DNA of 63,268 nucleotides, the filler included, from Octopus bimaculoides (lineage: Eukaryota): the NCBI RefSeq assembly GCF_001194135.2. It is 5 parts of 4 records of this genome, joined end to end, with 100 filler letters (N's around TTAATTAATTAA, not from the genome) between each part and the next. Parts side by side here need not be neighbours in the genome. Positions count along the whole stretch, not along the records: positions 40,170 to 59,491 come from NC_068982.1; 4 more parts are not named here. One strand, given 5' to 3'. Shown piece after piece: positions 1 through 63,268 of the stretch (position 1 is the first letter of the stretch; each line of letters begins with the position of its first letter). Position numbers and translations under genes: made by a program. Below the pieces are notes generated by a model, which saw only the letters and a program-made list of their open reading frames with translations, was not told the DNA's origin and searched no databases.

Positions 1-36
1 TATATATATATATATATATATATGCATATATGTATG

Positions 37-70
<34 letters not shown>

Positions 71-764
71 TGTATGTAGATATGTATAAGTCCATGCCCC
101 TGCGACTACTATGTGTAGTGGAAACAAAACACCGAAGTAGAGACGAGAAAATATTGAGTAAAACACAACATAAGAAAGTCACTTAACTCTTGAGGCTACC
201 TGACACATGTTTGACCTGATTTATTTATCTAGTTTCTTCTATAGTGTGAAGAATCAAAAACTCAAATACGTCTTGTGTATTGTATTTTAGATTCGTTTCT
301 TGCATATAAGAGGCGATTGCTGTAAATCGAGATAAGTGGTTTATATAACAAAGGCAATATCTATAGAATGATACCAACTGTGGAGTGATTCAGTCGTTGA
401 AAGGCCAAATGTCAAAGCTTTACAATCGTAACAGTATTTAACGACATAAAAGAAATTACATTCAGAGATTGAAGAACTGTAGCGTGACACGAAGTGTAAA
501 GGCCACTAGACAGACAAACCACTCTAACCCCCTCAGAAATATCATCTGTCTCAGTCAGTATTGATCACAACAAAACTCCATAATGTGCCATTCAGAAACA
601 CATACAAGAAAAATAAATAATAGAGGCGATAGTATCAATATCGGAAGGTATCAAGCAAACAAATCAATGCAGAATGAAAATGAAAAAGACATTCTACGAT
701 ACTTTGTTTATTTATTTATTTCGCAAATAAAATTCCAAAATAAAGAATTCTTTTATTCTTTTCT

Positions 765-1000
765 TCGTTTCAGTTATTAGGCTGCGACCATGTTAAGGAT
801 CCAGCTTCCAGTCGATCAATTCGTGATGAGTATTTCTTTCTTTCTGGTTATCGATATTCTTTTGTCGAACTGTTTAATTGCACAGACTTATAAAAAATAC
901 ACCAAAAACAAGACTGATATTCAGACCTATGTAAACATAGCACACACATATACATCTGTATATATATATATACATACATATATATATATACATACATCCA

Positions 1001-1037
<37 letters not shown>

Positions 1038-1782
1038 NNNNNNNNNNNNNNNNNNNNNNNNNNNNNNNNNNNNNNNNNNNNNNNNNNNNNNNNNNNNNNN
1101 NNNNNNNNNNNNNNNNNNNNNNNNNNNNNNNNNNNNNNNNNNNNNNNNNNNNNNNNNNNNNNNNNNNNNNNNNNNNNNNNNNNNNNNNNNNNNNNNNNNN
1201 NNNNNNNNNNNNNNNNNNNNNNNNNNNNNNNNNNNNNNNNNNNNNNNNNNNNNNNNNNNNNNNNNNNNNNNNNNNNNNNNNNNNNNNNNNNNNNNNNNNN
1301 NNNNNNNNNNNNNNNNNNNNNNNNNNNNNNNNNNNNNNNNNNNNNNNNNNNNNNNNNNNNNNNNNNNNNNNNNNNNNNNNNNNNNNNNNNNNNNNNNNNN
1401 NNNNNNNNNNNNNNNNNNNNNNNNNNNNNNNNNNNNNNNNNNNNNNNNNNNNNNNNNNNNNNNNNNNNNNNNNNNNNNNNNNNNNNNNNNNNNNNNNNNN
1501 NNNNNNNNNNNNNNNNNNNATATATATATATATATATGTATATATATATGAAGAGAGATAGAGTGAAAGAGAGAGTGACAGAGTGAGGGTGAATATGTGT
1601 AAATATCTAACACGATACGCACAAACATCGCCTACTGACCAATTTGCATCTACCAAATTCTGCTCGTAAGTATTACTCCATTCCAGGCTATACAAAAATA
1701 AGTTTACACAGGGTCTAGAGTTGTGGGCATGAACCCAGAGTCACTTATGATTTGAATGTTTTAACAACATGACCTTGACTGC
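765..1782 (-). mobile_element. Degraded SINE family A copy with expanded central microsatellite/gap
   Basis: 765-940 resembles the reverse complement of the family-A tail; 1641-1782 resembles the reverse complement of its head (cf. 3200-3605). The middle is (TA)/(TC) repeats plus a 502-N gap. Confidence 0.55.
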
Positions 1783-2128
1783 CATTTGTAATGTTTTATT
1801 CCTGTTGAACTTGTTGGTGTTCGCCTATGAGTCAAAGGCATTCCAAATTTCGCCATTATCTCTTGTTAGGTGTATCTTTGACCTCATCTGTTGATCTGTT
1901 GACAGTTATTCATAACAGCTAGAACAGCGCGGCACCGTAAAACAGTGACAAGGTGGTTCAGTAGCGCTTTATTCCTTTGCGTATGTATGTATGTATGAGT
2001 GTACGTGTGTGTTTGTTTGTGTGTGTGTATGGATGCATGTATGCCTGCCTGCCTGCATGCATGTATGTATGTATGTATGTATGTATGTATGTATGTATGA
2101 ATGTATGTATGATATATGTGTGAGCGTG

Positions 2129-2160
<32 letters not shown>

Positions 2161-3199
2161 AAAGCATGCATGCATGTATACATGTATAATTACATACTTA
2201 TATCCATATGAAGATATCTTTCAATCAATATATCTGTCAGTCTGGTTGTGTCAGTCTGTCTGTGTGTGTNNNNNNNNNNNNNNNNNNNNNNNNNNNNNNN
2301 NNNNNNNNNNNNNNNNNNNNNNNNNNNNNNNNNNNNNNNNNNNNNNNNNNNNNNNNNNNNNNNNNNNNNNNNNNNNNNNNNNNNNNNNNNNNNNNNNNNN
2401 NNNNNNNNNNNNNNNNNNNNNNNNNNNNNNNNNNNNNNNNNNNNNNNNNNNNNNNNNNNNNNNNNNNNNNNNNNNNNNNNNNNNNNNNNNNNNNNNNNNN
2501 NNNNNNNNNNNNNNNNNNNNNNNNNNNNNNNNNNNNNNNNNNNNNNNNNNNNNNNNNNNNNNNNNNNNNNNNNNNNNNNNNNNNNNNNNNNNNNNNNNNN
2601 NNNNNNNNNNNNNNNNNNNNNNNNNNNNNNNNNNNNNNNNNNNNNNNNNNNNNNNNNNNNNNNNNNNNNNNNNNNNNNNNNNNNNNNNNNNNNNNNNNNN
2701 NNNNNNNNNNNNNNNNNNNNNNNNNNNNNNNNNNNATATACATACATGCATATATATATATGTATGAATATGTGTGTATAATGGTATAGTGAAAATGTCT
2801 GCTTTTTTAAAGTTGCGTAGAAATTTCGAAAGTGTTCGTGGTGACCAACCTCTTTATTTATTCAATATTGTTAATTTCCTGATGGAAAGCGGAATTGAAA
2901 ACACCATTAGATAGCTTATATAGATTCACTGTCACATCACTGATTGTTTGTCTTTTCTTTATTATCCTCTTCTGTTACTGTTCTCCGTATTCTCTACTTT
3001 ATCTTGTTCGAGTCTAATTAGTCATCATCTTCACCCCCTACTCTTCTTCATCCTGTCTTGTCATCTCTACTTCTTTCCACCGTTTTTCTTCTTTTTACAT
3101 CTTGAAAAATTCTGTCATCCACGTTCGCGTTCATCACCTACCCCTCTTTATTTTAGCATACTTTCGGTTTTACGCAGTCCTCTTCAACATTTCAATATT

Positions 3200-3605
3200 G
3201 GCGCAGGAGTGGCTGTGTGGTAAGTAGCTTGCTTACCAACCACATGGTTCTGGGTTCAGTCCCACTGCGTGGCACCTTGGGCAAGTGTCTTCTACTATAG
3301 CCTCGGGGCGACCAAAGCCTTGCGAGCGGATTTGGGAGATGGAAACTGAAAGAAGCCCGTCTTATATATGTATATATATATATATGTATGTGTGTGTATA
3401 TGTTTGTGTGTCTGTGTTTGTCCCCCCAACTACGCTAGACAACCGCTGCTGGTGTGTTTACGTCCCCGTAACTTAACGGTTCGGCAAAAAGACCGATAGA
3501 ATAAGTACTAGGCTTACAAAGAATAAGTCCTGGAGTCGATTTGCTCGACTAAAGGCGGTGCCCCAGCATGGCCGCAGTCAAAGGACTGTAACAAGTAAAA
3601 GAGTA
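3200..3605 (+). mobile_element. tRNA-derived SINE family A, full length
   Basis: Head GGCGCAGGAGTGGCTGTGTGGTAAG with B-box-like GGGTTCAGTCCC, central (TA)/(TG) tract, tail GACTGTAACAAGTAAAAGAGTA; homologous copies at 35059, 42085, 45124 and 62406. Confidence 0.9.
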
Positions 3606-3714
3606 TTTCCTTTAATATTTCCCCACTTTCTGTCCTCGTTCCACCTCTTTCTCTTTCTTCAACTTCACAGCATCCACCTATCCTCCTCTTCCCCGACCAA
3701 ACCTTTTTCCTCGA

Positions 3715-3774
3715 CATCATCTTCATAATCATCATCATTATCGTCATCACCACCACCAACTCCTTCATCATCAT

Positions 3775-3810
<36 letters not shown>

Positions 3811-3892
3811 GTCGTCGTCGTCATCATCATCATCATCATCATCATCGTCATCATCACCACCATCGTTATCATCATCGTCGTCGTCATCATCG

Positions 3893-3945
<53 letters not shown>

Positions 3946-3990
3946 GTCATCGTCGTCGTCGTCACGGTCGTCGTCGTTGTCGTCGTCAGC
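3715..3990. repeat. (CAT)n/(CGT)n trinucleotide array
   Basis: Directly visible; source of the poly-D/poly-M pseudo-ORFs. Confidence 0.95.
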
Positions 3991-4687
3991 CGTGTTATGT
4001 TCACTACCGCAACGAACATCTGATTTCCCATCTTTCAAATTTGTGTTATATATTTTTATGTCTAATTTACTCCGAGCATTTCATTGTGTCCTTAATTGTA
4101 TTCACTTGTAATTGTCTTCATTTCTCGCACCTAATTAATCATCATTAAAAACATCATCGCAATATTGATCGTCATTATGATGTTTAGGATGATGTAGAAT
4201 ATAATGATCATCATCATCATCACCACCAATGTTATTTTGTCATTACTTTCAGCGTCTTGGTCGCTATCATCATCATCATCATCACCACCACCANNNNNNN
4301 NNNNNNNNNNNNNNNNNNNNNNNNNNNNNNNNNNNNNNNNNNNNNNNNNNNNNNNNNNNNNNNNNNNNNNNNNNNNNNNNNNNNNNNNNNNNNNNNNNNN
4401 NNNNNNNNNNNNNNNNNNNNNNNNNNNNNNNNNNNNNNNNNNNNNNNNNNNNNNNNNNNNNNNNNNNNNNNNNNNNNNNNNNNNNNNNNNNNNNNNNNNN
4501 NNNNNNNNNNNNNNNNNNNNNNNNNNNNNNNNNNNNNNNNNNNNNNNNNNNNNNNACAAAAATTGTTTAACTTCTCAATTAATATTTTAAACTGGAATTC
4601 AATTTCGAAATGGGAAAACGAGGTTCGTTAGTTCCAGATTAAAATATAATCCTTAGGAAGATTTATTCTTCCTAAAACTAAGATGAT

Positions 4688-5092
4688 AATATTCATCACC
4701 TCCTAAAAAAGGGCGTTCTATTAGAACAAACTATACTGCGAGAGATACCATGAGAGAAACTCTCGTATTGGCTTTTGGTGCAAAATGCACGCTTGTTTAT
4801 ATCATTAGCATCTCCAGCGTCGAGACCACCAGGTCACGTGATTTCGACCTTCCTTGTTCTTCTGAATGATTAACACTCGACCGTTAGAGATAGCAGTGGC
4901 TCATCTCCGCGTCAGTCATATATAGAAAAAACAGTGCCAGAACAGACGTTGGCGGGGGATTTATATCCTCGCTAGCAACATAAACAAGAGTGCATTTTGC
5001 ACCAAAAGCCATTATGAGAGGTTCTCTCATGATATCTACCACAGAATAGTTTGTTCTGACAGAAGGCCTAGTTTTAAGTAGGAATGAATATT
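4688..5092. mobile_element. Foldback MITE with ~120-bp inverted arms
   Basis: 4688-4809 (AATATTCATC...GCTTGTTTATATCATTAGC) is an imperfect reverse complement of 4971-5092; the core is homologous, inverted, to 47745-47890. Confidence 0.85.
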
Positions 5093-6593
5093 ACCACTCG
5101 ATATTAATACTCCCCCTGTCGCTAATATTTATTGATAAAGACAATATTAAAAAAATAATGAATGAGTGCCACGATATTTTAATCTGTATGTTCTCTTTCG
5201 ACTGGATGGTTTCTTTAGTCCCAAGTTAATAGAGTCTATAGCGAACTGATAGTATACTCGCATTGCAGGAGTAAATTTCTAAAATTTGTGAGGTATAAAT
5301 CGAATTCAGTATATCGCCACTTCAGCTTTTAACAGTAATATACAGTACTAAAATCTCGAGTAGAAGTCCTCTTATATAGAGGCATGGTGTATAAATGCAT
5401 ACACATATATCGTACAGTTAAAAATCGTCCGGCACCGGAACTGCAAGATCCCGTGATTTTAGCGGACTGTTATTCTTCAATGGAAAGCATTTGGTCACTA
5501 TATTCAAGCAAAATTTCATTGCCAAAGATGTATAGAGTAACAATGGCTTTTCAGTCACTGAGATCGGAAATAACTGTTAGACTATTATGTTACTTTTATA
5601 CACCATGCATTTGTATGAGAGGTCTTCTGAAGGTTGAATACTTCAGTATTCAGGGTTCGAGAAAAACATTCACGTTAGTGTGGATATAAAAAGTGCCTTT
5701 TGGTATAAATACTGCTTCTCTTGTAATAATTATTTTTTTATAGGTCTGATGGCTATTTGCGACATCAGTTACTGAAAAGACACTGTTAGTCTATATATCT
5801 TTGGTATGTTATTATTTGTAAAGGCAAGAACTTTTTTTGATTTTTCACCTTTAAAATATCATTGGTATTTTTATTCCAGTTCAGGGAAAGTAAAATCTGA
5901 AGTTACTCTGAGTGTTTTAATGTACAAAGTGCTAACAGATAATAAATATGATACAAGACGTATACTCTACGCCACTCTAGAGTCGCCACTTCCAAAGTTC
6001 TGACCATCAGAAATGATATAGAGATAAAAATAATACCATTTGAATGACTTCTACGAGAAAACAGGAAAGAAATAAAACATATATTTGCATATATATTTCT
6101 TTACATGAAATTGACACCATACTCATCAAGTTTATAGCGGTGAAGTCTATCGCATCTTATAAAATAAAGCAGAGAATAATAAAACATTGTTCCTGAATTC
6201 AACAGGAATTTTAATTCTCTGGTTTGTAATTCCATTCATCCATTTTCTTTCATTCCATTTGGAATAAGATTATGTCTTCTTTCCTATTTCCTTGATAATC
6301 ATCAACGAAGGAGATTTCATATACTATCTTTTGGCTTTCACTCACTTTCTTTGGCCCACTTAATTGCTTCAAACTTACATTTCATAACATATAGAGACAC
6401 AAACTGAGGTTAAAGGAAATAACCACACGCCTGATGTAGATCTCGGGAATGCAGTGAAAAAGAATGTGCTTCTCACCTGAAAAGAAAAGGAAAAAATAAT
6501 TTATCGCTTATTCCATTTTCTTATATTTACAGTTACTACTGCTGTAATGCAAGTAGATCCACTGCCATATACATACATACATACATACATACA

Positions 6594-6626
<33 letters not shown>

Positions 6627-9600
6627 GTATAACATCCTCTCACATTTACTCGCTCAATAATACATGGATATAATTTTATTTGTGGTTCTAGCTACTCTAT
6701 AAAACCTATACAACATAAGGTATAACACATTTGTACACGGTCAATCAAATGTACTTATTTTACGAACGAAATAAAAATTTCTTACATTGTCATAATGTTA
6801 AACTTTGTAGCGAATAAAGACAATTGATTTAACGTAGCGCCATAGATTACTGGTATATATTTTATAAATTGTAGATAAACGAGAATTAAGATCCGGTAGA
6901 GTATTAAGTAATTACCGCGGTATATTTATTGACCATTCACCGCATAAATTGTACACAATTACTACAATTAACTAATTGATTGGCTCTTCTATAATTTATT
7001 TAAATACGTAAATGCATAAATTTCGAAATGGTAAATGGTCTAATGGTTGGTGGCATCAGTTGAGCTGAGAAACCTTGGGTTCCATTATTTCTAATGATTC
7101 CAAATAAAAAGCTCATTAATGGTTTGCAATAATTATTCTTTGGTCAAGCAAGGAATTCATAGCAATGAGTCTTTAACGGAAGCGCCTCTACGTGGTCAGT
7201 GGACAGGATAAAAATAGCTGCTGAATCTCTATCGAGTACATTTTTCTTTATAAAGGGAGGATTTGGTTGAGAAAAGAAGAGATCTTTGAAGTTATAAAGC
7301 ATTTTATCTCGATCAGGCCACACGTGGGAGTAAACAACACTAACGACAACATCAGCAGCGAGAGTAACACCAAGAAGAACTTTTGAATATAATTAAGCTA
7401 AAGAGAAGAATGGGACTTTGGAATTTTGGGGCAAATATTTTTGAAGCCTTTACTTGTAATAGAGCAGAGACCTATCTTTTTCGTCATTGAATTATCGCCA
7501 TGCTAACGGAGGTTCAATAGCTTTCAATAAGTGAACATGAAATAGCATATAATGAATTATACAACCAGGACAGCTAACATACATGATAGCATATTTAATT
7601 TATGCATTTCAAAAGATCAAAGAATTCTTAAATAGTAAATGATTGAAAAATATTTGTTTATTTTTTTAATATTATGTTCTTATCTAGAGTCAAAAGCAAT
7701 GCTAATGACATTTAGAGGTCTTCGAGACCCGTGAGCTTGTCATTAATACGTTCCGTTTAATCTTTTGCAGAGCAGCAGGAAAGTTATGAGTAGGCAGAAG
7801 ATACCGTTTTCACCTGTTTACTCATTCCCATATTTATAGAAAAATAATTGCAAAGTATTATGCGAAATACCTTGCTGGGCAAAATCCTTTTCAGGCATTA
7901 TTAAACCTCATCCCACCAGAAACTATCACATTCTATTAGCTGTATTTGTTGAGGACTACCTTCTCCTGAAAATGCTATCATGTAGAACAAAATCACACAT
8001 TAGCTGTATGATTATCTAGAAGATTATGGTGAACAATTTAAAAAATATATTGAGATAAAAAAAATCATGAACGAAATAGATACACATAAAGTCATTAAGC
8101 TCATATATATCTCAATATGTAAGTGTATATAAATACACATGTAGATAGATATGTATGTATATAGACACGCGGATCGCAGATTAGGCTTTAAATTTATGAA
8201 CATTAGCAAAAATATACTGTAAAACTGATCATAGAGTAATATTAGTACTTTTCTCGAGGAATAAATGTTTATTTTGAAAGTACAGGTCATATTGTTATTT
8301 CTTATCATTATAGGTTAGGTAACAACGATTACGTTTATCACTTAGTCTACCTCAACATATACATCAAAACATAGGAACACATACAGATACACGCACAGGT
8401 ATATACTTAGATATCAATAGCCACGCAGCTAAATAAGTATATTCGTGTACATGCATATGTGCGTGCAGGCGAATGTGAGTATGTATGTATCCAAGCCATT
8501 GAGTCAATAGACTAATATCAGGAATCAGAAAAAAATGATGGTGTTGTGTATTACCAGCATTTAACCCTTCGTAGAATTCTAGAAGAGTTTGATGAGTTGA
8601 CGTGTTTGAGAGGAGAGACAAATTTAAAATTTCGGTCCCTTACTATTGTGTGAATAACGAAATAGGTGTTTCTTGTGAATAACACCAAAGTCAACGTTGA
8701 CTTACAACTTTTCATGGTCAATGAAAACTTAAAAATCGATTAGTATCACCCAACATTGTGTGACTTTTCCTCATTTTTGTCGAACAGAGAATGAAGAGAT
8801 AGAATGTAGATTAGGATGGAGATGAACAAGAATGAAACGAAACATAACTAAATATATGAAGGTTTTGAAATAAGCACAGTTCCGTTTCACCCAGAACAGT
8901 GATTCCCTTTACAGATATTAACATTATATTTTATATCCTGAATTCACATTTCGGTGAAGATGACTAAATTACTAATTTAGCTTCTTTATACATATACGTT
9001 ATAGACACAAAATCAGTCAGCCCTTTTTTACTAATGCATTCAAATACATTTAAAGTTTGTTTTCAAAATCGCTATACTTTTTATCTTGTATTTTAATTTT
9101 GAAGCTCTCATTTGTTTTATAATAGAACTAAAAATCTAACAAATCACCAATGATTTTTTATTAACATTTTCCTCAAGTAAGCAGGTTTTGTTTTGTGCAC
9201 TAAAGACACAGCAGGTCGGCTGTGAAAAGCTTTTCAATCAAAAAGCTTCTCAGCATTTTGAAGCCAACAAGGAAATCAATAACTATGCAAGTGAAACCTT
9301 GCAGCAAAGCAGTTCTCTTTTATTTTGCTTCTGTCTTTAATTATTTTTTTTGTTGCATAAAAGATGTAAAAAAAAAAAAAGACATATTATCTCCTTCACG
9401 TTTTCGTATTATTTTAGTTATTTGTGTATATTTGTATTTTAATTCATATGTTTTGATTACCAGTTTATATCACAGGCAAGAAGTAAACAGCTTAAAAGAG
9501 GAAATTGTTTGAAAATACTGAACAAAATATAAATAGATAATAGATAAATAATAGGGATAAATAACTTAACATATAACACGAAAACTCGTTGTATATTTTC

Positions 9601-9982
9601 TCATAATCTTTTTCCCCAGCATTTTAGAAACAAAGCAGGTAATGTCCCTTCTATTTTTGGTCTTTATTACCTTTCAGGTTTACAGTCAATTCTAACCAAT
9701 GTTTAAAACAAGTATATATAATGATATCTAAACAACACGTGATTTAAGAATGATGGCGATTTCCATCAATTCCATTTAAACATAACAGCCAGACGTTGAT
9801 TATTTTTGGCATTCGTAGAAAAGACAAAAGGAAAAGTTGCTTAAGAGTTATTTTGAATAATGGATTTGATATCTTTGGCAAGTCATTAACGAAAACGATG
9901 GCTGTGGTTTGGTGGAAGTTAAGTTTAGCTGGGCTGGATAATTGTTCATCAGTCAAGAAAATATGACTCCTAGAAGATATGC

Positions 9983-10046
<64 letters not shown>

Positions 10047-10081
10047 GTTAGTTGCGCACGCACGCACACACACACACACAC

Positions 10082-10114
<33 letters not shown>

Positions 10115-10164
10115 TGTATGCATGTATGTATGTATGTATGTATGTATGTATGTATGTATGTATG
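9983..10164. repeat. Compound microsatellite (TCTA)n-(CA)n-(TATG)n
   Basis: Directly visible. Confidence 0.95.
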
Positions 10165-10609
10165 AAAATATGTATGTGTTTGTTTCTGTGTGTGTGTACT
10201 TATATATGTATATATGAATGTATATATGAATGTATATATGAATACAAAGTGAAATTAAAGTGTATGCAACAGGTTTCTGCTCAGCAAATGGATGAGAAAA
10301 TATTCTAGACATTCCAAACATAAGACAAATACCTAGCTGTTCATACACAAACGCTCACGCACGCACGCACGCACGCACGGACGCATACACACACGCCCGC
10401 GCGTTCAGACACATATATTTGTAGATGAAGATATATATAAGAATATGAGAGAATAGTAAGAAAAGTACTCTGTAAAAATAGTTTTCAGGTTCGATGGAAG
10501 AGTGCAGCAATTTGAGCAAGAATTATAATCTATAACCTCGGTTGAACTCACACATTCTAACATTTGGGAAGAAGGAAACTATTCAGAAGCCCGTCGGAAA
10601 GTTTTCACC

Positions 10610-10760
10610 CATAATTCAAAGGTCCAGCCTTGTTTAAACCAGTGTGTCTTGCTGATTCTAATTGATAATTATATTAAGCTTAAACTCGTCTGTGATATAA
10701 TCAACCACTAATAAGTTGATAAAATGAAGACGTAATTCAGTCGATTAGTCAACTTCCGCA
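10610..10760 (+). mobile_element. Highly degraded SINE family C 3' portion
   Basis: ATAATTCAAAGGTCCAGCCTTG...CTCGTCTGTG matches the reverse complement of 44155-44398. Confidence 0.45.
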
Positions 10761-11701
10761 TACTTTGGCATTAAACTTTACACGAGTCATGGGTAAGCGG
10801 CGGATCTTTCTGAGGTGCCGTTCTTAATGAGGGTAATAGATTTCATGAAAACTTTTTAATGGTGCAGCCCATCTGACGCTGAGCCTTGTCTCAAGTGGTC
10901 CGCTTCTCATGTAAGATAGTCGTCCATGCCTGCGCCGTTTTCATTTTTCATGTCTGCTACTGCCTACAAGAAATTAGAAGTATTAATATTTTACGTTTTA
11001 TGTATTCTCAGTGCGCGCGCCTAATCAGTCATCAACATACTCACAAAGCCGAAATCCAATCTCAGCTTCAACTTCAACCCGAAGATGATCAGATGGTCTT
11101 GTCGCTTCGACAGACAAGCATCATGTGCATGTATGTATGTATGTATGTATGTATGTATGTATGTATGTATGTATGTATGTGTGTATGCATATATATATAA
11201 GTGTACAGAATTTCATACGCACAATCACAAAAGGGTCACTAACAGTATCATACTTTACGATACATTTAATTGGCATTTAATTGTCTAGTATCGCCAAGCG
11301 ATCTTTCAAGCTCAGTTCATAACGTTAGGTTTATTTAAAAGTCAGGACACTGGATTATGAAAAAAATATGAGAAAAAAAAATAAGAAGAAAAAATTACAG
11401 AAGAAAACTCGAAAAATATTGATACGTATATCTATATATATACGCATAAACACACACATACATACACACACATACGCACGCACACACACACACATGTATG
11501 TGTAGGTGTATGTTTTAAGAGACAAATGGCAAGGGATGTGTGTGAGTGTGATAGAGCAGAGGAAAAGAGTGGGAGAGCAGGACCCATACTACATATCTCC
11601 CTTCTTCAATATAGCTTTTTTTTTTATAATTAAAATCTGTTCAAATAGTAAATTCTTACATCAATACACAAATGTTAGTGTTTGCATTAATTATTAAGTA
11701 T

Positions 11702-11757
<56 letters not shown>

Positions 11758-12516
11758 GTGTGTGTATGGTATGTGTGTGTGTGTGTCCATGTATATGTAT
11801 ATGTTTATGAGTGATGTCAATGAGTATAAATTAAGTAGGTGGAGAATTAACCGGATGTTAATCTGTTGAGTATTTTCCGAGCATCGGTTTGTTACACTAC
11901 ATTATAATTAAACCTCTCAGTGTGATACTGTAAACAAAACAAATCAAATCAAAAATACATACAAATAACACAACTGATTTAATACAATTAATCAGTAATA
12001 AATCACTGTTGTGATTGCTAATTTAATTAAAATTAATGAGTAATACATCAGTTTATTGATTGTTATCGCACGAACACAGGATACGGATAACGGAAATTAA
12101 ATAACTATTATTTATTGCAAATTTCATCGAATACATGTAGTTTTATCTGCTTATTAAAGCTACTTTCATTTTCATGTACGGTCCTATAGAATTTGTGGAG
12201 GTATAACAGTTGGAAGATACAACATTTCACTCACCTTCCGTTTTCCAACTATCCTCACTACCACCGTGAAACTTTTTCGAATTCTAGAATTCAAAATAAT
12301 TCAAAATTGTTTATCATTTATGGAAACATTTTGAACACAAGAGTATCATTAAGTATGTGTTGTGAACATTTAGGAGCCAAATACTTATTTTTTATCTACT
12401 TAAGATTTTTCTGCAATTTTTAACAGTTATGCATTCCAAATAGTTCAAAGTAACATTCCTTTTTAAAAGTTTTGACAAAATTCCTATAAGAAAGATAGAA
12501 TGAGTCATAAAAACAA

Positions 12517-12731
12517 TATGTGGGGATGCCGAAAAATTCCTGACTTTGTATAAAAGAAAATACAAGTGGATCAATTAATTATTATTTTATTCAACATATT
12601 TCACTTTCACACACTTATTGGAGCGGTCCTTCAGTTTTTCTAAGTCTTGTAAAAGAAATCGGAAGGTTGGCCCTCCAACTAGATCTTTCGCGATACCCTT
12701 AAAGCTAGGAAATTTTCAGCACCCCCTCGTA
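12517..12731. mobile_element. Tc1/mariner-type MITE (~215 bp)
   Basis: 31-bp imperfect TIRs TATGTGGGGATGCCGAAAAATTCCTGACTTT / AAAGCTAGGAAATTTTCAGCACCCCCTCGTA; TA at both ends. Confidence 0.85.
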
Positions 12732-13130
12732 TGCATAACTCAAAAGAGACACAAAATTTGCTTCAATAAGGTAGCAGATGCTCGCACGTTTGCTGACCAC
12801 AACTGAGAGGCTAAAACAGCCCTAAATTCGGACATGGTTTTCATCATTCATAGGTATTGTTCTGACTGTCATATGACCTCGCTACTGGAATAAAAGCTTT
12901 GACGTGATCTTCGTGCGCCGCAGTCACATTGCCATCCTCAACCAACGTATGTTAACGAATAACGATCTAAGCAACGTTTTCTGTATAAAAACAAAGTATT
13001 CATAGAAGAATGGGCAGAAAAGATACAGTTTGCAATACAGCTCCATGTGCTTCATAACGTGCACTGTTGAAAAGTTGAAAATAAATGAATGTGAACTGGC
13101 TGAGTATATATATATATATATATACATACA

Positions 13131-13164
<34 letters not shown>

Positions 13165-14352
13165 CATATATATNNNNNNNNNNNNNNNNNNNNNNNNNNN
13201 NNNNNNNNNNNNNNNNNNNNNNNNNNTATATATATATATATATATATGTTAAAACTTAAATAAATCTTTGTGTACATTTTTGCTTCTTTGTTTCTTCTAC
13301 ACTACAACTTGTTTGGATCAGTATATGTGTGTATGTGTGTGTGTGTGTTCACGCGTGTGTGTCTGTAAACACTCACGTTCCTTCACACACACACGTATAT
13401 AGTACTATATTACCAGACATCTACATGACGTCTCACTGTTACCTATAACAATTTACAATGTTATCCACAGAACTTTAGCTTCGGGATTTTTTCTTTACAC
13501 CGTATTTATGCACACGCAACCTGAACACCTGGCGATTGAGTTTGAGAAATTTTGCAATGAGAAGAAGACAACATAAGCAGGTTCCACAAATTTCACAGTA
13601 TTCAGCAGCTACACAAATACACAACTAAAGTTATCACAATTTTATCTGTGTTTACCCCAGAATCTCCGATGATGATATATCTGGTTCACAGAAGGGAAAA
13701 GCATGTTTTTCTGCAAACATATTCCTTAGATTCTCTGCAAAGAATTTTTGGGGCGGTGCAGTAAAGAATTTCTGGGACGATGCAGTCACTATAAAACTTG
13801 ACTGCATCGAAATTTATTTCGTTTGGAAATATATGGCACCAGTTACTAACATATAAGCCCACACGTGTTTTGTTTCCTCGAGATATCTTCACCTTTATAC
13901 TACTACATCGTAGTCATTTCTGATGTAGGAAAGTATGTTCCTTTGGCCTCCTCCTCAATTAAGATAACTTTGGCCACTCTCCTCTTTTCATCTAGTCTAA
14001 TAGACAGGTCGAGTGGTCATTGTAATCCATCCTGTCAAGGAACCTGATGCTTCCTTCCTTTCTAGTTCATATTTCCTGCGCACATATCAAACTCTAATGT
14101 TTGAAGTAGAATATCGTACTGATAATGTATGAGAAGTTCTACATTATGTGCCAATTGTTTCACTCACTGGATTTGGAGACTATTTCAGGTCTAGGTTAGC
14201 GTAGATCTGAAGAGAAACTGGAAATTATTTGGTGTCGACATTATATCCTATTTTTTTTATATCATCGAGAAAAAAAATGAATCAAATCGACATCAAAATA
14301 CTAAGCAGTAACACAAAAGTAAGCACCCGCCTTAAAATTTAGTGAAGATACG

Positions 14353-14756
<404 letters not shown>

Positions 14757-15156
14757 CATTATTATATGTACTTAACAGTATTTATTATCTATTAGAGCTG
14801 CTTTTAATTCATATGTATATTTTCTCTTAGGTATGTAGTTTCCGAACATATCAGCTCATGATTTTACAAGTCATGAGCATATAAGTCGTTTGACTGGCTA
14901 ACTGACTCGGCTTCAACCCAGGCTGGTAGGTTGTGTTGGTACGCCACAAAAATGGCGAAAGAACGATGTCCACCACTCTCAAATAGGATTGACGGTGAGT
15001 TATCTCGCTTGTCCATGGCTCTAAAGTTTTTTAACACTGGCGATATGAGAGTTATATACTCCACTAAGCCATTGCAGCCACCGGAAAATACACAAAGCAT
15101 ATACATAAGTATATGTATATATATATATATATTTATCCACACACACACACACACAC

Positions 15157-15195
<39 letters not shown>

Positions 15196-15209
15196 CACTN
15201 NNNNNNNNN

Positions 15210-15259
<50 letters not shown>

Positions 15260-15979
15260 TATATATATAAAGAATATCTGTGTGTATTTACGAATGTTAG
15301 GACAGTTGCGTCACTTAGCTTGAAGCCAAAAACAAAGAGATAATTAAACATTAATTATTTCCGTTGATTTACTCAAGATTCAAAACATTTAGTAAAAAAA
15401 ATATATTTTTTGTTTTAAATCATGTAAATTTAATCACGAAAATTTTAATTAGTTCTATGAATTTATCAGCCACAAAGTATATAGCATTTAATATAAGAAT
15501 ATTTAGTAAAACAAACTAATAATAATTAGTAAGGGAAGCCTCAATCTCCTGTAAAGTTTTACATAGTTTAAGCAATATGTATATCATCTTGTTTTCTTGT
15601 AGTTATAGAAAACCGTTTTGTCAAATGAGTTTAAAGAAAGATTATAATGTATAAAATGTAAAAACTTAGAGAAATTGTTTGTAAACATTTATAAGAGATA
15701 TCGAAATATATGAAGAACAATAAAAATACTGCTGCTATAACCTATGACACACACAAGCATACACACACATACACACACACACACACACGCACAAACAAGG
15801 ACACATACATGCATGTGTAGGTACACACATATGCATGTATGTATGTATGCATGCAATGGAATAAAAAGTTAGACTGGTTGAAGAAAAATAACAAGGAGGT
15901 GAATATAATGTGTGCTCATGTGCGTATGTATGTGTACCTATATATGTTTATAACTCTCTCTCTCTCTCGCTCTCTCTTT

Positions 15980-16051
<72 letters not shown>

Positions 16052-16471
16052 GTCTATCTGTCAGTATCAGCCCGACAGTAGCACAGAAGAGCAATACAGA
16101 GCTAGCGTTTCCATCCTGTGGTCCGAACCAGCCAATGAAAAATGAGACTAATCATCATCGAGTGATGGCCGGGGTATTTTGTTTTAAAACATTTGATTGA
16201 TATACCCCCAAAGAACCAAGTATCAAAACGATCAGACATGTTTTTCTCAGTCAAGTGAGACATAAGATAATGCATTATTCCATTAATACACTTGTATACA
16301 TACACATGTTTGTATGTCTGGCTGTGACGTCTGTATNNNNNNNNNNNNNNNNNNNNNNNNNNNNNNNNNNNNNNNNNNNNNNNNNNNNNNNNNNNNNNNN
16401 NNNNNNNNNNNNNNNNNNNNNNNNNNNNNNNNNNNNNNNNNNNNNNNNNNNNNNNNNNNNNNNNNNNNNNN

Positions 16472-16507
<36 letters not shown>

Positions 16508-16837
16508 TATATATATATGTGTGTGTATGTATGTATCTCTCTCCCTCTCTCTCTCTATACATATATACTTATATGTATGTACTTATACCTATCTATAAAT
16601 TCTTACGCACGGACGTGCATGTGCACACATATATATGCACACGCACATATACGTGTGTATGTGTATGTAAGTACATTTGTGTGTGCATAACATCGTTTTT
16701 TTTTTGCATTGTTACGGATTTCTGGGTTTCCAATAGTAATTCGTTAATATTCAAAACATAAATATCTTAGAAAACTATGAAGTCCAATAGATTTTCTTCA
16801 CAAACTCTTTCCTCCGGAATGATTGTATTAGAGCATG

Positions 16838-16850
16838 TTAGCCTAGAATT
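16838..16850 (-). CDS. Candidate terminal coding exon (speculative)
   Basis: Acceptor TACTCTTTGTATTTCAG; joined to the donor at 17308 gives ...KIFDRILG*. Confidence 0.2.
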
Positions 16851-17007
16851 CTGAAATACAAAGAGTAATTTCACACTTGTTCTAACGCACTCACTCGCAT
16901 ACATGCACACATAAGAATATATGACAAAACATCATACGTACATAAATACACACAGACACACACGCACATATGAGAGAGAGAAAATACGAGGTGACAGACT
17001 GGCAGAC

Positions 17008-17041
17008 AGATAGATAAATAGATATATATATATATAGATAG

Positions 17042-17072
<31 letters not shown>

Positions 17073-17077
17073 GATAA

Positions 17078-17124
<47 letters not shown>

Positions 17125-17127
17125 GAC

Positions 17128-17163
<36 letters not shown>

Positions 17164-17180
17164 ATCGATAGATAGATAAA
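17008..17180. repeat. (GATA)n array
   Basis: Directly visible. Confidence 0.95.
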
Positions 17181-17307
17181 TATTGACAAGTTCTATGTTA
17201 CTCGTAATAATAAAGATATAGCCAGTGCAGCAGTACTACCTTTGCTTTGTTACACACAGTAGTACAAGAAATCCTGCAAAATCTGTTTCGTTGTTACAAA
17301 TACTTAC

Positions 17308-17545
17308 CGATCAAAGATCTTATTACCTTGTCCTAGCAGGTTGTTATTTACAAGAACCTTCTGAATAGACTCCTTTACAATGCTAAAAATGTCCACAAAT
17401 CTACCCATCATTCGTAATGGTCTTACAGTGTGTTCATCCAGTATTTCGGGTTTGTCAATGCATTTCTGCATTATTACTATATATCCGTTGAACCGGAATT
17501 TAGCATTCCCATTCATGAGTCTAGACTTGTGACTATGTCTGACAT
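17308..17545 (-). CDS. Candidate coding exon of unknown protein
   Basis: Lies in the longest mostly non-repetitive ORF (17304-17717, 137 aa; ...MQKCIDKPEILDEHTVRPLRMMGRFVDIFSIVKESIQKVLVNNNLLGQGNKIFDR), which ends at a consensus donor CG|GTAAGT. Acceptor position uncertain; no homology recognised. Confidence 0.3.
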
Positions 17546-18520
17546 CTGGAGTGTGTAGTGTATTACATGTCACCAGTAAAAATACGAGGAGATTCGTGTC
17601 CGTAGTGGAAGAAGGCTCCACGGATACGTGTAAACTTAACGTAGTTATCAAGCGGAATTTATGGTGTCGTAATGCGACAACGATTAACTGTTCGATGATA
17701 CTGTAATACATGTACACACTAACACGTACAAGTACAAATATGCATGTACCTCTGTGTCTCTATCTGTGTGACTATCTATCTCTATATATATATATATATT
17801 TATATGTATGTATTTATACCTATCTATATATTCTTACAGACACACGTGCATATGCACACGCATGTATATGCACACGCACATATACGTATCCATCTCCATC
17901 TCTCCCTATCAATCTTTCCCTCTATATATGTGTGTGCGTGTGAATGTGCATGTGTGCATCATGTGTAGTGTGTTTATGCGCATGCGTATAGTTAGATTTC
18001 GTTTTATAGTGTTCACTGTGTTGAAAATTAAATAATTAAAATGTGGTGACACTTCACATGCTGTCGTAATGTATGTACGTTTGTTTTAATACTTCAAAGA
18101 CATGAGCTCGTATTGCTTAAAATGCATTTTCCTTTGATGAATGTAAGATTGCATACTTTCAGGTAATTCAATTGATTATTCTGAACCATATTCCTTGAGT
18201 TGCAATCTGTATTGTGTACCTTTCAAGAATTGTGAATCGAATATTGCTCATATAATTGAATTATTTACAGACTGTTTGAAGAGCAAACTGATATTGAAGA
18301 CGATCCATTTGTTGAGCTGTTTACAGATCAACTGAAATTCATTGCCATAGCAACTTACAGATTCTTCTCCAAAAATATTAACTGGCACAAGCTGCGTTAT
18401 TACTTACAAAAGCCAAGAATTTCAAGTTAAGATCAACAAACAATTTTATTCATTCTTTCGTTGTTTCAACTATATTCAAAGTACATCACTCGATTAAATT
18501 TCTTTGAGATACAACTCACG

Positions 18521-18778
18521 TGTATCCAGGCGTCACATACAGAACTATCTTAGCATCACAACCAAATAACATTATATAGTGAAACTAGTTCTGCTCACAT
18601 ACATGTCAGTATTAATTACTGTTATGTCTCAAGCTACTGCTATCTAGCACCCTCAGATGATCTCTACTCAACCGCCTCACAACTGCTACTCGACTGCTAC
18701 TCAACACTCCTACCACGGCCAGACTACCTCTATTTATATGTCTTGAGAGATCCTACTTCTTCGCCTGGGGCGGCGACA
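18521..18778 (-). mobile_element. Probable solo LTR (~258 bp)
   Basis: TGT...ACA termini, subterminal CCAGGCG inverted motif, TATAAATA on the minus strand, 4-bp flanks CACG/CACC (TSD-like, 1 mismatch). Confidence 0.5.
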
Positions 18779-19477
18779 CACCAATTACATAATTCGATAA
18801 TTAGTAGAATCAAAATATGGATGATTTAGACGATTGATTTGAAGTCAGTTTATTAACATGATTATTGTTTCAAACCATAGAGTATATTTAGAAAATTTAA
18901 AAGTGTTAACTTGAACACAGTAATTCGATATAATAAAAAGGATATCGCAAAATATTTACTTAGTGCCCCCCAAAATACTATAAATGCTACCTACTCTACA
19001 AATAACAGATTTCGTTGGACTGGGTAATTAAAAGCTAATAAATGTCAGAAGAACGAAACACATATTTCTAAGGCAGTTGCAGCGTATTTCTATTGACCTC
19101 ATGTTGACTTGGATTCTAAAGCCTATCGCAGCCTCGAGTGACGAGAATCTTCCTTTAAACCATGTTCTTTGACTACGAACAATATTCATGGCGATGTTCG
19201 TGAAATTGGTTTCCATGGCAGAATCTGTCATTTACCGGACGAAGTCCTTTGTAGTATTCCGTTATATTCTATAAATTCTGAATTTAAATCTTACAATGAC
19301 ATCTTTCTTAGCTTCTTCCTTAGTCTAGAGAGTTACTGCCAGTCGAATATTACAACCCATTTAATCCACTGTGCTCTCAAGTCGCGTGGCTTTGGGAATA
19401 AGCGAAGTTGAGAGAATAAGGAATAAGTGATATTTATATTCTTTCCATTAGGATGCGTTTGTTATTTAGCACCAGAA

Positions 19478-19674
19478 ACACGCTGGACAAAATGTATAGC
19501 GGCATTTCTTCTGACTCTTTTCCTTCTAAGTTTGAATGCCGCCAAAGTCGACGTCGCTTTTTATCCTTTCGCGCTCGATAAAATAGGTACCAGTTGAGCA
19601 CTGGGGTCGTTGTAATCGACTATACCTCTCCACCTAAAATTTCTGGTCTTATAGCTATAGTAGAAAGAGTTATT
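19478..19674 (+). mobile_element. SINE family B, degraded
   Basis: GATAAAATAGGTACCAGTTGAGCACTGGGGTCG core shared with other family-B copies. Confidence 0.75.
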
Positions 19675-20510
19675 TCCCATTATGTTACCGCTGCCCGGGT
19701 AGAACAATGCTGAAAATCATTCCGGTCGTAACTATCCATTATGTATTTGATCATATTATCCAATGTATTTTTCTTTTAATTACCCGGATGTTACACGCGA
19801 GGGATTTCGCTGCCAATTTCAGAAGGTCGATCCCCCCACATAAAGGCTACCTGCTTATATATACCTATCATAACCTGCACCGTTCTACACGTGAGCGATG
19901 TCTTTCTCTCTTACTTAAAATGGTTGCCAGTTTAGTCAAATTAAACGAAAGTTTTCGGTGACTCGTGTAAAATTTTCATATGCAAATTATTCGTAATTTT
20001 GTTATTGAGATTCTACCTGTATAACACCAGTTTCTACACCATATTGTATTTTAAACAGGAAACTACAATAACAGCATCGGATACGTTTTGCTGCTTTGTT
20101 AATGGAAGCTACGCGTGTCCATATACTTCTGCGACTTCGTAGAAATACGACTGTTTCTGGAGAAGACATAAATTAAATTATGAATTTAATCCAGTGTAGG
20201 ATTCAATATATCTTTAAAATCCTCTTACATTTAGTACATAAAGAAAATATTCCTACGTATCATTATAACAATGATCCAAATATAATTTGTTTGACTTGTT
20301 TTGAGCTCTCTCGTTAAAAATTTTGCACAAAAGAAATATTTTTCCTTTTAATTGATAATTATTTATTCCCATAATTCCTAAACCCCATCTATACACGCAC
20401 AGAAACACATACAGACACACACAGAGACACAGAAACACGCACCCACACACATGCGTATACATACATACGCACATATACATACATATTAATATAGAAATAC
20501 ATCGCGCATT

Positions 20511-20551
<41 letters not shown>

Positions 20552-21329
20552 TTGTATTTAAGTGAGTGTATTTGTAGAATCGTTTGTATGTTCAACAAAA
20601 TGCCTCGCAGTATTTGTTGTAGATCTAGAGAGTACGAGGGAAAAGAAAGAGATAGTGTGGAAAAGAGAAAGAGCGAGTGGGTTGTTAAGACTCTGCGGGA
20701 ATGCGTGTTGCATATGCCAACTAATCCTCTAGAATATTTCACAAATTTTCAATGTCTGTATACGTTATGTCTAAAGAAAAACATTTCTGCACGGAACATA
20801 AATACGACTGTATTGATTTCCCCCGGAAACTGACGACTATAGTGAAACTGATGTAAGACATGACTTACACATTTTGTCTGAAGATGTGTATATAAAAAAA
20901 AAAAAACGTATAGTAGTAATTGCGGAGAGTGCTGAAAAACAACCCCACCCACCAAAAATGTGACTGACAACGTTTATGTCTAACATGGACACGAGTTCAC
21001 ATATGTATAAGAGAAGGGAACAGAGTCGATTCCATTGATTTCTGTAATGGTTTGGTACTTTTTTATACACTTCAACAAAGAATACTAAGTTACTATCAAG
21101 GATTTGAACTCAGAATACAAAAATGTTTTGATAAATCTCGTTGAGTAATTACTTTCAGAACTCTACTTCTTCTTACGAAAAGATATGTTATTAAGGATGT
21201 ACAATTTTTCGTGTTTCTGTCATTGGTCTACGGATAACTAAAAAACAAAATTACTCCAGTATTCTTTTCTTAAGCCTGGTGTCAAGCGGTGGCGGAAAAA
21301 AAATAGAAACACATTCAAATCTACATATA

Positions 21330-21498
21330 CGAATGGCACCTACACAGTTTCTGTGTTAAAACAATCACTCACTGGGAGCGTTGGTCGACCCAGAATTAAA
21401 ATAGGAAGACACTTGACTCGTAATCCCGCTGTAAAACTGAGCCGAAGATAACGTGGTTCCGAAGCAAAACGTCTTAACCCTACTGACATACCTGTGCC
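21330..21498 (-). mobile_element. Degraded SINE family A head
   Basis: GGTCGACCC...GAAGACACTTG...GTGGTT matches the reverse complement of the family-A head. Confidence 0.55.
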
Positions 21499-22964
21499 TA
21501 AATCGTTTATGTGAAATAAATAGTTGCATATTTCACGAGTACGCACAGCTTATTATAATTTCTTCTAAAATTCAATGGTGCTTCTTTGACCATCGAGTAA
21601 GAAGAGAAGCAACATGAAATGTATATTCAGATTATAAAAGGACGTAATTCAATACAGATATTTTTTAAACTGCCTGTGTCACGCCATCGCGTTTCAAATT
21701 AAGAATATCATTTTCAATTTATGGACAAATTCTCGCTTTTTTTTATTAGAAGAGCGTAATTCGACACCGGAATTTTATTGGATTTAATTTTATAGACAAC
21801 TGAAATATGAAGGGAAACGTCGACTCAAGTGCCACATATTTGTCATGAAACTACACATTAGAAGAGAATATAGGGGAGATCCTTCTGGTGGGGGATGCCT
21901 TGCACGAAATTATTTTATTATGGAAGTGACTACTCAATATATATATATTATCATTTACTGTCCATGACAGACCCAAATGAATTATACACCGACACTACTG
22001 TCCGGCCTAAGACTGTGTCAGCTTAATCTAGTATCTAATCCCTAGAGAGGTTAATCATGTCCGGCAGTGGAATGTGTTGCCCAAAGGAAATACAACGGGA
22101 TCTTAGAAAATTATTCGAATTATGATTAGACAATGTAATCTATGATTTGTAATGTGAGGAATTGACTTTTGGATAAACTACCCTATTCTGAGATTACCAT
22201 TATGCTGGCACTAGCTGTTGATATGACATCGTACGAAGAGTATGGGTTACTTTCTACTCAGTGACATTGAATCGTTTCTCAGCTCTCTATTAATTGGTTT
22301 CACATCATCAATATGGTGTTTCCTCGATATGTGTAATACCATTATATTCACTCTGACCATCACCGACATCATCGTTGTCATCGTCGTTGTCGTAGTCGTC
22401 GTCGTCGTCGTAATCATCACCATCTTCAAGATGATCACCGCCATTATGACATTGCCCTGTTTTATATGCTATCACCATCACCAACACCATCAACATCATG
22501 ACCAACTTCAACACTGTTATTATAACTGTCAAAGTCACAACTTACTCCGTATAATTATTTTTCTAGCTTCCTATCTATGTATATATTCTCCTAGCCGTTT
22601 ATCTATTTCATCTTTTCCTACATACTTCTATCAACCTCACTCCCAACTCCGTCCATCCTATTATATTGCCTCTGCGATTAGCTATATAGAAGGCTTCATA
22701 TTTATTGTGAAAATGCATTTTGTTTCGTCTACAGATACGTCAGTGAATAATTATTCACTGATGTGTCTGTAGGTGAAATAAGATGCCTCACTGTCAGGTA
22801 CGCATAATTGTGTGGAAACATACAAGTATACGTTACTACAAGCACCTATATATGTGTGTGTGTGTGCTTGTATATATGTACGTATAAATCTATAAACTCA
22901 CATATATCTATACACAGACATATTACTATAGTCATATTGTGTCTGTGTGTCTATAAAAACGCAT

Positions 22965-23115
22965 CAAAGGTCCTCCCCGAGCCATAGGCTCATAAGGGCA
23001 AGTACCCGGATTTTCTAGCGTAACTACTGTCTGTCCTGGTTGAGATGCCAGTCAGTCGCAGGACTACTCACGACGAAATAGGGAGTAATAAAGAGTCGAC
23101 AACTAAGGAGGAGTT
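22965..23115 (-). mobile_element. Degraded SINE-like fragment
   Basis: GGTCCTCCCCGAGCCATAGGCTCATAAGGGC resembles an octopus SINE 3' end as I recall it; not confirmed within the window. Confidence 0.35.
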
Positions 23116-23123
23116 CGACTTCT

Positions 23124-23263
23124 TTTGGTATTTTGTCCCGTACTTGTCTTCTGTTATGTGTTTACGTATTTTTCACTCGTTGATGTGCTGTTCTAAGTCG
23201 TGTCTTTTTTGGTATTTTGTCCTGTACTTGTCTCTCGTGTGTTTACGTGTTTTTCACTCGTTG
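23124..23263. repeat. Local tandem duplication (~83-bp period)
   Basis: TTTTGGTATTTTGTCCYGTACTTGTCT...TGTTTACGTRTTTTTCACTCGTTG occurs at 23124 and 23207. Confidence 0.9.
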
Positions 23264-23289
23264 GTAATATCCTATACTTAATGTGTGTG

Positions 23290-23376
<87 letters not shown>

Positions 23377-24035
23377 ACGCACACACACACACTCATATAT
23401 ACATATGCATCTATTTATATGTATATATATATTACATCAGTGTAAATGGAGTATGCGTTTCAGAAAATTATGAGAACAGAACAAGGAAAAATGTAACTAT
23501 CTCATGATGATAAATATCTTTTCAACACTCCGAGAAACTGTTATGGAATAGATTTACATTAATACTGTTTTAGATTGAATGATGGAAACTTTTGATATGA
23601 TTTTATAAGACTTCTGTGTTCATTGTGTGGGAAAAGAGCGCACTTAAAATTCACAAACTATCAACTATTAACCAAAATTATTTGCTAGATTTTTTAATGA
23701 GAATGAACTACATTTATGGAAATACATTTAAATTTACTTTTGCTTCCCTATGACTGTAACGTTTACATTAATTCATTAGTCTCAAGTATGTGAAAGAAAT
23801 TGAAAGAAATCGTTATTGTTGGCTATCTTACCAAACTAATTTCAACAATACTACTAATTTGGTTGACTACTGTGTTGTAATTTCAATAACAAAGCTACCC
23901 GAACGTTATTTGGGGATTCAGGAAAAACGATTAAATACTGGTAGGCCATTGACAGGAGAAGCTTCCCTGAGAAGAGTAGCCGGACGCCGAATTTCTTGTT
24001 CTTATTATCGTTGCTGTCATCGTCGCTGGAATCAC

Positions 24036-24036
<1 letters not shown>

Positions 24037-24117
<81 letters not shown>

Positions 24118-24168
24118 CTTCTTCTTCTTCTTCTTCTTCTTCTTCTTCTTCTTCTTCTTCTTCTTCTT

Positions 24169-24240
<72 letters not shown>
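24037..24240. repeat. In-register compound microsatellite (GTT)n-(CTT)n-(ATT)n
   Basis: Directly visible. Confidence 0.95.
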
Positions 24241-24242
<2 letters not shown>

Positions 24243-24243
24243 A

Positions 24244-24380
24244 GGCGGTAAGCTAGTAGAATCGTTAACGCGCCGGGAAAAATAATGTCTAGCGTCATTT
24301 CGTCCGTTTTTACGCTCAGAGTTCAAATTCCGCCGAAGTTAACTTGGCCTTTCATCCTTTTGGGGTCGATAAGATAAGTA
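24244..24380 (+). mobile_element. SINE family B, 3'-truncated
   Basis: Head GGCGGTAAGCTAGTAGAATCG, B-box GAGTTCAAATTCC; flanked by (ATT)n on both sides. Confidence 0.85.
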
Positions 24381-24451
<71 letters not shown>

Positions 24452-24454
<3 letters not shown>

Positions 24455-24652
24455 AGTTTGCACGCTGGGCAAAATGATTGGTGGCATTTCATCTGTCGCT
24501 ACCTTCTGAGTTCAAATTTCGTCGAGGTTGAGTTTGCCGTTCATCCTTTCGGGGTCGATAATTTAAGCACCAGTGAAACGCTGGGGTCAATGAAATCGTC
24601 TTATTACAATTGACTCCCCCAAAATGACTGCCCCTGTGGTAAAATTTGAAGC

Positions 24653-24653
<1 letters not shown>
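24452..24653 (+). mobile_element. SINE family B, near full length
   Basis: Same body as the preceding copy; ends AAATTTGAAGCC followed by (ATT)n. Confidence 0.85.
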
Positions 24654-24655
<2 letters not shown>

Positions 24656-24684
<29 letters not shown>

Positions 24685-25950
24685 GTTTTTCTTTCGTTGG
24701 AACTCCTGGAGTCATGCACGTGTAGCCGGCTTGCTACCTGCAGCCTACGATACCATGGGTATCCGTTCTTTTCAGCTATCTAATACTTTCCTGATTATTC
24801 TGGCCGTCCCAAGGCGGCAAACCTTTTGTAACAGCTCTGCTAGGCACTCTATTCCAATTTCCTTGATATCCCTCTTGAAGCCTTCTGATACTGTTCCCGA
24901 GGACCTAACAATATTTGGCACTATCTTCACCTTCATTTTCCATAGCCAGGCTACTACGTACTGAAGGTGGTTGTATATATTTACTTCTTCACCTTTCTTC
25001 TTGACTATTCGTGGGTCAAAGGAGTATGCAACATCAACTGTATAGTACATGTTGTGCATCTTGTCAACCACCACTAGGTTAGATCTGTACTGCTCTAACA
25101 CTTGATCCATTTGGACTGGGAATCCCAGAGGATTTTTGCTAGTCTACGATTTCACCACTCTCTGCGACTTGTGCTCATACCACACCTTACCTCTCTCTAG
25201 CCACCACATTTCGCACATTTTCCAGTGTAGGACACTCGCTACTTGATCATGGCGCCAAAATTTGTAGTGGTTTTGGGCAGGTCTAGGGTAATGGTATCAT
25301 CTACTCTATTACAGATGCGGCTCAGCGGAGACACTTGCTCATTCCAAAGGTTGACCTTTCAGTTGGCCAAATCTTGGTCTTGCGCTGCCAGTATAGTGCA
25401 CTCGGTCTCATCTTATAGTGTTTCTTTGTTCAGCCAGTCCCACCTATTTTTCTAGCAACTTCTGTTGTGGCTATATGGAATTGGCTGTGTAGTCCCTTGT
25501 TGGGTAATTCTTCTTTATCTTCATTTCGTTTTTCATTTTTTTCTGCTTTCAATATTCCCTCGTTCTTAACACACTAGCAAGGTTTCCTTACTTTGAGCTA
25601 GGTATGTCATTAAGTTCTTCCACACTTATCAATCCCTTTCCTCCGGTTGCTCTCTTCATATATAGGCGATCAGTGTCTGCACATGGATAATGGACTCCAT
25701 GTATCGTTAGGAACTTTCTTGACTTCCTATCCATCTCTTTTAGCTCCTCCTCGGTCCACTTCAGAATTCCAGCGCCATACCGAACTACTGCTACTGTGGG
25801 CGAGTTTATTGGTGAAACTATGCCTCTGGCATTCAGTAGGTACTCTCTTTAGGTCTTTTTCCTTCATGTGGTCGTGTTTAATTCTATGTGCCTCAAAAAT
25901 TTGGATTTCTATACATAAATTTGTCCCCACACTGGAATATCGGTAAGTTT
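24656..25950 (-). mobile_element. R4/Dong-like RLE non-LTR retrotransposon, 5'-truncated and disrupted
   Basis: Minus-strand peptides AVVRYGAGILKWTEEELKEMDRKSRKFLTIHGVHYPCADTDRLYMKR, AAQDQ, WRHDQVASVLHWKMCE, and RLE domain ...VVVDKMHNMYYTVDVAYSFDPRIVKK...LGTARIIRKVLDS*; short 3' UTR and (TAA)n tail. Confidence 0.9.
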
Positions 25951-25961
25951 ACCTGCTTCTT

Positions 25962-26373
25962 ATAATGCGATACTATCTTACAAAGAAGTAAAGAAGTGTG
26001 TAACTGGTAGGGCACTGCTCGATTTAGATCAGTAGAAAGTCTTCGTTAGTGTCATCAACCGATACTTAGTGGCTATCCTCCTTATAGGATTTGATTTCAG
26101 TACAGTCTTCTGAGGCCAAATCGCCAAGTTGCACAATGACATCTGTTCGGCGCGGATTCACTGAATGGATCATCAGAACCATTCAGTTTCAAGCTTTCAG
26201 TTCGCAAATATATTCCTCTCTCGTCTCATCTGTATGCCCTGACTCTTGAGACACCACTACGGAAGCTAAACACGTTTAGGGGCATCTTGTGCGAACAAGG
26301 ATCAAGGATGGGCAGAATCGTGTCGGCATATGCAGACGATGTCACCCTCCTAGTGGTTGACACCAAAGCTTAA
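25962..26373 (+). mobile_element. L1/Tx1-like reverse transcriptase remnant
   Basis: Degenerate RT motifs ALLDLDQ*KVF, EPFSFKLSVRKYIPLSSHLYALTLETPLRKL and IVSAYADDVTLLV (YADD). Confidence 0.8.
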
Positions 26374-27120
26374 CCAAGTGATTGGGACTGTGTAAAAATA
26401 CAGTACGATAAAATATAATGAGGTTAGTTGAATCAGCTAAGTTGCCTAATTTATGAGTTTTTGCTAATTTAAGAGATATTTCTTGGTATATAAGCAGGAG
26501 AGACGGATAAAATAAAGAATTTGTTAAATGATATAAAATAGAGTCACAACAGAAATAGAGAAAAAACAACTCCAACGGATTTTGTTTGGCATGTGAAAAA
26601 GTACTGCTGCTTTTCTAAGAACACAAGACAATCACTGAAGCACACATTTATAGACACATATATGTATACACACAAATATACAGGCACACACATATATGCA
26701 CTCATATATACTTTATATAAGTATATATATATATTATATATATATATATATATGCACACGCATATAAAAGTACATACATACATTCATATACAAATATATA
26801 TATGTATGTGTGTGTTTGAGTCTGTGAGCATGTGATTTGTGTGTGCCTGTGTGTAATACTATGTGTCTACGCTTTTCATGACGGAGCATTTCTCTAATCA
26901 TATTTCCATGTGTAAGGAGTACTTAGGCAGTACGTAGAGAATGCGGAAGTATGTGTGTGCGCGTGCGCGTGTGTGTCAGTATATCTATGTGTTTATTTCT
27001 CAAATTTCCTAATGAATTTATTAGCAGCATTAATTCTTATTTTCAATTATTTTTGCCAAACGGAGAAAACTTGAGTTTGTTTCATTGTGTGTGTCTGTTA
27101 CATTAAATAATAATACTCAC

Positions 27121-27156
27121 TTGGTGTATCGGGAAAATTAATTAAATTAACTTCAT
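27121..27156 (-). CDS. Candidate 36-nt symmetric phase-1 micro-exon
   Basis: Acceptor GCAATCTTTCCTGTTTTAG, donor CAA|GTGAGTA; only the phase-1 frame is open (xEVNLINFPDTP). Confidence 0.25.
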
Positions 27157-27365
27157 CTAAAACAGGAAAGATTGCTTAGGGCCAGTTGATCAGACAAAAC
27201 AGAACGTCAACATTAACAACATTCTGCAATACAAGAAAAAAAAGCATCAAAAGAAAAAATAATATTAATGATAATTATAGGTGCGATAACATTACTAGCT
27301 GTCACAATATTAGTAGTGCTAGTAAAAATAATATTAATTATATTGATATAATAATAATAATAATC

Positions 27366-27406
<41 letters not shown>

Positions 27407-27408
<2 letters not shown>

Positions 27409-27583
27409 CGCAAACAAAACCAAAACGGCATAAATGGACACGTGAGGAACACATTTCGATCCTACACGCCTATTTCACAGCAGTACTCTACCCAAAAAAA
27501 CGAAAACGCAACAACACATACATATAAAACATGGAAGAAAAATAATGTAAATATAGACCTCGATAAAACAATGAACCCTAACA
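27407..27583 (+). mobile_element. 5' fragment of probable R4/Dong-like element following a (AAT)n array
   Basis: Peptide KRHKWTREEHISILHAYFTAVLYP resembles the N-terminal KWT motif of R4-clade ORFs (from recall); runs into a gap. Confidence 0.55.
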
Positions 27584-27627
27584 NNNNNNNNNNNNNNNNN
27601 NNNNNNNNNNNNNNNNNNNNNNNNNNN

Positions 27628-27639
27628 TTAATTAATTAA
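27628..27639. other. Assembly linker TTAATTAATTAA in a 100-bp gap placeholder
   Basis: 44 N + 12-mer + 44 N; same design at 34773, 40114 and 59536. Confidence 0.95.
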
Positions 27640-27683
27640 NNNNNNNNNNNNNNNNNNNNNNNNNNNNNNNNNNNNNNNNNNNN

Positions 27684-27719
<36 letters not shown>

Positions 27720-27726
27720 TAATAAT

Positions 27727-28068
27727 ACCCCACAACCGGAATATTCCAACAGATGGCCATCCATGCTCGTCATCAAATAACCAAAAGAAAAAGGATGAAA
27801 AATGGTCTAGGAAAGATAATAAAGAAGTTCTTACAGCCTTCTACCATGCCATATATTTCCCTACAGATAAATCTAATACTGTAATGGTTTCTTAAACATT
27901 CACTAGAACAAAACTGTACAAATCCAAATATATGGTATCCTAAGCATAACACCTACATGAACTTCTAACTTGTTGTCTCTTGAGGTCTCTGGGTGAGACT
28001 TGGATCCAACTTGTACAAATGCAAAACAAAAGTCAAACATAAAATAATAATAATAATAATAATAATAA
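27727..28068 (+). mobile_element. Short TAA-flanked R4/Dong-like derivative (5' motif + 3' end)
   Basis: KWSRKDNKEVLTAFYHAIYFP aligns with the 27407 peptide; followed by a LINE-3'UTR-like segment and a (AAT)n tail. Confidence 0.5.
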
Positions 28069-28134
28069 CGCCTTTTGATCGAACGTCAAGTTGATCAGAA
28101 CTGACCAGGAGCAAAACAAACCACAGCTATACAA

Positions 28135-28692
28135 TAGTAGTAATAGTGGTGGTGGTGTTGGTGGCAGTGGTTGTGGTGTTGTTGGTGGTGGTGGTGAGAA
28201 GAAAAGAATTAGTAGTAGTAGTGATGGTGGTGGTGATGGTGGTGATGGCGATAGTAGTAGTGGTGGTGATGGTACTGAGAGTCGTCGTAGTGGTGGTGGT
28301 GGTGGTGGTAGTGGTAGCAATAGCAGTAGTAGTAGCAGTAGTAGTAGCAGTAGTAGTAGTAGCAGTAGTAGTGGTGCCACCAATTGTAGCAGTACCTCCT
28401 ATGAGAGTTGAAAACCTCGCAGTAGTCTGCTACCACCGACACCATCACCACCGCTGCCTTCACTACCACCACTATCAGCACCACCATCTTCCAATATGAC
28501 CACCACGACGAAAAGCACCAACACCACCACCACCACTAACACCAACACCACCACCACCACCAACACCATCAGCACCACTATCAACTACGAAGACCATAAC
28601 ACCACAGCCACAACTACCACCGTCACCGCCTCCAGCAATTCCACCAAAACCACCACTACCACCACCACCACCACCACCACCACCACCATCAT
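28135..28692. repeat. Low-complexity (GGT/AGT)n followed by (ACC/ACT)n
   Basis: G-rich block 28135-28375, then complementary C-rich block 28427-28692. Confidence 0.85.
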
Positions 28693-29566
28693 TNNNNNNN
28701 NNNNNNNNNNNNNNNNNNNNNNNNNNNNNNNNNNNNNNNNNNNNNNNNNNNNNNNNNNNNNNNNNNNNNNNNNNNNNNNNNNNNNNNNNNNNNNNNNNNN
28801 NNNNNNNNNNNNNNNNNNNNNNNNNNNNNNNNNNNNNNNNNNNNNNNNNNNNNNNNNNNNNNNNNNNNNNNNNNNNNNNNNNNNNNNNNNNNNNNNNNNN
28901 NNNNNNNNNNNNNNNNNNNNNNNNNNNNNNAAAATAAAATAAAATAAAATGCCCAATACAATATAAACACATCTGAAACAACATCAACAATAATAAATAC
29001 TGAAGTTTAAAGTTCAGAGCAGAATAATAAGAAAGGAAATTGAGTTTATAAGAAGAGAAAGAAAATAAAAAAAAGATAGAAAAATAGGTGTCGAAGAGAC
29101 GGGTCGGAGGCGTCAAGTGAATGTCGGCGTTGGGGGCGGAGGCGTAGGAAAACGTGAAGAGATTTTAAGTAGGAAGAGAGAGAGAGAGAGAGAGAGGGGG
29201 GGGGAGAGATGGTTTGAAGAGACTTCTGTTTAAATTCACGTCTCTAATTTATAAGTCAATACACCTCACTCCAATGCACGGTATGAGGAACAAAAAATTG
29301 CTGAGTTGCTATTTTAAAAACTGTCTGAATAGCCAGTTAATTTGTTTCCATCGTAAAAATCTATGACGATCTACGTGCCACAGGCTTTTTTCCTCGTTTC
29401 GCATGCAATCTGGCCATTGATATTCAGTGCACTACTCGAAGCCAGCCAGTCTCTCAATAATGAAACGGCGAGGCAACAGCATAGCGTGACTACATTAAAA
29501 AGTAATTGAGGTTTGGCGGTTATTACTTGTTGGACAGTAAGTTAGCGCAGCGAAGTGGAGTGTATA

Positions 29567-29810
29567 GGCGTGACCTTGTCGGGGTGGCAAATGATAAATA
29601 AATTCGTTTTGGTAATTACGAAGTTCCAGGTGGTGGGTGGTTGTGGTGGGAGGGTTTCGATCCTAAAGTGCAGCACTTTGGATTCGGACAAGTAATCCCT
29701 TATTGCATGTTTGACTATGCGGTAAAATGCTGGTTAGTTTTTCCTTTCTCCAAACCTTGAAGACAAAACTAGGTCAGCGGGATTTGTGCTGTATCGAAGC
29801 TGGTCAGCTG
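29567..29810 (+). mobile_element. Degraded SINE-like element
   Basis: B-box-like GGTTTCGATCC, then TTTCTCCAAACCTTGAAGACAAAACT...CAGCGGGATTTG, recalled as an octopus interspersed repeat; single copy here. Confidence 0.35.
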
Positions 29811-30909
29811 GTCTCTTCCTCCCCCTCTCTCTGTCTTTCTTACACACACACATTTATGTACATACATGCATACATACATACATACATACATACATACATA
29901 CATACATACCTGCATACATGCATACACATACACATACACACACACACACTCACACACACACACACATATATATAAATATATAATCAAATAAGCCAGGATC
30001 TTGCTGTATCTTGATTATAAACGTTTTCCCTTTGTGCTTTTCATGTTTTCCCTCGATCTCATTATAGCGTCCGGAGTTTCATAGCGTTGGTTCCTTTAAC
30101 TGAAAATAATGAGAAGAGTTTATGTCACACTCACCCTACCTCTTTTAATGAGAATTTACTACTATCTAACTGATTTCTTCTAAAGTTTATTTCTTTATGT
30201 AGTAAGGAGTACTTATAGATATAAGAGATTAAGATTGGAGAGAACATCTAATAATATCTAATTATAACCAGCAGCCAGTTCTGATCTGTCGACTAATAAT
30301 GCTCTTAATTCTCAATAAACGCAGTCTACTAGCCTTAGATCTTTTGATGGTGATAAGTGGGTAGATAAAAAATTAGAAATGAATTGCAATCCCATGACCC
30401 CCACTGTGATCCATTCCTGCCACTCCAAAATTGTAGTTGTTTTTCTCTTAGCTTATTCTTGCTGAAATAGTGGTAACATGAAATTCTTTCATCTTCCAGT
30501 TCTGATAAAATATTTGAAAAAAACTATTAATATCTCTTGTCTGTTGAAAATCCATATTTTTGGCAACTGAAGATGGCATTGTATTTAAATTAATGTACTG
30601 CTTGCATAGTTCAATTAAATGGAGCCGCTTGAAACGGTCGTATTGCATTAATGCCTCACATCCTGATGCTTATTTTGATTTTATTCCCCTTACTTCGAGC
30701 TGTGCAGATAATACCGGACTAACTTGGTGCCTNNNNNNNNNNNNNNNNNNNNNNNNNNNNNNNNNNNNNNNNNNNNNNNNNNNNNNNNNNNNNNNNNNNN
30801 NNNNNNNNNNNNNNNNNNNNNNNNNNNNNNNNNNNNNNNNNNNNNNNNNNNNNNNNNNNNNNNNNNNNNNNNNNNNNNNNNNNNNNNNNNNNNNNNNNNN
30901 NNNNNNATA

Positions 30910-30940
<31 letters not shown>

Positions 30941-31184
30941 GAGGGACAGACCCTCTAGCATTTTAATTCACCATTTGTCTCCTCATTGCACTTTTTATAT
31001 CAACCTCGTTTTTTCTCATGATTTCTCATGTACCAGCGTACTAGTTTCAAATAGATCTAATCGTGTGCCCCGAGTCAGAGATTGTTTGGAGACTCAAGAC
31101 ACGTTATATAAATCTGCCTTATCTCAATGTCTCTATGGCAACAAACAGCTCAGCTCTTATTTTAATTAATGTGTACATTAAATG

Positions 31185-31218
<34 letters not shown>

Positions 31219-31219
31219 T

Positions 31220-31276
31220 TTTATATAGATATAGATATACATACGTACATATATGTTTGAAGAGAAATGTCTAGGC

Positions 31277-31330
<54 letters not shown>

Positions 31331-31385
31331 ATATAGATATAGATATACATACGTACATATATGTTTGAGGAGAAATGTCTAGGCA
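31220..31385. repeat. Tandem duplication of a 58-bp unit separated by (TG)n
   Basis: TTTATATAGATATAG...GAGAAATGTCTAGGCA at 31220-31277 and 31328-31385, 1 mismatch. Confidence 0.9.
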
Positions 31386-32125
31386 GGTAAATCACCAGAT
31401 TTTTACGATGGAAACATTCGCTATTCAGAACTGTATGCATACTATGTATATAGAAATACACACACACACACACACACACACATGTATTTTTATATATATA
31501 TATATATATATACATACATACACACGCATACGTATGTAACGTATGTATACATAAAGCTGATTGAAAAATAAATCAGTTTATTGTAATAAAAGCCAAAAAC
31601 AAAATCTGCTCTTTTTTTGGTGGGGAGGTTTTCGAATCATATAAATTTATTGAAATATTGAGATTTATTTACAATTATTATTCAATTTTATTTATATTGA
31701 CTTTGATCTCGTTCGTCACATAAATTTAAATTACAATATATCAGATGTATATATATTTAAATATGAAACTATAAATTAAAGGTTTTATAGAGAAATACGC
31801 GTTAAGGCTGTTTAATATAATGGCTACAACTCTTGNNNNNNNNNNNNNNNNNNNNNNNNNNNNNNNNNNNNNNNNNNNNNNNNNNNNNNNNNNNNNNNNN
31901 NNNNNNNNNNNNNNNNNNNNNNNNNNNNNNNNNNNNNNNNNNNNNNNNNNNNNNNNNNNNNNNNNNNNNNNNNNNNNNNNNNNNNNNNNNNNNNNNNNNN
32001 NNNNNNNNNNNNNNNNNNNNNNNNNNNNNNNNNNNNNNNNNNNNNNNNNNNNNNNNNNNNNNNNNNNNNNNNNNNNNNNNNNNNNNNNNNNNNNNNNNNN
32101 NNNNNNNNNNNNNNNNNNNNNNNNN

Positions 32126-32177
<52 letters not shown>

Positions 32178-32224
32178 ATATATATCTGTTATATGCTATA
32201 GAAGCAGTATTAAGTTTAAAAACA

Positions 32225-32660
32225 ACATAAGCCCTCATCCATCCAGGCAATCCGACCTCGGTTGATCAAGCCCAGCACTTTGTCCAAGCGGTATTCTACT
32301 AGCCTCCATCGATCGCCTATTTTCAGTCCCATCCAGATCGTTTCACAACAGCTTCTACGATGTTCTTGATGGTTCTTCTGTTTACTCTTGTAATGCCAAA
32401 AATTCCGAATGCCTTATTCAGAGTCTCACCTGCGAACCCTCGACTGCCAACCTCCGCTGGCAACCACTTCGTTCTCCATCCATTCTTACTGCAGTCCTTC
32501 ACCAGATCCTGGCACTTGTTTTTCCTTCTGTCTAGTCACTCATCCATCTTTTCCTCCCAGAGCACAGTTGACTCCACTAAGAATAGCTGCCTTGTTGTTT
32601 TGGAAACAAAAACCAACGCAATATCTGATCTTAAGATCTGGGCGATATGAGATGGAATGT
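32225..32660 (-). mobile_element. HERO/NeSL-like RLE LINE, 3' remnant
   Basis: RPD...DIALVFVSKTTRQLFLVESTVLWEEKMDE*LDRRKNKCQDLVKDCSKNGWRTKWLPAEVGSRGFAGETLNKAF matches the RLE domain pattern of HERO-type elements; followed by a 3' UTR. Confidence 0.85.
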
Positions 32661-33233
32661 TTTAGCTTTTACTCACAAATCGACTTCCATCACTCGGTTC
32701 TGTGTTGTGGAAATTAAATCCTCTGTTGAAATTAAACTCTCGGAACAGTTCTTGGGTCTTTACTCTGATATCTTTCCCTCCTTAAAAAGGATATCTCTGG
32801 AGTAACAAGTATGAGGAACATATGAAGAAGAGAGCAATCTCCCATGATTGTCAAACTTGCAGAAAAATTGCCATAACCTCATAATAAATTTTCTGCATAG
32901 CTTTATTAACTTTTAATGAAAATTATATTAATTTGAAAAAAACTAATTTAAAATTAATAACGTAAAGCTTAAGATACAGTGTACAACTCATTATTCATTA
33001 ATTAAAAAAAGATATATTAATTTTAGTTAACGTCATAAGAATTTAGAAAATTTGAGAGACATGAAATAAATTGCTTTTTTTAAACGCTGGAACTCGAATC
33101 AATAAAGCTATAAAGAACAGGATGCAAATATTTGACTGAAAGACCCAAAGACAGCTTTCGATGTTTTTTTTTTATCTAAGGGGTTCTTTAACCTAATATT
33201 AAAACACTATTATTTATAACTCCATCTAAACCT

Positions 33234-33422
33234 GCGGGTTGGCGGAATCGTTAACATGGCGGCTAAAACGCTTAACGGAATATCTTCTGTCTTTACGTTC
33301 TGAGGCCAGGGTCGACGTTTCCTTTTATTCTTTCACACTCGATAAAACAAGTACATAGTCGACTTACCCCCTCCTTCGAAGTTGCTGGCCTTGTGCCAAA
33401 AAGTGAAACCGTTCTTTATTAG
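33234..33422 (+). mobile_element. SINE family B with internal deletions
   Basis: Head GCGGGTTGGCGGAATCGTTAAC, tail GGCCTTGTGCCAAAAAGTGAAACC. Confidence 0.8.
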
Positions 33423-33748
33423 NNNNNNNNNNNNNNNNNNNNNNNNNNNNNNNNNNNNNNNNNNNNNNNNNNNNNNNNNNNNNNNNNNNNNNNNNNNNNN
33501 NNNNNNNNNNNNNNNNNNNNNNNNNNNNNNNNNNNNNNNNNNNNNNNNNNNNNNNNNNNNNNNNNNNNNNNNNNNNNNNNNNNNNNNNNNNNNNNNNNNN
33601 NNNNNNNNNNNNNNNNNNNNNNNNNNNNNNNNNNNNNNNNNNNNNNNNNNNNNNNNNNNNNNNNNNNNNNNNNNNNNNNNNNNNNNNNNNNNNNNNNNNN
33701 NNNNNNNNNNNNNNNNNNNNNNNNNNNNNNNNNNNNNNNNNNNNNNNN

Positions 33749-33786
<38 letters not shown>

Positions 33787-34361
33787 ATACTCACAGACAG
33801 TCGCTCACGAACATTTATATATAACCTGCGTTGACCAATAGCGATTCAACATCCAGAAGCCATCTTGCTCTTGTTTGAATCGGTTCCTCCAACCTTTACG
33901 AGACGGGTCCTTTTAACAAGCCTACGAAACTTTATGTTGCATTGAGCCAAATCAGAATAGTCATCAAATAACACCCTCCCCCTACACACAAACGTACCTA
34001 TATATAGTATACAAATATATGTGTGTATATATGTGTGTGTGTATATTGTTTACGTCGACTCCTAGAGGTTGCCTTCCGCTTGTCATTTTTTAATCCAATA
34101 TTTTCACGCTGCTATCTATAGCTTTAATTTTATAGCCGTTAGAGATTGGCAACTGCACCGAGTCGGATTTTTTAAATATTCATTTTGAGGAACGTAGGAG
34201 TCAACCAGCGAAAAACAGATGTCGGAATCGTTTAAGTGGATTAAAATGTATTTAGAAATCTTCGGCAAAAGGTTAATTTTGATAGGAAGAAGAAAAACGG
34301 TAAGGGCTGCACGGTTCTCCAGGGCTCTTCATATTCTTCCATTTCTGTGAGTGCCTCTGAA

Positions 34362-34427
<66 letters not shown>

Positions 34428-34449
34428 CCTGTCTGACTATCTATCTATC

Positions 34450-34496
<47 letters not shown>

Positions 34497-34772
34497 TCTC
34501 GATTTATCTATTCAGTTAAACCGTACAATAAATGATAACCATGTCACCCCACCATCCTACCCCACCACTGCCAATACCATCACAAGCAACATCAACAGTA
34601 GTGGCACACATGTAATAGATTTTAGATTAACCACGGCAAATAGACAATCGCTATATAACAATATGAAATGCAATATAACAATGTAATGCTACACATAATA
34701 TAACATTACAAATATATACACATAATATNNNNNNNNNNNNNNNNNNNNNNNNNNNNNNNNNNNNNNNNNNNN

Positions 34773-34784
34773 TTAATTAATTAA
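34773..34784. other. Assembly linker TTAATTAATTAA
   Basis: 44 N each side. Confidence 0.95.
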
Positions 34785-34828
34785 NNNNNNNNNNNNNNNN
34801 NNNNNNNNNNNNNNNNNNNNNNNNNNNN

Positions 34829-34870
<42 letters not shown>

Positions 34871-35050
34871 CCCCCCAACTTCGCTTGACAACCGATGCTG
34901 GTGTGTTTACATCCCCGTAAAATAGCAGTTCGGCAAAACAGACCGATAGAATAAGTACAACGAATAAGTCCTGGGGTCGATTAACTCGACTAAAGGCGGT
35001 GCTCCAGCATGGCCGCAGTCAAATGACTGTAAAAGTAAACAAATAAAAGA
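34829..35050 (+). mobile_element. SINE family A 3' half
   Basis: (TG)n then CCCCCCAACTTCGCTTGACAACCGATGCTGG...AAATGACTGTAAAAG. Confidence 0.85.
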
Positions 35051-35058
35051 ACATATAT

Positions 35059-35518
35059 GGAGTGGCTGTGTGGTAAGTAGCTTGCCAACCAACCATATGG
35101 TCCCGGGTTCAGTCCCACTGCGTGGCACCTTGGGCAAGTGTCTTCTACTATAGTCTCGGGTCGACCAAAGCCTTGTGAATGGATTTGGTAGACGGAAACT
35201 GAAAGANNNNNNNNNNCTATAGTCTCGGGTCGACCAAAGCCTTGTGAATGGATTTGGTAGACGGAAACTGAAAGAACCCCGTCGTATATATGTATGTATA
35301 TATGTGTATGTGTGTATATGTTTGTGTGTCTGTGTTTGTCCACCCAACTTCGCTTGACAACCGATGCTGGTGTGTTTACGTCCCCGTAACTTAGCGGTTC
35401 GTCAAAAGAACCGATAGAATAAGTACTAGGCTTACAAAGAATAAGTTCTGGGGTTGATATGCTCGACTAAAGGCGGTGCTCCAGCATGGCCACAGTCAAA
35501 TGACTGAAACAAGTAAAA
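35059..35518 (+). mobile_element. SINE family A, directly tandem to the previous copy
   Basis: Head and tail both present; contains an artefactual 59-bp duplication across a 10-N gap. Confidence 0.9.
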
Positions 35519-36997
35519 NNNNNNNNNNNNNNNNNNNNNNNNNNNNNNNNNNNNNNNNNNNNNNNNNNNNNNNNNNNNNNNNNNNNNNNNNNNNNNNNNN
35601 NNNNNNNNNNNNNNNNNNNNNNNNNNNNNNNNNNNNNNNNNNNNNNNNNNNNNNNNNNNNNNNNNNNNNNATATATATCAGTATGTGTGTGTGTGTGTGT
35701 GTGTGTTTGTCTTCGTCAGATTTACATGCATGTGCTTTGTTGTCGATAGGAGTTGTTTTTTTTCTTTCAAATTTAATGTTTTTATGTTATATTATTAGTG
35801 TCGGTTTATGGTCTGGTCTAATACATTTTGTGTTCTGTTTTATGAGATTGTTGATAATGTGTTCATATATTTAGTATACATTTGATTCACATAATACACT
35901 TTATGTGTGGTTTGTGTATTTTTAATAGGTACTATGGCTGCTACGTTTGTGACGACGTTGTATTTGTGTTCTAGTTTTTATGGCTTCGTCTATTAGTTTG
36001 TTGCAATAACCGTTGTTGATTAGTATTTCTTTTATTCTGTGGATTTCTTTATCTTGTACTTCGTATGTAGAGGGATTTTTTACTACTGACATTTAGTATC
36101 TGTAATGGACATTCTCTGTCTCCATGTAAATATATGCATTTATATGTATTTGTGGTGTACATTGATGAGATGTATCTTATTTTTCTGTCTGCATGCTTTT
36201 TCTTTTTTTTTTTATCTAGAAACGGAGCCATTGTAATTTGCTAGGAGTTTTATTTGTACTACACATTCTCTTTGCTCATTTTTTTAATACGGGTTATTTT
36301 CTACGTCTTCTTTAATTTCTCAACGTCTTCCGCCGTGTGCATAACTACGAGTATATCGTCCACCTCACCTGATGTTTATCGTATGTTTATGTATTGGTAC
36401 CATTTTGTTTCTATTGTTACTACGTAGAAAGCTGCGAACGTAAGTCCTAGAAGAAAACCCATGGTTACTCCATCCAGTTGCTAATATAATTTGCTTAGCG
36501 GACAATAAAATTATACTACAGTTTTAAATAGGACGCTAATAATTTTTTTTTTTTTTTCAGTTTATTAGCTGCTAAGTGGTTTTAGTCCTGGGCGTTTGCG
36601 TACACTATTTAATGCGGTTTCCATTGTTTTTGGCATTTAGTGATCCTGCCTATTGTCGGTGTCTTCTTAAATCTCAAAGAAATCTTCAGCTTTTATTGTT
36701 TGATAATATCTATTTGTTTAGCAGTGTTGTGTATTGGTGCAGTTACGAGATATTACGTGTCGAAGCTTTGTTTCATTGGCCTTGGTATTACGTTTTACTA
36801 TTCTCTCGAGATGGATTTGCTTAGACTCTCCATCAATGATGTATAAATAAAGGGGCTTCTAAATCAGTGTTTATTACCGTCATTAGGTTAGCCATGTTAA
36901 CTTTTAATTGGATCATATTATGGTTCTGAATCTTTAACAAATTTGTGTATGGTCGTTGAGTAAACTGTTAATAATGTTAATATCCTAATCACGTTAA

Positions 36998-37149
36998 GGC
37001 GGCAGGCTGTCAGAATTGTTACTGCGGCAGGCAAAATGCTTTCCGGCATTTCGTCTGTCTTTACGTTCGGAGTTGAAATTTCGTCAAGGACGACATTGCC
37101 TTTCATCCCTTCGAGGTCGATAAAATATGTACCAATTGAATACTGGGGT
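36998..37149 (+). mobile_element. SINE family B, 3'-truncated
   Basis: GGCGGCAGGCTGTCAGAATTG...GCCTTTCATCCCTTCGAGGTCGATAAAAT. Confidence 0.8.
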
Positions 37150-37370
37150 AGAGGAGTAGAGGCCAAAACCGGACGTGGTTCCTCCTGATGATGTCTTGAG
37201 CTAACTGGATCATATAAAGGAGCCGTTGAAATTCCTCCAGGTCGGCGTTTATCATTACAGTTTCCATACATATCAAAGTTTGCATAATGTGAAATAAATA
37301 TAGCTTTTGGTTATTCCTTTTACTCTTATGTAAGCTGAAAGATTTTTGGCTGTTATATCTAGCAAATGAT

Positions 37371-37551
37371 CAGTGGTTCTCAATTGGAGTCCATGTGGCC
37401 TTTGGGGATCCACATAAGATTTTGCTGCTAATATTTATTTGCAATACGCTGCTTAGATTTCTACAAGGCATAAAATATTTAAACATTCCTAATAATATTG
37501 AATCATAAAAAAATATAATAGAAGTTTTTAGACATGGAATGGCTATGAGGG

Positions 37552-37599
<48 letters not shown>

Positions 37600-37656
37600 C
37601 TTAAGTAAAATAGTAATCAAAGGGGTCCATAGCCAAAAAATGGTTGAGAACCCCTG
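37371..37656. mobile_element. hAT/Charlie-like MITE
   Basis: TIRs CAGTGGTTCTCAA / TTGAGAACCCCTG; internal (CA)n; TSD not preserved. Confidence 0.75.
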
Positions 37657-37953
37657 AAACAGAGTCTCCGTCTTGGAGAGGGCCCCTTTTATAGCAGAAT
37701 TATTAAATCTTCTATCATGGTCTTTACTTTCAATCAAACTGAACATACCAATCTGATCCCACGAAGAACTTATTATATTTACAGTGATACCACTTCGATT
37801 CTCAGTTAATTATTTCTTCCTACGATAATTATATACATCTACGGAGACCGAGGTGTCGTGTATGCAATGTCTTCATCATAATATGATACAATCCGCTCTC
37901 TTTCTGAGAGTATTTCGGATGCCTACTCAGCTTAGCTTTCTATAAGCCGTGAA

Positions 37954-38505
37954 TACCGTCTTAACGAAGAAACTTTCATTCCTTTTGACTAAATCTTATG
38001 AGATTAAATGCTTAACTAAGATATGATCATGATATCTTGAATTAAAGCTTACCTCTACCAATCCCTAATTAAAAAATTAACAGAAAATATTCAAAACAAA
38101 TCTGGGATGACGATAGATCTAACGGAGGACGGGAAAGTAAACAGATTAGGCATGGATTAATATTGAATTAAAAGTAATATATATATATATATACGTAGGT
38201 TTGGAGAAGACTACTTCCATGTAGCTCCCAGAAATTTATTACCACCGTTATACCTTGATGAGAACTGTTGACAGAGCTCTAATGATAATTTTAATCCAAT
38301 ATTAATCCATGCCAAATCTGTTTACTTTCACATTCTCCGTGAGATCTATCTTCATTCAGATTTGTTTGAATATTTTCTATCAATTTTTTTAATTGGGGAT
38401 TGGTAGAGGTAAGCCTTAATTCACGATATCATGATCATATCTTACCTAAGCACGTAATCATAAGATTTAGTCAAACGGAATGAAAGTGTCTTCCTTAAGG
38501 CGATA
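37954..38505. mobile_element. Foldback MITE, ~225-bp inverted arms, TA ends
   Basis: 37954-38180 is an imperfect reverse complement of 38282-38505 (e.g. GCTTACCTCTACCAATCCC / GGGATTGGTAGAGGTAAGC). Confidence 0.9.
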
Positions 38506-38732
38506 CATATATACACATTAATTAAATATTCTAAATGATCTGATATACTACTCGTCCTACCTTGGTCTTGTTGTCCTTTTTCCTCTAATATATACCTCCT
38601 TACTCGAAAGCCTACTACGGATCCCTAGCTCCAGCCTCAGTTGTGAACTTGGAACCTAACGGATGACCGATTATAGCACTTACACAGCGTACCTATTTGT
38701 TTAGATCACTAGTGACTAAACTCCTCGTATTC

Positions 38733-38797
<65 letters not shown>

Positions 38798-39035
38798 GTA
38801 NNNNNNNNNNNNNNNNNNNNNNNNNNNNNNNNNNNNNNNNNNNNNNNNNNNNNNNNNNNNNNNNNNNNNNNNNNNNNNNNNNNNNNNNNNNNNNNNNNNN
38901 NNNNNNNNNNNNNNNNNNNNNNNNNNNNNNNNNNNNNNNNNNNNNNNNNNNNNNNNNNNNNNNNNNNNNNNNNNNNNNNNNNNNNNNNNNNNNNNNNNNN
39001 NNNNNNNNNNNNNNNNNNNNNNNNNNNNNNNNNNN

Positions 39036-39070
<35 letters not shown>

Positions 39071-39073
<3 letters not shown>

Positions 39074-39808
39074 TACATTCTTGGATTAACTTGGATCGTG
39101 CAGAAAGCCGCAGACAAGTCCTTGTCCATCGTAGACCACGCTTTATCGGAAACCCGAGGCCACTTTATCACTCGCCGGCCAGAAGCAGGAACTGATGTGG
39201 AGGTCTGTAGGACACTGTAGTGTTTGTCCTGGTCCTAGCACTCCAACGAATTATCGGCATTCACCGAGCGATTATCAGTTACTGACTTCAAGCCACACTT
39301 CATCTTTGCTTGATGGATTTTTACTTCCTTTCACAGACTTGAAGACTCGCCTACATCCACTACACACCAACTGGCTTCCATTATAGCCATTATCCAATAT
39401 ATCCGTCCTTATTGCAGTTGAAGTTGTTGTAAGTCAAGAAGTTTTATATCCCCAGTAGACCAGGTGATTCATCCTAGCCCAGCGATGGGCCGGAAGATCA
39501 CTTATTGGCGTGGGTTTGCCAGATTGAGGCGGGCGCTATCTCCAGAAGGCGACAAAGAGCCATCCCACCGTCCCTGCACAGACAGGCCAGTTTATAACGG
39601 CCATTTAGAACTGTTGTATAACCCGATTCTGCACAAGCGCTGCTTCTCGCGGGAACTCAAGGCGGGCAGCTCACGCCCCGCAGTTCTATCACTGCCACAC
39701 TCTCACGGTTGTCACCATCCTTTCATGGTTGTTACTGGAAGACCAGAGGTCGCAGTAGAAGAAAACGCAGAATGCTCCATTTCTCGTACGGCTGCAATCA
39801 TCAGTTGA
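39071..39808 (-). mobile_element. HERO/NeSL-like RLE LINE, 5' remnant (5' UTR + N-terminal zinc finger)
   Basis: QLVCSGCRRVFKSVKG-(frameshift)-VKIHQAKMKC zinc finger and RRVIKWPRVSDKAWSTMDKDL motif; GC-rich upstream segment; bounded by microsatellites. Confidence 0.75.
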
Positions 39809-39890
39809 ATATATATATATATACACACATATACATACATACATACATACATACATACATACATACATACATACATACATACATACATAC

Positions 39891-40069
39891 GCCCTCCGAC
39901 TTGCTATAGTCCCAGGGAACTTGGTTAATGCCATATCTAACCTGACATCTTCCTGGGCCACCATCGTGAAGTTAAATACAGTAAGTGGATGTATCACCAG
40001 CAAAAAAATACAATATCGCAGGGGGATATTCCAAGGAGACAGCCTCTCTGTGATGCTGTTCATACTGTC
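39891..40069 (+). mobile_element. R4-type reverse transcriptase fragment
   Basis: KKIQYRRGIFQGDSLSVMLFIL (QGDSLS RT motif); begins at the end of a (TACA)n array and runs into a gap. Confidence 0.85.
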
Positions 40070-40113
40070 NNNNNNNNNNNNNNNNNNNNNNNNNNNNNNN
40101 NNNNNNNNNNNNN

Positions 40114-40125
40114 TTAATTAATTAA
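40114..40125. other. Assembly linker TTAATTAATTAA
   Basis: 44 N each side. Confidence 0.95.
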
Positions 40126-40903
40126 NNNNNNNNNNNNNNNNNNNNNNNNNNNNNNNNNNNNNNNNNNNNTATCTATCTATCTATCTATCTATAAATATAT
40201 ATATATATGTATATATATATGTATGTATGTATCTACGTATGTATGTACCTATGTATGCGACTGTGAGTGTATATGTATGTCTGCATATATATTAATTAAA
40301 GTTTCGTGATTAACCGAGTTAAGTTTCCATTTAATGATTTTATCAAATGAATCATTCAATAAGACAGTTCGAAGCACACATGTCTGTCACGAAATAAATA
40401 AACAGATATGAATACTCAGTGATCGCTGTATCTTCAGGCGTTTGCTCGATAGCGATCTTCCAAATATGTATGCGTGCGCGCGTGATCTCTCTTGTGTGTC
40501 TGAAAACGAAAAAGAGATTTCATTACATTCTGTAACGTTTATATCTGTAGTTAAGTTATGTGTGTGTGTATATATGTGTGTGCGTGCGTGTATATATATA
40601 TATATTCAAATATTAATTCGAAGCAGCTCGAGGAATATAAACAAAGTGAAACACGCATACACGATGTGTGTGTTTTGTTAGTATGTGGGGCGACTGCGTC
40701 TTTTTTAGGCGTAAGAGAATATAATCTCAATGCTCTTGGTGGTGTAAAAACACCCGCAAGCAGGTCATAGCCAAATGAGACAACTCACATCACATTCCTT
40801 TTCTTCGGAGCGACAGACATCGATGTTTCGTCATTGCCGCGTAACGAGGAAGGGGTCTAGATGGAATACCTTTTTGTTGTTCTTACCTTAGCGGAACAGT
40901 AAA

Positions 40904-40965
<62 letters not shown>

Positions 40966-42084
40966 NNNNNNNNNNNNNNNNNNNNNNNNNNNNNNNNNNN
41001 NNNNNNNNNNNNNNNNNNNNNNNNNNNNNNNNNNNNNNNNNNNNNNNNNNNNNNNNNNNNNNNNNNNNNNNNNNNNNNNNNNNNNNNNNNNNNNNNNNNN
41101 NNNNNNNNNNNNNNNNNNNNNNNNNNNNNNNNNNNNNNNNNNNNNNNNNNNNNNNNNNNNNNNNNNNNNNNNNNNNNNNNNNNNNNNNNNNNNNNNNNNN
41201 NNNNNNNNNNNNNNNNNNNNNNNNNNNNNNNNNNNNNNNNNNNNNNNNNNNNNNNNNNNNNNNNNNNNNNNNNNNNNNNNNNNNNNNNNNNNNNNNNNNN
41301 NNNNNNNNNNNNNNNNNNNNNNNNNNNNNNNNNNNNNNNNNNNNNNNNNNNNNNNNNNNNNNNNNNNNNNNNNNNNNNNNNNNNNNNNNNNNNNNNNNNN
41401 NNNNNNNNNNNNNNNNNNNNNNNNNNNNNNNNNNNNNNNNNNNNNNNNNNNNNNNNNNNNNNNNNNNNNNNNNNNNNNNNNNNNNNNNNNNNNNNNNNNN
41501 NNNNNNNNNNNNNNNNNNNNNNNNNNNNNNNNNNNNNNNNNNNNNNNNNNNNNNNNNNNNNNNNNNNNNNNNNNNNNNNNNNNNNNNNNNNNNNNNNNNN
41601 NNNNNNNNNNNNNNNNNTATATATATATATATATATGTTGCTGGCAAGGACGCAGTATTTCATTTTGATACCATAGTATACTACCAAATATATTAAAGAT
41701 TTGCAAGTCAATATGTGTCTTACCTTGTGTTAGCAGTGCGGTGTTTTCAGTTTAAAGTTTATCTCTATAGATTTCCTATAGGATTCAGAGCCAGCACTGC
41801 AAGTTACGACGTTTCGTAAACGAATACGTCTAAGTAAACAATGCGATCGGAGACAAGATAGAGAGATTATGGGTATTTTTCTATATATTGCGATCTGAGG
41901 CAAGCTACTGCTATGTCTAGCAGAAGAGTATCCATCATGGAGCATGATCAAATAAGATCGAAATCACTTGGTACGATGGTCTCCGAACTAGAATGCTAAG
42001 GAACTCTTCACCCTGCTTGCAGAATATATCGTGTGCAAAGAGCACTGAATAACCAGCCGGAGAAGGCGTCTTCGTGGTGATAAA

Positions 42085-42410
42085 GGCGCAGGCGTGGCTG
42101 TGTGGTAAGTAACTTGCTTTCCAACCACGTGGCTCCGGGTTCTGTCCCACTGCGTGGCACCTTCAGCGAGTGTCTTCTACTGTAGGCTCGGGCCCAACAA
42201 TGCATTGTCTGTGGATTTGGAAGGTGGAAACCGAAAGGCCGTCATATCTGTGTGTCTTTGTATCCCCATTGTTTGACAACCGATGTTGGTGGGCTTACAT
42301 CCCCCGTAGCTTAGCAGTAATGCGGTCTATTCATTCGACTAAAAATCCTTCAAGGTGATGCCCCAGCATAGCTGCAGGCTATGACTGAAACAAGTAAAAG
42401 ATAAAAGATA
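42085..42410 (+). mobile_element. SINE family A variant (short central tract, divergent 3' part)
   Basis: Head GGCGCAGGCGTGGCTGTGTGGTAAG; tail ATGACTGAAACAAGTAAAAGATAAAAGATA. Confidence 0.85.
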
Positions 42411-42675
42411 TGCTGGTAATGACTATGAAGCTTCGCCGAAAATGACTTCATCAGTCTGGTTATCTTTAAATGGCTTTTCTGTTCAGTATCTTGTAATGCA
42501 CCGTAGATACATCATCAGTGATATTTCCTGGGGTCATCATGTGTATCGGATCCTTCAACAGTCAGACACTCAGCCAGGTGACCAAGCAAGAATTGATCAA
42601 GCCCTAGCTTGTGTCTACTTTGTACCACCCGTGGTAACACTATTTTCTTGGACTCATATGAAACAAACATTAATA

Positions 42676-42715
<40 letters not shown>

Positions 42716-44154
42716 NNNNNNNNNNNNNNNNNNNNNNNNNNNNNNNNNNNNNNNNNNNNNNNNNNNNNNNNNNNNNNNNNNNNNNNNNNNNNNNNNNNNN
42801 NNNNNNNNNNNNNNNNNNNNNNNNNNNNNNNNNNNNNNNNNNNNNNNNNNNNNNNNNNNNNNNNNNNNNNNNNNNNNNNNNNNNNNNNNNNNNNNNNNNN
42901 NNNNNNNNNNNNNNNNNNNNNNNNNNNNNNNNNNNNNNNNNNNNNNNNNNNNNNNNNNNNNNNNNNNNNNNNNNNNNNNNNNNNNNNNNNNNNNNNNNNN
43001 NNNNNNNNNNNNNNNNNNNNNNNNNNNNNNNNNNNNNNNNNNNNNNNNNNNNNNNNNNNNNNNNNNNNNNNNNNNNNNNNNNNNATATATATATATATAT
43101 ATATATACATATATATATGCGTGCTTACATCTGAAAACTAGTGAATAAATACGCATACAGAAAGGATATATGCATGCTTATATAAATAAAAACCATATCT
43201 AAGATGTTTTATATACGTATATACATATACATATATATACATATACATATTTATATATATATATATGTATATACATACATACATACATACATATATATAT
43301 CCATACACAGACATATATATATATATATAAAGGCGTGTCTGTATAATTGGATGTGTGTGTGTGTTTAAATATGCTTACGTGTTTGTGATTGTGTGTGTGT
43401 ATGTGTGTTTACGTATGTCTGTGTCAGTGCTTGGCATTCCGTCTTTAAATCATCCTGTTATATCCGGTCGAGGTTAAAGGTGAACCTTTGAAGTTAGCCG
43501 AAACATTGTCAACAACAATAGTGATTGTAATGACATTAAATGACATTGGAGGTGGGTAGGAGGAAGAGATGATTGGGTTGTGCGAGGTAGTAGTATTGGT
43601 TGGGGTGGTGGTGGCGGCGGCGGTGGTGGTGGTGGTGGTGGTGGTATTTGTGATGGTAGTGGTGGTGGTGAGAGGAAGGCGTGCAGACCAGTAAGTAGAT
43701 GAGAATGACGTGTGGAAATTTATGTATAGCTTGTCTTTCAAGCCTGTCTGTCTGCTTGTCTGTCTATGTTACGAGTCTGTCTATCTGTCCGTCCGTCTGT
43801 CTAGCCGTCTATCAGAACACACACATGTACAAACACGCGTGCGTACTCACATTTGTACATACACATATGCATGTTTTATCCATATGCTCGCGCGCGCGCG
43901 TGCGTTTGTCCACCTGTCTGGCACTACTCTACAACGTGATGAAGAGCTCAATGAAGTTATCACGCTACTCTTATTGATATCGATCAAACAAATGAAAGCA
44001 ATAATCTCGAAATATATCTATGTGTTGTATATATTTTATAGAAGTCGCTGCTGTGTGCAGAATCAACTCAAATCTGATCTTGCAAAACCTCAGTTCGAAG
44101 CATTTTCTTTAAGACGTGAATATCTCATCTTTTCATTTGATATATTTGTATATA

Positions 44155-44398
44155 GTTTGTTGTTGTTGTTGTTGTTGGCACTCCGTCGCTTACGACGTCG
44201 AGGGCTCCAGTTGATCCGATCAACGGAACAGCCTGCTCGTGAAATTAACGTGGAAGTGGCTGAGCACTCCACAGACACGTGTACCCTTAACGCAGTTCTC
44301 GGAGATATTCATTCAGCGTGACAAGGCTGACCCTTTGAATTACAGGCACAACAGAAACAGAAAGTAAGTGTGAGAGAAAGTTGTGGCGAAAGAGTACA
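44155..44398 (-). mobile_element. SINE family C 3' portion with (AAC)n tail
   Basis: (TTG)n then GGCACTCCGTCG...GATCCGATCAACGGAACAGCCTGCTCGTGAAATTAACG; homologous to 10610-10760; 5' part lost in a gap. Confidence 0.75.
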
Positions 44399-45123
44399 NN
44401 NNNNNNNNNNNNNNNNNNNNNNNNNNNNNNNNNNNNNNNNNNNNNNNNNNNNNNNNNNNNNNNNNNNNNNNNNNNNNNNNNNNNNNNNNNNNNNNNNNNN
44501 NNNNNNNNNNNNNNNNNNNNNNNNNNNNNNNNNNNNNNNNNNNNNNNNNNNNNNNNNNNNNNNNNNNNNNNNNNNNNNNNNNNNNNNNNNNNNNNNNNNN
44601 NNNNNNNNNNNNNNNNNNNNNNNNNNNNNNNNNNNNNNNNNNNNNNNNNNNNNNNNNNNNNNNNNNNNNNNNNNNNNNNNNNNNNNNNNNNNNNNNNNNN
44701 NNNNNNNNNNNNNNNNNNNNNNNNNNNNNNNNNNNNNNNNNNNNNNNNNNNNNNNNNNNNNNNNNNNNNNNNNNNNNNNNNNNNNNNNNNNNNNNNNNNN
44801 NNNNNNNNNNNNNNNNNNNNNNNNNNNNNNNNNNNNNNNNNNNNNNNNNNNNNNNNNNNNNNNNNNNNNNNNNNNNNNNNNNNNNNNNNNNNNNNNNNNN
44901 NNNNNNNNNNNNNNNNNNNNNNNNNNNNNNNNNNNNNNNNNNNNNNNNNNNNNNNNNNNNNNNNNNNNNNNNNNNNNNNNNNNNNNNNNNNNNNNNNNNN
45001 NNNNNNNNNNNNNNNNNNNNNNNNNNNNNNNNNNNNNNNNNNNNNNNNNNNNNNNNNNNNNNNNNNNNNNNNNNNNNNNNNNNNNNNNNNNNNNNNNNNN
45101 NNNNNNNNNNNNNNNNNNNNNNN

Positions 45124-45485
45124 CATGGTTCCGGGTTCATTCCCACTGTGTGGCACCTTGGGCAAGTGTCTTCTACTATAGCCTCGGGCCGACCAAAGCC
45201 TTGTGAGTGGATTTAGTAGACGGAAACTGAAAGAAGCTTGTCATATATATGTATATGTATATATATGTGTGTGTGTGTATGTGTTTGTCCCCCCCCCCAA
45301 CATCGCTTAAGAACCGATGCTGGTGTGTTTACGTCCCCGTAACTTAGCGGTTCGGCAAAAGAGACCGATAGAATAAGTACTAGACTTACAAAGAATAAGT
45401 CCTGGGGTCAATTTTCTCGACTAAAGGTGGTGCTCCAGCATGGCCGCAGTCAAATGACTGAAACAAGTAAAAGAGTAAAAGAGTA
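45124..45485 (+). mobile_element. SINE family A (5' end in gap)
   Basis: High identity to 3200-3605. Confidence 0.9.
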
Positions 45486-45754
45486 TAGCAACAAAAAAGT
45501 GAATGTGAATATCTTATCACTCTTTAGATATGGTAGTGTATGTGCTACAACCTTGGTTATGTCGTGTGTGTGTGTGTGTGTGTATGTGTCCTTAAATGAA
45601 AGTATAGCTTATTTACTGATAGTGTGATGGTTTATAGATCAGAGCTTATAAGAATGGAGATTCTGACAGCACGGCGGTGCTGAGCCTTGAGAACTAAGAT
45701 TGTGGTTTGACTATTTTGAGAGAACTGACCTTGTAGCAAGAGACAGAAACGAAC

Positions 45755-45898
45755 CATTAGCGTAGATAGAGTGTGTGCCGCCCGGGGCAGCCCTTCCGTT
45801 TGCCGTCCCCAGACCCCACAAAAAAACACATATTGCCTACAGCAGACCCAAAAGTGGTGCCGCTTTAAAACTACCGCCCCACCCTAGCTACGCTAGTG
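45755..45898. mobile_element. hAT-type MITE (~144 bp) with exact 8-bp TSD
   Basis: 19-bp TIRs CATTAGCGTAGATAGAGTG / CACCCTAGCTACGCTAGTG (16/19), CA...TG ends, TSD AAACGAAC on both sides. Confidence 0.9.
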
Positions 45899-47633
45899 AA
45901 ACGAACCTAACATATTCTAATTACCTAGTCAATGGCATGAGCTAATCACACGCACATCGCACGTTGTTCTAATTATCCACTGATCAGCTTGCAGTCATAT
46001 CATGGAACATATTTGCAAACCAATTCTTTCCGGAATGTCGAGCCTAGTTAGTCATTTATACTGAGCTCGACGTCTAATCTCGCTGCATTACCACCCGCAG
46101 CCGAAACAGTAACTGCAAACAACACACCAGTGAACCTCCGAATATGGCAACATACTTTGACAGCGCGACAACCTTTTTGGAGTTTGAAAGCAGCTTTTGT
46201 GTTGTCCATAAACCTCTGAAGATATGGTATTGCAGATTGGTTTTCATAAGATCTGTTGTGTTCTATGTTGTTATATCAGACTAAGTTGTCATGTTACTTT
46301 TATGGCTTTTTTTTTTATCTATTCTGTTTGGCTGCGTTCTGTGGAAATTCAAAAAAAAAAAAATTTAATTTGGTGTATTGATGTAATTTTCTACGCTGAA
46401 TCTCAGGATTTCTAGAAATATATTTGACAAAAAAGTTATTGAGGTTTAAATTCTCATAATTTTTACCCAGTCAGAAAACAGGATTTGGAAGCTGTCATTT
46501 TGTGTGTGACTGCACGAACTGTCAACATTCGGAAAATAGCACGTGTTTTGATATGAAACTGTAAACAAATCAAATTCTACTTTACGCGCGACATAACTTT
46601 TTTATGTTTTGGAATTTTCAGAAATGCCTTGCGAATTTGTATTTTATACACGGGAATTTATACGATTATGCATAAACCAAAAAAAAAAATTTGGTTGGGG
46701 CGTAATTTTAGGCCCGTTTAGCTGTTACTTGTAGCACATCCCATGACTAGGGTACAAGCTACAGATGGGCACAAGCAGCAGCAGAACACAACGTCAACGC
46801 ACATGCTTTCGCGTAGATTCTATGCAGAGGCAATCTGCAGCCCTCGACATGTTGTGCGGCCCTCGACGAGTTTCCAGGTTACTAATATGCAAGCATAACC
46901 TAAGAGTAGCAACATCTCAAATTCTATCTAATATTGAAAAGATGGTAAAGAATGTGAATGCACAAAAATCTCATTGACACAGATAATGAAATTTGTTCTT
47001 TAATAGAATATCAATGAATTTTCTTCTTGTTTTTTTTTTTTACCTTAATATTTTAAACTATAATTTATTTACACTGGTAATCATCATTAAAAGAAAGAGT
47101 TGCCAGCTTAATGGAAACTTTCATACTAAGACTAACATATTCAAAACGCTATTTCCGAAAATTGTCTCCGTTTTCTTTGAGCATACAAAAGATAAATTTA
47201 GGTGGAGCAAAATGAATAAGACAAAATAATGATGAAAACAGACTCGTACACATCAACATCCTATTAATGACTTGTAGGGATGCGGTATTTCGTTATGCGA
47301 CAATAATGTACTATAAAGTATAGACATCAGAAAGATCAGAAGAGCAGCAAAAATTTAAAATATCTTGGGCAAATGAAAGAAAAAGGATCATGGCAAAATA
47401 GCACATCATATGATATAAACGAAAGTCGATTAAATCTAAAGCCCCAGCATAAAATAGTCTCTTAAGCTTCATCACTATCTGCTGGTATGCCCCCCTTCCT
47501 GATATATTCACGCATCACGCAGTTAAAGATAAGAAATTATTGAGATTAGTCGTTACTCGTTTTGCCCCACTTCATACTTGTGTTTTTAAATTGAAGATCA
47601 AATATTAGTGCGTGTGTTTAGCTAGATAGGTGT

Positions 47634-48062
47634 TCTAACAAAACATCCACGTTTAAGTGGGGTTAAATATTATTTTTTTCGGTATCAATACTGCCTCTGT
47701 CGCTAATGAATATTTTTAACAAGCTCACTGGTTAATGGCGACACTAGCGCCTGTTCTGGCACTGTTTTCCTATATATATATCGCAGACGGAGCGATGAGC
47801 CACTGCTATCTCTAGTGCTCGAGCGTCCATTATTGACAGGGAACGTCGAGATCAATCACGTGATCTGGTGGGTTCGGCGCTGGAGATGGTGGGGATTTAT
47901 CTCTCCGTTAGCGATATAAACAAGCGTGCATTTTGCACTAGAAGCCGATATGAGAGTTGCTCTCACGGTATCTACCGCAGTATAGTTTGTTCTAAGAGAA
48001 CATCCACGTTTAGGTGGGGATAAATATTACCTCTCGGCATTAATACAGCCTCTCACGCTAAT
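47634..48062. mobile_element. Second, rearranged copy of the 4688-5092 foldback family
   Basis: Core 47745-47890 is the reverse complement of ~4808-4950; full arm at 47890-48062; the outer arm end is repeated in direct orientation at 47634-47706. Confidence 0.8.
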
Positions 48063-48085
48063 ATATATTTTAAAGAAAGTTTTTA

Positions 48086-48509
48086 AGCGATCTTTCGATA
48101 CCAGTCCGAAATATCGGCCTTTTCCGTAAAAAGTGTCTTCGGCGATCTTTACCAAAGATCGGCCTTTTCCGTAACACACGCACGATCTTCACTAGGGTGT
48201 TAGGGTTAGGGTTTTAGTGTCAGGGTTAGGGTTAGGGTTAGTGTTTAGGGTTAGGGTAACGGTTAGGGACGGAATTCCCTAAAACCCAAACCCTAACCCT
48301 AAAACCCTAACCCTAACCCTTCAAACCCTTACCCTAACCCTAAACCCTTCAAAAGAAATCGCGCTCTCTGTATCTCTTTCGCTTATACGACGTCGTTTCC
48401 CTCTTTCCCTCCAACACTTTTTACGGGAAAGGCCGATCTATGGTAAAGATCGCCGAAGACACTTTTTACGGAAAAAGCCGATATTTCGGACTGGTATCGA
48501 AAGATCGCC
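48086..48509. mobile_element. Young non-autonomous TIR transposon carrying inverted telomeric arrays
   Basis: 88-bp TIRs 48087-48174 / 48421-48508 with 3 mismatches; exact 8-bp TSD AGTTTTTA (48078-48085, 48510-48517). Confidence 0.95.
48193..48348. repeat. Head-to-head interstitial telomeric arrays (TTAGGG)n-(CCCTAA)n
   Basis: G-rich array 48193-48268 (9 GGG runs), spacer ACGGAATT, C-rich array 48277-48348; both degenerate. Confidence 0.95.
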
Positions 48510-48554
48510 AGTTTTTATATCATAAATCAGCTGAATGAAGGTTGATTTGGAGTT

Positions 48555-48625
48555 AAAAAGTTGTATGGTCACTGCTAGGATACCTTCGATCAGAGGCTGG
48601 CTTGGTGTTAAACATCAAAAACAAC
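48555..48625 (-). repeat. Short interspersed repeat family D
   Basis: ATGGTCAC...GATCAGAGGCTGGCTTGGTGTTAAACA is similar to the reverse complement of 57224-57303. Confidence 0.5.
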
Positions 48626-48824
48626 AGCAATACGTACGTTGACTGGGTGGCAAATCTTAAAAGTAGCTGCTCAGGATAACAGAAAGATAGCTGAATCGAA
48701 TAGATCTGGTTAGAAGATGTGCCGCAGTTAGTTCAAACAATCTATAGCTGTTGTCAATCATAACGAAAGGAATAAAGAAGAAGAAACATCTCTGGTAGAT
48801 TATTGCAACGTGTGGATCTAGTTC

Positions 48825-49117
48825 AAAACGGGGGCACCAGTATTTTCTTAACGAAACACTTTGAAACTTGGGACACTGGTAGAATGTGTCATATAAAACA
48901 TCTTTTTCTCTTAGTCTTCTTAAGAAAAATTATTATATTGCAATTTATTTCATGTTAAAGTTGTCGTATTTCTGTAATTTCAACCAATGACTGACGTCCA
49001 TTCAGCCGTAAAAATTTAGTGCTGACTACGTAAACAAACGATTCTCAAACGATTCTGGCGGTGATAAAATTATTATTTCCTTGTCAAAAAATGGCTGAAG
49101 CATATTGGCAGTAGCTA
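48825..49117. repeat. Probable DNA-transposon-derived interspersed repeat fragment
   Basis: Recalled as a common octopus repeat (AACGAAACACTTTGAAACTT...TTCAACCAATGACTGACGTCCATTCAGC); no second copy or TIR pair in the window. Confidence 0.35.
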
Positions 49118-49121
49118 ATAA

Positions 49122-49165
49122 ACCTTTCTATTATAGGCACAAGGCCTGGTTTTTGAGGGAAGGAG
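49122..49165 (-). mobile_element. SINE family B 3' end running into a gap
   Basis: CCTTTCTATTATAGGCACAAGGCCTG matches the 3' ends at 57527 and 57750. Confidence 0.7.
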
Positions 49166-50493
49166 NNNNNNNNNNNNNNNNNNNNNNNNNNNNNNNNNNN
49201 NNNNNNNNNNNNNNNNNNNNNNNNNNNNNNNNNNNNNNNNNNNNNNNNNNNNNNNNNNNNNNNNNNNNNNNNNNNNNNNNNNNNNNNNNNNNNNNNNNNN
49301 NNNNNNNNNNNNNNNNNNNNNNNNNNNNNNNNNNNNNNNNNNNNNNNNNNNNNNNNNNNNNNNNNNNNNNNNNNNNNNNNNNNNNNNNNNNNNNNNNNNN
49401 NNNNNNNNNNNNNNNNNNNNNNNNNNNNNNNNNNNNNNNNNNNNNNNNNNNNNNNNNNNNNNNNNNNNNNNNNNNNNNNNNNNNNNNNNNNNNNNNNNNN
49501 NNNNNNNNNNNNNNNNNNNNNNNNNNNNNNNNNNNNNNNNNNNNNNNNNNNNNNNNNNNNNNNNNNNNNNNNNNNNNNNNNNNNNNNNNNNNNNNNNNNN
49601 NNNNNNNNNNNNNNNNNNNNNNNNNNNNNNNNNNNNNNNNNNNNNNNNNNNNNNNNNNNNNNNNNNNNNNNNNNNNNNNNNNNNNNNNNNNNNNNNNNNN
49701 NNNNNNNNNNNNNNNNNNNNNNNNNNNNNNNNNNNNNNNNNNNNNNNNNNNNNNNNNNNNNNNNNNNNNNNNNNNNNNNNNNNNNNNNNNNNNNNNNNNN
49801 NNNNNNNNNNNNNNNNNNNNNNNNNNNNNNNNNNNNNNNNNNNNNNNNNNNNNNNNNNNNNNNNNNNNNNNNNNNNNNNNNNNNNNNNNNNNNNNNNNNN
49901 NNNNNNNNNNNNNNNNNNNNNNNNNNNNNNNNNNNNNNNNNNNNNNNNNNNNNNNNNNNNNNNNNNNNNNNNNNNNNNNNNNNNNNNNNNNNNNNNNNNN
50001 NNNNNNNNNNNNNNNNNNNNNNNNNNNNNNNNNNNNNNNNNNNNNNNNNNNNNNNNNNNNNNNNNNNNNNNNNNNNNNNNNNNNNNNNNNNNNNNNNNNN
50101 NNNNNNNNNNNNNNNNNNNNNNNNNNNAGAAAGAACATTTTAGAAACAAGATAGAAATGCGAAAAATGGGGCAGAATTTCTGTCAGAGACGTCAACGTTG
50201 ATTTTGTAGAGAAAGAGAGAGAAAAAGCAGAAGCGTTTGTCCGTGTTTGGTGATGCATGACAAGAAATGCTTGAGACATGTCAAGACTGTGGCCTTCCAA
50301 TGCAATTAGATATGATGTGTAGAACTAACTCTATTCAAGGGACACCACTAGAATCAATGGTCGACTTTATATATACAATAGATGGCGCTGGCAGCGGAAG
50401 GATGGCGGCGGTTAGTGCGTGTGTGGGGGGGGATAAGTGGCGGTGGGTAGGTGGTGGTGGTGAGGTATCACTTTGCGTTGTAGAAGTTGAGAA

Positions 50494-50524
<31 letters not shown>

Positions 50525-51143
50525 ATATTCATAGAGTTAGCATGAGGAGGATCTGATTTCTTATTGGTTTTTCTGTATAACTATTTCGTCATTGGTGTTG
50601 TTGTTATTGTAAGAGATGAGTTCTGTGAAGTTGTTGTTAGTGGTAGTGGGGATGTTTTGAGGTTAGTGACAAACTAATACACACACACACATACTTATAT
50701 AAATATACTACATATAAATACTTATATAAAAACTATATATAAACATAAAACTACTTACACATACACATTAAAATCACACGTATATGAATGAGCACCAAGT
50801 AATATATGCATATACAGTCATATATACTTATAGAGATATATACTAAAACATACATACATATGCGTACGTACATACATATATATATATATATATATATACA
50901 TACATACATATGCGTACGTACATACATACATATATATANNNNNNNNNNNNNNNNNNNNNNNNNNNNNNNNNNNNNNNNNNNNNNNNNNNNNNNNNNNNNN
51001 NNNNNNNNNNNNNNNNNNNNNNNNNNNNNNNNNNNNNNNNNNNNNNNNNNNNNNNNNNNNNNNNNNNNNNNNNNNNNNNNNNNNNNNNNNNNNNNNNNNN
51101 NNNNNNNNNNNNNNNNNNNNNNNNNNNNNNNNNNNNNNATATA

Positions 51144-51180
<37 letters not shown>

Positions 51181-52222
51181 GCACACACATTTGCACATCT
51201 AATAAAACAGATGATACTGAAAATCGCCACTCATGTATGCGCGCGTGTTTGTGTGTGTGTGCGTACGAATGTGTGCATATGCTTTTTGGCTTGTTCGTCT
51301 CTGTGCTTATGAGTTTGAATCAACAACACCGTTTAATACAAGACGAGTGTTGCGGCAAAATGGTAAATTAGCCAATCGGTAAAATGGAGAATAGATAAAA
51401 TTATCGTTCAAAGCCTGCCAGGGCACCTTTATCAGTTCTATGAAGATCATTGTGCCGCCTACATCTTTTATAACACTTGAACTACCTGGAAGAAAGAGAC
51501 AGAATGGGACTGGAAATAGTTGTTATAGAGAAAACATCAAGGGACAGTAGGAATTGGACTGTTGTGTGGTAGGGCTAACGGAAAGCCTTTGATATACCTC
51601 ATGAGTGGATCATCAAAGCAATACAATTAACCCGTTCGACAACTACCGATAGCCACTGTCCAATATCTAATCAAGACTTTGTACCCTATTTTACTTTTCG
51701 GTACTGCTCATTGTCCTCGTGTTAAATTTGCTTTTTGAAGCCGTTCTTCTGTTAATAAAAGATGATATGGATAGCAAAACAATAGCATGAATCCAGAAAT
51801 ATCCGGCATCTTTATAGATGGCATGAAGTTATTTTGACTAAGTATTAGTCTTATTAGAAAGCAGCTCATAACCTAATATTTCACAGTTATTTGAATGAAA
51901 TTTGGTGAGTTCAAATGAGTAAATTTATTATGGAAAAGCGAGGAAAACCTATGTTCTGCTCCGCCAATGTAAACATGAGTAGTTTCGCAGTCAATTGGTG
52001 CGTTCGACTGCGAACAAATTTTGTGGGCAGGCTCAAAATGCCAGGTGTGAAAGGAACATTAATAGAAATAGGGCGAAAACGTTAAGGTCTCAAGAGGATA
52101 AAGAAAATATGGTTATCGCTCATTATACCTTTCGTTGGCCTACTAAATTCACTACAAGAGCTCATAATGAAGTGGAACTTGTAACTTGGAAACTGCTCAG
52201 TAGTACTGGAAATTTTAATATT

Positions 52223-52509
52223 GGTTTCAAATTTTGGCACAAATCTAGTAATTTCAGGAGAGGAGCTAAATCGCTTACATTGGTGTTCAACTGGTACTTT
52301 ATTTTATCGACCCCGAAAGGATGAAAGGCAAAGTCGACCTCGGCGAAATTTGAACTCAGAACGTTAACACGGACGAAATGCTGCTAAGCATTCTCCAGCG
52401 TGCTAACAGTTCTATCAGCTCACCGCCTCATCTTTTCTTCCAGGTATCGAGCTCACGACCTTAGGAACCTGAGCCGAATACTCTAAGCACTAAGCAACGC
52501 GCCCGAGTA
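52223..52509 (-). mobile_element. Chimeric SINE: tRNA-like head fused to a family-B SINE, bounded by a 19-bp direct repeat
   Basis: tRNA-like head 52504-52440, family-B body 52427-52223; TACTGGAAATTTT(A/G)ATATT at 52204-52222 and 52510-52528. Confidence 0.75.
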
Positions 52510-52684
52510 TACTGGAAATTTTGATATTAACAGCGCAGATGGTAATTCTGGAGCAATATCTCCCAACCGACTAAAAAGGACAGCAACTATCTCGATCGAG
52601 ATTGCAATCACGAAACTAAAAACAAAGAACTTGAAGAGAAGCATGATATAAAAGCTGACATAGATTTCTCTTCGAGGAATATTC

Positions 52685-52760
52685 TTTTCTACTCTAGGCG
52701 CAAGGCCCGAAATTTTGGGGGAAGGAGCCAGTCGACTAGATCGACTCCAGTACGCAACTG
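52685..52760 (-). mobile_element. SINE family B 3' fragment (5'-truncated)
   Basis: TTTCTACTCTAGGCGCAAGGCCCGAAATTTTGGGGGAAGG matches 57527-57570. Confidence 0.8.
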
Positions 52761-54655
52761 AAGAACACAGCGGTACGCTCTACCAAAGAATTGCAACCGC
52801 TCTTGCCTTTGGCGATGCTTTCCTTGTGACTTTACAACCGAGGAAACTATGCAAGTATTAGTATTTCATTACCGCAGATACGCATGATACTACGAAAGTT
52901 TTGCCGTTTGTTTGTCGTTCCAAGAAGCTTGAATCTTGACATTGATTTTAGTAAGTAGAGGTTCACTGGACGATCCGCCTGACTCTCATCTTTGACTGCC
53001 GAATCATTGAGAAGGCGGAGCAAGGCGACTGGAAGTATAGCAAGATGCAATGTGACAACCAAATCTACCTACGTGTCTTACCGTGCTCTGAGGTACGTGT
53101 CATACAGAGACGTTCTAGGTATAGCGTTTTTGCGCGTTCAAACGACTATCAATGGTAACGTTTATTCCATACATTACAGAGGAAATCCAGGCTTCACATG
53201 TGTAGGGTACACCAAAGCCTTAAAGAATTTTACCGAGAATTTAAAACTTGCCAGCCGCCCTCGACTTAATTTAGACTACCAGCTGCTTAAAAGGTGACTC
53301 CAGATGCAGAGAGTTTGAAGAGCAACAACTGAGATGAAAGGGAATTGACAATGCTCCTTAGTAAAGGTGTTCTCTCCCGGACATTTTACACTTCCTGAAA
53401 TAGAGTATGAAAGCAAAATAAAAATAACTAATAAGAAATTACAGCAAACATATGGAGATCGTTGAATCAAAAGAATGTTGGTGGAACCTATGAATAAAAG
53501 CAGTTATCAAATTTAAACACAATCGACACGCTTAAAAGATTCCAATACCTTCAGACAATACTTGGTCAAATCACTCCAAGAAATAGCAAACGAGCTGCTG
53601 ACTCAAATGTATGTTTCTTTCGATATCTACTTCTTATTCGATTGGGATATGGCGTCTTAAAAGACTTCATCATATGATGCTACAAACTTAGGCAAGCCTG
53701 ATTCAATACTAGTTGAAACTTGAGATTATCTATATTACTTAGTTGCTCTTGTTTCTGAATATATCTCCATATATGGGCTAGAAAATGTAATCTCCTTAAC
53801 GTAGGCCGGAGCATGGAGTTTAAAAACTCGGTGTTATTTAAACTCTACAGTGCTAGATGTGTACATTATATATNNNNNNNNNNNNNNNNNNNNNNNNNNN
53901 ATATGTGTGTGTGTGAGTAAAAATAAATACAAAAAAAGGGTTTTGTATGATCGTGTATAGAGGAATATATTATTTTATTTAAAAGAGTTCCAATTCTGTC
54001 TGTTTTTTTTATGTTTTATTTATATTCTTGTAAAATTAATGTGGGATATAGAATATGGAATATATAATATATAATATAAAAATGGATGGTACAATGAGAT
54101 GAAGTATTGAATGTCCTATTGAATATATGAAATATGTCTTATTGGATTATGAAATATTGAGTGTTCAATATAAAGAATTAAATATATAAAGGCTAGGGCT
54201 AGGAAATAAACTTCTTACCACACAGCCGCGACTGCACACACATGTTTGTATGTATGTGAGTGAGTGTGTATACATGTGTGTGTGTGTATGTGTGTGTAGT
54301 ATAGAATAAGTATGAAGCTGATAGCTGGATGTTGAAAGTATTTAAAATGCATATGGCTCTCATTGTCCCCAGATGTCACGTCAGCGACATTTCTGTCACA
54401 GTTGTAACAGGGCATGACAAGGTTGTCACGAAACACAGACATCATTGGCCCATCCATCTGTCTACCAGCTGCCTGATATTTGGTGCCTGTTAATGCATGA
54501 TATAACAACGGTAAGGCATATAAATGCAAAAAAAGAAAATAGATAGCTAGATAAAGGGATAAAGAGAGAGAAAGATAGATAAATATATGTGCATGTATGC
54601 ATGCACACACACATATACGTGTGTGTGTGTATTTGTAAGTTTCTCTCTCTCTCTC

Positions 54656-54688
<33 letters not shown>

Positions 54689-54698
54689 NNNNNNNNNN

Positions 54699-54737
<39 letters not shown>

Positions 54738-54815
54738 AAAGGATTTTCAACCCAATGTTTACATACTATTATTTATAGCTTTATATGTACTTCGAGAACC
54801 AATTCCAAAACAAGA

Positions 54816-54851
<36 letters not shown>

Positions 54852-55710
54852 TATACGTATGTATATAATCACCTAAATACAAATATACGTACATGCACAT
54901 TAATTTATATACATGCATACATTACATGTGCGCGCGTGCGCGCGTACGTATGTATGTGTGTGTGTAGGGAACATTCTTTTAAAACCTTATTATATTATAA
55001 ATACAAGTGTTTCAGGTTTATGTATCAAGAAATGAATGTATGCATCTACGATTTAGAACTCAAAACCTTCTCGTCAATGTGAAACCGCAATCCAGCAAAC
55101 CACAGAACATATTTCAAGTAACCAACGTATAAAATACAAATCTCAATGTAAACATGAAAGTAAAAAATTTTATGACACACACTGTGACGTGGGCTCACGT
55201 TGGTTGACTGTGCATTTATAACAAGGAGCTAGTGCACATAATATTACAGACAGCAAAACAAAACTAAGAAAAATATTCGCTCATAACACTTATTATCTAA
55301 TATTAAAAAAATCTCGCAAAATCTAGCTATAGAAGATGTATGATATGATGGTAGCTAAATCAAAAGTGCAGACAGATTTCTATCATTTCTTAAAAGGAAT
55401 GCTTGAAAATTGCAAACTGTAATGCATGAAAATTGAGGCAGTATCGAAAATCCACAAATAAAAGAAGCATTTATTTATCCAGCAATACGGTGTTGCGTAC
55501 TTATTGTCAGTGTTCGTCAGTAATGTGTATATACATATGAATGTGTGTGTGATTGTATGTGTGTATGTTTGTGCGTGTGTGCGCGCACGTGTAAGCATGT
55601 GCATGTACATGTGTGAATCTGCATGACATAGAGATTCGTTTCTCAGACCGGGTGACATGTTGCGTTCTTGAATAAAATACTTTTATTTCATGTTGCTGTA
55701 ATCCACTCAC

Positions 55711-55732
55711 CTGAAATTAGTAACAGCGACAA
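55711..55732 (-). CDS. Candidate 22-nt micro-exon
   Basis: Long pyrimidine tract TTGTTTGTTTTGTTTTTTTTACTTCCAG, donor CAG|GTGAGT; reads LSLLLIS (phase 0 to 1) or VAVTNF. Confidence 0.25.
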
Positions 55733-57223
55733 CTGGAAGTAAAAAAAACAAAACAAACAATAATGATTTGAAAGAAAAGTAAGCCAAGAAATGCGATTAA
55801 CACGGTATTAATTTAACGTTTGAGATGAATATGAAATATTTTAACGTTTCAGATGTTAGTTCTTCAGAAAATATAAAAAAATACGGAGAGGAAACATGGT
55901 GGGGGTGAGGCAGAGAGAATAAAAATGTGTCTGTGTGTAAAAATGTATTAGAATGATAAAATAATTAGAGGGGAAAGAAGACCGGAGATCATAGGGTTTT
56001 TAAATGAGGGAAAATATAGTTTTATGTGAGAGAGTTAAAAGGTAAGGAAGACGGGTGTCAGAGGGTTTGCTTTTGTTTTTTGGATACATGGTAGCGAACT
56101 TTTGGGAGATGGTGCTTGAGTGTTTTTAGAGGAGTGTATTATTTGTTTGTATAGAATGTTCGTAAATTTAATGGCGTTGTTAGTTAGTGTCGAAAACTGA
56201 AGAGACGGGAGAAATACATATAAAAAAAAGAATGAAACTTCTTTGATCTACGCTTGTTTGATCAGGGCTAACCTTGGGCTAACCAATAACAACACATAGC
56301 ACGTATCTCTTCGGTTCAATCTTTATATACAATTAAAGAAGAAATGTTCTAAAATTCCTGTTTTTAACTTACGTTTCTAGATTTAAAAAAATATTTTTAA
56401 ATAAATAATATTTAGGGAGGTGTGTGGTGGTGGTAGTGGTAAAATTGAACTAATTCCAACAAGTTGAAAATGAAATATTTTTGTTAGGAGAGCATAAGAT
56501 ATAACTGGGTATATTAGTATAACCGGTTAAAAAAAAGGGTGGAGTTTGTGTGACATTATTACAGCTTCAGAAATTTGTGTTTGGTATTGATTGTTGTTGT
56601 TGATGGTGGTGTTGTTGTTCTTGTTGCTGTTTTTGTGGTGGGGCTGCTGGTGTTGGTGGTGACGCATTTAGCAATAGCATTCGTTTGTAGCAGGAGAATG
56701 TTGATGGCGCTGATGTGGGGATGGAGGGGTTGGGTGATGTTGATATGTGACGCAGTGGTGAGGCAGGTTAATGATATGGTGGTGGCGGTGTTATTGGTAA
56801 TGTTGGAGTGGTTAGTAGTAGTAGTAGTAGTATAGTGGCGGCGCGGTGGTGGTGGTGGTGGTGGTAGTGGTGCTGATAGTGACAGTGTGATTAAAGCAGG
56901 TGATGGTGGCGGCGGTGATTTTTTTGTCTTTGCTTTTGTTGTTGTTTTTGAGAGTAAAATGTCAACATGGTGAAGAGTCTGTCACATCAAAGGAGATATG
57001 AGAAGGTTGTCACTGCAGATCACAGAGCAAAGTGAAGGGAACGTGGTGAAGGGAGTGGTAGGGTGGGAGTGAGCTGGGTGGTATGACGGGTGGGTGGCAT
57101 TGGTGGAGGGGTGGAGTGGATACTGCTAATAATAATAATACCAGTGATGAGGGTCACAATAAATAGTAACCCTAACCATAATGATGATTTTGATGATGAT
57201 GATGATGATGTTAGTATTTTGTT

Positions 57224-57303
57224 TGTTGTTTAACTCCAGGTCAGCTCTGATGGGACAGACCTATGGCCAAAGACATTCCAACCGTGACCATCCTGTATTT
57301 TTT
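57224..57303 (+). repeat. Short interspersed repeat family D
   Basis: TTGTTTAACTCCAGGTCAGCTCTGAT...CATTCCAACCGTGACCATCC; similar to 59016-59100. Confidence 0.55.
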
Positions 57304-57479
57304 CCAATGTGTGAGGAGAAACCACGAATGCATTATCTAGCGAGCTCTTCTTTTCTAAGGGGATTGTTTTAATTAAGGTAGATTTCGCTGCTATCTCTAA
57401 AATGTTAAGCCACCTTGTAGAGGCTTTCTTCTTTGGCTCGATGATGATGATGATGATGATGATAATGTAACTGAGTTGC

Positions 57480-57526
<47 letters not shown>

Positions 57527-57739
57527 GCCTTTTCTACTCTAGACACAACGCCCGAAATTTTGGGGGAAGGGACCAGTCGATTATAACGATCCCAGTCGCA
57601 ACTGGTACTTAATTTATCGACCCCGAAAGAATGAAAGGCAAAGTCGACCTCGGCGGAATTCGAACTCAGAACGTAAAGACGGACGAAATGCCGCTAAGCA
57701 TTCTGCCCAGCGTGCTAACGATTCTGCCAGCTCGCCGCC
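57527..57739 (-). mobile_element. SINE family B, tandem copy 1
   Basis: Full length, long (ATT)n sense tail. Confidence 0.9.
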
Positions 57740-57749
57740 ATAATAATAA

Positions 57750-57950
57750 CCCTTTCTACTAAAGGCACAAGACCTGAAATTCGGAGGGGGTGGGGATAAA
57801 TCGATTAAATCGACTCCAGTCTTTCACTGGTACTTAATCTATCGACCCCGAAAGGATGAAAGGTAAAAAGTCGACCTTGAACGTAGCGACGGGCGAAATA
57901 CCGCTAAGCATTTCGTCCAGCGTGCTAACGATTCTGCCAAGTTCGCCGCC
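57750..57950 (-). mobile_element. SINE family B, tandem copy 2 (internal deletion)
   Basis: Lacks the B-box segment (GTCGACCTTGAACGTAG). Confidence 0.9.
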
Positions 57951-57966
57951 TAATAACAATGATGAT

Positions 57967-58163
57967 CCTTTTTGCTAAAGGCCTGAATTTTGGGGGACGA
58001 GGTAAGTCGATTAGATCGACCTCAGTACTCAACTGGTACTTGTTTTATCGACCCCGAAAGGATGAAAGGTGAAGGTCACCTCGGCGGAATTTGGACTCAG
58101 AACATAGCGACGGGCGTAACACCGCTAAGCATTTCGTCCAGCGTGCTAACGATTCTACCAGCT
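57967..58163 (-). mobile_element. SINE family B, tandem copy 3
   Basis: Same body; separated from copy 2 by a short AAT/GAT spacer. Confidence 0.9.
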
Positions 58164-59015
58164 AATAATAATGATTTCTTTATTAACCACAAAGGTTTAC
58201 ATTAAGAAAAAACATTATGGACAGTATAAGACAAAACAAAGAATGTATGTGAGTGTGTTGATAATGTCAACAACAAATAATAATTATCGTTGACGATATT
58301 AAAGAAACATTATTACTCGTTTTGTTATCATCATCATTATCATCATCATCATCATTAATAGTAGTATTATTATTAATCTTACACCACCACCACTGCCAGT
58401 AACACCACCACCACCACCACCACCACCACCACCATCATCATCATTATCATCATTATTATCAGAGTGGTAGGTGGGGTATGAAAGACGAGAGGCCAGTTAA
58501 ATATATGCTTTTTATATTTTGTAATTATCTGTCTTTCATCTTCGCTCTGATGTTTTTTGATGTGACAATCGGTTGGGTCACATGATTTCTTCGTATCCCC
58601 ACCTCCCACCATCCCTCACTCACTTCCCCCCTCTCTCTCTCTTCCTCGCATTCATTCTTTCTCACTCTCTCTCTCTCTTCCCCCAATACTCATAGTCACA
58701 ATTGCACCCATACATCCGTGTCAATTATTTAAAAACAACATGAATAGTAAACATCAAGACTGTAATGATGAGTGGCCAAATGCATTTGTCTTCGAACGAA
58801 AATATCATTACTTTCCTATAGAGGTTGATAGGTTGTCAAGAAGGGCGTAGAAGCGACGGACTAAATCATTTACATTTACAGTATTAAATTACCTATTTCT
58901 AAGCTACGAGTTCATATCAAACCGGATTCCATTTTGTTTTTCGCTTTCCTCGTACGATAAAGCAACCATTGGTCGTCGTCGCCGTCGTCGTCGTCACCGT
59001 CGTCGTCGTAGTTGT

Positions 59016-59100
59016 TCAATCTAAGGTCAACCCTCATTCAGAAATCAGACATAATGGTCAGAGATGTTCCAGCCATGACTATCCCTTCATTTATTTTTTT
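59016..59100 (+). repeat. Short interspersed repeat family D
   Basis: CTAAGGTCAACCCTCAT...TTCCAGCCATGACTATCCC. Confidence 0.5.
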
Positions 59101-59131
59101 TCAAAATTCGTATGTCTATTCTTTTACTATT

Positions 59132-59360
59132 GCACTTGTTTCAGTCATTGGACTACAGCCAAGCCGGCATATCGCCTATTAGTCGAACAAATCGGAACTA
59201 ATGACTAATTTTTATGTTTAATGCCTATTCTAGCGGTAACCACCAGGTCTCAGATTCAGTCCCATATGTAGCATCTTGGACACATATTATTTTCTTTAGC
59301 CTCGGATTGTCCAATACACTGTGAGTGAAATTGGTGCATGGAAACTGTACGGAAGCATTT
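59132..59360. mobile_element. Two degraded SINE A fragments in opposite orientation
   Basis: 59132-59220 is a minus-strand tail; 59240-59360 is a plus-strand head segment. Confidence 0.5.
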
Positions 59361-59460
59361 CGGAAGACTTGTTCGCCTGAACTTTAAAAAATTAATATTA
59401 CTACTCTTACTCGATTGTGCGCTTTAGAAATTTTAAACAGACTCAGGAAGATGAAATTTT

Positions 59461-59491
<31 letters not shown>

Positions 59492-59535
59492 NNNNNNNNN
59501 NNNNNNNNNNNNNNNNNNNNNNNNNNNNNNNNNNN

Positions 59536-59547
59536 TTAATTAATTAA
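59536..59547. other. Assembly linker TTAATTAATTAA
   Basis: 44 N each side. Confidence 0.95.
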
Positions 59548-61663
59548 NNNNNNNNNNNNNNNNNNNNNNNNNNNNNNNNNNNNNNNNNNNNCCATAATGG
59601 CCATTATTATGGTCATGACCATAATGAAATATGATTTTAATATGATGTTAATAATATGATGTTAATAATGTTAATGATAATAATCTTAATGGAGACTGAG
59701 GACGATGGTGGTGAGGAGGAGGAGGATGGGAAAGAGGGAGGAGGAGTAGGAGGAGGGGGATTGTGCCGCTATATCTGTTTTTATTTATTAATTTTTACTG
59801 AAAATAATAGGAATGAGGCGACTCCAGGTCATCAGCGTTACGCGGGCTCATCACAGATTTCGCATAAGACACGTATATAAAAGAAGGTAAGAGACGTAAT
59901 GCACACCGCAGACTTATATGTGCACGGATGATTTAACAGTAAGAAAATTTGCTGCTTCTCACGTTTTTCCGCAATATTTCTAGCCCCAAATGGCTTATTT
60001 TTTATACCTAGCACTATGACTTTCTTCATTTCTAAGTGAAGGGTAAAAATAAGGCAACCATGAAAAACGCAACTGATCTTTACACACAGACTCACAGAAC
60101 AAGCAATCAAATAATTAAAGCGGACAACATATCAAACATCAGCGATCTGACTGTCACCTGTACACGTGACAAGAGTTGCCTGTTAATCTTTTACACCTAC
60201 CAGGTCCGTTCGTATTAGCCCGAGCTGCTGGATAATTTTTCGCTCCTTTAAGAATATTGTAAAACGGAAACTTTTCATAGATTGGAATTTAAATCTTAAA
60301 CTCTATAGAAATTTATTGCTTCAAGAAAACATTGAATTTGAATTACTTTTAATTTTTACGATTATAGATAACAACTCGGGCTGTAACTTCTGAGCCCGAG
60401 TCAGGCGCGTTTGAACGATGTCGAGAGAACGTCTGCTTAAATAGCACCCATCCTACATCCCCCTACAGGAAGACTAACACAACTTCAACTAAAACGTAAG
60501 GCTTTCTTTACCTAACGCTATTATTATACCACCGTATGCATTATATATCCACTAATTGTTTCTCCTACATCTCTCACACCATGAACTCTTAACATACTCC
60601 TCAACATTCTGAAGAGATGTGCCTAACCATTAGGCAAATTGAAACGTGCGTAAATGACTCATTACATAACCTCCACATAATTAAAACAATGGCTAACTAG
60701 CCCAACCGAATTGCTTCTTCNNNNNNNNNNNNNNNNNNNNNNNNNNNNNNNNNNNNNNNNNNNNNNNNNNNNNNNNNNNNNNNNNNNNNNNNNNNNNNNN
60801 NNNNNNNNNNNNNNNNNNNNNNNNNNNNNNNNNNNNNNNNNNNNNNNNNNNNNNNNNNNNNNNNNNNNNNNNNNNNNNNNNNNNNNNNNNNNNNNNNNNN
60901 NNNNNNNTATATACATACATGTATACATGTGTGTGTGTGTTGTGTTTGTTTGTGTGTGTGTGTGTGTGTGTGTGCGTGTGTGTGTGTGCGTGTGTGTGCG
61001 TGTGTGTGTGTGTGTGTGTGTGCATAATGCATTGAGGATGAAAGAGATCTTGGCAAATTGACTTGGAAGTAACTCCACCCATGTTTGTTAGTATCAAGAA
61101 AGTGCATCGGGAAAGGTAAAACAGTAGCGGCTCTGCGCTGGCCATTTCGAAACCAATCAACGTTTAACACCAAGTTATTTTAAGCAGCATACCCAGCGGC
61201 TTGCCGCAGTAGTCTCAGTAGTATCATAAACGATAACACAGACGCTGACCAGCAATGCAATATATGTCTTTCGGAGATAAACGAAATTTATCACGAACTC
61301 AGTTATCAGATATATCAGCTGCTTAGATACTGGCTTTCACCAAGAACGACCAGATAAACACTCAGATCGCTTCACTCTCTCAACTATTTAGTGAGCTCTA
61401 TCGGTGTTAACACGACTTCAATGACAGTTTTACACAGAAACAATTAAAGGGACAGACGACCATCGAAGCCAACAGTTTTTAAAACTAATACTTTCTACAA
61501 AACATCTATATCAACTAATTATCCAGCTTAGCCTTCATTAAAAGCACATGATAGCTAGCATGTAAAATTATATGCGGATACCTTTATATGTGCGTACACT
61601 CATATCTAACAGGTTCGTGTGCACTCAAACGTGGAGAAACCTACGCTGCGTATATTCAATCGA

Positions 61664-61832
61664 GAGAGAATATGCAAACACACCACTAGACCATGAATGA
61701 CGGACCGGTCACAGTGGACTATGAGCGGCGGATTCGATGTCCATAGCTGATAAAGCATAAGGATTCAGGAACACCTTTCTTACAGTCCGGTAACGTCATT
61801 CATAGATCAGTGGTGTGTTTTCATATAGTCTA
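61664..61832. mobile_element. Small degraded MITE (~43-bp inverted arms)
   Basis: ATATGCAAACACACCACTAGACCATGAATGACGGACCGG vs CCGGTAACGTCATTCATAGATCAGTGGTGTGTTTTCATAT. Confidence 0.75.
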
Positions 61833-62186
61833 CAAGGAGAATTCTTCTCCTCATAAAATTTCTGCAGCTAAGGTATTTCCACGCTTCAATGTACACGAAC
61901 GTGTTAAATAGAATTTTCCCGACTATATTTCAATCACTATTACTTTGTTTCTTTCCTGTTAATGTATGTCTGCTTATAATGTGACTAAACTATTGTGTAA
62001 ATGAACGCCTTATGTTCACTGCAGATAGACGGACAGACAAACATTTTCTGTTTCCGTAATAAGACCTTAGCAGCGTAACGTTATACAGACTCACTTGTAT
62101 GAATGCTCAAATCACACGACTGTGAATCCATACAAATAAACACACGCACACAAATACACACGCATACATACACACTCATACAAATA

Positions 62187-62228
<42 letters not shown>

Positions 62229-62405
62229 NNNNNNNNNNNNNNNNNNNNNNNNNNNNNNNNNNNNNNNNNNNNNNNNNNNNNNNNNNNNNNNNNNNNNNNN
62301 NNNNNNNNNNNNNNNNNNNNNNNNNNNNGTGTGTGTGCGCGCGCGCGTGTATGTGTGTGTGTGCGTGTGTGCGCGCGCGCGCATGTGTGTGTGCGTGTGT
62401 ATATA

Positions 62406-62812
62406 GGCGCAAGAGTGGCTGTGCGGTAAGCAGCTTGCTTACAAGCCGCATGGTTCATTCCCACTGCGTGGCACCTTGGGCAAGTGTCTTCTGCAATAGC
62501 CTCGGGACGACCAAAGCCTTGTGAGTGGATTTAGTATAAGGAAACTGAAAGAAACCCGTCCTACATATATTTGCATGTGTGTGTGTGCGTGTGTGTTTGT
62601 GTATTTGTGTGTGCTTGTGTCTGTATTTGTCCCCCACTATCGTTTGGCAATCGATATTAGTGTGAATACGTACCTGTAACTTAGCGGCTCGGAAAAAGAG
62701 AACGATAGAATAAATACTAGACTTACAAAGAATAAGTCCTGGGATCAATTTGTTCGACTCATGGCGGTGCTCCAGAATGGCCGCAGTCAAATGACTGAAA
62801 CAAGAAAAAAAA
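62406..62812 (+). mobile_element. SINE family A, small deletion in head
   Basis: Head GGCGCAAGAGTGGCTGTGCGGTAAG, tail AAATGACTGAAACAAG. Confidence 0.9.
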
Positions 62813-62930
62813 GTAGAACAATATACATAAATGACATTTGAACTCCGAACCCGAAGACGGATAAAATACCACTAAATGTTTTTCCCGGCGTACTAATGAT
62901 TCGGACACCACCTTTTAGATAGATAGATAG

Positions 62931-63268
62931 AGACTTTTAATTAGCAAGATTGATGAATTTACTCGATTTACACAAGAGGCAAGAGAAAAAGAAGAGAAAG
63001 AACAATCCCTGGAACAGCTCAATCAACATCCGTCCGAATTATGCACCACTCTTCATTCTTTACCTCATAATAACTACTTAAATGAAAATCCACCTACAGA
63101 TGATACACAAGATAGAACCCCCTCCACGCTTATACTATCAATTAAAAACCGCATTATACACATATGGAATGAAAAACTTAAAGCCAGAAAATTTTCCTTC
63201 TGGAACATGATCAAAAACAACCACAAGGCAGAAATTCATGAACGCTGGTTAAACTCTACACCAATAAT
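62931..63268 (+). other. Stop-free reading frame (112 codons) running off the window end; possibly retroelement-derived
   Basis: RLLISKIDEFTRFTQEAREKEEKEQSLEQ...IIHIWNEKLKARKFSFWNMIKNNHKAEIHERWLNSTPII; starts directly after an (AGAT)n tract; absent from the ORF track. Confidence 0.45.

What the first reader, a model, noticed from the sequence alone, without database searches (positions are those of the whole stretch)
48086..48509. Young TIR transposon that carries a telomere-fusion-like cassette
Seen: 424-bp element with 88-bp TIRs (85/88 identical), an exact 8-bp TSD AGTTTTTA, and degenerate (TTAGGG)n followed by (CCCTAA)n meeting at the palindrome GGAATTCC. Established: TTAGGG is the ancestral metazoan and general molluscan telomere repeat; (TTAGGG)n-(CCCTAA)n is the signature of end-to-end fusions such as human 2q13; 8-bp TSDs occur with hAT, P and Merlin, and GG...CC termini fit Merlin (the right end is CC, the left reads AG). 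Inference: this is a mobile element, not a fusion scar, that could seed fusion-like interstitial telomeric sites around the genome. A break at the centre would leave both new ends with the G-strand running 5'->3' toward the break, the polarity telomerase extends. It might therefore act as a portable fission/healing site or recruit telomere-binding proteins.
Basis: partly seen in the sequence, partly recalled or inferred. Interest (0 to 1): 0.9.

Follow-up and report, generated by a model that had tools for sequence, protein, structure and literature searches.

The report
Octopus MITE carrying head-to-head telomere repeats
This is a real, recently inserted, non-coding "cut-and-paste" transposon of an octopus genome whose variable middle part happens to be two short, decayed telomere-like repeat arrays facing each other. 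It shows that such "fusion-like" signatures can be carried around by mobile DNA, but nothing indicates a role at telomeres.

Summary
There is a 424-bp element (48086-48509) with 88-nt inverted ends (85/88), an exact 8-bp target duplication AGTTTTTA, and degenerate (TTAGGG)n and (CCCTAA)n arrays meeting at GGAATTCC.

The host is an octopod. I found no second copy of this exact family. I did find a multi-copy sister family in Octopus sinensis and O. vulgaris. It shares the terminal 12-mer (GGCGATGTTTCG against GGCGATCTTTCG), a TTTCCGTAAAAA box and a right subterminal block. Its 8-bp duplication is proven by an uninterrupted paralogous site.

The sister family's core holds (ATAC)n/(CA)n microsatellites, not telomere repeats. 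So the telomere-like arrays fill the variable microsatellite core of a known kind of element, a microsatellite-bearing MITE.

Two unrelated octopus inverted-repeat elements also carry central telomere-like arrays, one of them head-to-head. The most likely origin is telomerase extending both sides of a break in a progenitor copy, a route already published for vertebrates. The arrays were then carried along passively.

Merlin fits the GG ends, end length and 8-bp duplication, but no matching transposase was found. The fission, healing and protein-recruitment ideas are untested speculation. Interest is moderate.

The parts
48078..48085 (.). Left copy of the 8-bp target-site duplication AGTTTTTA
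   Evidence: Read directly. It is identical to 48510-48517. Chance is about 2e-5.
48086..48174 (+). Left terminal inverted repeat. The terminus reads AGCGATCTTTCG. It holds two direct copies of ATCGGCCTTTTCCGTAA, 45 nt apart (48109-48129 and 48154-48174), which are presumed transposase-binding boxes.
   Evidence: Inverted repeat I1 and direct repeat D5. Arm alignment. The terminal 12-mer is 11/12 identical to sister family M2, and the TTTCCGTAAAAA box is shared.
48175..48198 (+). Short left spacer (CACACGCACGATCTTCAC...) between the inverted end and the G-array
   Evidence: Read directly. It has no significant match to the right spacer.
48199..48270 (+). Degenerate (TTAGGG)n array, G-strand 5'->3' towards the centre. 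It is 72 nt long and 86% identical to the pure repeat, with variants TTTTAGTG, TCAGGG, TTAGTG, TTTAGGG and TAACGG.
48271..48278 (.). Junction palindrome GGAATTCC (contains AATT and an EcoRI site), where the two arrays meet with no loop
48279..48348 (+). Degenerate (CCCTAA)n array, with the G-strand on the minus strand pointing to the centre. It is 70 nt long and 86% identical to the pure repeat, with its own variants.
   Evidence: The variant order does not correspond significantly to the left array (494 of 5000 unit shuffles score as well).
48349..48420 (+). Right subterminal region of about 70 nt. It includes the block AAATCGCGCTCTCTGTATCTCTTTCGCT, which is conserved with sister family M2.
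   Evidence: Alignment A3. BLAST hits of this block fall in all M2 copies in L002-L005.
48421..48509 (-). Right terminal inverted repeat. The terminus on the minus strand is GGCGATCTTTCG. It holds two copies of ACACTTTTTACGG(G/A)AA(A/G)GCCGAT (48414-48437 and 48459-48482).
   Evidence: I1 and D4
48510..48517 (.). Right copy of the 8-bp target-site duplication AGTTTTTA

Best explanation
48086-48509 is one copy of a non-autonomous cut-and-paste DNA transposon (a MITE) in an octopus genome.

The group it belongs to is defined here by four features:
- termini 5'-GGCGAT(C/G)TTTCG;
- a TTTCCGTAAAAA box about 35-40 nt inside the ends;
- a conserved right subterminal block;
- 8-bp target-site duplications.

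The element encodes nothing. It must be excised and re-inserted by a transposase supplied in trans, which probably binds the duplicated boxes in each 88-nt end and makes an 8-bp staggered cut at the AT-rich target. The transposase superfamily is not identified. Merlin fits best on structure.

Between the ends, this group carries a variable, microsatellite-rich core. In this lineage the core is two ~70-nt degenerate telomere-like arrays with the G-strands pointing inward.

The most likely origin (inferred, not shown) is a double-strand break in the core of a progenitor copy. Telomerase extended both 3' ends and the ends were joined at the self-complementary AATT. The arrays then decayed and were carried along passively by transposition.

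The arrays make the element a perfect long hairpin. No evidence assigns them a function at telomeres.

Sub-confidences:
- real transposon insertion of this group: about 0.9;
- arrays already present and degenerate before this insertion: about 0.6;
- two-sided telomerase origin: about 0.35;
- Merlin: about 0.35.
For: Insertion signature: the inverted ends match 85/88 and the 8-bp duplication is exact. There is no coding capacity.

Host: the window's repeats hit Octopus loci at 80-90%.

Sister family M2 (O. sinensis L002 10779-11248, with further copies in L003, L004 and L005):
- Its terminal 12-mer is 11/12 identical to ours (P about 2e-6).
- It has the same TTTCCGTAAAAA box and a collinear right subterminal block.
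- Its 8-bp duplication CAAAAGAG/CAGAAGAG flanks an insertion that is absent from the paralogous Merlin gene in L001, which has a single CAAAAGAG.
- Its core is (ATAC)n/(CA)n, which shows that the core is a variable microsatellite compartment.

Age of the arrays: they deviate from the pure repeat in 20 of 142 columns, against 3 of 176 in the inverted ends (Fisher p = 3e-5 with indels, 0.12 with substitutions only). This suggests the decay predates this insertion.

Independent synthesis: the variant patterns of the two arrays are not in register, which fits separate synthesis on the two sides.

Published precedent: head-to-head telomeric stretches occur at 3 of 41 break-repair ITS (interstitial telomeric sequence) loci in vertebrates, attributed to a second telomerase acting on the other side of the break (PMC8537989).

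Recurrence: telomere-like arrays sit at the core of two unrelated octopus inverted-repeat elements. One is L001 5565-6294, head-to-head and G-strands inward. The other is L002 about 7168-7590, unidirectional.

Merlin hallmarks: GG termini, inverted ends of 24-462 bp and 8-9-bp duplications, with 191 Merlin-like proteins in O. bimaculoides (PMC8101967).
Against: - No second copy of this exact family was found, so mobility as a family and the presence of arrays in other copies are untested. The accessible collections hold only about 90 kb of octopus DNA.
- With substitutions only, the difference in decay between arrays and ends is not significant (p = 0.12).
- Microsatellite slippage could inflate the indel count.
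- No telomerase-RNA-derived fragment can be recognised next to the arrays, because the octopus telomerase RNA is not available to me.
- The Merlin elements recovered (L002 9415-11751; L012-L014; L017) have unrelated ends (GGTAC...).
- The left terminus reads AG, not GG.
Confidence: 0.7

Rival explanations
1. Inverted duplication. A progenitor MITE carried a single, one-directional TTAGGG-like microsatellite in its core. Replication stalling or hairpin formation within the G-rich array then caused a fold-back template switch that duplicated the array in inverted orientation. This would give the head-to-head pair with no loop.
For: - The two arrays have nearly equal length (72 and 70 nt) and meet at a perfect 8-nt palindrome.
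- The whole element folds as one hairpin.
- A one-directional telomere-like array inside an inverted-repeat element exists in O. sinensis (L002 7392-7493).
- Foldback-type elements are frequent in the sampled octopus DNA.
Against: - The variant repeats of the two arrays are not in register (494 of 5000 shuffles).
- Each array is closer to pure TTAGGG than to the other (scores 49 and 43 against 34). Any duplication must therefore be old or have started from a pure array.
- The flanking spacers are not inverted copies of each other.
- The right spacer is a family-conserved, one-sided block.
Confidence: 0.25
2. In-situ microsatellite birth. The arrays arose by slippage and expansion from G3/C3-rich proto-motifs already present in the MITE core, without telomerase. 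Their identity with the host telomere motif would be coincidental.
For: - The sister family carries other microsatellites in the same compartment.
- At the position aligned with the outer edge of the C-array it has CCCACACCCCATCAAAC (A3).
- Many variants are T-tract length changes typical of slippage.
- Microsatellite-carrying MITEs are well documented (references in PMC6947457; PMC3879986).
Against: - Two arrays of opposite orientation both converged on the hexamer that is the only experimentally determined cephalopod telomere repeat (PMC13218726).
- The same motif is found in the cores of two unrelated octopus inverted-repeat elements.
- The alignment to the proto-motif is short and weak.
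Confidence: 0.12
3. Captured genuine telomere fusion. A transposon end lay next to a short or healed telomere. Sister-chromatid or end-to-end fusion then created end-(TTAGGG)n-(CCCTAA)n-end, which became mobilisable because it had two inverted ends.
For: The G-strands point to the centre, as in real fusions. There is no loop at the junction, and the arrays are of near-equal length.
Against: - A sister-chromatid fusion would give a fully symmetric element. Here the two sides differ (18-24 nt against about 70 nt of spacer), and the right spacer is a conserved one-sided family block that is also present in the non-palindromic sister family.
- The arrays are only about 70 nt each.
Confidence: 0.05
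4. The element is a portable fission or telomere-healing site, or a recruiter of telomere-binding proteins, and this is selected for or biologically significant.
For: The geometry is right: a central break would expose two G-strand 3' ends. Each array keeps stretches of 2-3 perfect repeats. Reviews state that ITSs can bind telomere proteins and are fragile (PMC12692304; PMC6410037).
Against: - No result here bears on binding, breakage or healing.
- The arrays are short and 14% decayed.
- The equivalent compartment in the sister family holds unrelated microsatellites, so the arrays are not needed for the element.
- Only one copy has been seen.
Confidence: 0.05
5. Assembly or cloning artefact. 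The palindrome centred on an EcoRI site in a gap-rich draft scaffold would be a chimeric join or a palindromic read artefact.
For: The centre contains GAATTC. The piece is a draft scaffold with 7 runs of N.
Against: - The two arms differ by 3 substitutions, have different spacers and have different array variants. Palindromic read artefacts would be near-perfect.
- The unit is framed by an exact 8-bp duplication.
- There is no match to plasmids or vectors.
- A sister family with the same termini exists in two other species' assemblies.
Confidence: 0.02

Closest known systems
Sister MITE family 'M2' of Octopus sinensis and O. vulgaris (named here; L002 10779-11248, L003 4266-4638 and 12494-12980, and the corresponding copies in L004 and L005)
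   Same: Terminal 12-mer GGCGAT(G/C)TTTCG, 11/12 identical. TTTCCGTAAAAA box about 35-40 nt from the end. Collinear right subterminal block. 8-bp target duplication. Size of 424 against 470 bp. Non-coding. Direct subrepeats inside the inverted ends.
   Different: M2 has 44-nt ends, and the rest of its end sequence is unrelated to ours. Its core is (ATAC)n/(CA)n/(CT)n, neither telomere-like nor palindromic. It is multi-copy in the sampled DNA, whereas the window element was seen once.
Merlin superfamily MITEs (IS1016/IS1595-related DDE transposons; Feschotte 2004 as summarised in PMC8101967)
   Same: Inverted ends within the 24-462 bp range. Terminal 5'-GG (right end here, both ends in M2). 8-bp target duplication. 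Merlin is unusually abundant in O. bimaculoides.
   Different: No transposase partner with these ends was found. The octopus and related Merlin elements recovered start GGTAC.... The left terminus here is AG.
Microsatellite- or tandem-repeat-carrying MITEs ((GTCY)n MITEs of Lepidoptera; Xstir in Xenopus; pearl and DTC84 in bivalves)
   Same: A non-autonomous inverted-repeat element acts as a cassette for internal short tandem repeats that hitch-hike with transposition (PMC3879986; reference list of PMC6947457).
   Different: Those elements carry ordinary micro- or minisatellites in one orientation. DTC84 and pearl have an AA duplication and short ends. Here the cargo is the host telomere motif in two opposed arrays.
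Head-to-head short interstitial telomeric sequences made during double-strand-break repair (TERC-ITS loci of mouse lemur and Xenopus, PMC8537989)
   Same: Two short telomeric stretches in head-to-head orientation at an internal site, not derived from chromosome fusion. The proposed mechanism is telomerase acting on both sides of the break.
   Different: Those loci are fixed genomic sites flanked by telomerase-RNA-derived fragments, and the authors found no role for transposons in spreading them. Here the pair lies inside a mobile element, and no telomerase-RNA fragment can be tested.
Fusion ITS such as human 2q13-2q14
   Same: The (TTAGGG)n-(CCCTAA)n head-to-head order (PMC6410037; PMC8537989).
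   Different: A fusion ITS joins two former chromosome ends with subtelomeric flanks. Here the arrays are about 70 nt each and are enclosed within a 424-bp inverted-end and duplication unit.
Foldback elements (Drosophila FB, Tetris) and ciliate telomere-bearing transposons (Oxytricha TBE1, Tetrahymena Tel-1). Tetris is cited in PMC12692304; the rest is from my own knowledge.
   Same: Foldback elements have long inverted arms that contain tandem repeats and fold into a hairpin. In TBE1 and Tel-1, telomeric repeats form part of a transposon's inverted repeats.
   Different: In foldback elements the arms themselves are built of family-specific repeats. In the ciliate elements the telomeric repeats are at the outer termini, not the centre. 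Neither was tested here.

Membership tests
MITE (non-autonomous TIR DNA transposon) | Terminal inverted repeats | tested here: met
   88 nt, 85/88
MITE (non-autonomous TIR DNA transposon) | Target-site duplication of fixed length directly flanking the ends | tested here: met
   Exact AGTTTTTA on both sides. The sister family's 8-bp duplication was verified against an uninterrupted paralogous site.
MITE (non-autonomous TIR DNA transposon) | Small size and no coding capacity | tested here: met
   424 bp. The longest overlapping ORF is 50 aa.
MITE (non-autonomous TIR DNA transposon) | Multiple dispersed copies of the same family | tested here: inconclusive
   No second copy was found in the 19-kb piece or in about 90 kb of octopus loci. 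The public collections that could be scanned lack octopus genomes. Sister family M2 has at least 3 independent copies.
Merlin superfamily | Inverted ends of 24-462 bp (PMC8101967) | tested here: met
   88 nt
Merlin superfamily | Conserved terminal 5'-GG | tested here: inconclusive
   The right end is GG and the left end is AG. Sister family M2 has GG at both ends.
Merlin superfamily | 8- or 9-bp target-site duplication | tested here: met
   8 bp
Merlin superfamily | Autonomous partner with the same ends encoding a DDE_Tnp_IS1595 transposase | tested here: inconclusive
   Eleven fetched loci hold a DDE_Tnp_IS1595 gene (L001-L005, L011-L017 less L015). None has GGCGAT(C/G)TTTCG ends. This is a tiny sample of the 191 Merlin-like proteins reported in O. 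bimaculoides.
hAT superfamily | 8-bp duplication with short (about 10-25 nt) ends beginning YARNG (my own knowledge) | tested here: inconclusive
   The 8-bp duplication is met. The 88-nt ends starting GGCGAT do not fit the usual hAT terminus. The transposase could not be tested.
Fusion ITS (telomere-telomere fusion scar) | Head-to-head (TTAGGG)n-(CCCTAA)n | tested here: met
Fusion ITS (telomere-telomere fusion scar) | Arrays flanked by the two ancestral chromosome-end sequences, not by one mobile unit | tested here: not met
   The arrays are enclosed by inverted ends and an 8-bp duplication within 424 bp.
Telomerase-inserted short ITS at a repaired break | Telomeric repeats present where related 'empty' sequences lack them | tested here: inconclusive
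   The homologous core of the sister family has no telomere-like repeats. That core is otherwise unalignable, so no precise empty site exists.
Telomerase-inserted short ITS at a repaired break | Adjacent fragment copied from telomerase RNA (TERC-ITS subclass) | not testable with these tools
Foldback element (whole-length palindrome) | The two halves are inverted copies over the whole length | tested here: not met
   A global alignment suggested this. However, the spacers are not significantly related, and the array variants are not in register. The right spacer is a one-sided family block.
Bivalve tandem-repeat MITEs (pearl, DTC84) | AA target duplication, core of satellite-like repeats plus a one-sided microsatellite (PMC3879986) | tested here: not met
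   The duplication is 8 bp and the ends are unrelated.

The most novel reading that the evidence does not exclude
In octopus genomes, short interstitial telomere-like arrays, including head-to-head 'fusion-like' pairs, are generated mainly inside inverted-repeat transposons. Their hairpin-prone cores break and are healed by telomerase from both sides. The arrays are then multiplied by transposition. Such elements would be the main source of octopus ITSs. They would form dispersed fragile sites that can seed new telomeres and so influence karyotype change.
Probability: 0.1. Interest if true: 0.75.

Novelty: new variant of a known kind. Interest (0 to 1): 0.42.

Why it matters
Interstitial telomeric repeats, and head-to-head pairs in particular, are routinely read as footprints of chromosome fusions. 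Mollusc genome papers do this too (for example PMC12506671).

[quoted passage not shown] The vertebrate survey found no role for transposons (PMC8537989).

Here a head-to-head pair sits inside an intact unit bounded by inverted ends and a target duplication. This is a concrete case of a fusion-like signature that arrived by transposition.

If the family is numerous, three things follow:
- Fusion calls in cephalopod assemblies need a transposon filter.
- The family offers a natural set of dated copies in which to study how telomere-like arrays arise and decay.
- The copies could be tested for fragility.

As it stands the finding is one copy. The functional ideas are untested.

Tried and rejected
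**Searches for other copies**
1. Exact-pattern scans for 22-26 specified bases of the inverted end found nothing. I ran them in metagenome contigs (twice), genome contigs (twice) and viral contigs. These collections do not hold octopus genomes.
2. I translated the four open frames of the inverted end and searched the 5.8-billion-protein collection for ORFs called across other copies. There was no hit.
3. Exact look-ups of two window ORFs, to locate the source contig or an allelic empty site, found nothing on record.
4. I looked for a paralogous empty site within the piece. A 92-nt direct repeat (47631-47722 and 47988-48077, 80%) ends exactly at the duplication, but the similarity does not continue across the insertion point.

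**Ideas tested and dropped**
5. 'The whole element is an imperfect palindrome with one 46-nt indel'. I rejected this because the spacer similarity is an 11-nt match, the array variants are not in register, and the right spacer is a one-sided block conserved in the non-palindromic sister family.
6. The GCGATATTTCGGTATCG motifs in L005 (18902, 19408, 19860) are internal to a different large palindromic element, not termini of a relative.

**Autonomous partner and more octopus DNA**
7. Search for an autonomous partner. I took an O. bimaculoides Merlin protein from the supplement of PMC8101967 and found homologues. I then used ten look-ups of encoding contigs. No element had matching ends. L006-L010 turned out not to be octopus.
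8. I queried with a LINE ORF2 to harvest more octopus loci. The search returned no usable octopus contigs.

**Negative controls**
9. Rfam and tRNA scans gave only sub-threshold hairpin and microsatellite noise.
10. A check against plasmids and vectors found no match.

**Not run**
11. I skipped a Pfam scan of six-frame translations. The tool refuses translations with stops, and no ORF in the piece looked coding.
Full report
**1. Checking the observation**

The region reads exactly as described. The repeat finder gives arms 48087-48174 and 48421-48508, 88 nt and 97% complementary. A direct comparison gives 85/88 with the outermost bases A and G. AGTTTTTA lies at 48078-48085 and at 48510-48517. 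The chance of an exact 8-nt match at fixed positions is about 2e-5.

Tandem Repeats Finder reports a GTTAGG-period array at 48199-48268 and an AACCCT-period array at 48283-48348. They meet at GGAATTCC, 48271-48278. TTAGGGTTAGGG with up to 1 mismatch occurs ten times in the element and once elsewhere in the window, against 0.01 expected.

Each array is about 86% identical to pure (TTAGGG)n. The element folds as one hairpin, dG -157.8 kcal/mol, z = -27. It has no ORF above 50 aa, no tRNA and no Rfam hit above threshold.

**2. Surroundings and host**

The piece 40170-59491 is a draft scaffold with seven runs of N. It has no convincing coding ORF and many microsatellites. No other copy of the inverted end occurs in it.

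Its dispersed repeats match Octopus bimaculoides, O. sinensis and O. vulgaris DNA at 80-90%. The host is therefore an octopod. TTAGGG is the only experimentally determined cephalopod telomere motif (PMC13218726).

**3. Getting related sequence**

The scannable collections hold no octopus genomes. Pattern scans found nothing, and so did a protein-word trick on the open frames of the inverted end.

I reached octopus DNA indirectly. PMC8101967 reports 191 Merlin-like proteins in O. bimaculoides, and its supplement gave one sequence. Its homologues led to about 90 kb of octopus DNA (L001-L005) through the look-up of encoding contigs.

**4. A sister family**

In O. sinensis (L002) a 470-bp element at 10779-11248 has perfect 44-nt inverted ends beginning GGCGATGTTTCG. 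The window element's end is GGCGATCTTTCG, so 11 of 12 terminal bases are identical (P about 2e-6 for aligned termini).

Both elements carry TTTCCGTAAAAA about 35-40 nt inside the end and direct subrepeats within the ends. The window's right spacer (48349-48420) shares a collinear block with this family, AAATCGC...TCTCTTTCGCT (A3).

The L002 copy interrupts a Merlin transposase ORF. The paralogous uninterrupted gene in L001 has a single CAAAAGAG where L002 has CAAAAGAG|element|CAGAAGAG. This group of elements therefore demonstrably inserts with an 8-bp duplication.

Further copies lie in L003, L004 and L005, giving at least three independent insertions in about 50 kb of non-redundant sequence. 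The core of this sister family is (ATAC)n/(CA)n/(CT)n. It is neither telomere-like nor palindromic.

**5. What this changes**

A global alignment had suggested that the whole window element is an imperfect palindrome with one 46-nt indel. That idea does not hold, for three reasons:
- The spacer similarity is an 11-nt match.
- The order of variant repeats in the two arrays is not in register (494 of 5000 unit shuffles do as well), and each array is closer to pure TTAGGG than to the other.
- The long right spacer is a one-sided, family-conserved block.

The correct anatomy is an asymmetric MITE. It consists of inverted end, short left spacer, variable core, conserved right subterminal block and inverted end. 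In this lineage the core is the pair of opposed telomere-like arrays.

**6. Recurrence of telomere-like arrays in octopus inverted-repeat elements**

Only two other telomere-like arrays occur in the sampled octopus loci. Both sit inside inverted-repeat structures of unrelated sequence.
- L001 5565-6294 (O. bimaculoides) has about 230-nt arms (71-93% complementary). A central G-array of 79 nt is followed by a short C-array, with the G-strands inward again.
- L002 about 7168-7590 has 45-75-nt imperfect inverted repeats around a one-directional array.

A solo arm of the L001 family lies in the window at about 48806-49024, 89% identical, 300 nt from the element. Three of three is suggestive but is a very small sample.

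**7. Mechanism**

Shown:
- The element carries the insertion signature of a cut-and-paste transposon.
- It encodes nothing.
- It belongs to a group with an 8-bp duplication.

Inferred:
- Mobilisation is in trans, by a transposase that binds the duplicated boxes in each end.
- The superfamily is unresolved. Merlin hallmarks (ends of 24-462 bp, terminal GG, 8-9-bp duplication) are met, apart from the left AG.
- However, the Merlin elements I could inspect start GGTAC... and are unrelated to these ends. These are L002 9415-11751, the complete 1,059-bp elements L012-L014, and L017 with ends of at least 93 nt.

For the arrays I favour telomerase extension of both 3' ends of a break in the core of a progenitor copy, with joining at the self-complementary AATT. 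This exact explanation has been published for head-to-head stretches at 3 of 41 break-repair ITS (interstitial telomeric sequence) loci in vertebrates (PMC8537989). It predicts the inward G-strands and independent variant patterns.

The arrays deviate from the pure repeat in 20 of 142 columns, against 3 of 176 for the inverted ends. The difference has p = 3e-5 with indels and 0.12 with substitutions only. They were therefore probably already decayed when this copy inserted, and so were carried by the master copy.

The rival explanations are:
- fold-back duplication of a one-directional array;
- in-situ microsatellite birth;
- capture of a real sister-telomere fusion;
- an assembly artefact (excluded by the differences between the arms, the duplication and the sister family).

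**8. Comparison with what is known**

Microsatellite- and tandem-repeat-bearing MITEs are well known. Examples are the (GTCY)n MITEs, Xstir, and pearl and DTC84 in bivalves. Head-to-head short ITSs from break repair are known. Transposon-mediated spread of ITSs has been suggested but rests on adjacency (PMC6410037).

The combination seen here is a head-to-head telomere-like pair as the core of an intact MITE with inverted ends and a target duplication. It is a new variant of these known kinds, not a new category.

**9. Verdict**

Merlin is plausible but unproven. The functional speculation is untested.

Interest is moderate (0.42). The finding is a useful caution for reading ITSs as fusion marks in cephalopods, and a lead on how such arrays arise. 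But it rests on one copy, and the decisive census needs the octopus assemblies.

Noticed in passing
window 48806-49024; L001 5565-6294: About 300 nt right of the element lies a solo arm of a second, unrelated foldback family (89% identical to L001 6073-6254). The complete O. bimaculoides copy has arms of about 230 nt and its own central head-to-head telomere-like arrays. In the window the similarity stops at 49024, and an assembly gap follows at 49166.
   Followed up: partly
L002 7168-7590 (O. sinensis VCDQ01004827.1): A one-directional degenerate TTAGGG-like array (7392-7493) sits inside a small AT-rich element with imperfect inverted repeats of 45-75 nt. No clear target duplication was seen.
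   Followed up: partly
L002 10779-11248 against L001 3960-4056: A sister-family MITE has inserted into, and disrupted, the 3' end of a Merlin (DDE_Tnp_IS1595) transposase ORF. The paralogous gene in O. bimaculoides serves as the empty site, with a single CAAAAGAG.
   Followed up: yes
window 47631-47722 and 47988-48077: A 92-nt direct repeat (80% identical, 357 nt apart) has its second copy ending exactly at the left target duplication. It is probably part of an older repeat into which the element inserted. It did not provide an empty-site paralogue.
   Followed up: partly
window 45124-45488, 42080-42410, 52250-52760, 57518-58163: Several abundant octopus dispersed repeats are present. A unit of about 365 nt is found 5 or more times in L002, L004 and L005 at about 90%. 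A SINE-like unit of about 210 nt is partly tandem at 57669-58070. Neither was classified.
   Followed up: no
L005 18560-20130 (O. sinensis CM016861.1): A large palindromic or tandem-inverted structure with arms of about 500 nt contains the internal motif GCGATATTTCGGTATCG. The motif superficially resembles the window element's terminus but is not terminal there.
   Followed up: partly
L012-L014 (Logan SRR22455136-140), L017: These are complete 1,059-bp Merlin elements with 29-nt ends GGTACTTCTACAGAACAGCCCACCCATGG and a 299-aa transposase. A further Merlin element has ends of at least 93 nt. The host organisms are unknown.
   Followed up: no
L003 6023-9145, L004 5661-8781, L005 6005-9127: A LINE with an endonuclease and reverse-transcriptase ORF (843 aa, intact in O. 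vulgaris L004) lies next to a 305-aa Merlin gene. The arrangement is the same on two O. sinensis chromosomes and one O. vulgaris chromosome, so this is a duplicated composite block.
   Followed up: no
window 40966-41617, 42716-43084, 44399-45123, 49166-50127, 50939-51138, 53874-53900, 54689-54698: Seven runs of N (assembly gaps), mostly bordered by microsatellites. The piece comes from a short-read draft scaffold.
   Followed up: no
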